From the NCBI RefSeq assembly GCF_006345805.1, contig NC_043012.1, positions 42,718,001-42,782,000 on the forward strand: DNA of 64,000 nt, written 5' to 3'. This document shows positions 1 through 64,000 of the stretch, in pieces; the first letter of the stretch is position 1, and each line of letters starts with the position of its first letter. The notes beneath the pieces are model-generated. The model searched no databases. It was not told where the DNA came from and saw nothing but the letters and a program-made list of their open reading frames with translations. The DNA comes from Octopus sinensis (lineage: Eukaryota). Both the position numbers and the translations under genes were made by a program.

Positions 1-1204
1 AACTGCTAGAATAAGAATAGCCTGGGCAAAGTTTAGGAGCTCTTACCTCTGCTGGTGACTAAAGGCCTCTCGCTCAGAGTAAAAGGCAGACTGTATGATG
101 CGTGTGTACGAACAGCCATGCTACATGGCAGTGAAACATGGGCCGTGACTGCCGAGGACATGCGTAAGCTCGTGAGAATGAAGCCAGTATGCCTCCGATG
201 GATGTGTAATGTCAGTGTACATACTCGACAGAGCGTTAGCACCTTGAGAGAAATGTCGTACCTAAGAGGCATCAGTTGTGGTGTGCAAGAGAGACGATTG
301 CGCTGGTATGGTCATGTGGCGAGAATGGATGAAGATAGTGTGTGAGAAAGTGCCAATCCTTAGCAGTTGAGGGAACCCGTGGAAGAGGTAGACCAGGAAA
401 ACCTGGGACGAGGTGGTGAAGCACGACCTTCGAACTTTAGGCCTCACTGAGGAAATGACCATCGACCGAGACCTTTGGAAATATTCTGTACGTGAGAAGA
501 CCAGGCAGGACAAGTGAGCCCAGCCCACTTATGAATGCCTTTCCTCCCTTGGACACAAAGACCTGTTGAGGCAAGCGAAGTCGATATAGAACCTCATCCG
601 ACGACAGGCACCCATGCCAACCCCCTTTGCTTGCGAAGACATGTTGGGGCAAGCGAAATCGAATTGAACCAGCCAGGATCCCTGGTCTGGTGGTACGTAA
701 AAAGCACTATCCGACTCGTGGCCGATGCCTCCACTGGCTTCCGTGCCGGTGGCACGTAAAATACACCAATCTGACCGTACGACAGGCACCCATGCCAACC
801 CCCTTGCTTGCGAAGACATGTTGGGGCAAGCGAAATCGAAATCGAATTGAACCAGCCAGGATCCCTGGTCTGGTGGTACGTAAAAAGCACTATCCGACTT
901 GTGGCCGATGCCAGCACCCCCTCGTTTGGCTTCCGTGCAGGTGGCACATAAAATACACCAATCCCGACCGTGGCCGTTGCCAGCCTCGCCTGGCACCTGT
1001 GCAGGTGGCACGTAAAAAGCACCCACTACACTCACGGAGTGGTTGGCGTTAGGAAGGGCATCCAGCTGTAGAAACACTGCCAGATAAGACTGGAGCCTGG
1101 TGCAGCCTTCTGGCTTTCCAGATCCCCGGTCGAACCGTCCAACCCATGCTAGCATGGAGAACGGACGTTAAACGATGTTATGATGATGATGATGATGATG
1201 ATGA
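1..1204 (+). mobile_element. RTE-clade LINE, 3' fragment (RT C-terminus, 3' UTR, (GAT)n tail), cut by window edge
   Basis: ORF 55-345 matches the C-terminus of the 17528-20500 ORF (KGRLYDACVRTAMLHGSETW, QERRLRWYGHV); stop at 515-517; 3' UTR core GGAGTGGTTGGCGTTAGGAAGGGCATCCAGC and CCATGCTAGCATGG (1144-1157); GAT repeats then (TA)n. Confidence 0.93.
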
Positions 1205-1209
1205 TATAT

Positions 1210-1262
<53 letters not shown>

Positions 1263-1275
1263 GTATATATATATA

Positions 1276-4041
1276 TGGAAGACAACTGGAGATTCCTACG
1301 GGACAATCTGCTGACAGCCACTGACCAGATGTGTGGATGGAGCAAAGTACCATCTCCACCCAGAGTAACATGGTGGTGGAACACTGTGGTTGACAGGGCT
1401 ATTAGACAAAAGAGACAGGCTTGGAAGGACTGGAAGAACGGTGGTAGCAGGAATTGTATCAGACAGCCAGAAGGGAAGCTAGGAGACAGGTTTATTTAGC
1501 CAGAGGGGAAGCGGATAAGAAAAATTTGCCAATGTTCTGCGCCGTGAGGATGAAAGACTTGAGGTATTTCGTGTTGCAAGACAGTGTGTGAGAGAGAATC
1601 GTGATGTGGTAGGAGAGAAGTGTGTTCGCATGGATGATGGTTCACTTGCGCTAAATGAGGATGCAAGAGAGAGGTTTGGAGATGCCACTATGAAAGGTTG
1701 CTGAATAAAGAAAATGAATGGGATAAGAGAGTCTGCCGAATGTTGACCCAACAGAGGGACCAGCTATCCAAGTTGATAGTTCTGTGGTAGCTAAGGCAAT
1801 TAGAAGCATGAAGACAGGGAAAGCCCCAGGCCCATCAGGAATTACTGCAGAGATGCTCAAAATATCTGGCAGTGTCGGCTATAACCTAGTCACCCGTATA
1901 GTCAACCAGGTGATACACGAAGGAGTCATACCCAATGACTGGTGTAGCAGCATACTAGTCAACTGCTACAAAGGTAAAGGTGATGCCCTAGATACAAATA
2001 ATTACAGAGAGAGTTAGTTTAGATGAGATGCAGTTTGGGTTCGTGCCAGGGAAAAGCAACACTGATGCTATATTCCTGGTAAGGCAGCTGCAGGAGAAAT
2101 ACCTAGCAAAAGATAAGCCCCTGTACCTGGCTTTCGTTGACATGGAGAAAGCCTTTGATAGGGTCCCCCGATCCCTCATCTGGTGGTCAATGAGGAAACT
2201 AGGGATAGATGAATGGCTGGTGAGGGCTGTGCAAGCCATGTACAGAGATGCCGTAAGTAAGGTTAGGGTTGGCACCATGTACACAGAAGAATTCAAAGTA
2301 GAGGTTGGGGTCCACCAGGGTTCAGTACTCAGCCCCCTCCTATTTATCATAGTCCTCCAGGCAATAACGGAGGAATTCAAGACAGGTTGCCCCTGGGAGC
2401 TCCTCTATGCTGACGACCTCGCTCTAATTGCTGAGTCACTATCAGAACTGGAGGAGAAGTTCCAGGTGTGGAAGGAGGGTTTAGAATCGAGGGGCCTTAG
2501 AGTCAACCTAGCTAAAACCAAAGTACTAATAAGTAGAAAGGTAGACAATCCACAAATATCCTCGGGAAGATGGCCTTGCTCGATCTGTAGAAAAGGTGTA
2601 GGTAGAAACTCTATAAGATGTACCCAGTGTAAGCTATGGACACATAAGAGGTGCAGCAATGTCAAGGTAGGCTAACTGGGAAGATAGTTTTTGTATGTGG
2701 CAGATGCTCGGAGCATTGACCTCCGAAAATCTGCAGAAAACAACTTCCGTCACTTTCCGGGGGGAAAAACTAGAAGTCGTTGATAGCTTCCGCTATCTAG
2801 GTGACCAAGTCAGTAGTGGGGGTGGGTGCGCTGAAAGTGTAACTGCTAGAATAAGAATAGCCTGGGCAAAGTTTAGGGAGCTCTTACCTCTGCTGGTGAC
2901 TAAAGGCCTCTCGCTCAGAGTAAAAGGCAGACTGTATGATGCATGTGTACGAACAGCTATGCTACATGGCAGTTAAACATGGGCCGTGACTGCTGAGGAC
3001 ATGCGTAAGCTCGTGAGGAATGAAGCCAGTATGCTCCGATGGATGTGTAATGTCAGTGTACTTACTCGACAGAGCATTAGTACCTTGAGAGAAATGTTGT
3101 ACCTAAGAAGCATCAGTTGTGGTGTGCAAGAGAGACGATTGCGCTGGTATGGTCATGTGGCGAGAATGGATGAAGATAAGTGTGTGAGAAAGTGCCAATC
3201 CCTAGCAGTTGAGGGAACCCGTGGAAGAGGTAGACCCAGGAAAACCTGGGACGAGGTGGTGAGGCACGACCTTCGGACGTTAGGTCTCACCATGGAAATG
3301 ACTAGAGACCGAGACCTATGGAAGTATGCTGTGCATGAGAAGACCCGGTAAGACTAGTGAAGCCATAACCCGCGGCCCCTACCTGGGACGTAGTCAGTCC
3401 ACCTGTGCATACCTTCCTTCCTGTGACACTTGTGAAGACCTGTTGAGGCAAGTGAAAATCAAATCAAATCAAATCAAATCAAATCGAACCAAAATAGATG
3501 GACATCAATGGAATTTGTATCCCTGTGGTACCAGTGCCGGTGGCACATAAGAAAACCATCCGAACGTGACCGTAGCCAGTACTGCATTGACTGGCCTCCG
3601 TGCTGAGGGCACGTAACAAACACCATCCGAGCGTGGCCGTTCGCCAGCCTCGTCTGGCACCTGTGTCGGTGACACATAAGAAAACACCATCCGAGCGTGG
3701 CCGTCTGCCAGCCTTGTCTGGCACCTGTTTCGGTGGCACATAAAAAAAAAACACCATCCGAGCGTGGCCGTCTGCCAGCCTCGTCTGGCACCTGTGTCGG
3801 TGGCACATAAAAAACACCATCCGAGCGTGGCCGTCTGCCAGCCTCGTCCGGCACCTGTGTTGGCGGCACATAAAATCACCCACTACACTCTCGGAGTGGT
3901 TGGCGTTAGGAAGGGCATCCAGCTGTAGAAACACTGCCAGATCTGACTGGCCTGGTGCAGCCTTCGGGCTTGCCAGACCCCAGTTGAACTCTCCAAACCA
4001 TGCTAGCATGGAAAGCGAACGTTACACGATGATGATGATGA
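1276..4041 (+). mobile_element. RTE-clade LINE, 5'-truncated, frameshifted copy
   Basis: ORFs 1784-2017, 2028-2675 (QFGFVPG, FVDMEKAFD, GVHQGSVLSP, LYADD), 2695-2976 and 2986-3351 are collinear with the intact copy; short deletion near 2008; repeat-rich 3' UTR 3352-4020; GAT tail. Confidence 0.95.
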
Positions 4042-4123
4042 TATATATATATATATATATACAATGTATATATATATATATATATATACAATGTATATAT
4101 ATATGTATATATATATATATATG

Positions 4124-4151
<28 letters not shown>

Positions 4152-4154
<3 letters not shown>

Positions 4155-4436
4155 TGAGCTCGAATCCCGGACCGGGCTGCGTGTTGTGTTCTCGAGCAAG
4201 GCACTTTATTTCACATTGCTCCAGTTCACTCAGCTGTAGAAATGAGTTGCGACGTCACAGGTGCCAAGCTGTATCGACCTTTGTCTTTCCCTTGGATAAC
4301 ACTGGTGGCGTGGAGAGGGGAGGCCGGTATGCATGGGCGACTGCTGGTCTTCCATAAACAACCTTGCCCGGACTTGTGTCTAGGAGGGTAACTTTCTAGG
4401 TGCAATCCCATGGTCATTCATGACCGAAGGGGGTCT
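4152..4436 (+). mobile_element. tRNA-derived SINE, 5'-truncated at the B box
   Basis: Begins with B-box-like GAGCTCGAATCCCG, then CTCGAGCAAGGCACTT...CTCCAGTTCACTCAGCTG central domain; flanked by (TA)n on both sides. Confidence 0.6.
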
Positions 4437-4438
4437 TT

Positions 4439-4475
<37 letters not shown>

Positions 4476-4513
<38 letters not shown>

Positions 4514-5679
4514 GTTTAACGTCCGTTTTCCGCGCTAGCACGGGTTGGACCGGGGTCTGGGGGGCCAGGGGCTGCCCCAGGCTCCAGTCTGATCTGGCAG
4601 TGTTTCTACAGCTGGATGCCCTTCCTAACGCCAACCACTCCACGAGTGTAGTGGGTGCTTTTTACGTGCCACCTACACAGGTGCCAGAGGGGTCTGGCAT
4701 CGGCCACGATCAGTTGGTGCTTTTTTATGTGCTACCGGCACGGAAGCCAGTCAAGGCGGTGCTGGCATCGGTCACGTTCGGATGGTGCTTTTTATGTGCC
4801 ACCGGCACAGAAGTCATTCGAGCAAGGGTTGGCATCGGTCACGTTCGGATGGTGCTTTTTATGTGCCACCGGCACAGAAGCCAGTGGACGCTGCATTGGC
4901 AACGGCCACGTTCGGATGGTGCTTTTTATGTGTCATCGGCACAGGTATCTTGGTTCGATGTTCATGTACATGCACTTGACTCAACAGGTCTCCTCAAGCA
5001 CAGCGAGATGTTCCGGGATCCCACGATCGGTTGGTGCTTTTTTTTTTATGTGCCACAGGCACAGAAGCCAGTCGAGGCGGTGCTGGCGTCGGCCACACTC
5101 GGATGGTGCTTTTTATGTGCCACCGGCACAGAAGCCAGTCGGGGTGGTGCTGGTATCGGCCACGTTTGGATGGTGCTTTTTATGTGCCACCGGCACAGAA
5201 GCCATTCGAGGCGGGGTTGGCATCGGTCACGTTCGGATGGTGCTTTTTATGTGCCACCGGCACAGAAGCCAGTGGAGGCTGCACTGGCAACGGCCACGTT
5301 CGGATGGTGCTTTTTATGTGTCACCGGCACAGGTATCACAGCTACTGTTTCCATTGATATTTGGTTCGATGTTCATGTGCCACCGGCACAGAAGCCATTC
5401 GACAGTTTAATACCCCTGTAGCTATTTCTATCTAGAGCATCACCCTTACCCTTGTAGCAGTTGACTATGGTGCTGCTACGCCAGTCATTGGGTATGACTC
5501 CATTATGAACTACCTGGTTAACAATACGGGTGACTAGGCCATAGCCGCATAACCAGCTGTTTTAAGCATCTCAGCAGTGATTCCTGATGGGCCGGGGGGT
5601 TTTACCCGGTTTCATATCCTTAATTGCTTTATCTACTAGGGAGCCATCTATTCGGATAGCTGGTCCCTCTACTGGGTCA

Positions 5680-5682
<3 letters not shown>
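4476..5682 (-). mobile_element. RTE-clade LINE on minus strand, internally deleted (RT fragment joined to expanded 3' UTR)
   Basis: (CAT)n at 4476-4512 is the reverse tail; reverse-complement 3' UTR core at about 4513-4660; about ten ~65-bp UTR modules to ~5390; 5403-5682 is the reverse complement of the DP.EGPAIR...GVIPNDW...NCYKGKGDAL region. Confidence 0.85.
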
Positions 5683-5734
<52 letters not shown>

Positions 5735-5756
5735 TCTATATTTATATATATATAAT

Positions 5757-7847
5757 CAGGTAAATCAGGTGATACACGAAGGAGTCATACCCAATGACTG
5801 GTGTAGCAGCATAATAGTCAACTGCTACAAAGATAAAGGTGACGCCCTAGATACAAATAATTACAGAGGTATCAAGCTGTTGGATCAGGTAATGAAGGTT
5901 ACGGAGAGGGTCATAGCCCAACTAATTAGAGAGAGAGTTAGCTTAGATGAGATGCAGTTTGGGTTTGTGCCAGGGAAAAGTACCACTGATGCTATATTCC
6001 TGGTAAGGCAGCTGCAGGAGAAATACCTAGCCAAAGATAAGCCCCTGTACCTGGCTTTTGTTGACATGGAGAAAGCCTTCGACAGGGTCCTCCGATCCCT
6101 TATCTGGTGGTCAATGAGGAAACTAGGGATAGATGAATGGTTAGTGAGAGCTGTGCAAGCCATGTCCAGGGACGCTGCTAGTAAGGTGAGGGTTGGCAAC
6201 AAGTACAGTGAAGAATTCCGGGTAGAGGTAGGGGTCTACCAAGGCTCAGTCCTCAGCCCCCTCCTATTTATCATAGTCCTCCAGGCAATAACGGAGGAAT
6301 TCAAGACAGGATGCTCCTGGGAGCTCCTCTATGCTGATGATCTTGCTCTAATTGCTAAGTCACTATCAGAACTGTAGGAGAAGTTTCAGGTGAGGAAGCA
6401 AGGATGAGAATCGAAGGGCCTTAGAATTAAACCTAGCCAAAACCAAAGTCCTAATAAGTAGGAAGGTAGACCAATCACAAACGCCTTCAGGTAGATGGCC
6501 CTGCTTGATCTGTAAAAAAAGGTGTAGGTAGAAACTCTGTAAGGTGCACCAAGTGTAAGCTATGGACACGTAAGAGGTGCAGCAACGTCAAAGGAAGGCT
6601 AACTAGGAAAATAGTTTTTGTCTATAGCAGATGCTCAGGAGCATTAAACACTGAAAATGTGCAGAGACCAACTTCTACCACGTTCCATGGAGAAAAACTA
6701 GAAGTAGTTGATAGCTTCGGCTACCTAGGTGACCAAGTCAGTAGCGGGGGTGGGTGTGCTGAAAGTGTAACTGCTAGAGTAAGAATAGCCTGGGCAAAGT
6801 TTAGAGAGCTCTTACCCCTGCTGGTGATAAAAGGCTTCTCACTCAGAGTAAAAGGCAGACTGTATGATGCATGTGTACGTACAGCCATGCTACATGGTAG
6901 TGAAACATGGGCTGTGACTGCTGAGGATATGCATAAGCTCGCAAGAGATAAAGCCAGTATGCCCCGATGGATGTGTAATGTCAGTGTTCATAATCGAGTG
7001 TAAGTACCTTGAGAGAAAAGTTGGACCTAAGAAGCATCAGTTGTGGTGTGCAAGAGAGACGTTTGCGCTGGTATGGTCATGTGATGAGAATGGCTGAAAA
7101 TAGTTGTGTGCAAAAGTGTCACACCCTAGCAGTTGAGGGAACCTGTGGGAGAGGTAGACCCAGGAAAACCTGGGACGAGGTGGTGAAGCACGACCTTCGA
7201 ACTTTAGGTCTCACCAAGGAAATGACTAGAGACCGAGACCTATGGAAGTATGCTGTGCATGAGAAGACCCGGCAAGACTAGTGAGACCATAACCCGTGGC
7301 CTCTACCTGGTGTGTAGCCAGTAGACTTCTTGGGACACAAAACTCCACTTGTGAAGACCCGTTGAGGCAAGTGAAAATCAAAATCAAACCAAATCAAATC
7401 AGATATCAGAAAGCAGAACCAAAATTGAAGTCGATCAACATCAATGGAAATTGCAGCTGTGATACCAGTGCCGGTGACAAGTAAGCGAACCATCCGATCG
7501 TGGCTGTTGCCAGCGCCGCCCCGACTGGCCTCCGTGCCGGTGGCACGTAAAAAGCACCATCCATTTGTGGCCGTTGCCAGCCTCGCCTGGCCCCCGTGCC
7601 AGTGGCACGTAAAAAGCACCATCTGTCCGTGGCCGTTTGCCAGCTCCGTCTGGTACCTGTGCGGGTGGCACATAAAAAGCACCCACTACACTCACGGAGT
7701 GGTTGGCGTTAGGAAGGGCATCCAGCCGTAGAAACACTGCCAGATCAGACTGGGCCTGATGCAGCCTTCTGGCTTCACAGACCCCAGTTGAACCGTCCAA
7801 CCCATGCTAGCATGGAAAGCGGACACTAAATGATGATGATGATGATG

Positions 7848-7849
<2 letters not shown>
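5757..7849 (+). mobile_element. RTE-clade LINE, 5'-truncated degenerate copy
   Basis: RT motifs in ORF 5682-6377 (NYRGIKLL, LYADD), in-frame stops after 6375, C-terminal pieces 6659-7281, 3' UTR and GAT tail. Confidence 0.93.
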
Positions 7850-7880
<31 letters not shown>

Positions 7881-7929
7881 TATACGTATCTACACATATA
7901 TACATATATATATATATACATATCTAAAC

Positions 7930-7964
<35 letters not shown>

Positions 7965-8803
7965 CATATATATATACATAGAAATATTATTATTTCTAAG
8001 TCTCTCTAAAGGAGACTACAGCAGTGGTACTGGATATTAACAGTTATCGCCAAGCTAATATGGCAGTCCATAAACATAGGAAGAAAGCTGCCGTTGATTA
8101 GCTTCAAGAGGCCATCACCTCTAGCTAGCTATATAACACATTAACCTGTGTCCATTATAACCTTCGAACAGGGATGTCTTTTTTACTATTATCAACATTG
8201 CTGCTTCGTTAAACTATGCTAAGCAGATCCCCAAAATATTTCCTCCCACGTGTTCTTAACCACTCCCCCACCTCTCTCTCTCTATTTTACTCTGTCACTC
8301 TCTCTATGTTTCACTATGTTTCCCTCTTTCGATTACCACTCGCTTCACCAAGACTTCCTCCACCACAACCGTCCTATATAAACTAGCGCACGCACACGGA
8401 CTCCCACTCGCTTTCAATCCCCTGCCAAAGAATAACGGATCCCTGATGTACAGATAAGAATTTGTTGTCTTTTCAACCTCGTTTCATCTATTTTGCTATT
8501 TCTGCACAGATCATAAACCCTTCCGTTATTAGTTCTTTTTATTATTCTGTCTAGTTCAGTAACAGGCTATCATGTAATTATAGTTTTCAATAGTCTCGTA
8601 TTCCTTGTTGTTCCCTTAAGCTAACCTTAGTTCATACATTTCCTTCACCCAACATATTCATTGACTCATTCAGCTATTAAAGTTTTATCACACAGTCATT
8701 TATTCTCTAAATTTTGTCTTAGATTATCTGATGGAGAGCTCTCTGATTTTTCAAGTCTATTTTACTATTATCAACATCTGCTATCTCGTTAAACTATGCT
8801 AAG

Positions 8804-10616
8804 AATGGGAGAAAGAGAGTCTGCTGAATATTGACCCAACAGAGAGACCAGCTATCCGAGTTGACAGTACCTTGGTAGATAAAGCAATTTAAAGTATGAA
8901 GATAGGGAGAGCCCCTGGCCCATCAGGAATTACTGCAGAGATGCTCAAAATATTAGGTAGTGTCGGCTATAGCCTGCTCACTTGTATAGTTAACCAGGTG
9001 AATTCTGGGTAGAGGCAGGGGTCCACCAAGGTTCAGCCCTCAGCCCCATCCTATTTATCATAGTCCTCCAGGCAATAACGGAGGATTTCAAGACAGGATG
9101 CCCCTGGGAGCTCCTCTATGCTGATGACCTTGCTCTAATTGCTGAGTCACTATCAGAACTAGAGGAGAAGTTTCAAGTATGGAAACAAGGATTAGAATCA
9201 AAGGGCCTTAGAGTCAACCTAGCTAAAACCAATGTCCAAATAAGTAGGAAGGCAGGCAAGCCACAAATCCCTTCAAGTAGATGGCCCTGCTCGATCTGTA
9301 GAAAAGGCATAGGTAGAAACTAAGATGTACCCAGTGTAAGCTATGGACACATAAGAGGTGCAGCAATATCAAAGGAAGGCTAACTGGGAGGATAGCTTTT
9401 GTATGTGGCAGATGCTCAGGAGCTATAAATAACACTGAAAATGTGCAGAGAACAACTTCCGCCAAATTCCAGGGAGAAAAACTAGAAGTAGTTGATAGCT
9501 TCCGTTACCTAGGTGACCAAGTCAGTAGCGGGGGAGGGTACGCTGAAAGTGTAGCTGCTAGAGTAAAAATAGTCTGGGCTAAGTTCAGAGAGCTCTTACC
9601 TCTACTGGTGACAAAAGGCCTCTTGCTCAGAGTAAAAGGTAGACTTTATGACGCGTGTGTACGAACAGCCATGCTACATGGCAGTGAAACATGGGCCGTG
9701 ACTGCTGAGGACATGTGTAAGCTTGCAAGGAATGAAGCCAGCATACTCGACAGAGTGTTAGTGCCTTGAGAGAAAGGTTGGACCTAAGAAGCATTAGATA
9801 TGGTGTGCAAGAGAGACGTTTGCGCTGGTATAGTGATGTGGTGAGAATGGATGTGGATAGCTGTGTGAAAAAGTGCCACACCCTAGCAGTTGAGGGAACC
9901 TGTGGAAAAGGTGGACCCAGGAAGACCTGGAATGAGGTGGTGAAGCATGACCTTCAAACATTGGGCCTCACCGAGGCCATGACTAGTGACCAGGACCTCT
10001 GGAAATATGCTGTGCTTGAGAAGACTCGGCAAGTGCAAGTGAGACCATAACTTATGCGTGCCTTTCCTTCATTGGACACTAAACTCTGCTTGCAAAGACC
10101 AGTTGAGGCAAGTGAAATCAAAGTCAGAATCAAACTCGACTGCAAAGACCTGTTGAGGCAAGTGAAATCGAAATCACACTTGGTGACTGGCATCCGTTGC
10201 TAGTGGAGCGCTAAGAGTACCATATGAGTGAGATCACTGCCAGAGCAACAAGCTGGCCTTCGTGCCGATGGCACGTTAAACACACCAGTCAAGCGTGATC
10301 GTTATTGCGTCGCCTTTCTAGCACTTGTGCTGGTGGCACGTGAAAAAACATTCAAGTGAGGTTGTTGCCAGTGCCAGTGCCACTGGACTGGCTCCTGTGC
10401 AGGTGGCACATAAAAAGCACCATTTGTGCGTGGCCGTTGCCAGTACCACCTAACTGGCACGTAAAAGCACCCACTACACTCTCGGAGTTGTTGGCATTAG
10501 GAAGGGCATCCAGCTGTAGAAACTGCCAGATCAGATTGGAGTCTGGTTCGCCAGACCTCAGTCAAACCGTCCAACCCATGCTAGCATGAGTTGGACATTA
10601 AACGATGATGATGATA
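8804..10616 (+). mobile_element. RTE-clade LINE, degenerate copy with large internal deletion near 9000
   Basis: Homology to the intact copy jumps from VNQV (about 9000) to the GVHQG motif; LYADD at 9115-9129; 3' UTR core at 10468-10590; GAT tail. Confidence 0.9.
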
Positions 10617-10789
10617 TATATACACAACTATACAGTCCTTTAGCATTAAATTTTGTAGTCAATTTAAGTGGTGTAGGTAGAACTTCCAAAGTCTCATCTA
10701 TATTCTCAACTTGTTCTTTTCCAGCATCACTCCTTTTTAGATAAACTTTCTTTCTGGGACACCAGCAACTCAATCACATCATTCTCTAT

Positions 10790-11010
10790 CATCATCATCA
10801 TCATCATCAACATATAACGTCCATTTTCTATGGGATGGATGGCTTGACAGGAACTGGCAAGACCTGGGGGCCGCACCAGGTTCTGTTTTGGCTTGGTTTC
10901 TACAGCTGGGATGTCTTTCCTAATGCCAACCACTCCACAGAGTATACTGGGTACTTGTTATGAGGCACCATCACCAGTGCATTTTATGTGGCAATCCCTT
11001 TTACATGGAA
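10790..11010 (-). mobile_element. RTE 3' UTR tail fragment
   Basis: (CAT)n followed by the reverse complement of the UTR core (CTACAGCTGGGATGTCTTTCCTAATGCCAACCACTCC). Confidence 0.7.
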
Positions 11011-11199
11011 CCTTGGTTTTAAGATCTCTCAGTTCTGCTGTTGTGGTGGACAAGTCTTCTTGAGTACAACAATGCACTATATATCTTGGTCCTCTCTCAC
11101 CTGCTTTATAAGATTCAGTGTTTTGAGATCAGCCTTCAACACTTCGTACCATGTTTTCCTGGGTCTCCCTCTTCCACAACTTCCCTCCACTTAAAGTGG

Positions 11200-12530
11200 T
11201 CGCGGCACTTCTTTATGCAACTTTCTTCAAATCTTACATCCTTTGCAAATGTTAAAATATCTTTCTGAATATGACGTAATTTTTTTGTTTGAGGAAAACT
11301 TGTAATGTCATGGATACATTCTGGCCCTAAACTTTTCAAAACACTATTCAAAGTTGAAGGTTTCACTTCATCCCATGACTCAGCTGTATTATTCACAACA
11401 TCCATTATGTTGAATTTCTTTCAGAACTTTCTAACTGTAAGGTTTATCCTTCTCGTTAATTGCTTTCATAAGTTGTTTGAAAGTTCTCATATAATATGCC
11501 TTGAAGTTAGCTATCACACCTTGATCCATTGGCTGGAGCAAAGAAGTTGTATTCTTGGGGATATAACCTACTCCCGTAAGTTAACTAAGTTGACATCAGT
11601 GCATTGCCAAAAAGAAACAATGTTTCATTGGAAATATATCTGGTATTGTACCTTTCTACTGCAGGACAAAAAAACGTTTGTAAACTACTCTTTGAAAAGG
11701 TTCTTAGTCATCCACGCTTTCTTATGTGAATGCCAAATCAAAGGTAGATTCAACTTTATGTTACCTTTGAAAGCCCTTAGATTTTCAGAGTGACACGTGT
11801 AGGGGCTTTAATTTCTTATCACCTGCAACATTTCCTGCTAAAAGGAGTGTCAGACAATTTCTAAAAGCTTTAAATCCTAGTGTTAATTTTTTTCTTAAGA
11901 AATAAAAGTTGTAGCAGGCATGCACTTCCAGAAAAGTACAATCACATGAACATTGTATACTTGCTCTGGTATGTAACCCCCTGCAGCAATCATTTTCTTT
12001 AGCCACCCAGGATAATTAATAGCAGCCTTTGTATCAACATTTGCAGTTTCACCAATCATTTTTATGTTGTACAAATTCATGCACTTCTTAAACCTTTCAA
12101 ACCAGCTTTTACAAGCCAAAAAGGGATTTTCATTAGAAGTTTTACCTTCCTTTTCCAAATAAACTTGTGGCTCTTTTTTGAATTACCATTGTGTTTATCG
12201 GCACTTTATTCTGATCCTATGCTAATTCTGATTGAGGATAAGAATCAGCGTGAAGTCACTCCATTTTAAGCATTACATTAGACCTATGGAACAATAAGGT
12301 CCAGACAGTTAATGGAGTAGCTTCTTAAACACTTGCCATAATTTTCTCTCTGTTGTCACATATTATTGCCATTGCAGACATTGCAAGATTTAATATTTTG
12401 ACAATGTAACTTGGTTTTACTTCAGCATGAATTCATTTTAAAACATCAAGTTTAATATCCAGTGTAGATCCTTTATGGTTCTTTTTTGTATTACTACCCT
12501 CAAATCTACTTGATAGCTTCTTTCCAGACC
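11200..12530 (-). pseudogene. Tigger/pogo-like (CENP-B HTH + DDE_1) transposase remnant
   Basis: ORF 11895-12158 SWFERFKK...GETANVD..AAINYP..LKKMIAAGGY.PEQVYNV...LFWKCMP; next frame GFKA..CLTLLLAGNVAGDKKLKP; C-terminal ESWDEVKPSTLN; many stops and frameshifts. Confidence 0.8.
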
Positions 12531-13389
12531 TCTTAAATTGAAGGCAAATCCAACAACAGCAGCAATTAATTATCCACAATAAATATGTAGTAAAAAAAAA
12601 TTGACCCAAGAAAGATTTGCTTTGTGAGAGCAGAAAATTGTCTTATTCCTATCTATGCAATAGTGGGAATTAGATGAAAAAGTGGAGAACTGAAGAAGAG
12701 AAACTCCTTTGTGATTATAGTTAACTGAAGGGGTACCAGATTTTATAGGCAATTTGCTCCCTGCACTCCTCACTTAAGACATAAATACACACACACACTC
12801 ATACAAACAGATATACACATTCATGCACACACATGTTGGTGTACATATTATCTGTTGTAGTCTGTTGGATTCAAAAGTTAATGAGTTGATAATTGTGATG
12901 ATGTGGGTTGCATTGGTCTATATGTTAGTAATGGTGGGTGAGGATTGTTGGTGTTGACGTGGTTATGTTGTTCTTGCTAATTGTATTGCTGTGGCTGTTT
13001 AGTCTCAAGTCAATCCTCATAGACCTTAGACTAGGACACCACATTATAGGTTTCTATTTGAAATAGATTTGCTTATCTACTTCATACAATATATTACTGT
13101 TGCTGTTGTTGGTTGCATTTGTGTTGATGATAGAAACACACATTTGTGTGTGTGTGTGTGAATGTATACTCACATTATGTATATATATGTGTGTGTGTGT
13201 GTGCAACATGATGACAGTTTTCCAAAACATTAACAATAAAACGTAAGTGGTCACTGAGCTAAGAGGAAAGTGTAGTTTTAAATTAACAATACAAGTTTAA
13301 GTAAGAGCAAAATTACAGACCCTATCCCAAAATTATACTTTACAATTTCCATAAGCAGGAAATCCTGTAGCCATAATGTTAAGGATGCC

Positions 13390-13975
13390 TGTATGACGAA
13401 GACAGCTGTGTAAAGAAGTGCTGATCTCTAACTGTGGAGAGAACCTGTAGTAGAGGTAGACCCAGGAAGATGTGGGACAAGGTGGTGAAATATGATCTTC
13501 GAAATTTGGGCCTCACAGAGGCAATGACCAGTGACTGAGACCTTTGGCAATATGCTGTGCTTAAGAAGACTCGTCAAGCCAAGTGAAATTGTAGTCATGG
13601 CTGATGCTGGTATCACGTAACTGGCACATAAAAAACATCTTTCAAGCATTGGACCTCATGGACACAAAGTGGATGAGCTCCTTTTGAATGTTGGACCTCA
13701 CGGAGGCAATGACCAAGACCTTTGGCATTATGTCATGCTTGAGAAGAAGACCCATCAAGCCGATGAAAATCACAGTCAAGACAGATACCAGTGTCATGCA
13801 AATGGCACCCATGCTGGTGGCACATAAAAGCATCCATTACACTCTCGGAGTGGTTGGTATTAGGAAGGGCATCCAGCCATAGAAACCATACCAAATCAGA
13901 CAGGAATCTGGTGCAGCTTTCCAGCTTGCCAGCCTATGCCAGCATGGATAACAAATGCTAAATGATGATGATATA
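13390..13975 (+). mobile_element. RTE-clade LINE extreme 3' fragment, degenerate
   Basis: GGTAGACCCAGGAAGATGTGGGACAAGGTGGTG (GRPRKTWDEVV-like) plus UTR core GGAGTGGTTGGTATTAGGAAGGGCATCCAGC and GAT tail. Confidence 0.8.
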
Positions 13976-13997
13976 TATATATATATATATATATATA

Positions 13998-14633
13998 CTA
14001 GCAGTATCGCCCGGCGTTGCTCGGGTTTGTAAGGGAAATAACTATATAAGCATTTTTAGAGAGTTATAGCCAAAAAATAGCAAAAAATCCATTAAAAATG
14101 GAAAAAATATGATGGTAAATTTTTTGAAAAATCGTTGACTCATCGTAGACATTTTTAGAGAGTTACTTCCCTTATATAATAGCGAAAAAATGCATTAAAT
14201 GGAAAAAAAACGATGGTAAATTTTTTTTTTAATCGTGGACTCATGTAGACGCTTTCTTAGCCATTTCTGTTTTGGTGTCTTCAAGCCATGAAGTCGTTGT
14301 TCTAAAAGAACACTGGTCTCCTTGACAACGCATTACGACGTTGATTTCCTTACACTCCCTTCCCCACAGGTGCAGGTGTGAGCGTGGACGCCAACTCCGC
14401 CGCCATCAACACACGAAAAATTATGCATTAAAATGGAATAAAAAATGATGTTAAATTATTTTTAAAATCGTAGACTCATCGTAGACGCGCGCTAATATTC
14501 AGACGGGCTCGATATGAATCACGACTATAAGCTACCCGAATTTGGTTAAACTGCACCGCAAAATGTGGGAGTAGTTAGGAATCTAAATCGAAGGGGACAG
14601 ACACTCACACAACTACAGTTTTATATATATAGA
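13998..14633 (-). mobile_element. Non-autonomous Helitron (family A)
   Basis: Minus-strand 5' A|TC at 14633-14632; 3' CTAG|T at 14001-13998, preceded by GC hairpin CCCGAGCAACGCCGGG; both ends shared with copies at 23194 and 59243. Confidence 0.8.
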
Positions 14634-14699
14634 TATACATAGCGCAGTAGTGGTGAGATGTGACAGCAAAGAAAAGCATACATTCACTCTCTGCATGCA

Positions 14700-15050
14700 A
14701 TTAGACTCGGAAAGTTCGTGAGGAACCCATTGACCCAATTTGCTGACTTTTCCGATAGCACACAGGTCTCAATGAATGGTTGAATGACCAAATCCAAGCT
14801 TCTCTGCTAGTTCCTCAACAGTTACGATGAGATTTTGTTCCACCAGGGTTTTCAGGATGTCCTTGTCGAGTTCTACAGATCTTTCAGGATGAGGCTCGTC
14901 TTCTAGGCTGTAGTTTATGGCTCGGGATTTCTGGAACCACCATTGACACTGCCTTACGCTTATTGTCCAATCCCCATATACTGCATTAATATTTCTTGTA
15001 CTTTGCACACATTTATATTCTGTTATTCTTTTATATGTTTCAGCCTTGAG
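14700..15050 (-). pseudogene. Mariner transposase N-terminal HTH remnant
   Basis: INAVYGD.TISVRQCQWWFQK...SLEDEP...LKTLVEQNLIVTVEELAEKLG in ORF 14769-15191. Confidence 0.75.
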
Positions 15051-15194
15051 GTTGTGGCCATGCTGGATCATGTGTGTGTGTGTGTGTGTGTGTCTATCTG
15101 TCTGTCTGTCTGTATGTATATATGTATATGTATGTGTGTGAACAATAATATTTTCAACAGATGTGTTGCAAATGTATCTGATTGTTCTCAAGCT

Positions 15195-15313
15195 TCAATA
15201 CTGTGTGTGTGTGTATGTGTGTGTATGTATGTATGTATATGTATGTATGTATGTATATGTATGTATGTGTGTATGTATGTATGTGTGTGTGTATGTATGT
15301 GTGTGTGTGTATG

Positions 15314-15352
<39 letters not shown>

Positions 15353-15420
15353 ATGTATGTATGTATGTATGTATGTATGTATGTATGTATGTATGTATGT
15401 ATGTATGTATGAGTGTATGT
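15195..15420. repeat. Compound (TG)n/(TATG)n microsatellite
   Basis: Directly visible; source of spurious CVCMY ORFs. Confidence 0.95.
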
Positions 15421-15622
15421 TTACTTTATTACTAACACAAGCCACTACGGTTATTTAATGTAAAGTCTTCCTCAAATCACTCTCTCTCTCGCTATTTACT
15501 CTCTTCCAAGAACATTTTCACTCACTCTTAGCTCTTAGCTTCCCATACATTTTACTCATGTATCTATCAGCGTCATAGACAGAATACTTTCAGTTTAGTC
15601 TTCCTCAAATCACTCTGTCGCT

Positions 15623-15894
15623 ATTTACTTTCATTTATTCGTTGCCCACTGTGTGTGTGCGTTTGCGTGTGGTGTAAACCAGACTAAGAAAAGCATTTGA
15701 CACACACACCAGAATGTGAGTTTTCTGTAAATTTTGCTTAATTGGAGTTTAAATTTTAAAAACTGGACCTGGCATGACGCGATGCATTGTACTCTTAAAA
15801 ATGCTAGGTAAATTGTAATTGAAGAAATCCTATATTGTAGATTTGTATAACTCCCAAAGGGAGGCAGATAAAATCTGCCTTTTATAATAAGAGA
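15623..15894 (-). mobile_element. Repeat family B (probable Helitron-like 5' end); also at 24404-24673 and about 61215-61459
   Basis: Three ~270-bp near-identical copies ending ...TTTTATAATAAGAGA|T (minus-strand A|TC start) with subterminal hairpin AGGCAGAT-AAA-ATCTGCCT; matching 3' CTAG end not located. Confidence 0.5.
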
Positions 15895-16540
15895 TATTTG
15901 GAAAAGGATGCATGGCGTTCGATCATATAATAATATAAATAATATATATGCATATATATATACATATATGTACATACCTACATATATATGTATATATGCA
16001 TGCATATATGGGTACAGGACATCAAAAAAACATTGAACACAATGAGAAACGAAAACATAAAAAAAACATAGAAACAAACTTTTTTTTGAACAACGAAAAA
16101 AACAAACAGAAAAACGAGACATACAACATAAAGAATATTCTCCTTCTTCAGTTGTCCCTGTTTCATCTACTCCATGTTTCGAAGGCAAGGACAAGACACA
16201 ACAGTCCTTCCCGTAAAGCAAATTAAATAAAATTTGGGATTTTTTGCAGAGGGTGAAAGTGGTAACAAGAACAGGACAGTGAGAACAAAACAGTAAAAAC
16301 AAACAGTGAGAGCTGCTAAGCCAAGACAATAGAAAAATTATTATGAACGCTAGGAAGACGAGCTTATGAAGGAGACAGTATAAGCACGTTTTTTTCTTTA
16401 CAAAGATAGTGGGAAGAAAGATAGATTCTCTTTTGTCACGTATCAGCGACGAGAGAGTTAAGGAGAAGGAGTGAGAGAGATGGAATGGTGAAGAGGAGAG
16501 GAGAAGAATAGGGAAGGGTGAGAGAGAAAACCATAAATAT

Positions 16541-16611
16541 AACTGTGCCAAGTTTCGTTGCTCTACTGCTATGGGAAGTGGGTCAGGGGCATTACTTATT
16601 GAACGCCCCTC

Positions 16612-16612
<1 letters not shown>
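16541..16612. mobile_element. Solo end of the mariner family seen at 53266-54533
   Basis: GGAAGTGGGTCAGGGGCATTACTTATTGAACGCCCCTCG|TA matches that element's TIR. Confidence 0.8.
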
Positions 16613-16650
<38 letters not shown>

Positions 16651-16652
<2 letters not shown>

Positions 16653-17471
16653 AGGGAGTCCCCAAAAGTAACTGGAAACATTATCTGTGGGACAAACCCA
16701 TAGTTCAAGCTTCTGTTGTTAGAAGCCACTTCATGTGGCCTTCAGGCATCAGTCTGCTGAAGGGCAGCATCCAGTGAGATCATGCATCTTTGTTTTGCAG
16801 TGCTTCTCCTGTTTGTCAATTTTTGCAATGGCTGAAACAAAGGAACAGCATGCTTCCATGAAATTCTGTTTACTGCTGAGAAAACTGGTGACTGAAACAG
16901 TTGTCATGCTTCAAACAGCTTACAAGGATGCTGCTGAGAGCAAAACACAAGTTTGCAAGTGGTTCCCACACTTTAGGAATGGTGACTTATTGCTTAAAGA
17001 CCAACCTCACTGAGGATGACCATCGATCTTGGAGGACCATCACTGAACAATTGACAAGCTCACTGATATGACTGGTATGTCCTGGAGCTCCTGCCAACCA
17101 ATTTTGAGGGAGGAATTGCAAATGAAAAGAGTTGCAGCAAAATTTGTACATCACTTGCTCACAGAAGACCAAAAGCAGTCACGACTGAATGTGTGTTGGG
17201 AACTGAAAGAATAGTTGGCAGTTGATCCAGACCTTTTTTTCAATGGTCACTACTGGTGATGAAAGCATATTGTGAAGATGTGGAAGAGGTGAAGAACAAA
17301 ATTAATAGAGTCACAAGAGTTCCAGCACTGCTTCAAATAGTGGAAAAGACGTCTGGACCGATGCCTTGCTTCAAATGGAGAATACTTTGAAGGCAATAAA
17401 AGTGTAAACATTCAAAACGAAGTGAATAAAATAATATTGCAAAATTCCGGTTTCTTTTGGGCACACCCTCA
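16651..17471 (+). mobile_element. Internally deleted mariner element (~820 bp)
   Basis: TIRs CGAGGGAGTCCCCAAAAGTAACTGGAAA / TTCCGGTTTCTTTTGGGCACACCCTCA|TA; ORF remnant EQHASMKFCLLLRK..TET..ML.TAY. Confidence 0.8.
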
Positions 17472-17473
17472 TA

Positions 17474-20400
17474 GGTCTGGCTGAAAGGTAGGTCTGGCTG
17501 AAAGGTAGGTCTGGTGAGATAGTCGAGATGCTTGAACGGAGATGTGTGGATATATGTTGCATGCAAGAAATAAGGTGGAGAGGAGGATCAGCTAGGTTCC
17601 TCACAGGCAAGGAACGCAGGTACAAGATTTTCTGGGCAGGGAACACTGACGGGGTTGGTGGCGTGGGTATACTTATCGCTGAGAAATGGGTAGATAAAGT
17701 AATTGAGGTAATCAGAGTAAGTGACAGAATACTTAAGATTAGATTAGTGCTTCATCATAGTTTAGCAACCATTATATCAGCCTATGCTCCTCAGTCGGGG
17801 CTACCCGATGGACAGAAAGACCGATTCTATGACACTCTACTGCAGACTACCTCATTGACGAACGACAGAGACCTTATCTTTGTGGCTGGTGACTTCAATG
17901 GTCACGTTGGACGACATGCTGGGGGCTTCCATGGCGTACATGGAGGCTATGGCTATGGCTCCCGCAACGAGGAGGGAACCAGGCTGCTGGAGTTCTGCGA
18001 TGCAAATAATCTTATGATTTGCAACACTAACTTCAGGAAACCTACCAGCCACCTAGTCACTTACCAATCGGGCCAACATACCAGCCAAATTGACTACATC
18101 CTTACAAGGCAAAGGGAGAGATGGCTGCTTATAAATGCCAAAACCTTCCCAGGTGAAGAATGTACCCCACAACATAGACTGGTAGTTAGTGACTTTAGGA
18201 TCAGGACTAGGAGGACAACCAGAAGACGACAAATATGGAGAAGAAGGATCTGGAAGCTTAAAGATCCTGCAAATGGACAGAGATTTAGGGACATATTACT
18301 TGAAGCCTCTGACGAAGTAGAAGGGGATAGAGCATCACAGGGGGTAGAAGACAGCTGGACGTTTCTAAGGGACAACCTGCTGAGAGCCACTGACCAGATC
18401 TGTGGCTGGTGCAAAGTCCCCTCTCGACCTAGAATAACGTGGTGGTGGAACAATATTGTAGACAGGGCTATTAGAGAAAAGAGACAGGCTTGGAAGGTCT
18501 GGAAAAATGGGGGTAGCAGGGAATTGTATCAGACTGCCAAAAGAGAAGCTAGGAGACAGGTTTATTTAGCCAGAGGGGAAGCAGATAAGAAAAAATTTGC
18601 CAATGTTCTGCGCCGTGAGGACCAAAGACTGGAGGTGTTTCGTGTTGCAAGACAGTGTTTGAGAGAGAATCGTGATGTGGTAGGAGAGAAGTGTGTTCGC
18701 ATGGAAGATGGTTCACTTGCGCTAAATGAGGATGCGAAGAGAGAGGTTTGGAGATGCCACTATGAAAGGTTGCTGAATGAAGAAAATGAATGGGATAAAG
18801 AGAGTCTGCCGAATGTTGACCCAACAGAGGGACCAGCTATCCGAGTTGATAGTTCTGTGGTAGCTAAGGCAATTAGAAGCATGAAGACAGGGAAAGCCCC
18901 AGGCCCATCAGGAATCACTGCAGAGATGCTCAAAATGTCTGGTAGTGTCGGCTATAGCCTAGTCACCCATATAGTTAATCAGGTGATACACAAAGGGGTC
19001 ATACCCAATGACTGGTGTAGCAGTATAATAGTCAACTGCTACAAAGGTAAAGGTGATGCCCTAGATACAAATAACTACAGAGGTATCAAGCTGTTGGACC
19101 AGGTGATGAAGGTTACGGAGAGGGTCATAGCCCAACTAATTAGAGAGAGAGTTAGTTTAGATGAGATGCAGTTTGGGTTTGTGCCAGGGAAAAGTACTAC
19201 TGATGCTATATTCCTGGTAAGGCAGCTGCAGGAGAAATACCTAGCCAAAGATAAGCCCCTGTACCTGGCTTTTGTTGACATGGAGAAAGCCTTCGACAGG
19301 GTCCCCCGATCCCTTATCTGGTGGGCAATGAGAAAACTAGGGATAGATGAATGGTTAGTGAGAGCTGTGCGGGCCATGTATAGGGACGCCGCTAGTAGGG
19401 TGAGGGTTGGAAATGAGTACAGTGAAGAATTCCGGGTAGAGGTAGGGGTCCACCAAGGCTCAGTCCTCAGCCCCCTCCTATTTATCATAGTCCTCCAGGC
19501 AATAACGGAGGAATTCAAGACAGGATGCCCTTGGGAGCTCCTCTATGCTGATGACCTTGCTCTAATTGCTGAGTCGCTATCAGAACTGGAGGAGAAGTTT
19601 CAGGTGTGGAAACAAGGATTAGAATCGAAGGGCCTCAGAGTCAATCTAGCTAAAACCAAAGTCGTAATCAGTAGGAAGGTAGACAAATCACAAACACCTT
19701 CAGGTAGATGGCCCTGCTCGATCTGTAGAAAAGGTGTAGGTAGAAACTCTATAAGATGCACCAAGTGTAAGCTATGGACACATAAGAGATGCAGCAATGT
19801 CAAAGGAAGGCTAACTAGGAAGATGGTTTTTGTATGTGGCAGATGCTCAGGAACAATAAACACTGAAAATGCTCTGAGACCAACTTCCGTCACTTTCCAG
19901 GGAGAAAAACTAGAAATAGTTGATAGTTTCCGTTACCTAGGTGACCAAGTCAGCAGCGGGGGTGGGTGTGCTGAAAGTGTAACTGCTAGAGTAAGAATAG
20001 CTTGGGCAAAGTTCAGAGAGCTCTTACCTCTGCTAGTGACAAAAGGCCTCTCGCACAGAGTGAAAGGCAGACTGTATGATGCGTGTGTACGAACAGCCAT
20101 GCTACATGGCAGTGAAACATGGGCCGTGACTGCTGAGGATATGCGTAAGCTCGCTAGAAATGAAGCCAGTATGCTCCGATGGATGTGTAATGCCGGTACT
20201 CACACTCGGCAGAGTGTAAGTACCTTGAGAGAAAAGCTGGACCTAAGAAGCATCAGTTGTGGTGTGCAAGAGAGACGTTTGCGCTGGTATGGTCATGTGG
20301 CGAGAATGGATGAAGATAGTTGTGTGAAAAAGTGCCACACCCTAGCGGTTGAGGGAACCCGTGGAAGAGGCAGACCCAGGAAAACCTGGGACGAGGTGGT

Positions 20401-21097
20401 GAAGCACAACCTTCGAACTTTAGGTCTCACTGAGGAAATGACTAGAGACCGAGACCTCTGGAAGTGTGCTGTGCGCGAGAAGACCCGGCAGGACAAGTGA
20501 GTCCACAACCCGTGGCCTTCTACATGGGATGGAGCCAGCCTACGTATGCATACCTTCCCTTCTTGGGACACAAAACTCTACTTGTGAAGACGTGTTGAGG
20601 CAAGTGAGGATCAGAATCGAAATCGATCAATGGAAATTGCGGATGTGCTACCAGTGCCGGTGGCATGTCGAAACTCTGCTTGTGAAGACCCATTGAGGCA
20701 AGTGAGGATCAGAATCGAAATCGATCAATGGAAATTGCAGATGTGTTACCAGTGCCGGTGGCATGTAAGAGAACTTCCGTTTCGCGACCGTTGCCAGCAC
20801 CGCCCCGTTTCGTGTCCGTTGCCAGCCTCGCCTGGCCCTCGTGCCAGTGGCACATAAAAAGCACCATCCGTTCGTGGCCGTTTGCCAGCTCTGTCTGGCA
20901 CCAGTGCGGGTGGCACGTAAAAAGCACCCACTACACTCACGGAGTGGTTGGCGTTAGGAAGGGCATCCAGCCGTAGAAACACTGCCAGATTTGACTGGGC
21001 CTGATGAAGCCTTCTGGCTTCACAGACCCCAGTAGAACCGTCCAACCCATGCTAGCATGGAAAACGGACGCTAAATGATGATGATGATGATGATGAT
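17474..21097 (+). mobile_element. Near-full-length RTE-clade LINE
   Basis: Single long ORF plus modular 3' UTR and (GAT)n tail; 5' end truncated within the first APE strand, with a 17-bp tandem duplication (17474-17490, 17491-17507); no TSD recognised. Confidence 0.97.
17528..20500 (+). CDS. RTE ORF: APE endonuclease + reverse transcriptase with inserted PHD finger (990 aa; frame open a few codons upstream)
   Basis: APE motifs DICCMQE, SAYAP, AGDFNGH, SQIDYIL, PQHRLVV; RT motifs NYRGIKLL, QFGF, FVDMEKAFD, GVHQGSVLSP, LYADD, FRYLG; C4HC3 finger at 19715-19846. Confidence 0.95.
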   Translation: MLERRCVDICCMQEIRWRGGSARFLTGKERRYKIFWAGNTDGVGGVGILIAEKWVDKVIEVIRVSDRILKIRLVLHHSLATIISAYAPQSGLPDGQKDRFYDTLLQTTSLTNDRDLIFVAGDFNGHVGRHAGGFHGVHGGYGYGSRNEEGTRLLEFCDANNLMICNTNFRKPTSHLVTYQSGQHTSQIDYILTRQRERWLLINAKTFPGEECTPQHRLVVSDFRIRTRRTTRRRQIWRRRIWKLKDPANGQRFRDILLEASDEVEGDRASQGVEDSWTFLRDNLLRATDQICGWCKVPSRPRITWWWNNIVDRAIREKRQAWKVWKNGGSRELYQTAKREARRQVYLARGEADKKKFANVLRREDQRLEVFRVARQCLRENRDVVGEKCVRMEDGSLALNEDAKREVWRCHYERLLNEENEWDKESLPNVDPTEGPAIRVDSSVVAKAIRSMKTGKAPGPSGITAEMLKMSGSVGYSLVTHIVNQVIHKGVIPNDWCSSIIVNCYKGKGDALDTNNYRGIKLLDQVMKVTERVIAQLIRERVSLDEMQFGFVPGKSTTDAIFLVRQLQEKYLAKDKPLYLAFVDMEKAFDRVPRSLIWWAMRKLGIDEWLVRAVRAMYRDAASRVRVGNEYSEEFRVEVGVHQGSVLSPLLFIIVLQAITEEFKTGCPWELLYADDLALIAESLSELEEKFQVWKQGLESKGLRVNLAKTKVVISRKVDKSQTPSGRWPCSICRKGVGRNSIRCTKCKLWTHKRCSNVKGRLTRKMVFVCGRCSGTINTENALRPTSVTFQGEKLEIVDSFRYLGDQVSSGGGCAESVTARVRIAWAKFRELLPLLVTKGLSHRVKGRLYDACVRTAMLHGSETWAVTAEDMRKLARNEASMLRWMCNAGTHTRQSVSTLREKLDLRSISCGVQERRLRWYGHVARMDEDSCVKKCHTLAVEGTRGRGRPRKTWDEVVKHNLRTLGLTEEMTRDRDLWKCAVREKTRQDK

Positions 21098-21099
21098 AT

Positions 21100-23035
21100 A
21101 CATGACCCTCGGATATCACTGCTGAGATGATTAAAATATCAGGTTGTGTGGGATACAGCCAAGTCACTCACATAGTTCATCAGGTTATTCAGGAAGGCGT
21201 CATCCCAAAGACTGGTGTAGCATTATTATAGTCAGCTTAGACAGAAACAACTACAGAGGTATCAAACTGCTTGATCAGGTCATGAAAATTACAGAGAGAT
21301 AGTTATGTCTCAACTAATTAGGGATAGACTTAAACTAGATGAGATGTAATTTGGCTTTGTTCCTGGGAGAAGTACCACAGATACCATTTTCATAGTGAGA
21401 TGGTTGCAAGAAAAGTATCTGGCCAAAAGTAAGCCATTGTACTTAGCTTTCATCGACCTGGAGAAAGCTTTCAACAGGGTTCCCCACTCTCTTATTTGGT
21501 GGTCTGTAAGGAAGCTAGGAGTAGAGGAGTGGCTTGTTAAAGTGGTTCAAGTCATGTATAGCGATGCTGTCAGTAAGGTGAGAGTTGGCCTTGAATACAG
21601 TGATGAATTTAACATACAAGTTGGAGTGCACCAGGGATCAGTTCTTAGTTTAACTCTTAATTATCATAGTTCCCTGGGTCATAACAGGTGAATTTAAAAC
21701 TGGATGCCCATGGGAAATACAATATGCTGATGATCTTGCTCCTTTGCAGAATCTGAAGCAGAATTGGAAAAGAAGTTCTGGGTTTGGAAGCAAAACCTGG
21801 AATCAAAGGGCCTTAAAGTTAACTTAGCTAAGACTCTCATTCCAGCTGGTAAATGGCCCTGTTCAATAAGCAAGAAAGGGGTGGGATGTAATTCCATTCA
21901 GTATACAAAGTGTAACCTATGGATGTGTAGTAGTCTGTGGTCTGTAGCTAAAATAGTTGAATGAGCTATCTTGCAAGAAGTTTTATAGAGTAATCTCCCT
22001 TTAATAAGTTTCTCAGAGATTCTACTTCACGAGAAGTAATTCTAATTTTTCAAGAAGCTTCGCATTTCTCTTGGAAGTTTCTAGAATGTCTAGCATTCCA
22101 TTAATAAAAACAGTTTGCTTGCCCTGCTCTTCGCTTCTTAGTCGACTAGACTCTGAGCCATTCACATCGTTGCTATGCCTGCCTATTTCTCTTTGCCACA
22201 TGACTGAAAACCATCACTTAGCTGTTACTTCTACATTCCTGAACTTCCTTGCATAGATTACTTCATTCAACTAAATTCTACATTTTCATTATATTTCATC
22301 AACAACCAATTAATAAAATATATTTTTATGTAGTAAATATATAGTTCTTAAATTTCTTCTTCTTCTTCTTTGTAAGATTTCTTCGAATAATATACATGCA
22401 GCCATTTCAATACTTAATACTGAACATATATTCCACACTACAGATGCATATGAGATGCAGTGGAATCAGATAAGGCTGCTTTTGTGTGTAGCAGATGCAC
22501 TGGAACAGTGAGTATTAAGAGCACAAGGGACTTAAACTCTCTCAAATGCCCAGGAGGCTTGCTTGAGGTAGTAGATAGGTTCTGCTATTCAGGTGACCAA
22601 ATTTCTGCCTCCGTATTTCTCCGTTACACTGTAACCTTTCATCATTTGATACTGGATCACCTCTTCTGATGCCTTGCTTCTGTCTCTTTGTCGCACTCTA
22701 ACTTTCATCCTCTGACACAAATGCCCTACCCCTCCCCTAATTCCTTGTCTTGTGAGTTACTTGGTTACCCTGCCAGTGCTGATGCCACATTAAAAGCATT
22801 CAGTCCACACTGTAATATGGTTGGCAAAACTAACTTTGCCTGTGCTAGTGCCATGTAAAAAGCACTGAGTCCACTCTGCAGAGTGATTGGTGTTAGGAAG
22901 GCATTCACCTGCAAAATTCCTGCCAAAACAGACACAACAGCCTTGGGTAAATTTTCTACCTGGCCAGCTCCTGTCAACTGTCCTACCCATGCATGAATGG
23001 AAGATGGACATTAAACGATGATGATAATGATAATG
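21100..23035 (+). mobile_element. Older, diverged RTE copy interrupted by a solo LTR
   Basis: FIDLEKAFNRVP, GVHQGSVL motifs in ORF 21395-21691; sequence resumes at 22443 after the LTR; degenerate UTR core about 22860-23020. Confidence 0.75.
21926..22442. mobile_element. Solo LTR (517 bp)
   Basis: TGTAGT...ACTACA termini; 4-bp TSD GATG (21922-21925 and 22443-22446); interrupts the RTE zinc-finger coding sequence. Confidence 0.8.
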
Positions 23036-23193
23036 ATATATATAAGAGACCGTCCTAGCATGAGGCATTTATGTATAGTAATGCCCTTAATATAGATAAA
23101 TATATTAAAATTTTTCCCTTATGACGTTTTTTCACGCTAACTACTTGATAAATTCTTATAAAGATTTAATCCTACTTTTAAATTATATATATA

Positions 23194-24012
23194 CTAGCAG
23201 AATTGCTTGAAAGTACTGTTAATGATTGCACTGAATTATGATGATTATTCAGGCAAATATTGAAATAAGCTTACGGTGGGAGATAAGGACTTAACGCCAA
23301 ACGTGTGCCATTGCATTGTTTTGGGGGAACCAAATTTCTGATGAGCATTATAGGGGCACTAACTTTAAGTTTGAGAAAGTGTGGTGGTAGTCCGGGGTGC
23401 TCAAAGGAATTGAGTACCTCTATTGGATAGTTGATGACGTCCTCTGGGTCAGGAGTTGTATCGATAGACTGATATACATAGACTTCCCCAGGAATGAGTT
23501 TTAGCATTTCATTATTAATATGGTGAACAGTTTTATTCCTCGGGGCCAGTATAGCCTTTTTGCCAATCCAATCCATATTCTGATAATTAGCTTGTAAATC
23601 TGGGAACACTGCATCTCTGAGATCAGAAGGCGTCTTAACAATGGTACAAATGGAATCGATGGCAATATTACCATTTTCATCCCCTGGTATTTTGCCTTCG
23701 CCAAGTGCAAGGAGGGTGTGAGGAAATGCTGGTGATCTGATATTACGTCGCATATGAGCACGCATATTGGTGTGAAGTTTGAGAGTTACTTCCGTTTATT
23801 TTTTAAAATATGCATTAAAATGGAAAAAAATGATGGTAAATTATTTGTAAAATCATAGACTCATTGTAGACGCGCGCTAATACCCAGAAGGGCTCGATAT
23901 GAATCACGACTATAAGATACCCGGTTTTGGTTAAACTGCATCGCAAAATGTGGGAGTAGTTAGGAATCTAAATCGGAGTAGACAGACACACAACCTTTCT
24001 TTTATATATAAA
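23194..24012 (-). mobile_element. Non-autonomous Helitron (family A) carrying a PIF1-like helicase remnant
   Basis: CTAG end at 23194-23197; ORF 23271-23765 KAILAPRN..V..IN..ML...PG....YQSID...YPIEVLNS....[19 protein letters not shown]....QCNGTRL. Confidence 0.85.
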
Positions 24013-24029
24013 TACATACATACACACAC

Positions 24030-24060
<31 letters not shown>

Positions 24061-25564
24061 TACATGCATACATACATATACACATAAACCGAGTAAAAAA
24101 TTTCAGTTATCTCTCTCTTTCACACATTACTCTCTCTGTCTCTTCACACACACTAACAGAAGCACTTCACTTACACAACATACTGTCTGTCTCCCACACT
24201 CCATCAAACACACACACACACACACATGTACATCAATGAGTCCCATGCACGGTAACTTCAAAGGAACTTCCCTCGTCATACAATCGCTTTCTCTTAGTCT
24301 CTTTCGCTCTCATTACTTATGTAAAAAAATAAAATTTTTTTCTATGTGTGTAAAGAGGAAGTGGGAGGCAGAGTGAAAGAATCACTCACTACAGTAAGTG
24401 AATTACTTTCATTTTATTCCTTGCCCACTGTGTGTGTGCGTTTGCGTGTGGTGTAAACCAGACTAAGAAAAGCATTTGACACACACACCAGAATGTGAGT
24501 TTTCTGTAAATTTTGCTTAATTGGAGTTTAAATTTTAAAAACTGGACCTGGCATGACGCGATGCATTGTACTCTCAAAAATGCTAGGTAAATTGTAATTG
24601 AAGAAATCCTATATTGTAGATTTCTATAACTCCCAAAGGGAGGCAGATAAAATCTGCCTTTTATAATAAGAGATATATATATATGTATATATATATCAAG
24701 TGAGAGGGAATGCAGGTAGGACAATGCTATTGCCCCTTATTCTCTTAGAGATTTCAGCATCCATATCTCAGTGCATATTCACTGCATGTTTCAAATAGAT
24801 GTTTTCTTTTACCTCTTTGATTTATTTGCTTCTCACCTTTATTCAGCCTTTACCACGTCTTGTACATATATATTCGCATGCGCGCGCACACACAGATGCA
24901 TTAATTAAAAGGATGCTAAATAGCACTAACTGAAATAACACTATGTTTATTTATTTATATTTACCATGTTGATGTACATTCAAATTTGAAAAGAAAGCTT
25001 CTGTCATTTTTTGACATTTTAGTCAACACCTCCTTAACTGATAGAAGCTGTCTTTGCCCTGCTAGTATAACTAGTGCATCAAATCAAGCTGAGACTGATA
25101 TGACCCTGATCCTCCACTTATTTTTATTTTGCATGGTACAGTAACCAATATGTATTACAAACATATCCCAATGTCCAAGTAGACTGTCTATAGTCAGCTC
25201 CTTACTTCATCATCATCATTTAATGTCTGTTTTCCATGCTGGCACTTCTCCGCTTATAATTCATCAAAGCAAACACTTTTTTCCCAAATGGTATCCTGTA
25301 CTTTCAAAAGCTTATTATACAGTCTTTCTTTGCTAAGGTGTACTTTCTAGAAAACATTAAAAAAAACACAAAGTGTCTAGCATAGTTTCAAATCTATTGG
25401 TTCGTACCCAGGTGGGAGAGCCATAACCATAAAATAATACAGATGCAGCGACAGTATAGAAATTTATCAGATTTTTTAAAGCGATAAGATTTCTACATTA
25501 TACTGAAACTTAAGTGTTGCCCAAACTTAAGCACAGGCACTGTGCTAAAAAATACACAGACAAT

Positions 25565-26445
25565 AGGCTCCTTCAAATGCTCAGGGGGATCATCAGAAGT
25601 AGTAGATGGCTTCTGTTACCTAGGAGACCAAGTTAGCAGTAGTGGAGAAGGTTCTGAAAGTGTAATTGCTAGGATAAGAACAGGTTGAGCAAAGTTCAGA
25701 GAGTTTCTACCTTTGTTAGTAACCAAGGGCCTCTCCCTCAGAGGGAAAGGCAGATTGTATGAAGCCTGTGTACATACAGCTATGTTACATGCCTGTGAAA
25801 CATGAGCCCTGCAAAAGCTTGAAAGAAATGAAGCTAGCATGCTCTGCTGGATGGGTAATCAGTGTGCATGCACAAGAGAGTAAATGATTTAAGAGGGAAA
25901 CTGGGTATAAGAGGCGTTAGATGTTGTGTGCAAGAGAGAAGACTGCACTGGTTTGGTCATGTGATGTGTATGGATGAGGACAGCTCAATAAAGAAGTGCC
26001 AAGCTCTAATTGTGGAGGGTACCTATGATAGGGGTAGACCCAGGAAGACATAGGATGAAGTGGTGAGAAAGGATCTTCAGACACTGAGCCTCACTGAGGA
26101 AATAACAAGGGACCGGGAGATGTGGTGATTTGCTGTACTTGATTAAAACACGTCAAGATAAATAAAATTGCTATCTTCCACACATACAGGCTTGTATCTT
26201 CAGGAGCCAGTGCTACTTAAAAAGCACCCATGCTGGTGCTGCACAAATGCACCTATGCTGGTGGCGCATAAAAAGCACCCAGCAGGCTCTGTTAAGTGGT
26301 TGGCATTATGAAGGGCATCCAGCCATAGAAACCATGCCACAACAGACAGTTGGAGTCTGGACAGGTCCCTGCTAGCCAGCTCCATGTCAAATTGTCCAAC
26401 TCATGCAGCATGGAATGCAGATTTTAAATGATGATGATGATGATG
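25565..26445 (+). mobile_element. Degenerate RTE 3' fragment
   Basis: VQERRLHWFGHV, RGRPRKT motifs; UTR core at about 26290-26340; GAT tail. Confidence 0.8.
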
Positions 26446-26523
26446 AATGGCTTTCTGTAAGGTAAATATAGGGTAACATTAGCCACTCGTTATTATCAGC
26501 AAATTCCACAGATGGTTTAGATA

Positions 26524-27617
26524 GCAGGGGACATACCTCTCAATGGTTGACTGCGGACTGGGGCGGTTGGCCATATGGAGGGAGATGAAGACGGGGACCG
26601 CAGAGGAAATTGTGAAAGTATTGAATGAGATATTCCTGGAACGAGGCCCCGTAGATGAACTGATTCTGGATAATGGCACTGCATTTCGCTCGGAGGTGCT
26701 GAAAGAAATGCTTGATGGGTGGAAGGCCAACCGCTTCTTCAGGGTGGCATACCAGCCAAGTGAAAATGGGGTGGTGGAAAGGCATCATCGTACCATCAAG
26801 ACCATGGCAGAGAGGGGCCACATTTCACCAATCGAGGCTGTATTTTGGTACAGGTCGCCCAGATCAGGACAGGCTGAGGAGTCGGTGCCACACAGGGCAA
26901 TATTCAGGTACGAGTGGAGGCATCCGTGTACTGCATCAATGCGACCTGGGGCAGAGGAAGAGCAAGCCTTCGTAAAAACCCCAAACACATGGTGTACATC
27001 ACGATGGGGAAAGGGAACAATAACCTCTATAAATTCGAAGAACAACATTTCTGTCGATGGTATGCCATGCCACATTTTGGATATATGGAAGATTGTCCAT
27101 ACCTCAGAGGATGGAACCAGCAGCAGTGGGCAAGAAGATGAAGACAACATCAGTAGACAAGATGATGAAGCCAGCAGCAACATGCCAGGAACCAAGGCCA
27201 GTCCTAGGGTCGCACTGCGACCACAGAGGGAACGGCACCTTCCTCCCTGGTTGGTTGATTATGAAACCAGTTAAGGTGTGAGTTCAGGAGCGAGGAGTGA
27301 GTAGGAAAGCCAGTTGAGTGATCTGTAGATCGGGGGGGGGGCGTGTGGTGTTGGCGGTTGGTGTTATGGGACGTGATGAGCTACGTGGTGTTGGTGGACA
27401 GGATGACTGAGGGGTGCATGCGTGGGAGGAAGTGGATGTGGTCAAGGACAACACACGTGTGGTCAGCGAGGAAGCGCGGCAGTTCCAGCATAGACGGCAA
27501 AGCGACAGGACGTGTCGAATTCGTGAGAGACCGCTGATTTCGCCAAGGTAAGGCCTTTTGTATTTCTTTCTCCCATTGCTTCTTTTTGCTGTTGTCCTCT
27601 TCATCCATCACACTACA
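26524..27617 (+). mobile_element. 5'-truncated LTR retrotransposon: integrase C-terminal part + 3' LTR (27344-27617)
   Basis: ORF 26543-27274 closely similar to the integrase at 30900-31686 (LILDNGTAF, NGVVERHHRTIK); G-rich PPT 27332-27341; LTR TGTGGTG...CTACA. Confidence 0.9.
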
Positions 27618-28035
27618 TTGCTTATAGAATTAATAGCCATCTTTAGGCAGCGAGCTGGCAGAATCATTAGCATGCAGGGCGAAATGCTTAGCAATATTTC
27701 GTCTACCATTACATTCTGAGTTCAAATTTTGCCAAGGTCAACTTTACTTTTCATCCTTTTAGGATCTGTGGTGTGGTGATGAGGGAGTGTGACAGAGAGG
27801 GAGGGAGCGGAAGTGGGTCTTGCAGGTCTCGCAGGGCGCATGCGCCGGCGGAAGCAGAAGTGAGAGACAGAACGCACGTGCGGCATCGACCAGGGCAGTC
27901 AGACTCGAGAACGACGCCAAGACGCTAGCAAGTTGGCTCGAGGCGAATCCGGCTTCATCTCTACAGGTAAGACCGAATTACACTTCTAATTCTTTTCCTT
28001 GTTCTGTTACGCTCCTCTTCACCACACTTATCACA

Positions 28036-28047
28036 AGCTATTTCGGC
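28036..28047 (+). promoter_or_regulatory. Primer-binding-site position: AGCTATTTCGGC, complementary to nt 1-12 of tRNA-Phe(GAA)
   Basis: Abuts the 5' LTR CA; identical 12-mer abuts the 5' LTR of the second element (45635-45646); metazoan tRNA-Phe begins GCCGAAATAGCT (from memory of human and Drosophila sequences). Confidence 0.75.
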
Positions 28048-28088
28048 AAAATAATCAATCGGTTTCGTGAAAATAAAAAATAAAAATT

Positions 28089-28844
28089 ATGCAGACTGCT
28101 ATGATTTCACGCGACCCTATAACACCGTTTTGCGGCGACACCGACGTGGTCGCTTGGTTGAGGAGGGTGAAGTTGGTGGCGAAGCTACACGGCATAGCTG
28201 ACCTGGCTAGTTTTATGCCGTTGTATTTGGATGGCCCGGCGTTGGCGTTATATCTGGAGATGGAGGAAGCAGACCAACGCAGCGCGGACAAGGTGGAGAT
28301 CCGACTTATGGAGGCCTTCGCGGAAGGAATGTTTGAAGCGTACACTCGACTGGGTAGGATGAGGTGGACAGGACAGCAGGTGGACGTGTTCACTGGCGAG
28401 CTTAGAAGGTTGGCAAAACTTGCGGGATATGAGGGAGAGTCGCTAGAACGCACGGTCAGGTTAGCGTTCGTGACCGGCTTTCCCGACATCATGTCGGTCG
28501 AGCTACAGAAGCTCCCGAACGTGCGTTCGATGCCGATGGCCGAGATTATATCGCGGGCACGTGTACTGGTGTCGTGCAGCAGGTCGACGTCGGTAGCAGC
28601 GACTGCAACGTCGAAAAGTGGCCCAGCTAGGAGCAACGGAGAGGGGCTGGGGAAAGAACGCGTGCGGTCGTTTAAGGGACAGTGTTTCCGGTGCCAGGGC
28701 CCACACATGGTCCGTGACTGCGCGTCGCCCAAGCCCGAGGTGATTTGCTACCGGTGCCGAGAGCCGGGGCATGTGGCCAGCGAGTGTCTGCGGGGAAACG
28801 GACCGCGGGAGACTACTGCGCCGGTAGTTGTCCCTTTGGATTAG
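28089..28844 (+). CDS. gag: Gag (251 aa) with two zinc knuckles
   Basis: CFRCQGPHMVRDC and CYRCREPGHVASEC knuckles; starts 53 nt after the 5' LTR. Confidence 0.9.
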   Translation: MQTAMISRDPITPFCGDTDVVAWLRRVKLVAKLHGIADLASFMPLYLDGPALALYLEMEEADQRSADKVEIRLMEAFAEGMFEAYTRLGRMRWTGQQVDVFTGELRRLAKLAGYEGESLERTVRLAFVTGFPDIMSVELQKLPNVRSMPMAEIISRARVLVSCSRSTSVAATATSKSGPARSNGEGLGKERVRSFKGQCFRCQGPHMVRDCASPKPEVICYRCREPGHVASECLRGNGPRETTAPVVVPLD

Positions 28845-28853
28845 TAGCGGCGC
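28793..28853 (+). promoter_or_regulatory. -1 ribosomal frameshift signal: G_GGA_AAC heptamer + H-type pseudoknot
   Basis: Heptamer 28793-28799 is phased in the gag frame, and -1 enters the pol frame; 7-nt spacer; stem 1 28807-28816/28824-28834; stem 2 GCGCCG 28818-28823/CGGCGC 28848-28853. Confidence 0.85.
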
Positions 28854-31686
28854 GTTTCTCATCGTTACCTGTGGTCGACATTCTGGTGAAGGGGAAGATG
28901 TCGCGAGCCCTGGTGGACACGGGCTGTACGACGACCCTGATGACCACAGAAGTGGCAGAGACGTGGAGTGGAGGAAGCAGTGTCAGGGCAGTCGACGGAA
29001 GAGAAGTGCACTGCGAAGGGGTTACGGATGCGCAGATTGTGGTGCAGGGACTGCAGCTGACGTTGCGAGCGATTGTGGTCGGTCACTTGGTGGACGAGAT
29101 CGACGTGGTGATGGGGATGGATGCGATCACCCGTCTGGGAGGTGTTACCGTCAACGAGGCTGGCGTAACGTTTGGGCTAGCAGGGAAGCCGTGTAGGGCG
29201 ACACCACGCACCGACGACAACCGTGAGGAAATGGATGCGGCGCACACCATTGAAGACCAGGATTTTCGGGCTGTCTTTGATGGCGAGAGGTGGACAGTGG
29301 AGTGGCACTGGAAGGGAGAGCCCCCGATGTTAAAGAACAAAGTGGGCTGCTATCAGCATACTCTAAAAGGAGATGCCAGAAGTGAGTTCGAGGGGGAGGT
29401 GGAGCGGTGGATTAAGGAGGGCATACTGATCCCCTGAGAAAAAGAAGAGAGCGGAGTCCTGCCACTGATGGCGGTGATACAGCCCACAAAGCGTAAGGTC
29501 AGGCCAGTGCTCGACTTCCGAGAGCTGAATGACCACGTGTCGTGTCATACAGGCGGCGAGGCCACGGATGTCTGCGGAGACACCTTGCGAGAGTGGAGGC
29601 AGACGGCGGGGGCCTCCACGATTGTCGATTTGAAGTCGGCATACCTTCAGGTTCATGTGGCTGAGAAACTATGGAGGTACCAGCTCGTCAGGTATAGGGG
29701 CCGGACGTACTGTCTGACCAGGTTGGGATTCGGGCTGAATTCAGCTCCGAAGATTATGGCAACAATTCTCAAGGCCGTCCTGGGGAAGGTGGACAGAGTA
29801 AAAAGGGCCACCAATTCATACATCGACGACATTCTCGTGGATGAAACCGTGATACCAGCAACGGAGGTCATAGGCCACCTGAAGAGTTTTGGACTGATCG
29901 CCAAGCCGCCAGAGGCTATGGAGGGAGGTGCTGCACTGGGCCTCCCGGCGCCTTGGTGTTCCGGCGAGGGAATGAGATCCCTGAACTGGGCGCCAGCATG
30001 AGTAGACGGGAGCTGTTCTCTGTGTGTGGGAAGCTGGTGGGACACTACCCGATTGCAGGCTGGCTCCGGACAGCATGCAGCTTCATCAAGAGACGAGCCG
30101 AAGGAGTGAAGTGGAATGATAAAGTGGGGGAGAGGACGATCGACATGATGCAGGAAGTCCTGGTCAGAGTAAGAGCAGAGGACCCGGTGAGGGGCAGCTG
30201 GTACGTTCCCAAATCAAAGAGCGGGATCGTATGGTGTGACGCCAGTAGCATCGCAATAGGGATTGTCTTGGAAGTGGGAGGTGTCACGGTGGAAGATGCA
30301 GCCTGGCTCAGGAAGATGGATGACTGCAGTCACATCAACGTGGCGAAGTTGGAAGCCGTGCTGAAGGGGGTGAACCTAGCCTTGAAGTGGGGGTTGCACA
30401 CCATAGAAATCAGGACTGATTCAGCCACTGTACTTGGTTGGGCGACGGCAGTCATCACCGATGAGCGGAGGGTGCGGACCAAAGGGGCTGCAGAGATGCT
30501 GGTAAAGCGTCGATTGGGGATACTGCGTGAACTGACCACTGAGTTCAATCTGAAGCTGAGCGTGATCTTTGTGCCTTCCGAGAAGAACAGGGCAGACGTC
30601 CTGACCAGGGTTAAGCGAGCCTGGTTGCAAGTGCCAGAGGACGCGAAGCAGGATGTAGCTGCAGTATGCCATCTGAGCGACTCGGAGTTGCGGAGACTGC
30701 ACACCATGCATCACATGGGTGTGGACAGGACGTTGTTCCTGGCCAGAAAAGTTGACTCCGACGTAACAAGACAGAGCGTGCGGAGAGTGGTTAGCAGTTG
30801 TGACAGGTGCCAGTCCATCGACCCTGCTCCGGTCGTGCATGAAGCGGGAAGTATTCCAGTGGACCAGGACTGGAGACGACTGGCGGTGGACATAACACAC
30901 TACCGGCAGGGGACATACCTCTCAATGGTTGACTGCAGACCGGGGCGGTTTGCCATATGGAGGGAGATGAGGTCAGGAACCGCAGAAGAAATTGCGAAAG
31001 TGCTGAACGAGATATTCCTGGAACGAGGCCCCGTGGATGAACTGCTTCTGGACAACGGCACTGCATTTCGCTCGGAGGCGCTGAGAGAAATGCTTGATGA
31101 GTGGAAGGTCAACCGCTTCTTCAGGGCGGCATACCGGCCAAGTGGAAACGGGGTGGTGGAAAGGCATCATCGTACCATCAAGGCCATGGCTGAGAGGGGT
31201 CACATTTCACCAGTCGAGGCCGTATTTTGGTACAACATGTCGCCCAGATCAGGACAGGCCGAGGAGTCGGTGCCACACAGGGCAATATTCAGGTACGAGT
31301 GGAGGCATCCGTGTACTACATCAATGCGACCCGGGGCAGAGGAAGAGCACGCCTTCGTGCAGGTCGGGGAGGAAGTCTGGGTGAAACCCCCGAACGCACG
31401 GTGTACATCGCAATGGGGAAAGGGGACAATAACCTCCGTAAATTCAAAGAATAACATCTCGGTAGATGGTATGCCACGCCACGTTTTGGACATACGGAGG
31501 ATTGTCCATGCCCCGGAGGATGGGACAAGCAACAGTGGGCAAGACGATAACAACAGACAGGATGACGAGGTCGGCAGCAACACGCCAGAAACAAGTCCTA
31601 GGGTCGCACTGCGACCACAGAGGGAGCGGCACCCTCCTCCCTGGTTGGCTGACTACGAAACCAGTTTCAGGTGCAGGAGCGAGTGA
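28793..31686 (+). pseudogene. pol: Pol (aspartic protease, RT, RNase H, HHCC-DDE integrase), disrupted
   Basis: ALVDTGC (PR); VLDFRELN, VDLKSAY, FGLNSAP, YIDD (RT); WCDAS, HINVAKLEA, IRTDS (RH; expected E read as K at 30346-30348); HTMHHMG...CDRC, AVDIT, LLDNGTAF, NGVVERHHRTIK (IN). Confidence 0.92.
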
Positions 31687-34622
31687 GGAAGCCGGTTCAG
31701 TGATCTATAGATCAGGGGGGCGTGTGGTGTGGTGATGAGGGAGTGTGACAGAGAGGGAGGGAGCGGAAGTGGGTCTTGTAGGTCTCGCAGGGCGCATGCG
31801 CCGGCGGAAGCGGAAGTGAGAGACAGAACGCACGTGCGGCATCGACCAGGGCAGTCAGACTCGAGAACGACGCCAAGACGCTAGCAAGTTGGCTCAAGGC
31901 GAATCCGGCTTCATCTCTACAGGTAAGACCGAATTACACTTCTAATTCTTTTCCTTGTTCTGTTACGCTCCTCTTCACCACACTTATCACAGGATCGATA
32001 AATTAAGTACCAGTTACACACTGAGGTTGATGTAATCAACTTATCCCCACTCCCAAATTTCAGACCTTGTGCCTATAGTAGAAAGGAGAATTATAGCCAC
32101 CTTAAATGTACCTAGTCACATGCAAACATGAAAAGCATGTACCAATATTCACATATCAATGATATAATTTACAATATACAGTATTCACAATATACAATAT
32201 TCACAGTAATAGTTTGGCACCTCCTACTAATATCTTCATAGATACGTGAGAATATCTATCAATAAGAACATGTTTGGCCATACATTTGCATATTGTCCAC
32301 CTGACTGATGATGTGCCAATAAAGATAGTCTCTACATCAGGTGTGAAGAGCCTTTTTTCTGTACTAGTGATAAATGCAAGTGCATAAGAGTCATTTAGCA
32401 TTCGTTCTGTGTTGAGTTTATAACTGTGCAACTTATATTAAATTATTATTTTGGTATTAAGGTTAAAGTCTTTTTGTTTGTTCATATGGATTGTTTGAAA
32501 CTTTGTCAAGGAGTTGTTTCAAATTTGAAAATGGGTAAAATTTTGCATGCGAACAAAGATACTTTTATTCCTGCTCTACACAGTCATTGGCTTACAAGAA
32601 ATAACATTCAAATCCCTCTGAAAAAATCTTTCAAAAAGGGTGCAGTCACATTAGATAATGTAGTCCTATTCCTATGACAGTATGATCACTGCTGGACTGC
32701 TTTGCCTCATAGGTCTGCTCAAATGCTGACCAACGGCTAAACAACCAACAAAGTTCTCAGAAGGTCCTCTGAAATAACTTTTTCTCTTTCTTTTTTTTTT
32801 TTTTTTTTTTTGTCACTCTCTACACCTACAGAATGCACGTTACCTAATCCTTTATGCTCCCAAAAACACACATCTACAACTTGTTTCTCTCATCCACTGA
32901 CCTTCAACAGTTCAAACTATAACTTCGCCAGCTCGCCTCCACCTCGCTTCTAGGAGAGCCTTTAAAGATTGTAAGTTCTGTCTATATCAGAGCAAATACT
33001 TACGAGTGTACGTAAATCGGCATGTTTAAAGACGAGGTTGTATGTCTAACACTAGATCTCTATATGCCAGCGTATGAGAGATTTCGAACTATTTACGTCA
33101 AGAGGTATGTGGGACATTATCTAATATGACCTTCTCGTCCTTTTTCAAGACTGTAGTTATGCAATTTGAGGAGAATATGGAAGTTATTTCTAGCATGTCA
33201 ATGACAATGTGCAGCAGAATTAAGAGACTTTTTGCTCAAATACAAAATTTAGGCATCACAAAACCAGCGTAAGTGTTTTAAAGACTTTTACTGCAAACTA
33301 TTTCAAACCAGAATGCAGCAGACTAACTCATCGCAACTAGTTATTTTGGTGCACACCCACATACACATTTAACATAAATATAACGTTTCAAATTTAATAA
33401 GAGTGAAGTGGTAAGACACATTTTCCATGAGAGGCAACTTAAGTGAAATACATGTTCATTTACCCATGTGAATGGTTTTGGGAGTTAAAACGAGAGGTGA
33501 TACAGAATATACAATCTACGAAATATAAAATATGGACACAAAAGAAAATACGCAAAAGAATTATTATAGGAGAGTAGGAAGAGATAGAAAGAAAGCAAGG
33601 CGGAGTAAGAGAAACAAACACCTGACCTTCCCTCCTGATGCATGTGTCGGTATTTACCTTAATAGCTTTTGCTATAATAACGAGTTGTTTTGTGTCTATA
33701 TATGTTGAATATCTTGTATTGCAGTGTGTACGTCATTTTCCCTAATACAGGGTCAAGATAGATTAATTATAAAAAGATATTTTTGTTATATACACTTGTT
33801 TGTGTGTCTTGCAACTATTTGCAGAATTCAAGACAAAATTCTTATTTAAAGAATAAGTTGAAAAGAAAGTACTTTATTAGGCGATCTTACGAAAGATCGC
33901 CCTTTATTATGATCTAAGTAATAAAGTCGCTTAAAAATCACACAACATATATTTAATTCGACCATTTGTTGGAGTAGGTGTGAACTGAAGTAGTTTCGGA
34001 AGTATAGTGAGGGAGACAGCAAGATAATATAACTTGTTAGGCTACAGACACAGGTTCAACAACACAAACAAATCGGGACCGAAGTTGATAAGAGAGAAAT
34101 CTTACCTGAATTTCAAAAGCAACAAACCTTGTCAAGATCCCATGTAACTTGTAATATTTATGAGATACTGGAAATCAAAACAGAAACAAAACTGTTGGTG
34201 TCGACTTACATCTCTTCCTGATGTTATTGTTTTGTTCTTTGCATTTATCAGCTTGTAATTGTTGTGGGTGACACTGTTGGCATTTACATACATAAATAAA
34301 GGCTTTGAAACTGTGTGCATGCAATGTATAACCCTCTCCAAGCAGACTGAGATGCAATTGCCGCGTCTTCCTGACTTTCATTTACTTTTTTCCCCTCTGG
34401 TTGTCTTCTCCTTGTTCACTTCAATACACTTCACCGTCTCGCTCTTCTTCCCTTCTTTCCTCTTTCCTTTAGTCACTTCTTTTTCAATTATTTTTACTTT
34501 CATTACCTCTGTATTTATTCCTTCCTTCTCTTTTCTATATTCTGCATTTTCTCTATCAGTGTCTTCATTCCTTCCTACTTCTCATTCTCTTCACACTACA
34601 TCTGCCACCTCCTCCTTCGTGT

Positions 34623-34654
<32 letters not shown>

Positions 34655-34658
<4 letters not shown>

Positions 34659-34999
34659 AGAAGGTTATTTGCCAACATAATGTGGCTGTCCTGGAAGGGA
34701 CGATTGTTACTGTTGTTTAGCCCCAGGAAACATCATTTCCAGCTGACTATACGACACAATATCGGTGTCCTTATAATTTCGAACAAGGAGTTCAGCACCT
34801 CCATCCAGCACAAAGCAGCATCTGTGGACCGGTTTCTGGATTATTAGTCTTTATCAACACTGAGTAGCTGTTCGAAAGTATAAGGACACAGAGATTGTGT
34901 CGAATAGTCAGCTGGAAACGATGTTTCCCGGGGCTAAACAATCGTAACAATCGTCCCTTCCAGGACAGCCACATTATGTTGGCAGATAGCCTTCTACTT
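34655..34999. mobile_element. MITE with ~130-bp imperfect TIRs, TA-flanked
   Basis: TA|AAGTAGAAGG...TTCGAACA (to 34785) inverts to TGTTCGAA (34869)...CCTTCTACTT|TA; ~83-bp spacer. Confidence 0.85.
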
Positions 35000-35077
35000 T
35001 AAAGAACATCTCTCTTTGAGAGATTTAGAAATAATAATGTTTGTATGTTATAAATAAATAAATATAAATACACATAC

Positions 35078-35134
<57 letters not shown>

Positions 35135-35136
<2 letters not shown>

Positions 35137-35358
35137 GGAGTAAACACATAAATGTGAAACAAGGTGGAAAAAAGAGTACTCAAATACCAGTGGTAGAGTA
35201 ATATGCTTTATTTAAAGCAGCAGAAAATTCAACAAAATCTGTTACTCTGAGTTTCTCGTTGCCGTTCATCAGACAGTTTTTGCAAAAACTGTCTGATGAA
35301 CGGCAACGAGAAACTCAGAGTAACAGATTTTGTTGAATTTTCTGCTGCTTTAAATAAA

Positions 35359-35359
<1 letters not shown>
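35135..35359 (-). mobile_element. Short Penelope-like terminal remnant with inverted duplication, inside (TA)n
   Basis: 154-bp perfect palindrome 35206-35359 containing hammerhead motifs; (TA)n on both flanks; the PLE assignment is inferred from the known association of PLEs with minimal type I hammerheads. Confidence 0.55.
35289..35326 (+). ncRNA. Type I hammerhead ribozyme motif (mirror copy on minus strand, 35239-35276)
   Basis: CTGT-CTGATGA-ACG GCAA CGA-GAAA-CTC A GAG-TA^-ACAG: core, GNRA-capped stem II, stem III, GUA triplet, 4-bp stem I; A.A mismatch at the base of stem II. Confidence 0.75.
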
Positions 35360-35415
<56 letters not shown>

Positions 35416-35649
35416 ACACGGAAAACAAAAAATGTAAGCATCTGTAAATTCTGTGCTGGTGTCATGAGAAATGTTTCTATTTTGTGACACAAAATATAGA
35501 AAGTAATGTAACACCAATGACTATATAATCCAACCAAAATATCTCAGTTACACAAACGTAAACAGAATTAATATTTAACCTTAAAATACATCATACATAT
35601 TCAAAGAACCTCCTTGGTTTTGTGGTAAGGAACGTTTTTTCTGGTATTC

Positions 35650-36650
35650 TTTTATTCTTTTACTTGTTTCAGTTATTTGACGGTGGCCATGCTGGAACAC
35701 CACACTTTAGTCGAAGAAATCGCCCCCTGGACTTATGCCCTGTTGTCCTGGTGCTTATTTCTATCAGTCTCTTCTGCTGAACAGCTAAATTACAGGGATC
35801 TTTTCTTTTTGAACGGCACTTTTCAACACAATTTCTAGTTAACTAAACACTTTTAAACTTCGTATGCTGGTAGAATGTGTTTATAAAACATCATTTTTTC
35901 TTGGCTTTATTGAGAAAATTCTATATGCTGTAACATATTTCGTCTTTAATTTCGAGCATTTCGGCAATTTTAACCAATCGCTGGAGTCCATTTAAGTAAA
36001 TAACATTCTGTGCATAATGAATATGTCCCTCCTTTAAGAAACAAATTGGGTTTATTTACATTTGTGAAGAAAAAAGATACCCTTCCCCCACCCCTAACTC
36101 TGACCCTAAATCTAAAATAGATTGAAATGCAATATATCGATACTAGGGCCATAATTATGGGTGACAATTTCATACAGAAAAATGGGATTTTTTTCTAGCG
36201 GTGTCAAATGAAAATGTCACCCATAATTATGGCCCTAGTATCGATCTATTGCATTTCAATCTATTTTAGATTTAGGGTTAGGGGTTGGGGAAGAGTATCA
36301 TTTTTTTCTTCACAAATGTAAATAAACCCAATCTGTTTCTTAAAGGAGGGACATATTCATTATGCACAGAATGTTATTTACCTAAATGGACTCCAGCGAT
36401 TGGTTAAAATTGCCGAAATGCTCGAAATTAAAGACGAACTATGTTATAACCTATAGAATTTTCTCAATAAAGCCAAGAAAAAATGATGTTTTATAAACAC
36501 ATTCTACCAGTATACGAAGTTTAAAAGTGTTTAGTTAACTAGAAATTGTGTTGAAAAGTGCCGTTCAAAAGGAAAAGATTTCAATTACAGGGACGCAAAT
36601 GCACCAAAATCGGTTGTCAAGCAATGGGGTGGGACAAACACAAACATGCA
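35650..36650 (-). mobile_element. SINE body/tail (35650-35796 and 36583-36650) split by a foldback element
   Basis: TGGCCATGCTGGAACACC...CAGCTAAATTACAGGGA|CGCAAATGCACC...GGTTGTCAAGC is continuous after removing the insert; same family as 63640-63720 in the opposite orientation. Confidence 0.7.
35797..36582. mobile_element. Foldback element (Mutator-like MITE), ~375-bp TIRs, ~35-bp spacer
   Basis: Arms 35797-36173 and 36208-36582 are near-perfect inverses; TSD AATTACAGG (35788-35796, 36583-36591; could be read as up to 11 bp). Confidence 0.85.
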
Positions 36651-38035
36651 CGCACACATAAACATATATATATATATATATATATTGGCAACTTTTCTCC
36701 CCCACCCATTTTGTAGGGAGTATTACCCATTATTCTGGGCTCTTTTCACAGCTATATCCCATTCGAAATTTGCATTAGTTTTTGTACGAATTTTACAAGC
36801 AGACTACCGTTGTTCAGATAAACAGTAAGCTCATTGCCGTAAGCGATGGAGTGTCATTTTTTAAAAAGAGTGAAAGAAAAGGAAATGTTTCGTATGGTAA
36901 GGCAAATATATCATGTGTTTAGTATAAGCAATGGAAGCTAAGACGAATTAATAGCTATTCTGTCATGTCGTGACTTCGACCTGGACTCATACTCAGTTTG
37001 ATAACAATAGCCTGCACATTGGTGCTTATCTGGGGGCTTGGCCTCCAAATCTGTGAGACTTGCAAATACCACTGTTAGGACAGTGACTCTAAAAACTAAA
37101 ACGATTTTCCTGCCCCTATACATGATCCTTTTTTCATTTTCTTCCAACCACTTGAAGGCTTATCTTGCTCCAGTCCACTCAGCTGCCAAAATGAATTGTA
37201 CTTGTAATTAAAACTTTACTTTGGTGGTACCATATTGTTCCTGGGTCTATGAGTATGACATTTTCCCTTCTTGTCATTCGCACAACCTGTCAGGTAATTA
37301 GGACAACGGCTTTTTATAAGTAAAGGTGAGTCTCGAGGCTATAAAAAGTGAAATATGTGATACACAGGTAACCATTGGAAATATTTGTCTATTAACTCCC
37401 TAGATGTGATTGAAAGGAAGGAAATATACCTCTTTACCATACCCATGGTGAATTTTTCATCTTCCATTATGCAAAATTCGAAAATCTCACCAATTTGTCA
37501 GAAAAAAAACAACTTTTTTATGTTTTTTCACAGTATATTGACTTTCATTCCAATTTTTTTTGTAATTAATTTAATATTCATTAAGTTATACAAAATAGTT
37601 CTAATTACTGGGTATTTCTACTATACCATATGAAATTTGAGTCTGCTATCTTCAATAATAACGATATTATAAGCAATTTCCTACCCCATCCTCCATAAGG
37701 CCAAAATGGATGATTTCGATAAAAATCTTGGTAATGGAGGGTGTCTTAGCATTTTTTGGAGCTTTTTGGGCTTGTTTTATGTATTTCAATGCGAGGAAGC
37801 CAAACAAGAGAAAATGTCATCACATAAACCCAGGAACAATGTGTTACCAATAAACTAAAGTTGCAGTGGGGGGGGGCATCTCAATGAATAAGAACATTAT
37901 TTATTTGGCCTACCGTCTATATGTGCAGTGTTGGTTTGTGTTGACTTCAACCTGATTTTATGTCATTGTTAAGGTATGTTTTTGTTATTATAAATATGTC
38001 AATCATGTCAAGTAGCATGAAATAAGTGGTAAACG

Positions 38036-40739
38036 AATGTGCAGAAAATTGTTTGAAAATGTATGGAAAAAGCAAGAAGAGTCCTCCCATGTCATCCTCA
38101 GATTGAGGGCCTTTCACACTACAATGATGTTCCTTGCAATCCTGGGAAAGAGGTTCGGTGATGCAGGACTGTCAGATATGGTCATCAAAGTTAGTATCAT
38201 TGCTTCTGGTTCAATTCTTGCAGTTCTTGAGGGTCAGCAATACAATCACGCCATACGAACATGGAAGCTATGTAGCATCTGAGAATCAAAGCCTTTTATG
38301 AATGGGCACAGAAGAACCATACTCATTTACTCCAACCCACTTGGGCAGCAATGGATAATGTCAGCAGTGAGATCACTTCAGATAATTTCAATAACATGTT
38401 GGCACCAGAGTTCACACGTCTCTTGGAATTATTTGATGAGTTCTGCAAGTTGGACCAAGGTAAACTGGCAGCCTTTTGGGACTCTTACATTGACCTGGTC
38501 TACCTATTGCTTCTATTCACATGTGCTACTAGAGAGGGAAACTGGATTTTGCATCTTGCTTCTGTGCGTGAGATGCTACCTTGGATGTTTGCATACGACA
38601 GAACAAACTATGCCCGTTACCTCTCTGTGTACTGGTGTGAGATGAAGACCCTGCTTCAGACACATCCTGAAAGCAATACTCTTCCCCTGGAAGAGCATTT
38701 TACAGTTCAACGATATTCCAAGAGTGCATTTTGCCAAGTTGCTGTTGACCAGACCATTGAGCAAACTTTGAATCGTGACTCCAAAACGAGTGGTGGTGTA
38801 GTAGGTATCAGCCTCAACCAAGGGGAGGGGCAGCGTTGGGTTCTGATAGCACATGACGGGACAAGAATACTTCAAATCTGCAGGAAGACGGCTGGTATGT
38901 ATGATGCCCAGAACCAACACCACAAAGAAACTAGTTCTCCTCTCCTAAAGAAAGATGAAGGTGATATTAAAAAAGTCATGGACACGATAGAAAGTTGGGT
39001 GAGCCCATTTGAGACAAAGAACACAACTGATTCTCTCATCAACATTGCATCAGGAGTAAAATCCACTGATGATATAACAGAGGATATTTTGTCTGCAGAA
39101 GAGAAGGGAGCTAATGCCTTCTCATCTTTTGTACATGAGAGGCTGTGTAGCAGTCAGACAGACCTTTATTCCTCATTAGCAAAGACTGCACTCAAAACAT
39201 TTAGGAACCCAGTGAAAACAAAGAAAACTAAAGGTACCATCACAGATGTTGTAATCAAGGCTGATAGTGGACTCTTTGCAAAGATGGTGGTCATTGCTCA
39301 ACACAGACAAATGAACATGAAAGAAGTTTTGCAGTATCCACTAGGTCCTCAGTCATGGTCCCTTGCAACTCCTGATGGTGCACCTGCAAAGACTACCAAG
39401 GCATCCCTTTTACATTCATTAGAAGAGCTAGCTAAACCAGCAGAAAACATCCCTACAACAGCAGTATGGATCTTTGATGGAATGGCTTTGCTGCAATCCA
39501 TAAAGACAGTCCCCAAGATATTCAGAGATCTTGCTACTTGTGTTCTTTATGTTCTTGAAGTGCTGAAGTCAACAAGCAATAACCCTGCCAGAATAGACCT
39601 AGTTATGGACCAGTATCCTGAGCTATCTATCAAGAACCCAGAGCAAGCAAAGCATGGAACATCAGGTGTCTTGAAAAGGAAGATCCTTGGCAGGCATCAG
39701 AAGTGCCCGACATAGTGGAAGAAGTTTCTTAGTGATGGTGGGAACAAGACCAAACTTGCAAAGTTTCTGGTGAAAGAGTTACAGCAGCCAGAATATGCTT
39801 CCAGGTTTAAAGGGTTTGGACCACTGTACATCACCCATGGGGATGAGTGCCACATGCTTGTTGAGAATTATGATTGTGTAAAATGCAGTAGATCAACTGT
39901 GCACATCAAAGGAAGAAGCTGACACCTGCATTCTGCTACATGCAGGCCATGCAGCATTAGAGGGGAATGCATGCATCATGATTAAGTCACCTGATACAGA
40001 TGTTGCTGTGTTGACCTGTGCTTATAGCCATCAAATCAATGCAAGACTACTATTCTGCACTGGCCCCACACAGAGACAAAGGTACCTTGATGCCACAGCT
40101 ATTGGCCTGAAACTAAGAAAAGATGTGTGTGAAGCAGTGCCAGGAATGCACGCATTCACAGGATCTGGCAGCACTAGTGGATTTGTTGGTAAGGGAAAGA
40201 GGCAGGCATTCAAAATGGTGGTGTCTGATGTAGAAATGTGCAATGCGATGAGAATGATTGGCTCATCGTTTCATATAGATGATGAAAAGCTGCAAGCAAG
40301 TTTGTTTGTTTGTTCTCTCTCTGAGTACAGTGGCAATGATACCGACCTTGTCCACTACAAACTATTCTGCAACAAGAATGCCGAAATATGTCATCTTCAA
40401 GATGCACTCAAGTACTATGTGAAGCGGGCAAATTACCAAGCATGCATCTGGCGACCAGCACTAGATGCATCTGAAACCACACCAAGTTCAGATGTCCATG
40501 GCTGGGACCTCAAAGATGACACATTGGCTATCCACTGGATGGACAAACCACCAGCACCAAAAGCACTCCTGTTATTGATATCTTGTAAATGCAGTATTAG
40601 CCAGTGTAACGGTAGTCAGTGCTCATGCCTTGTGAATGGTTTGTCGTGCACTGATGCCAGTCAATGCAAGTCATGCACAAATACCACAAATATTGATCAA
40701 ACAGAATCCAGTGATGAGGATGAGGATGAGGATTATTAA
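38036..40739 (+). pseudogene. Academ-like transposase/XPG/Cys8 protein, fragmented
   Basis: LRLRAFHT.MMFL...GL.D (G.FH region); AYDRTNYARYL; VAVDQTIEQTLNRDSKTSGG; EEADT...IKSPDTDV...FVGKGK (XPG-like); CKCSISQCNGSQCSC...CTDASQCKSC; stops at 38280 and 39713, frameshifts. Confidence 0.75.
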
Positions 40740-41132
40740 TGAATAATGATAACTGTTTTTTCCCACATATTTGCTCATTCTATGAAGTGTATTATTGGCT
40801 GTGGTAAGACTTGCACTGGTGGTGAGTGAAATTGCTTGACTTTTGGGGGTTATGTTGTTTTTCGATATGATTACTCCTTACTTAGGAAAGGAAATTACTT
40901 ATAATATCATTATTATTGAAGATAGCAGATTCAAATTTCATATGGAATAGTAGAAACACACAGTAAATACAACTATTTTGTTTAACTTAATGAATATTAA
41001 ATTCATTAAAAAAAAAAAAGGAATGAAAGTCAATATACTGTGAAAAAAACAAAAAAATGGGCGATTTTTCAGATAAATTGGTGAGATTTTCCAATTTTGG
41101 GCAATGGAAGATGAAAAATTCACCATGGTATA

Positions 41133-42428
41133 CAGGGTGTCCACAAAGTTTCTTTACAATTTCAAAAATTTATTACAAAGGCAATTGATGGTTTATATTT
41201 GTCAGATTTGTCCTATGTACTCAGTGGTTATTAAAGTTTTTAACCACATTGAATTTGTATTTTTCAGGTACTCTATTGATGGAAAAGGTTCTGTTAAATG
41301 AAACAATGGCTACTCCTCAAGAAAAAGTGCAACATGTATCTTGGTTTATTGAAACAAAATCGGACATGCAGACCCAGTGAAAGTACAGGATCAAGTATAG
41401 AAGACATCTACCATGACATCCATCAATTTGTGCAAGCACAAAAAATTTATGGAAACAGGAACAGTGTTGGATAAAAGGAGGAGTGGACAACCAAAATTAT
41501 CTGAGGAAAACATCGATAGTATAAGACAAGCTTTTGCTAGTTCTCCTACAAAGTCCATATCTAATGCCGCCAGACAGTTACAGCTATCACATTCAATAGT
41601 GCACAAAGTCCTACACAAGAACTTGTGATTATATATGTACAAAGTGCAACTCTTACAGGCAATTGAACTAAATGATAAACCAAGGCAAAAGAGTTTGCAA
41701 TTAACATGCTGGAACAAATTTCTGAGAGTGCAGCATTCCTCACCTGAGTTTGTTTTAATGATTAGGCAACCTTTCATGTTTCAGGAAACTGAACCCACAT
41801 ATTGTGAGAATCTAGGAATCAGAACAAGCCCATGTAACTAGGGAACCTCACCGAGATAGTCCAAAGGTGAATGATATGCACTTGAATCAGTGGTCCATTT
41901 TCTTCACAGGGAGATCAATTTCTGAAAATATTTACCTTGATCTTTTAACTGAATATATGGCACCACAACTGGATGACCGTCAACTAACCATCATTTTCCA
42001 GCAGGATGGTGCACCACCACATTGGGGACTGCATGTTCTTGGGTTCCTAAATCAGACATTTCCAGACCGTTGATTTGCAAGGGACAGCCTAATTCCCTGG
42101 ATATCACTCCTGAACTTTTTCCTATAGGGTTATATTAAAGACATTGTGTATCAAACAAAGATATGGAACACAAACGACCTGAAGCAAAGGATCACTGATG
42201 CCATTGTGACCATTGATAAGACTGTACTACAATGAACATGGCAAGAAATTGGTTACTGTCTTGATGTACTTTGTGCAACTAATGGTACCCATATAGAGAT
42301 GTATTGAATAAGGCAAAAAAAAAATTCAATATCTACACCTTATTTTGTAATAATTTCCACAGATTTATTTATTTATTTGCTTTTGTTAGAAATGTTTGAA
42401 ATTGTAATGGGACTTTATGGACACCCTG
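41133..42428 (+). mobile_element. Tc1/mariner element (DUF4817-like transposase remnant) inserted in the Academ right TIR
   Basis: TA|CAGGGTGTCCACAAAG...CTTTATGGACACCCTG|TA; KFMETGTVLDKRRSGQP, YKVQLLQAI, IIFQQDGAPPHW motifs; frameshifted. Confidence 0.9.
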
Positions 42429-44249
42429 TATTTCCTTCATTTCAGTGACATCTAGGGCGTTAGCAGATAAATATTTTCCAATGGTTACCTGTGTATCACA
42501 TATTTCCACTTTTTATAGTCTCGAGACTCACCTTTACTTATAAAAAGCTGTTGTTCTAATTACCTGACAGGTTGTGCAAATGACAAGTGAAAATGTCATA
42601 CTCATAGATCCAGGAACAATGTGGTACCATCAAAGTAAAGTTGCAGGGGGAGGGGGTGCAACCAATTCAATAAATAAGGCCCTTTTGGGATTTGGCCCAC
42701 CGACTAGGGCCAGTCTTGTCATATTCTGTGTTAAGCTGAATCTCCCTGAGAATTACATTAATGGAATGTGTGTCTGTGGAGTATTCAGTCACTTGCAAGT
42801 TAATTTTATCCTTGTGTAGTAATGAAAAGGGAAATTGACATCCAATATTTGCTGTAGTTATTTGTCTTTGCTTTAACAATGTGTCTGTCTATGTATCAAC
42901 TTTTCTTTTGATATATGTATCTACTTGTATCTTTCCTTTCGATCTATGTAGCTACTTTTCTTTTGATGTATGCATCAGTCTACTCTGAAAATACTGATAA
43001 ACATTTTACTTCTCCTTTCAACTGCAGAAAAGTAACAGTAACATCCACAGCTACTTGCTGAGAGAGAGATAGACAGAGGAGAGAGAGGCAGACAGAATAA
43101 CTGTCAGACAGACAGATAGATAGGCAACATTTCTTTTTGCAATTTCCATATTTTCAACACCTTTATCATATATTGTTGAAAATGTAAAGTTTTCCAGCAT
43201 TTTCTGTATGAGAATGGTTCCTTCTCTCACTATTATTCTCTATCCACTTCCTTCCTCCACTCAATCTATCTCACTAAATCTCTCTCTTTTCCACCCTCCC
43301 TCTTCTATGTCTCCTTGCTTCTAACTGTTCTCCTGTGTTTAACACATTATATTTCTTTTACCTCTCAGCTCTATCAATCTCCCTTCACTCTCTCTTTCTC
43401 TTTCTCTCACCCCCTCTTACTTCCTCCTCTTTGCTGCTTTGCCTCTCACTTCAACTATAATTCCTCTGCTTCTGTCCCTCCCCTCTCTCCTGCTTTGCCA
43501 CTAACTTCAAGTATACCTCCTCTGCTTAATACCTTTTATTTCTCTTTTTCTTTGTACCTCTCCCTTCAACCTTTTTACCTCTTCCTTTGAAGTAAGTGTG
43601 ACACACCACAGGTATGTACAAAAACAAAAAAAAATAAGTGTATTAATATTATTGATAATTGTCAATGATATAGATAGATAGAGAGAGAGAGAGAAAAGGA
43701 AAGAAAATGGAGAGTTGACAGTTAATTATTTATTAATTGATAATTCTTACTTCCTACTGCTGTTTCCATTTGTGCTCATTAAATAAATTACAAATTTGTG
43801 CTTTAAATTTGCATTTATAAGATATGAGCAAAATATCATCAGGGAAGAAGATATACATTAAAAGATTACATGTTAACCTCTTAGTTCATACTAGTAGACT
43901 AAATATATGGAGTTATTTTGCGCATTTAATGTGAATTTAAAGCATAAATTATTTAATGAGTACAAATGGAAATAGCTGTACGAAGTAAGATTTATCAATT
44001 CATTAATAAATAATCATTAACTTTCAACTCTGCATTTTCTTTTCTTCTATTTATTGAAAATAGATTATATGCCTAATATATACCTATTGATTTAGGGAAA
44101 TTTTATTTCCCAAAAATATTAGGTATAGAATCAGTGTTGTATGTAATCATACCTTTAAGAGGTTAATAAATCCTCTAATTAACTTATATATAAGTTATGC
44201 TGTGTCCCAGTTACTGCTTGGCCAAGTTGGAGCACCTTTTAATTTCCTG

Positions 44250-45100
44250 TGGAAAGGACACATTCCAATGGTCTGTCTACTGCCAGCACCCTGTGAGTGG
44301 CGGATTAACCAGGTCTTGTTTTCTGATGTTTTCAGGTTGCACAAAGATTTTTGAACTGTGAATGTGTGTGGGTTTCATTTGTGAGGCATGTCTTTAGGCA
44401 GCTCATCTTCTTGATGGAGCTGCAGTTCTGGATGAACAAAAGATTGAGACTGGTTGTTTGGCATCTTGATTGTCATCAGGCACTCACTGTCCTCTACCAG
44501 TCAGGCAATGGGATCGGTGGATATTCCACTTTAGCAATATATAGAAGATTAGTGGCAATGAAGTGTGACAACATTCTCGGGGAGACCCTGGGCATTGACA
44601 AAAATGAACTGGCTAGTCTAATCCAGAGTACTTTCCAGTCAGGGACTGTCATGGATAATTTCCAAATGTCCTTAGTATGGCAGTGCTACCAAGGGGTGGG
44701 GGTATAATGGATTCAAAATAAACTCTACAGGCACAGATATACTGTCAGACTCCTTTAGTATTTGAGCATTGCTGATTTATGGGGTTATTTCCAACAGCTG
44801 CTGTCAAATGTGGGATGGAGCCGTCTATCAGCCAAGTCCATAGTGATTATTGCCCTCCTTTAATCAGGTAAGACAGTTTCCCTTTGCATGGTGGCAGTTG
44901 CAAAAGAGGTTGTTTGGTGGACGAGGTTGAATGGCATGAGGACAGCGATGTTCCTGTTTTGTAGAGCCCTCATCAACTTTTTCAAGTGAAACTTGATAAA
45001 AAGTAAGTGAAGGTGGAGAGTTAATTTATTGTAAGGTGGGGGAAAGTTGTGAAAATGATAAAGGTGAATGGAACAGCTCTAATTGTAATCTTATGAGTTG
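44250..45100 (-). pseudogene. Possible highly degenerate LINE RT remnant (I/Jockey-like)
   Basis: Weak minus-strand echoes of GLP..., ADD and IQN..L motifs, all broken; no ORF. Confidence 0.3.
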
Positions 45101-45384
45101 GAGAAAAGGAACTGGAGAGGACACTTACCTTTGGCATTCGAGGAGATCTTGGACAGTGAAGTTCTTAGATTATCTCAAGAGGTCTTCCTACATCAGGAGA
45201 GCCACATCACTGTCATCCTTCTTTTTTCTTTTATTTTTGTATATTATGCGTACTTCTCTTCTTTGTTTTTATTGTATACAGTGTATACTTTCAATTTTTT
45301 TATCATTTCATCCACACATTATGTCTGTCTTTGTATTGCCTTTCTCATCCTTCCCACTGGTGGCAAATAAAAGAAATCATTATT

Positions 45385-48312
45385 TGTGGTGGAAGGGTAA
45401 TTGACCAGGCACAGGAAGACCAGATGGGACAGCACGTCAGGAAGCAACTGGGTAAGTCTGACTCTAATTTTATGCCGTCTGAGAATGAGGCAAGTTGTGC
45501 TGCAAGAAGTAGTGTGAGGGGATCTGAGCTGAAGAGATTGGTTGAGTCAACACATAACAACTGAATGATCTGGCCACAGTACCCGATTGCACTTCGGTAT
45601 AAGAGCGACTCTATTTCCATGCCTTCAAACTACAAGCTATTTCGGCATGTTGTTACCGGCTGTGATGATATGTCTAAGAAGTATATAGAAAGATTTTTTT
45701 TAAATTTTTGTTGCTCTTGTTTTCCCTTTGTTTTTTTTTTTTTGTGATGGCCACAAAAATCAAAATCAGTAGTGATGTGTTGAAACCATTCACTGGGGAA
45801 GGCAATGTGATGTCCTAAATAAAGAAGGTAAGACTTGTGGCAAGGCTGCAGGAAATAGATGTGGCTAGCCTAATGCTGTTGTACTTAGAAGGCAGTGTTC
45901 TGAATCTGTACTTGGAGATGGATGAAGCAAACCAGGAGAAAGCAGGAAAAATTGAAGAGTGGCTGAAGGACATGTACATGGTTTTAAAGCCTACAGCAAG
46001 CTCAGTAGAGTAAGATGGACCGGCAAGCAGATAGACAACTACATGAGTGAGATTAGGAGGTTGGTGGGCCTAGCAGTGTTTACTGGAGCAGTGATGAAGC
46101 TGACTTTTGTGACCGGCTTCCTCAACCATATCTCTCTACATCTGCAGGAGATGCCGGACATTGAAACGATGTCGGTAGGAGAGATGTAGTGACAACAGTG
46201 ACTGCATATACAAACAGGACAAAGAGGTAGACTTGCTTGCTGATGTGACATCATCTAGTCCCTTCTGATCCTCCTGTGCTGTCTCTCCTTCTCCCTTCTG
46301 GTCAATTACTCTGAAGGAGGTACAGTACTGGGGCTCAGGCTCAAAAGAGATAAAGCTCATAGGCTTGTGTTTCACAGGAGAAACAAGATCCTGGACCTAA
46401 ATCAGGATATGAATAGGTGAGGGCTATTCTCAATGTGTAGGAAGCTACTTGGTCACGACCCTGTCACAGGATGGCTCCAAAAATGTAGCTATTTCAAAAG
46501 TGAGCAGAAGGAGTGAACTGGGGTGATAAAGTGGGAGAGAAGACAATGATGATGATGCAAGAGGTCTTGGAGAGAGTGTGAGTGGAAGATCCAGTGAAGG
46601 GCAGCTGGTACATGCCTGATACAAAGAAAGTGACTATGTGGTGCATAGCATTGGGAGTCATGCTGGAAATAGGAGGTGTCAAGATGGAAGACGTGGTGAG
46701 GTTTAGGAAGAAGGGTGACTACAACTACATCAATGTAACTGAACTGGATGCTTTGTTAAAGAGTGTAAACCTAGCCCTGAGATGGGAATTATGAACTGTT
46801 GAGGTCCAGACTGATTCTGCCATAGAATGAGGGTGGGTGGAATCAGCAATCACCAACTGGAATTGGATTCGTACAAAAGGGGCAATGGAAATGATGATTA
46901 AGCATTGCCTGGGAATCCTGAGGGAGCTAACTGCCAAGTTCAACCTGGATTTGCATGTGGTTTCATGCCCTTGGAAAAGAATAAGGCAGACATTCTAACC
47001 AGAGTAAAAAAGCATTGGTTGGAAACAGCAGAGGATGTTCCAAGTGGGGTAGCTGTGGTTTGTCAGCTACAGGGCACAGAACTGAGGAGGATACACAAAA
47101 TGCACTACATGGGGGTCAACAGGAGGTTGTTTTTTGGCTAGGATGGTTGACCCCCAATGTCACCAGGGAGAGTGTTCAGAAGATAGTGGGGAACTGCAAC
47201 AGGTGCCAGTCGATTGATCCAGCCCCAAGTGCACACGAACCAGGAAAGAATCAGATAGAGGAAGACTGGAAGAAGCTAGCCATTGATGTGACACATTATC
47301 AAGGAAAGGTATACCTACCTTTCAAAGGTCAACTGTAGGCCAGGGCACATGGCTATATGGAGAGAAATCATGGTAGAGACTGCTGCCAAAGTTGCAAAAG
47401 TGCTGAAGGCAGCGTTCTTGGAAAGGGGGCTTGTAGTCAACCTATTGATGGACAACAGCACAGTTTTTCATTCAGAGCAGCTGAGAGAGATGCTCAAAAG
47501 GTGGAGCACAAGACACTTCTTCAGAGCTGCACACAGACCAGATGGAAATGGGATAGTGGAATGGCACCATCATATGATTAAAGCCATGACTGAGAAAGAA
47601 CGAATCTCCCCTATGGAGGCAGTCTTCTGGTACAACATGTCACTCAGAGTGGGGCAAGCTGAAGAGTTGTTCTTGCAAAGGGCCATATTCCAGTACAAAT
47701 GGAGACACCCGAGCATAGTGCCACAGCAGCTAAAGGTAGAAGGGGTTACATCTATGCAGGTTGGAGGTGAAGTGTGGGTGAAGCCCCCAAACACTTGGTG
47801 CACAAAGCAATGGGAAAAAGGAAAGGTAATCGTGATCAATACATTGAATAATGTATCAATGGATGGAATGCCGCATCACATCCTGGATATTTGAAGGGTG
47901 ACGAAGGGGAGGGAGAAGCCACCCCCATAACCCTACAGACATCTCAAAGGGAATGTTATACCTCCCACCCACCGAGTGGATGGACAATTATGAAACAAAA
48001 CAAGGGAGCAGTGATCTTTAGATCAGTGGGGCATGTGGTGGAAAGGTAACTGACCAGAAGGGAGAAGGAGACACAACACAGGAAGACTGGAAGGGACCAG
48101 ATGACATCACATCGGTGAGTGACAGGGCAAGTTTGCCTCTTCTTCTATGCTGTCTGCAGACAAGACAAGTTGTGCTGCAAAAAGTAGTGTGAAAGGATCC
48201 AAGCTGAAGAGATCAGTCGAGTCAACACATTATAACAGGTGAATGATCTGGCCACAGTACCTGATCACAACTTGAGGTAAGAGCGGCTCTATTTCCATGC
48301 CTTTAAACTACA
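45385..48312 (+). mobile_element. Older, internally deleted LTR retrotransposon of the same lineage as 27767-31991 (PR-RT missing)
   Basis: LTRs 45385-45634 and 48034-48312 (TGTGGTGG...CTACA); 5-bp TSD TTATT; gag remnant about 45780-46200; RH NVTELDALLK; IN ORF 47349-47894; PBS-position 12-mer 45635-45646. Confidence 0.92.
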
Positions 48313-48529
48313 TTATTATTGTTATGAGTTTTTCTTCTTTCAATTTTGTTTTCATTTCTTGCTAAGTATCTTCCTGACTCCTAAAGCAAAGAAACTCACC
48401 ATATGCCTTGACAGGCCTTTAAAAACCAAACATACTAGATTGTTCATTTTCAAAATGAAATAAAGTCATGTGAAGAAAAAAATTTAAAACACATAGGTGG
48501 TAATTGTTCTCTCATCAACAATGTTCTTT

Positions 48530-49340
48530 TCAATATTCGCATGTTGAGAAGTGCATTGTCGATGTGAGAACAAACCAGCTAAAACAATCTTTTGCACTTC
48601 ATGCAGGGATGATAAGCAAGGGATGATACTGAAATTATTTTCAGTTCCTTTTTTGATCATTCCAAGTGCTCCTATAATCGCTGGTATTGTAACCGCCTTG
48701 AGATGTCACATTTTTGTCAATTTCTTTTGCTAAGACATTCTGATCACAAGGTATACTCATGTCAATCAATAAACAAACTTTATTGTTTTAGATTTTCACA
48801 ACAATATTTGGCTTATTAGCTGTGATGATTCAGTCTGTAGGTACTGGAAAGTCCTAAAGAATAGTTATATTTTCTCCCTCAGTTACAGCGTCAGGATGAT
48901 GATTATACCATTTGTTGGCAGTTTTGATTTTATAATCTCAACATATTAATCAGTGTAGATATTGGCCAACTCTGTCATTTATACTCCACTGATACTCAAA
49001 CTTTACATCCAGAGATTAAGTGGTCTGCTATTTCAATTACATAATTGCAGAATTGGCATTTTGGACGTGGTCCATTTTTCATTATATTGGCTTGGTAGTT
49101 ATAGGTCAATAAGCTTTGATCTTAAGCAGCTAAGATAAAGCCTTCACTCTCTGCCTTTAGTCCTGAGCTCCATAGATGGGTGTGCTTCTGGTCTACATCA
49201 GCCTGTTTGCTATAGACCAAATATTTGCCACTTCTCAGCCAATTGCTCATATGTTTTTTCTTTGCAACATTTGCCACACTTTTATTCAACCTGAGTATCA
49301 TGCATGAGACCAGTAGTCATTTTTTGCTCTTATTTATGAC
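48530..49340 (-). pseudogene. R4/Dong-type non-LTR retrotransposon C-terminal remnant
   Basis: Minus strand GLKAESEGFILAA*DQSL, ANKPNIVVK...CLLIDMSIP, IIGALGMIKK; collinear with 56790-57603. Confidence 0.7.
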
Positions 49341-49344
49341 AGAA

Positions 49345-51420
49345 TGAAGCTTCTCTCCCTTCACATCGACTCACAAGCATATACATGGGCATTCACCATT
49401 GCTGATGTCCATCAGCCTGTTATCAGAGCCTACTGTTATCTTCAAACATACTCACTGCTGGTCAATCTTCAGGGAAAGCGACATATCAACAGCAATATTT
49501 ATGCCCCCATTTCTCTGGCAACATCTACACATGCTGACCCATGCATAGCAGCCAACTCTCAGACCGAAAACGAGTTCTCAGACCTGCTTGTGAACTGCCC
49601 AGATCTCACTAGCCTGACATTCTCCAAACCCACAACCCACCATGGAGTGAAACACCACATCCCCACTACCAGCCCTCCAGTACACAGCTGCATGCACCAT
49701 CTACCATTAGAAAAACTTGCTATTGTGAAGTTCAACAATATGGAAGCTTTGGGTATCATTTGTTGATCAAGAAGTCCCTAGTCATTACCTCTACAAATGG
49801 CACTAAAATTAAACAGGAGTCGGTGATCTTGTGGAGATTATCACCATCTCAACACAAACGCAACACTCACCCACTGTCCCATTCCACATATACAGTGCTT
49901 CTCAGCCCAGATAGCCAGGTGCTCAATTTTCTCAAAGGTCGACCTCATCCCAAATTACCACCAAATACCGGTATGAGATGATGATTTTCTCAGAACTGTT
50001 GTGATCATTACTTTTGGGCTGTACAAATTTCTACATACACCCTTCAACCTGAAAAATGCAGTACAATCCTTCCAATGTGCATGAGTTTAGATGTTGTCTT
50101 TATGCACCTAGATGACATCTTTAACTCAAGCCAAAATGTAGAACAATGCAAGAAGAACCTATTAACCCTTTTTGATAGACTGGAATAATATGGTTCGGTA
50201 GTCAACCTCATCAAGCATGTCTTTGGTGTTAAGAAAATCAACTTCCTGGGACATTGAATCACACCTACCAGAAAAAGTGAAAGCTATTCTATCCTTTCAC
50301 ACCCCACCATGAGAGAGGCTCTGCACCAATTTGTGGGTAAGGTAAACTTTTATCATTTCATCCCTCTTGCAGCAAGTTTGATAAGACTCTTGTATAAAGT
50401 GCTATCAGGAGAAGATTGAAAACAACAGGAGTAGGACAGTGAAATGACTTCAGCCTTCAAATCCACAAAAGAAACTCTTACTAAAGCAATCAATGCTTTC
50501 CCATCATTCATATGTCAGCATTGGCCACACTCACAGTCAATGCCTCTGACACAGCTGTTGGAGGCATTTTGGAACTATACATCAATGATCAGCAGTGACT
50601 TCTAACCTTCTTCAGATGACAACTACGACCACCTGAAGATAAATCTAACACTTTTGACAGGGAACTACTAGCTACCCATCTAGGTATCCACCACTTTCGC
50701 TATTTTTTGGAAAGTTGCACTTTCATGGAGTTCACAGACCACAAACCACTCACTTTCACTGAGTAAACTGTCAGAGCCATGGTTTGCACGTCAGCAGTGA
50801 CAGTTATCAACTATTTATGGGTACACTACAGACATCCAGCATACATCTGGAAAAAGCAACCCGGTTGCTGATGCACTTTCTAGAGCCCCTACCTACTCTG
50901 ACACCAACATAGTCTCAATAACAGGTCTTGATTACAAGGCTATAGCCATGGCTCAACAAACAGATAATGGGATTAGGCCTACTGCACCACCATCATTTCC
51001 CTTTCCTTGCAATATGTGCACTTTGGCTTCAACAGAACAACCATACTTTGCAACATATCCACCAGGAGGTCATGACTCATCATCCCATTAGCCTGATGCC
51101 GAAAATATTTTGATGTCATTCGCAGGCTTTCCCACCCAGGTACCAGAGCCACATGGTACCTGATGTCATGCAAATTCGTCTGGTCAAGCAAATTGGGGAG
51201 TGGACCAAAACCTATATCCCCTGCCAACAAGCCAAAATCCATCAGCATACCAAAGCAACTCTTGGCAGCTATGAAACCTCATAGGCCCATTTCGGCCACA
51301 TCAACATTGACCCACCTTGAAGCTGTGGAATGGCGTGTAAATTTTTTGACATCAAAATGAAGCACACAACAGCCAACCAACAGCTTGGTGGGGAGATTTC
51401 ACCATTGCTGGAAGGAACCC
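49345..51420 (+). pseudogene. Degenerate Ty3/Gypsy pol remnant (RT-RH-IN)
   Basis: HHGVKHHIPTT.PPV, GDYHHLN, FSKVDL, FGLY.F...F.LKNA.QSFQ, NASDTAVGG, ELLA....IHHFRYFLE....FTDHKPL. Confidence 0.75.
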
Positions 51421-51449
51421 CTCACAGCCATCCATTCCTGTGTTACTAG

Positions 51450-52180
51450 AGCCATGCGTGATAGTGCAGAGTCTTACTGAAATATATATGGCCTTCTATT
51501 GCATACACTGTCTATCCAGGGCTTAACAATTATTTCAAAGACCACAATGTAGGTGGCTGAGCTAACTCTAGGGCCTTGTTGAAAGAAGTAAGGAGGCATC
51601 ACATGTTCTTCATTGCTGAGAACCCCTTAAACCATGACACTTGCAGGAAATTTTATATGCATAACACTTCAATTTCAGAAGGGTCTGCACATAACAATCT
51701 GTCATTTCTGTTAACTTTTTGATCTTGGTTGAAGTTTTTCTTGTTTGAGAAAAACCAAATCAAATCAAATCTTCTGCTGGATTTTTCAGTTTGTTTAAGA
51801 GCCTTTTAGATCTGATGTAGTGATTTTCTTTTGCTTTATCGGATAAATTGACCTTTCCTCGCCATATAAAGACTTACATCTGATGTCTTCATGGACAACA
51901 TTTCTGACTGTTCCTTCTGACACATGGAGGTCTTTTGCAATTAACCTCATGGACTTTCTAGGATTGTAATCAATTGTCTGTTGAACTTGCTGGATCTGTG
52001 TTCTGATGGTTTCAGAGCATTTAGAATGCTTTTTATGCTTTGATACTGGTGATACGTTTCCATCTTCAGTCTCTAGCTCCTTACAAACTTTGTGCATGAT
52101 AAATGTTGCAACTTTTAAAACTCAAGATATTTCTAAATCGCTATGCTCAGCCTTTATAACCATAATAATAGTATGTCTCT
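51450..52180 (-). pseudogene. Tc1/mariner (maT/DD37D-like) transposase remnant
   Basis: NPRKSMRLIAKDLHVSEGTVRNVVHEDI (ORF 51795-52097) and degenerate FQ*DSA...TQEW near 51450-51490. Confidence 0.5.
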
Positions 52181-52949
52181 TCATTTCCTGAGTAATATGC
52201 AGGTCTGCCATTGTTATTTTCTGAAACAAAGATTATACAGAGTTAGCAAAAAATGTAGCAATGACCCAAAAATGGTATGTCTTCAAATACCTTACGCACC
52301 CTGAAATTTGTGAAAAAATTTATCTGCCTTTTTTCATTATTATTATTATTATCATTGAGTGAGAGAGTAGCGTATGCCATCAAAGTGACACTGGGGTAAA
52401 ATATACGAAGCCCAATATACCCATCATGACAACCTGTTTGTGATGCAGGTGCACACCAGGCACATGCCTCACAACGATATATGTGCAACATGGTGATCTC
52501 ATATCAAGATAAACAGTGCATGACCTTGCAGTGGAGCCCTGTTAGAATTTTCTTCAGATCGAGTAGTACATCCAGCTCAAATGGTTCTTGAATAAGGGGT
52601 GTTTAAGGATGTTGAATGAAATATCCATGTTTCCAGAGGTGAATTATTCAAACCCCAAAGAGTTCATCTCAACACATGGCTATGATGCTCCCATACTACT
52701 TCTGCTCATGATCAGAGATGCACATATTGTCAGCCACAAAGGGACATTATCAAATGGTTATGGTCAAACAACTGACAAGCAAATCTGTGGTATTGAGCAG
52801 AATATTTGCTATAACCCATTTTTTATACCAAGACAAAACAATGTACATGATAATGCTTCCAATCAGTTAAGATTAGAAGCCATGAGAACCAGTGCCTGGC
52901 ACTGCATCAGGGCATTTATTATCTTATTATTATTTTTGTTTTTATTCAA

Positions 52950-53200
52950 GTTCAATGTTATTCCTGATAAGATTTATGTGGGTAGCAAGTTACTACCTGT
53001 AACCTTAGGTATCCACAAGTTTACAGTAGTCTTTCAAGTGCTTGGAACCCTCCTGATAATCCTTGCTGTCCCGAAGAGACAAACTTACTGCAGGAGCTCT
53101 ATAGGGCATTCTACTCCAAATTCCTTCAACCATTTATCTATACCTTTCCTTACCAATTATTATTATAGGCATGACCATTACAGTTTTCATACTCCAAATT
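52950..53200 (-). pseudogene. R4/Dong-type extreme C-terminal fragment
   Basis: Minus strand LKEFGVECPIELLQ*VCLFGTARIIRRV resembles IQKIALLGTAHIV at 56790. Confidence 0.5.
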
Positions 53201-53265
53201 CTTCCTATTTCAAATTTTAAGGGATTATGTCTTTTACAGTTCTATATTTCAGAAATGAGGAATTA

Positions 53266-54533
53266 TGAGGGGCGTTCAATAAGTAATGCCCCTAACCCAC
53301 TTCCCATAGCAGTAGAGCAACGACACTTGGCACAGTTATTAGTCTTTTCCTACATAGGAACTACCCAGAGTTATGCATTTCTCCCATCGTTTGATACAGC
53401 TCTGGAGACCGTTTTTGTAGAAGAACCCAGCTTGGTCCTCCAACCACGACGTGACTTCAGAAATCAAGGCTGCATCATCTGGGAAACACTTTCCTTTCAA
53501 AATCAACTTCATGGCTGGGAAGAGGTGAAAATCAGAGGGTGCAAGGGGAGGAGTTCATAGCTGCACGCCTGTGCTTCTGATCTGGCGACACGCGAGTTGT
53601 GGACCAGAGCGTTGTCCTGCAGGAGGAGGATGCCTTTGCTGATCTTGCCCCGCCTCTTGATTTTGATAGCTTCTCTTAATTTCCTCAAAAGTGAAGCATA
53701 ATAGGCTCCTGTAATTGTGGTACCCTTTGCCAGGAAATCTGTCATCACTACTCCGTCCTGGTCCCAGAAGACTGTGAGCATAACCTTGTCAGCGGAGGGC
53801 TGCACCCTTGCCTTCTTTGGAGGAGGTGAGTCACGGTGCTTTCACTGCATTGACTGGGCTTTGGTCTATGGATCATAGTGATGGACCCAGGTTTTATCCT
53901 GTGTGATCAGTCTTTTGAAAAATTTTGACTCATCTTCTTGGCACATCTCCAAATTCATCCTCGAGCACTCAACACGTTCTTGCTTCTGGAAAGGTGTGAG
54001 CAACCTGGAAATCCATCTGGCAGACACCTTTTGCATATGCAAATGGTCATGAATGATAGTTTCCACAGACCTGGTACTAATCTTGACCTTATGGGCTATT
54101 TGGCAAATAGTTATGCGTTGACCTTCCAAAATGGCAGCCTCAACTTGACGGACAGACGTCTCATCAACGGCAGAAGGGGGCGACCAGATCTGGGAGCTGT
54201 TTCCACAGAGTTCCGACTATGTTTGAATTCACAATGCCAGCGTTTTACAAGGTCATATGATGGGGCATCATCACCATAAGTTACTTTCACTTCATCAAGT
54301 CTCCCGTGGTGTGCGTCCTTTCAAATACAAAAACCAGATCACTGCTCAATGCTCAACAGGCTCCATTTCACACTTGACTCAGTTCAAACACCTGTAAATC
54401 AGAAACCACAATTAGTTCAGAGCTGTAATCCGCCACTTAATCTATAGAGGTATAAATAAGTGCACATGCAAAATTTCAGCTAGATCAAACAACTGCAAGT
54501 GGGTCAGGGGCATTATTTATTGAACGCCCCTCG
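53266..54533 (-). mobile_element. Mariner element, full length (1268 bp), transposase disrupted
   Basis: TA-flanked TIRs (T/C)GAGGGGCGTTCAATAA..AATGCCCCT; WISRLL, ITQDKTWVHHYDP, KVMLTVFWD, LLQDNA motifs; the YSPDL region is deleted near 53509. Confidence 0.92.
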
Positions 54534-54540
54534 TATGTAC

Positions 54541-54650
54541 ATTATTTACATTTGATGGATATTTGTCCTCATCTTGTTTCAGCAGATATACCGTCCAGCC
54601 TTTATCAGGTGTTTTGGGGAAATTTCAAACCTGAGTTCTCATTCCTAAGG
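54541..54650 (-). repeat. Degenerate inverted copy of the hammerhead-bearing repeat at 56360-56490
   Basis: Reverse complement reads GGAATGAGAACTCAGG...AAAACACCTGATAAAGGCTGGACGGTATATCTGCTGAAACAAGATGAGGAC; core CTGATAA, stem III/I deleted. Confidence 0.75.
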
Positions 54651-54679
54651 TATTTTTCGATGTTATTGTTATTATTATT

Positions 54680-56273
54680 AGGAGACCTCCAGGCAATATC
54701 TTCAAGAAAGGATGCCACTGGGAGTTCCTCTATGCTGACAACCTTGCTCTAATTGCTGAGTCAGTATCACAACTAGAGGAGAAGTTTCAAGTGTGGAAAC
54801 TAGGATTAGAATCAACCTAGCAAAAACCAAAGTCCTAATAAGTAGAAAGGCAGGCAAACCACAAATCCCTTCAGGTAGATGGCCCTGCTCGATCTGTAGA
54901 AAAGGCATAGGTAGAAACTCTATAAGATGTATCCAGTGTAAGCTATGGACACACAAGAGGTGCAGTAATATCAAGGGAAGGCTAACTGGGAAGAAAGTTT
55001 TTCTATGTGGCAGATGAACAGGAGCGATAAACACTGAAAATGCACAGAGACCAACTTCCGCCACATTCCAGGGAGAAAAACTAGAAGTAGTTGATAGCTT
55101 CCATTACCTAGGTGACCAAGTCAGTAGCAGAGGAGGGTGTGCTGAAAATGTAGCTGCTAAAATAAGAATAGCTTGAGCAAAGTTCAGAGAGCTCTTACCC
55201 CTGTTGGTGACAAAGGGCCTCCCGCTCAGAGTAAAAGGTAGACTGTATGATGCATGTGTATGAACAGCCATGCTACACGGCAGTGAAACATGGGCCGTGA
55301 CTGCTGAGGACATGCGTAAGCTCGCAAGGAATGAAACCAGTATGCTCCAATGGATGTGTAATGTCTGTGTGCATACTCGACAGAGTGTAAGTACCTTGAG
55401 AGAAAAGTTGGACCTAAGAAGCATTAGATGTGGTGTGCAAGAGAGACGACTGCGCTGGTATGGTCATGTGGCGAAAATGAATGAGGATAGCTGTGTGAAA
55501 AAGTGCCACACCCTAGCTGTGATGAGGTGGTGAAGCACAACCTTCGAACATTAGGCCTCACCAAGGAAATGACTAGCAACCGAGAGTTTTGGAAATATGC
55601 TGTGCATGAGAAGACCTGGCAAGCCAAATGAGGCCATAACCTGTGACCTATGCCAAGAGCATAACCAGCCCGCTTATGCCTACCTTTTTCTTCTTTGGTC
55701 ACTAAACTCTGCTTGCGAAGACTAGTTGAGGCAAGTGAAATCAAAATCAATTTGATGACTGGCATCCGTGCTAGCAGGGTGCAAAGAGCACCATACAAGT
55801 GTGATCGTTGACAGAGCAGCTAACCGGCTTCCATGCCAGTGGCACATAAAAGGACACCATTCGAGTATGATCATTACCAGCGTCACCTTACTGGCACTTG
55901 TGCCTGTGCCAGTAGGGTGCCAAGAGCACCATCCGAGCGTGATCGTTGCCAGAGCAGCCAACTGGCTTCTGTACCTGTGGCACGTAAAAGGGCACCACTC
56001 GAGCATGATCGTTACCAACGTTGCTTCACTGTGCCGGTGGCATGTGTAAAAAGATTCGAGCGAGGTCATTGCCAGTACCGCCTGACTGGCTCCCGTGCCA
56101 GTGGTACATAAAAAAGCACCCATTACACTCTCAGAGTGGTTGGCGTTAGGAAGGGCATCCAGCTGTAGAAACTCTGCCAGATCAAGGTTGGAGCCTGGTT
56201 CGCCAGACCTCAGTCAAAATCGTCCAACCCATGCTAGCATGGAAAGCGGACGTTAAACGATGATGATGATGAT
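54680..56273 (+). mobile_element. RTE-clade LINE 3' half, degenerate
   Basis: WPCSICRKG..RNSIRC..CKLWTHKRC finger, LHGSETW, QERRLRWYGHV; UTR modules; core 56130-56170; GAT tail. Confidence 0.9.
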
Positions 56274-56286
56274 TATTATTATTCAA

Positions 56287-56353
56287 GTCACTGCCTGGAA
56301 TCGAACTCGGAATCTTGGGGTTAGTAGCTTATGCTCTTAACCACTATGCCATA
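56287..56353 (-). mobile_element. tRNA-derived SINE head
   Basis: Minus strand TATGGCATAGTGGTTAAG (A box)...GAGTTCGATTCC (B box); no complete cloverleaf. Confidence 0.6.
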
Positions 56354-56393
56354 TGCCTGCGGGAATGAGAACCCAGGTTCAAAATTTCCCCAA

Positions 56394-56439
56394 GACACCT
56401 GATGAAGGCTGGAGGGTATATCAGCTGAAACGTTGTGTT
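56394..56439 (+). ncRNA. Minimal type I hammerhead ribozyme motif (Penelope type)
   Basis: GACAC-CTGATGA-A-GGCTG(gagggtatat)CAGCT-GAAA-C-GTT^-GTGTT; stem I GACAC/GTGTT; loopless stem III AACGTT. Confidence 0.7.
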
Positions 56440-56659
56440 AACAATAACAAACAAGATGAGGACAAATATCTATCAAATGTAAATAATGATTATGTTTTTT
56501 GTTTTGCATCCTCTTTCTTTTCAATCCTGGAATCAAAAAGGTATGAGGGGTTGATTAGTAAGCGACTTCACTTTTCCTTATCTATAATTGTTATGTCCGG
56601 TCTATTGTTTTGTAACTACTTGTCCGTTTAAATAGGAAAGGCCCACAAAATCTTACAAT

Positions 56660-58925
56660 ATTGTTGTTATCATTACTATTATTATTATTATTCAGTAGTT
56701 TTATTTTCATAGCGTGCTTTCACTTCACTACCGAGCGCAGCTCTGTGTGCCTTGGGTATGTGCTGTGATTTGTTGTGATGCTCTGATGGTTACTGTATTG
56801 AAAGTGTTTTGCATACGATGTGTGCAGTGCCTAGTAGTGCAATTTTCTGTATGTTATATGTGTTTGTAAGTCCTGGTGTTTTTGTTATGTATTTGTCTGA
56901 ATATTTTTTTATCATGCCTAATGCGCCTACTATGATAGGAATTGTTTCTGGTTTTAGATTCCACATTCTAGTTACCTCTATTTCCAGATCTTTGTATTTT
57001 GAAAGTTTCTCCATTTCTTTTAGAGACACGTTGTCATCTGCTGGTATTGATACATCAATTAGAAAGCATTTTTTTTCTTCATGATCTCTGACAACTATAT
57101 CTGGTCTGTTGGCCTTAATTTCTCTATCTGTGTGTATTGGCATATCCCAGAGTATGGTTGCTTTCTCGTTTTCTGTGACCTTTTCTAGTGTGTCCCTATA
57201 CCATCTTTTTTGTTGTTATTCCATAATGTTGGCATAGCTTCCAGTGTATGTAGGTCCCAACTCTGTCATGTCTGTGAATATATTCCTTCTTAGCCAGGAC
57301 TGGGCAGCCAGAGATAATATGATATATTGTTACTTGTCCATCTCCACATATTCTGCAGTTACTTGTTAGATTTCTTTTCATTACATGCTTTTGGTAATTT
57401 CTGGTGGGGAGGCTTTGGTCTTGTGCTGCAATTAAAAATCCCTCTGTCTCTGCTTTGAGTCCTGAGCTTCTCAACCACTGCTGGGATTTTTCTTTGTCTA
57501 TTTCTTTTGCATTTAGTTTAGTCCAGTACTTGCCATGAAGGGGCTTTTCTTGCCATTGTTTTATCATGGTCCGTTGCTGTTCTAGTTTTAGTTTTGATTT
57601 CATTTGCTTTATAGCTTTTGTTGTGTCTTCTTCTTCTTCGTATTTGTTAGGTGGTATGATTTCTGTTTGTATTTGTCAGCTTCCTTAAATACTGAGAACA
57701 GTTTTTTGTTTTGCTCATGTTTTGCCGCTATTTGTATCAGTTTTCCTTGCTTCTGAAGTAAGTATTTTTGCAGTCCCATGGTGGTTATTTTATAATAGTT
57801 TTCCAGCTTTATAAGGCCTCTACCACCTTCTATACGTTGTATATATAGTCTTTCTATGTCAGATTTTGGGTGATGCATCCTAGATCCTGTCATTATTTTT
57901 CTTGTTTTCCTATCTATTTTGGTTAGTTCATTTAGCGTCTAGTTAAGGATATTGTAGCTGTAACTTATAACTGGGACGGCTAAAATGTTAATACCTATTA
58001 TCTTGTTTTTAGCATTGAGCTCTGTTTTTAGTATTGATCTAACTCATCTATAGTATTCTTTCTTTATTTTCTCTTTCATTTGTGTGTTGTATCATATCAA
58101 GTTCATGGATTCCTAAATATTTGTAAGTTTGGCTTTGGTCTAATTCTCTTATTTCATTGGCTTTATCTAGTGTGATGTTGCTACTCTTAACTAGTTTTCC
58201 TCTTTTCAGGGTTACTTTGGCGCATTTTTCTAATCCAAATTTCATATCTATTTCTTTGGTAAATCCATGAACTGTCTTTAGTAGTGTTTCCAGCTGTTTG
58301 TCATTTGTAGTGTATAGTTTTAGGTCATCCATATATAAAAGGTGGCTGATCGTTTTGCCGTAACATTTATATCCGCATCCAGTTCTATTTAGCATATCAG
58401 ATAGAGGTGACAGTGCGAAGCAGAAAAGGAGTGGAGAGAGCGTGTCTTCCTGGAATATTCCTCTTCTAATGGGGATGGCTTTGGTTTTCATGAGTCCCTC
58501 TTTTGTTTGGAGCTGTAGCACTGTCTGCCATTTATTCATAGTGTCCTATGTATTTTATAATTATTGGTGCTACCTTGTTAATGGCTAGTGTTTCGAGGAT
58601 CCATGTGTGGGGGATGCTATCAAACGCCTTTTTGTAGTCGATCCAGGCCATACTGAGGCCTTTCTTCTTTCTGTGGCTGTCTTCAGTTATGGCTTTATTG
58701 ATCATTAGCTGATCTTTACAGCCATATGAGCCTTTGCGCCATCCTTTCTGCTCTTCTGGAAACAGGTTGTTTTCGTCCAGGTGCTTGTTCAATCTTTGTG
58801 ATATTACTGCAGTAAATGCTTTGTACGTTGTAGGGAGACAAGTTATAGGTCTGTAGTTTTCTGGTTTTGCCGTTTCATTGGATTTTGGAATTAAGATGGT
58901 TTTCCCCTTATTTAATATCCATGTT
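56660..58925 (-). mobile_element. R4/Dong-clade non-LTR retrotransposon (RT + CCHC + PD-(D/E)XK nuclease), 5'-truncated, frameshifted
   Basis: NYRPITCL, WIDYKKAFDS, GIFQEDTLSP, LYMDD, CRICG...HIISGC, ANRPDIV...CFLIDVSIP; 3' end runs into (TAA)n at 56660-56692. Confidence 0.9.
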
Positions 58926-59242
58926 GACATGGTTTGGACAGTTTGACAGGAGCTAGCCAGTCAGGACTATACCAAGCTATCTTTTTTGGCATGGGTTTAC
59001 AGTTGAATGCCCTTTCTAGTGCTAACCTCTTTACAGAATGGACTGAGTGCTTTTTACATGGCAGCAAGTAATTCACAAGTAGTACTGAAAGAAGTGGCTT
59101 TGTGCCAGATGGTGAGAGTGGCAGTATATCAATGATACAATTTGCAGGGGAAGAACAGAAGAGAGATATGGCTTGGAGGCATTGGGAAGTCAGGGGCAAA
59201 GTGCATGAGGAGATGTGGTGGGGACATACATTTATAAGTATA

Positions 59243-60076
59243 CTAGCAGAATTGCCCGGCGTTGCTCGGGGCTGAATTACTTGAAAGTACTGTTAATGAT
59301 TGCACTGAATGATGACGATTATTCAGGCAAATATTGATATAAGTTTACGCTGGGAGATAAGGACTTAACGATCAAACGTGTGCCATTGCATTGTTTTGGG
59401 GGAACCAAATTTCTGATGAGCATTATAGGGGTACCAACTTTAAGTTTGAGAATGTGTGGTGGTAGTCCGGGTGCTCAAAGGAATTGAGTACCTCTATTGG
59501 ATAGTTGATGACGTCCTCTGGGTCAGGAGTTGTATCGATAGACTGATATACATAGACTTCCCCAGGAATGAGTTTTAGCATTTCATCATTAATATGGTGA
59601 ACAGTTTTATTCCTTGGGGCCAGTATAGCCTTTTTGCCAATCCAATCCATATTCTGATAATTAGCTTGTAGATCTTGGAACACTGCATCTCTGAGATCAG
59701 AAGGCGTCTTAACAATGGTACAAATGGAATCGATGGCAATATTACCATTTTCATCCCCTGGTATTTTGCCTTCGCCAAGTGCAATGAGGGTGTGAGGAAA
59801 TGCTGCTGATGTGATATTATGTCGCATATGAGCACGCATATTGGTGTGAAGTTTGAGAGTTACTTCCCTTAATTTTAAAAAAATGCATTAAAATGGGAAA
59901 AAATGATGGTAAATTATTTGTAAAATCGTAGACGCGCGCTAATACCCAGAAGGGCTCGATATGAATCACGACTATAAGATACTCGGTTTTGGTTAAACTG
60001 CATCGCAAAATGTGGGAGTAGTTACGAATCTAAATCGGAGTAGACAGACACACAACCTTTCTTTTATATATAAAGA
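59243..60076 (-). mobile_element. Non-autonomous Helitron (family A) with PIF1-like helicase remnant
   Basis: 5' A|TC at 60076-60075; 3' hairpin CCCGAGCAACGCCGGG + CTAG|T at 59246-59243; ORF 59423-59839 near-identical to 23271-23765. Confidence 0.88.
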
Positions 60077-60570
60077 TTTTCGTCCTAAAAAACTTTGTAT
60101 GGAGTGAATGGTTACCTCTATGGAAATATATACACACACATTATACATACATGTGTGTATAGATGAATATATAAATACATTTAAATATCTATATACACTT
60201 TTGGGCGATCTTTCTGCTTCTTAGAGATAACTTTAGATGTTATTTTCGTCCTAAAATACTTTGTGCGGAGTGAATGGTTACCTCTATGGAAATATATACA
60301 CACACATTATACATACATGTGTGTATAGATGAATATATAAATATATTTAAATATCTATATACACTTTTGGGCGATCTTTCTGTTTCTTAGAGATAACTTT
60401 AGATCTTATATTCGTCCTAAATAACTTTGTATGGAGTGAATGGTTACCTCTATGGAAATATATACACACATATTATACATACATGTGTGTGTCTATATAC
60501 ACTTTTGGGCGATCTTTCTGCTTCTTAGAGATAACTTTAGATGTTATATTCGTCTTAATAACTTTGTATG
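60077..60570. repeat. ~166-bp tandem repeat, about 3 copies (third shortened)
   Basis: CGTC(C/T)TAA unit starts at 60081, 60247, 60413, 60551. Confidence 0.9.
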
Positions 60571-60804
60571 AATTGAAAAAGAAAATGAATTGAAATTCTA
60601 AAAGAAAGGAATTTGTTTACATACATGTGTAAAATGGCAAATGTTTGTGCAGTTGTCTGATGGAACTGATGTATTATAATGAATAGTCCTCCTTCTTGTG
60701 AATATTAATTTGATTAATATGAACTGAAAACCAGTGGTGTAGCATAGGTGATCTTCTAGCAAAAAGGATGACCAGTCTGAATGGGTCATCCCTGTCACAC
60801 ACAC

Positions 60805-60835
<31 letters not shown>

Positions 60836-61768
60836 CACACACGTTAGCTTACAATGTCTGTCAACAATTGACACTGTCGTATATATTAGTGTGTCTATGT
60901 GTCTAAAGAGGAAGTGGGAGTAATAGGCAGAGTAAAGGCTTCAAAGTGAAATGTTAAAATATTGAGTTTTCCCGAATTTTGTCTTAATTGGGGATGAAAT
61001 TGAAAGAAATTTTGTATGGCATGACCCAATAGAAGTTCTTTGAAAAATCATAGGTAAAGTCTAATTGAAGAAATTGTGTGAGGAGTAAATCGTTATGTAT
61101 TTATTTGTTTCTGTTTGCTGCTTTTTTTTTTTTTAGTAGTGTTGTAAGGTAGACTTGCAAAGAGAAAGTCATAGAAATGAGAGTGATAGCGTGAGTGAAT
61201 CAGATCCCTCCCTTTGTGTGTGTGTGTGTGCGAGTGCTGTAACCCACACTAAGAAATGCATTTGACTTATACACCACAATGTGAGTTTTCTCTAAATTTT
61301 GCTTAATTGGGGTTGAAATTTTAAAAACTGGACCTGGCACGACCCGATGCATTCTATTCTTAAAAATGCTAGGTAAATTGTAATTGAAGAAATCCTATAT
61401 TGTAGATTTCTATAAGATACAAAGGGAGGCAGATAAAATCTGCCTTTTATAATAAGAGATAAATATATATATATATATATTAAGAACAAACTTACTTAGA
61501 AATGGATGCATGCGTTCTGTCGTGTAATAACAAATTAATAAATAAAACATATGCATATATACATACATATATGTACGTACCTACATCTACATGCATATAT
61601 GGATACAGGACACCAAAAAAACGTTGAACACAATGAGAAACGAAAACATAAACACAAAACCAAGGAACTGGACATTTTTCTTAAACAACGTAAAAATAGA
61701 GTACAGGACATATAACACAAGGAAAATTCCCCTTCTTCAGTTGCCATGGTTTCATCTACTCCGTGTTT

Positions 61769-61809
<41 letters not shown>

Positions 61810-61819
61810 CACATAGATA

Positions 61820-62030
61820 GATAGATATAAATGACAGGCTTCTTTCAGTTTCCATCAATCGAATCCACTCACAATGCTTTGATCAGCCAAGAACTATAGT
61901 AGAAAAATGTTCAGTCCCACTATGTTGCACCTTGGTGCAACATAGTGGGACTGAACATGGAACTATGTAGTTGGGAAGCAAACTTCCATACCACACAGCT
62001 ACAGCTTAATTCAGTAATTTATAAACTGAA
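61820..62030 (-). mobile_element. tRNA-derived SINE with internal inverted duplication
   Basis: Reverse complement of the family at 63455-63600; 25-bp perfect hairpin 61907-61958. Confidence 0.7.
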
Positions 62031-62295
62031 GAAGTCCTTAGTTTCCACTTCCAAAACACAAGTTCTATCACCATCTAATTTCACAAACTTATCTTGGTCC
62101 AGTTGAAACTGAATAGCATGTTATGTTGAAAATGTATTGCATCAAAAGAAAGGAAACTTGCACTATAATTTACTCAACTATACAGTCTTTATTCTGATTA
62201 ACTTACAATCTCTTTTCTAAATAAAAGAGAATGAAAAATACTTTCAGAATGTATGAAAGGGAATTACTATATAACTTGTCATTTTTACATAAATA

Positions 62296-62455
62296 TTATT
62301 TTTTAGCGCTTTTACAATATTTAGCTTCAAGAGAAGCAATAGTACTATTAAAGTTGTTGGCTCTTCTTTTCAATATTTGACTTTCAAGTGAATTTTCACT
62401 GTTCAACCCAAGTTTCTTTTTCATTTCTTCAGCTTCTTTTGCTTCCATTTCAAAT
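62296..62455 (-). CDS. DNAJC9: Terminal coding exon of a DNAJC9-like J-domain/histone co-chaperone gene; upstream exons not found in the window
   Basis: EAKEAEEMKKKLGL....SLESQILKRR....STIASLEAKYCK resembles the DNAJC9 C-terminus (EAKEAE..RKELGL...SL...I..R......LEAKYCK); acceptor TTTTGTTGCAG| at 62456; TAA at 62296-62298; AATAAA at 62188-62193 (minus). Confidence 0.65.
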
Positions 62456-63454
62456 CTGCAACAAAAGAATTTAGATTTAGTATCAAATTTATTATACAAG
62501 TTGAACAATTAAAAGCACAGCTTATCACAATGGATATTCAAACATTCATCTTTGTAGCAGGACCCATAAATATTTCAAGGAATATTTCTGAAAACTTTAT
62601 CCAAAAAACCTGAAAGCATAGCTTGTGTTGTGTCTATATAGAAAGCTAGTCATTTATCTGCTGCTCACTGAAAAGTGAAAGAAATTGGAATATGACGATT
62701 ACTTAATGCACTTTATATTCTTTATGCATAATCTTACAGACTTAATACATAGCACTCATAAAATAAATATTCACTCTTATTTTTCCATTTTCCCCCACAA
62801 ACAAAAAATCTCATACATATGATACAACCTTCAGTTAAATTACATATATCTGCCACATAAATAAGTGTGAATATTTCACAGAATTGTACTTGTGCGCATG
62901 CATTAAGTAATAGGTGATATAAAAAAATTAGTTCAATTTTCACTATCCAATCACCTCCACCTCTCTCTGCCTTAATCAGAACATTACCCCTCTGCTAAAA
63001 TTATATTTTTAACTCTCCCCCTCTACCTTCAATGAACTTTTTTAACTATGTAATAGATATTATGTTCCCCCACCTCACATCATGGACGCTTCTCTCTTCC
63101 TCTTTGCCTTATCCTCTTTTTCTCTCTCCTATTTTTCCCTTCAACTAATCACATGAAAACATTACAATTACATTCCCTCTACCTGTCATGGACACTTCTC
63201 TCTCCCTCTTTTTCTCTTATCACATGAAAGTGTTACTGACAGGCTAAGTAACACAATGACAAGCAGAATTATTATAAGATGTGACAGGCTACAATGGATC
63301 TGTTTACTGAATTCTTCTGTTCCATCCCTGTCCTTCCCCTATCAGCATGGCTTTCCTGTGGAGCCCAAATTTGCAATGTTGCTTTCAAACTCAATTACAC
63401 TGATGTAATTGAGCCCCATCAAAGATTTTATATTCTTAGGAATTATTTGTTAAC

Positions 63455-63730
63455 ACAGGTATGGCCTGTGGTAAGAAGTTAGGTTCCCAGCAACATGGTT
63501 CTGAGTTCAGCCCCACTGCATGGCACCTTGGGCAAGTGACTTCTACTATAGCCTCAGACTGACTGAAGCCTTGTGAGTGGATTTAGTAGACAGAAATTAA
63601 AAGAAACCTGTTATATGTGTGTTTGCCTCCATCACTGCTTGACAACCAGTGTTGGTGTATTTACATCCCTGTAACTTAGCAGTTCGGCAAAAGAAACCAA
63701 TAGAATAAGTACCAGCTTAAAAAATAAGTT
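63455..63730 (+). mobile_element. tRNA-derived SINE (OR/OK-like)
   Basis: GTGGTAAGAAG...GAGTTCAGCCCCACTGCATGGCACCTTGGGCAAGTG head, then CTTGACAACCAG...AGAATAAGTACC body. Confidence 0.7.
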
Positions 63731-63814
63731 AGTTTTCCCTGTGCCATGAGGCACATAAGCAACAACACAATCTCTCCAACTAGCTCTGTTTTCTGCCACT
63801 ATTCTGGTCTCTTT

Positions 63815-64000
63815 CCACATTCAGATAGTGCTTTTTACATGCCACTGGCACAGGTATCACAACTGCAATTTCCATTTGATTTTCATTTTGATGTTGATGT
63901 ACTTGACGCAATAGTTCTCCTCAAGCACAGCAGGTCGTCCTATGATCCAAGGTAAGCACAGCAGGTCGCCCTACAATCCAAGGTACTTTTGAATGGGCTG
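63815..64000 (-). mobile_element. RTE 3' UTR fragment, cut by window edge
   Basis: GTGCTTTTTACATGCCACTGGCACAGGTATCAC...CTCCTCAAGCACAGC matches 4915-5025. Confidence 0.65.

What the first reader, a model, noticed from the sequence alone, without database searches (positions are those of the whole stretch)
28036..28047. LTR retrotransposon primer site is complementary to the 5' end of tRNA-Phe, not to a tRNA 3' CCA end
Seen: AGCTATTTCGGC(A) starts immediately after the 5' LTR CA. There is no TGG-type PBS. The same 12-mer (again followed by A) sits at the same position in a second, older element (45635-45646) whose LTR and leader are otherwise not alignable by eye. Established: metazoan tRNA-Phe(GAA) starts GCCGAAAUAGCU (recalled from human and Drosophila). 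Canonical LTR elements prime from a tRNA 3' end; copia and Ty5 use tRNA halves; Tf1 self-primes after RNase H cleavage of an 11-nt duplex. Inference: the geometry puts the 3' end of tRNA nt 12 at the LTR boundary. This lineage may prime minus-strand synthesis with a ~12-nt 5' tRNA-Phe fragment, or invade the acceptor stem (the TTTCGGCA part mimics the tRNA's own 3' acceptor strand) and cut the tRNA itself, Tf1-style. I know of no described lineage with this mode, but could not search the literature.
Basis: partly seen in the sequence, partly recalled or inferred. Interest (0 to 1): 0.88.

Follow-up and report, generated by a model that had tools for sequence, protein, structure and literature searches.

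The report
Retrotransposon primer site matching tRNA 5' end
A widespread family of small invertebrate LTR retrotransposons has, exactly where the reverse-transcription primer must bind, a 12-base site complementary to the first 12 bases of a host tRNA (tRNA-Phe here) rather than to a tRNA 3' end, which points to a priming mode I could not find described.

Summary
AGCTATTTCGGC occurs twice in the window, each time as the first 12 bases after the 5' LTR of an LTR retrotransposon with 5-bp target duplications. It is the exact complement of nt 1-12 of metazoan tRNA-Phe, whose 5' end I checked in two papers.

The site is a lineage-wide trait. In 36 junctions from relatives, a 12-nt block follows the LTR's ...ACA. 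Hosts include a cephalopod, a sea hare, a barnacle, a mantis shrimp, a sea spider and a bryozoan, plus many metagenome contigs.
- Conservation stops dead at base 13.
- gag's ATG follows 0-50 nt later, sometimes immediately, so no other primer site fits.
- The positions complementary to tRNA nt 8-12 and 1-4 are near-constant. Only acceptor-stem positions 5-7 vary, among a few recurring versions that do not follow element phylogeny.
- No element carries a self-complement, so Tf1-type self-priming is out.

The most likely mechanism is that the first 12 nt of a host tRNA, cut between nt 12 and 13, prime minus-strand synthesis. This is inferred, not shown. I could not check host tRNAs for the variant sites. 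Ten literature searches found no description of such a site.

The parts
27762..27766 (+). Target-site duplication GGATC, left copy, of element 1
   Evidence: Same 5 bases at 31992-31996 directly after the 3' LTR.
27767..28035 (+). Element 1, 5' LTR (269 nt, TGTGG...ATCACA)
   Evidence: 99% identical to 31723-31991.
27964..27972 (+). 5' splice-donor-like motif CAG|GTAAGA inside the LTR, 72 nt before its end
   Evidence: Similar motifs at the same relative place in element 2, L001, L059, L062 and L052. Absent in most other relatives. Function untested.
28036..28047 (+). Primer-binding site of element 1: AGCTATTTCGGC, complementary to tRNA-Phe nt 1-12
   Evidence: Lineage-wide conservation.
28089..28844 (+). 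gag (251 aa, CCHC zinc knuckle)
   Evidence: ORF. Pfam zf-CCHC.
28745..31686 (+). pol (protease, RT, DUF7047, RNase H, integrase) in the -1 frame relative to gag. Defective: an in-frame stop at 29435-29437 and a frameshift near 29940-29960.
   Evidence: ORF pieces 28745-29437, 29468-30001 and 29953-31686. Pfam hits. 49-68% identity to intact ~950-aa pol proteins.
31714..31722 (+). Polypurine tract AGGGGGG plus a 2-nt spacer CG before the 3' LTR
   Evidence: The same G-run plus 1-2 nt spacer is seen in L001, L002, L037, L056, L058 and L062.
31723..31991 (+). Element 1, 3' LTR
31992..31996 (+). Target-site duplication GGATC, right copy
45385..45634 (+). Element 2 (older, internally deleted), 5' LTR
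   Evidence: 77-84% identical to 48034-48312 over the two repeat blocks found. TSD TTATT at 45380-45384 and 48313-48317.
45635..45646 (+). Primer-binding site of element 2, the same 12-mer
48034..48312 (+). Element 2, 3' LTR
26524..27617 (+). 3' part of a third, related copy: integrase C-terminal ORF 26543-27274, G-run PPT, and LTR 27344-27617. Its 5' end and primer site are not present.
   Evidence: 82-96% identical in blocks to 30906-31666 of element 1. Sequence.

Best explanation
The 12 bases after the 5' LTR are the whole minus-strand primer-binding site of a compact (~4.2-4.8 kb) lineage of invertebrate LTR retrotransposons. The site pairs with nt 1-12 of a host tRNA, that is the 5' acceptor strand, U8, A9 and the first three D-stem bases. 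In this host and most relatives the tRNA is tRNA-Phe.

To give a 3'-OH at the LTR boundary, the tRNA must be cut between nt 12 and 13, so the primer is a 12-nt 5' tRNA piece. I think the cut is most likely made after annealing by the element's own RT/RNase H. That would be the way Tf1 cuts its 11-nt self-primer, but acting on a host RNA.

Later, plus-strand strong-stop DNA copies the primer and runs off its 5' end. This would explain why the site is exactly 12 nt and ends at tRNA nt 1.

Shown: position, length, complementarity, conservation, and the absence of other primer sites. Inferred: primer identity, the cut, and the enzyme. My sub-confidences are about 0.9 that this is the primer site and pairs with a tRNA 5' end, about 0.65 that a 12-nt tRNA piece is the primer, and about 0.35 that the element's RNase H makes the cut.
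For: 1. The site lies exactly at the LTR boundary in two window elements with intact LTR/TSD anatomy.

2. It is the exact complement of tRNA-Phe nt 1-12. No other conserved complementarity to tRNA-Phe exists within 200 nt of the site or near the 3' LTR.

3. In 36 junctions from relatives with 34-68% amino-acid identity, information content is high from -3 (ACA) to +12 and near zero from +13. Named hosts are Argonauta, Aplysia, Amphibalanus, Oratosquilla, Nymphon and Watersipora.

4. The gag ATG follows 0-50 nt after the site, and directly after it in L014, L045 and L027. There is no room for another site.

5. Variation is confined to the bases pairing with acceptor-stem nt 5-7. The complement of U8-A9-G10-C11-U12 and of G1-C2-C3-G4 is kept. 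The same few variants recur in diverged families.

6. Variant type is decoupled from element phylogeny. L016 (AAA type) and L030 (CGA type) share 84% RT-core identity, while the two CGA-type elements L014 and L007 share 57%. This fits adaptation to a host-supplied partner.

7. Young multi-copy families carry variants. Oratosquilla has LTRs 97-99% identical and two copies with the same site. Nymphon has LTRs 99.6-100% identical and two copies with the same site.

8. One relative (L037) has the complement of GCCTCGGTAGCG. From memory, this is one base from the elongator tRNA-Met 5' end. L034 has the complement of GCCCGGATAGCT, the tRNA-Lys3 5' end. Both keep the 12-nt frame.

9. No self-complement exists in any element.

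10. The site is unstructured in a fold of the leader.

11. In L001 the 3' LTR ends ...CA+AG, and AG is the first two bases of the site. This is what copying of the last primer bases onto the U5 end would give.
Against: - There is no direct evidence of a 12-nt tRNA fragment, of a cut at nt 12/13, or of cDNA joined to it.
- Known 5' tRNA fragments are longer (14 nt or more, from memory).
- Host tRNA-Phe sequences for the variant sites (GCCGCGA.., GCCGUGA.., GCCGGGA.., GCCGAGG.., GCCUAGA..) could not be read, so covariation with the host is inferred, not shown.
- The Nymphon site, read in the 12-nt frame, predicts a tRNA starting with C (CUAGUGAUAGCU). That is unusual outside tRNA-Tyr. Read instead as a 14-nt site, it would not fit any tRNA.
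- L056 and L057 raise the same frame question.
- A 12-bp duplex is short, though from memory the Tf1 (11), Ty1 (10) and Ty3 (8) sites are no longer.
Confidence: 0.6

Rival explanations
1. Same primer site and same tRNA partner, but the 12-nt primer is made beforehand by a host nuclease as a very short 5' tRNA fragment and is packaged or annealed ready-made. The element's RNase H plays no part in making it.
For: The sequence data do not distinguish who cuts. Host 5' tRNA fragments exist in animals (general knowledge).
Against: Described 5' fragments end in the D loop or later (14 nt or more, from memory). A fragment with extra 3' bases would be mismatched against the LTR's ...ACA and could not be extended. 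A precise 12/13 cut inside the D stem has no known host enzyme.
Confidence: 0.2
2. The site is a primer site, but its partner is another host RNA that carries the same sequence. Examples are a tRNA-derived SINE transcript or a pre-tRNA, rather than mature tRNA-Phe.
For: tRNA-derived repeats are present next to the elements: a SINE-like fragment at 27640-27760 and tRNA-like hits in L059 and L060.
Against: Complementarity always ends at the base pairing with tRNA nt 1, and base 13 is random. This fits a processed 5' end, not an internal stretch of a longer RNA. The site is the same across phyla whose SINEs differ.
Confidence: 0.07
3. The 12-mer is not a primer site but some other conserved cis element, for example for packaging, translation start or end processing. 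Priming would then happen elsewhere or by another route.
For: No experiment links the site to priming. The invariant AG at its start could also serve integrase end processing.
Against: It occupies the exact place of the primer site in all elements. Nothing else lies between LTR and gag. Its variation pattern copies tRNA architecture, with invariant U8, A9 and G10 complements and a variable acceptor stem. Its type changes independently of the element's proteins.
Confidence: 0.05
4. Tf1-type self-priming: the 5' end of the element's own transcript folds back onto the site.
For: There is no TGG site and the duplex is short, as in Tf1. L001's LTR contains GCCGTGATAGCA, which could pair imperfectly with its site.
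Against: No reverse complement of the site, allowing up to 2 mismatches, occurs in any contig or in the window. The best intramolecular duplexes are weak and differently placed in each element.
Confidence: 0.02

Closest known systems
Tf1/sushi-group self-priming (Tf1 of fission yeast, and relatives)
   Same: No TGG site. A short duplex (11 nt in Tf1, 12 nt here) abuts U5. The primer is the 5'-terminal piece of an RNA and must be released by an internal cut. Plus-strand strong stop would end at the primer's own 5' end. (The Tf1 facts are from memory and from PMC5006619 and PMC6934838.)
   Different: In Tf1 the partner is the element's own transcript 5' end. Here no self-complement exists, and the partner sequence is the 5' end of a host tRNA.
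Half-tRNA priming of copia, 1731, Ty5 and Tca2 (Ty1/copia group)
   Same: A host tRNA is used after an internal cut, so that a 5' fragment, not the CCA end, supplies the 3'-OH (from memory).
   Different: Those sites pair with the anticodon stem-loop region of initiator tRNA-Met (or tRNA-Arg), giving a primer of about 39 nt. Here the site pairs with nt 1-12 of tRNA-Phe-like tRNAs. Gene order here is PR-RT-RH-IN, not the copia order.
Canonical tRNA 3'-end priming (retroviruses, most Ty3/gypsy and BEL/Pao elements)
   Same: A host tRNA is the partner. The site sits directly after U5. The partner tRNA can differ between sublineages.
   Different: The canonical site starts with TGG and pairs with the 3' CCA end. 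This is absent here.
Skipper elements of dictyostelids (non-canonical site of unknown mechanism)
   Same: An LTR retrotransposon lineage that has replaced the TGG site by something else, with no self-complement (PMC5006619).
   Different: Skipper has a degenerate polypyrimidine stretch with no identified partner. Here the partner is identifiable.
Cigr-1 clade of Ty3/gypsy (Ciona; also reported in molluscs, PMC6238403)
   Same: From memory, Cigr-1 is about 4.2 kb with 245-bp LTRs and one long gag-pol frame. That is the same compact build as this lineage.
   Different: Membership was not tested because no reference sequence was at hand. I do not know what primer site was reported for Cigr-1.

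Membership tests
Integrase-bearing LTR retrotransposon | Direct LTRs with TG...CA ends, short target duplication, polypurine tract, gag with zinc knuckle, pol with PR-RT-RH-IN | tested here: met
   A 5-bp TSD is seen in 6 of 6 elements checked: window element 1 and element 2, L001, L002, L058, L062.
Canonical tRNA 3'-end-primed elements | Site starting with TGG within a few bases of the LTR, complementary to a tRNA 3' CCA end | tested here: not met
   No TGG between LTR and gag ATG in the window elements. In several relatives ATG follows the 12-mer directly.
Tf1/sushi-type self-priming | Site complementary to the first ~11 nt of the element's own transcript (within the LTR) | tested here: not met
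   No reverse complement with up to 2 mismatches in any contig. No consistent intramolecular duplex.
Tf1/sushi-type self-priming | RNase H of the element cuts an RNA:RNA duplex to release the primer | not testable with these tools
   Needs enzyme assays.
copia/Ty5 half-tRNA priming | Site complementary to the anticodon stem-loop region of initiator tRNA-Met; integrase upstream of RT | tested here: not met
   Complementarity is to nt 1-12 only. Order is PR-RT-RH-IN.
Troyka | CG...CG termini and 3-bp target duplications (PMC12440569) | tested here: not met
   TG...CA termini and 5-bp TSDs.
BEL/Pao | Pfam Peptidase_A17, DUF1758/1759, DUF5641 signatures | tested here: not met
   None of these was hit. 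The hits were RVT_1, DUF7047, RVT_3/RNase_H, Integrase_H2C2 and rve (and precomputed domains).
Retroviridae / lokiretroviruses / Odin | Tether (degenerate RNase H) plus a second RNase H; env or an extra ORF | tested here: not met
   About 145 residues lie between YIDD and the RNase H DAS motif in P0002. There is no extra ORF in 4.2 kb. Even so, the nearest solved RT and IN sequences and folds are retroviral.
Ty3/gypsy (Metaviridae) in the wide sense | PR-RT-RH-IN order and phylogenetic placement of RT within the group | tested here: inconclusive
   The order is met. The pol profile reaches only 1,266 clusters at E<=1e-30 and 7,378 at E<=1e-10 among 1.84 billion proteins, and the Pfam RVT_1 hits are weak. 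The lineage therefore looks remote. No phylogeny with reference elements was possible.
Cigr-1 clade | RT phylogeny with Cigr-1 of Ciona | not tested
   No reference sequence available. This is a lead from memory only.

The most novel reading that the evidence does not exclude
A deep-branching, DUF7047-bearing lineage of animal LTR retrotransposons primes reverse transcription with the first 12 nt of a host tRNA. The element's own RT/RNase H cuts the tRNA in the RNA:RNA duplex formed with the genome. This would be a trans version of Tf1 self-priming and a possible evolutionary bridge between tRNA priming and self-priming. The tRNA 5' acceptor strand would act as a host-range determinant that the element re-tunes, or switches (Phe, Lys or Met types), when it changes host.
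Probability: 0.4. Interest if true: 0.9.

Novelty: new variant of a known kind. Interest (0 to 1): 0.85.

Why it matters
- All textbook priming modes of LTR elements use a tRNA 3' end, a tRNA half cut in the anticodon arm, or the element's own 5' end. A site matching a tRNA's 5' terminus would add a fourth mode. It raises a concrete biochemical question: who cuts a tRNA at nt 12/13?
- Annotation tools that look for tRNA 3'-end complements (LTRdigest-type searches) will score this whole lineage as having no primer site.
- Host control by 3' tRNA fragments that target canonical sites would miss these elements. 5' tRNA fragments or the tRNA itself could matter instead.
- The recurring site variants give a ready-made natural experiment on how a retroelement tracks a host tRNA.

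Tried and rejected
- Self-priming: I searched each element for the complement of its own site and for the best intramolecular duplex. Nothing consistent was found.
- A bipartite site as in Ty3 or HIV: I looked for further tRNA-Phe complementarity within 200 nt of the site and around the 3' LTR. None is conserved.
- Leader structure: a fold of 27940-28100 is no more stable than shuffles, z = 0.5.
- Host tRNA: no tRNA gene in the window. The fetched loci held only tRNA-Val-like and tRNA-Ser-like hits.
- Literature for the variant 12-mers as tRNA ends: only GCCCGGATAGCT (tRNA-Lys3) was found.
- Literature for a 5'-end primer site: ten searches, nothing. Searches are now exhausted, and subscription journals and Repbase reports are not covered.
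- Viral contig scan: no relatives.
- Structure: the AlphaFold model of pol (pLDDT 61.6; RT-RH part 70-90) matched foamy virus, HIV-1 and CaMV RT. This confirms RT-RH but gives no finer placement.
- Troyka, Odin and lokiretrovirus papers: no primer-site information and different anatomy.
- One look-up (P0022) found no contig.
- Process note: a script copied the fetched loci, plus a 4.35-kb window slice holding the whole defective element 1, into a temporary BLAST database. Nothing was printed and the files were deleted. Later comparisons used protein pieces only.

Full report
**What is in the window**

The 12-mer AGCTATTTCGGC occurs at 28036-28047 and 45635-45646. It occurs nowhere else on either strand, even with one mismatch allowed (expected 0.14). 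Both copies are the first bases after a 5' LTR.

Element 1 has the following parts:
- 269-nt LTRs, 99% identical (27767-28035 and 31723-31991), with TGTGG...ATCACA ends
- a 5-bp duplication, GGATC
- a polypurine tract AGGGGGG plus a CG spacer (31714-31722)
- gag with a zinc knuckle (28089-28844)
- pol in the -1 frame, with protease, RT (YIDD), Pfam DUF7047, RNase H and integrase

Its pol is defective. There is an in-frame stop at 29435-29437 and a frameshift near 29940-29960.

Element 2 (45385-48312, TSD TTATT) is older. Its LTRs are 77-84% identical over the two repeat blocks found, and its interior is deleted.

The 3' part of a third related copy ends at 27617. The whole element 1 is only 4.2 kb.

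**Is it a tRNA 5' end?**

A Drosophila tRNA-Phe 5' probe and a human tRNA-Phe forward primer show that metazoan tRNA-Phe starts GCCGAAATAGCTCAG.... The 12-mer is the exact complement of nt 1-12.

Complementarity does not run into the LTR, except for one extra base in the Argonauta copy. It does not run past nt 1. No other stretch of tRNA-Phe has a conserved complement near the site or near the 3' LTR.

There is no TGG between LTR and gag. The window has no tRNA gene, so the host's own tRNA-Phe is assumed to be the usual metazoan one.

**Relatives**

The pol has 711 homologues at E<=1e-10. Many lie on ~4-kb contigs from metagenome and run assemblies. Others come from Argonauta hians, Aplysia californica, Petrolisthes and Oratosquilla.

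A profile search of 1.84 billion representatives found 1,266 clusters at E<=1e-30 but only 7,378 at E<=1e-10. The lineage is therefore sizeable but remote from mainstream pol families. One cluster is from the nematode Trichuris suis.

I fetched loci from named genomes, from ENA and JGI contigs, and 53 loci from a metagenome scan.

**The junction in relatives**

In 36 junctions a 12-nt block follows the LTR end. Information content is high from -3 (ACA) to +12 and falls to noise at +13.

The gag ATG follows after 0-50 nt. In L014, L045 and L027 it follows immediately. The 12-mer is therefore the only non-coding sequence between LTR and gag.

Many contigs are circularly permuted (pol-PPT-LTR-site-gag). 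This shows whole LTRs of ~160-390 nt.

The site reads AGCTA-NNN-CGGC. Written as the tRNA-sense strand, the variants among the 36 junctions are:

| tRNA-sense 12-mer | Loci |
|---|---|
| GCCGAAATAGCT | 16, including window (two elements), Argonauta, Aplysia, barnacle, bryozoan |
| GCCGCGATAGCT | 6 |
| GCCGTGATAGCT | 5 (6 with L026) |
| GCCGGGATAGCT | 2 (4 with L006 and L012) |
| GCCGAGGTAGCT | 2 |
| GCCGTGTTAGCT | 1 |
| GCCTAGATAGCT | Oratosquilla, two copies of a young family |
| CTAGTGATAGCT | Nymphon, two copies with near-identical LTRs |
| GCCCGGATAGCT | L034; this is the tRNA-Lys3 5' end |
| GCCTCGGTAGCG | L037; from memory, one base from the elongator tRNA-Met 5' end |

The kept bases are the complements of U8, A9, G10, C11, U12 and of G1-C2-C3-G4. 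The variable bases pair with acceptor-stem nt 5-7. This is how tRNAs themselves vary.

Two contigs (L056, L057) and the Nymphon family look like 13-14-nt sites if aligned to the others. Read in the fixed 12-nt frame from the LTR end, they still give seven bases followed by UAGCU. Both readings remain open.

**The site tracks something outside the element**

In a neighbour-joining tree of RT plus RNase H pieces, the site types are interspersed. L016 (AAA type) and L030 (CGA type) share 84% RT-core identity. Two CGA-type elements, L014 and L007, share 57%.

Diverged families from the same sample series share a type: the JAAUYE contigs, the Ga01877xx contigs and the ERZ17400xx contigs.

No element contains the complement of its own site.

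**Mechanism**

A primer must end with a 3'-OH opposite the first base of the site, which means at tRNA nt 12. The tRNA's own CCA end lies at the far end of the duplex and has no complement in U5, so a cut between nt 12 and 13 is required.

From memory, the nearest precedents are Tf1 and copia/Ty5. In Tf1, RNase H frees an 11-nt primer from an RNA:RNA duplex. In copia and Ty5, a tRNA is cut in the anticodon arm.

A 12-nt primer also explains the sharp distal boundary, because plus-strand strong-stop synthesis would run off the primer's 5' end.

In L001 the TSD places the 3' LTR end at ...CA+AG, and AG is the first two bases of the site. This is as if the last primer bases were copied onto the U5 end. 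It is a single case and could be chance.

Which enzyme cuts is not known.

**Classification**

The anatomy excludes copia (gene order), Troyka (CG..CG, 3-bp TSD), BEL/Pao (no signature domains) and retrovirus, Loki or Odin types (no tether, no extra ORF).

The nearest solved sequences and folds are retroviral, foamy-virus and CaMV RT, and MMTV and HTLV integrases.

From memory, the compact build resembles Cigr-1 of Ciona, a clade also reported in molluscs. I could not test this.

**Novelty**

Ten full-text searches found no description of a primer site complementary to a tRNA 5' terminus. Subscription journals and Repbase reports are not covered.

**Limits**

- Host tRNAs for the variant sites were not available.
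- The tree has no support values.
- Metagenome hosts are unknown.
- Some tRNA sequences (Met, Tyr, the full tRNA-Phe) are from memory.
- Process note: a script briefly held a slice with the whole defective element 1 in a temporary file, which was deleted.

Noticed in passing
window 27964-27972 and 45449-45457; L001 (-93), L059 (-23), L062 (-31), L052 (-44) relative to the LTR end: A 5' splice-donor-like motif, (C/G)AG|GTAAG, lies inside the LTR upstream of the primer site in the mollusc/arthropod members. In element 1 a pyrimidine-rich stretch follows it, and the site itself begins with AG. It could be a small intron in U5 or a U1 snRNP binding site. Most metagenome relatives lack it.
   Followed up: partly
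L001 7020-7040 and 2960-2990: The Argonauta copy's 3' LTR ends ...CAAG. The end is fixed by TSD TCAGT. The extra AG equals the first two bases of the primer site.
   Followed up: partly
window 17528-20500, with truncated copies near 1-3400, 5900-7300, 8800-10050 and 54600-55650: A non-LTR retrotransposon with endonuclease and RT domains (990-aa ORF) and several 5'-truncated copies.
   Followed up: partly
window 27640-27760: A SINE-like, tRNA-related fragment lies between the partial upstream copy and element 1. ARAGORN and Rfam do not call it.
   Followed up: no
window 38351-39715 and 39978-40739: Two adjacent ORFs (454 and 253 aa) with no Pfam match. They look like part of another mobile element.
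   Followed up: no
L059 2095-2167 (minus strand); L060 22727-22814: A tRNA-Val(CAC)-like sequence lies about 200 nt upstream of the Oratosquilla element's 5' LTR, and a tRNA-Ser-like sequence lies in the barnacle locus. They may be genes or SINEs.
   Followed up: no
pol proteins P0001-P0210; profile search: The pol profile reaches few proteins outside its own lineage: 7,378 clusters at E<=1e-10 among 1.84 billion. Nearly all listed members carry Pfam DUF7047 between the RT palm and RNase H. The lineage may deserve its own name.
   Followed up: partly
window 1200-1320, 4080-4180, 5680-5760, 7830-8000, 15050-15450, 35040-35430: Many (TA)n and (TG/TA)n microsatellites. The Argonauta and Aplysia loci have the same kind.
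   Followed up: no
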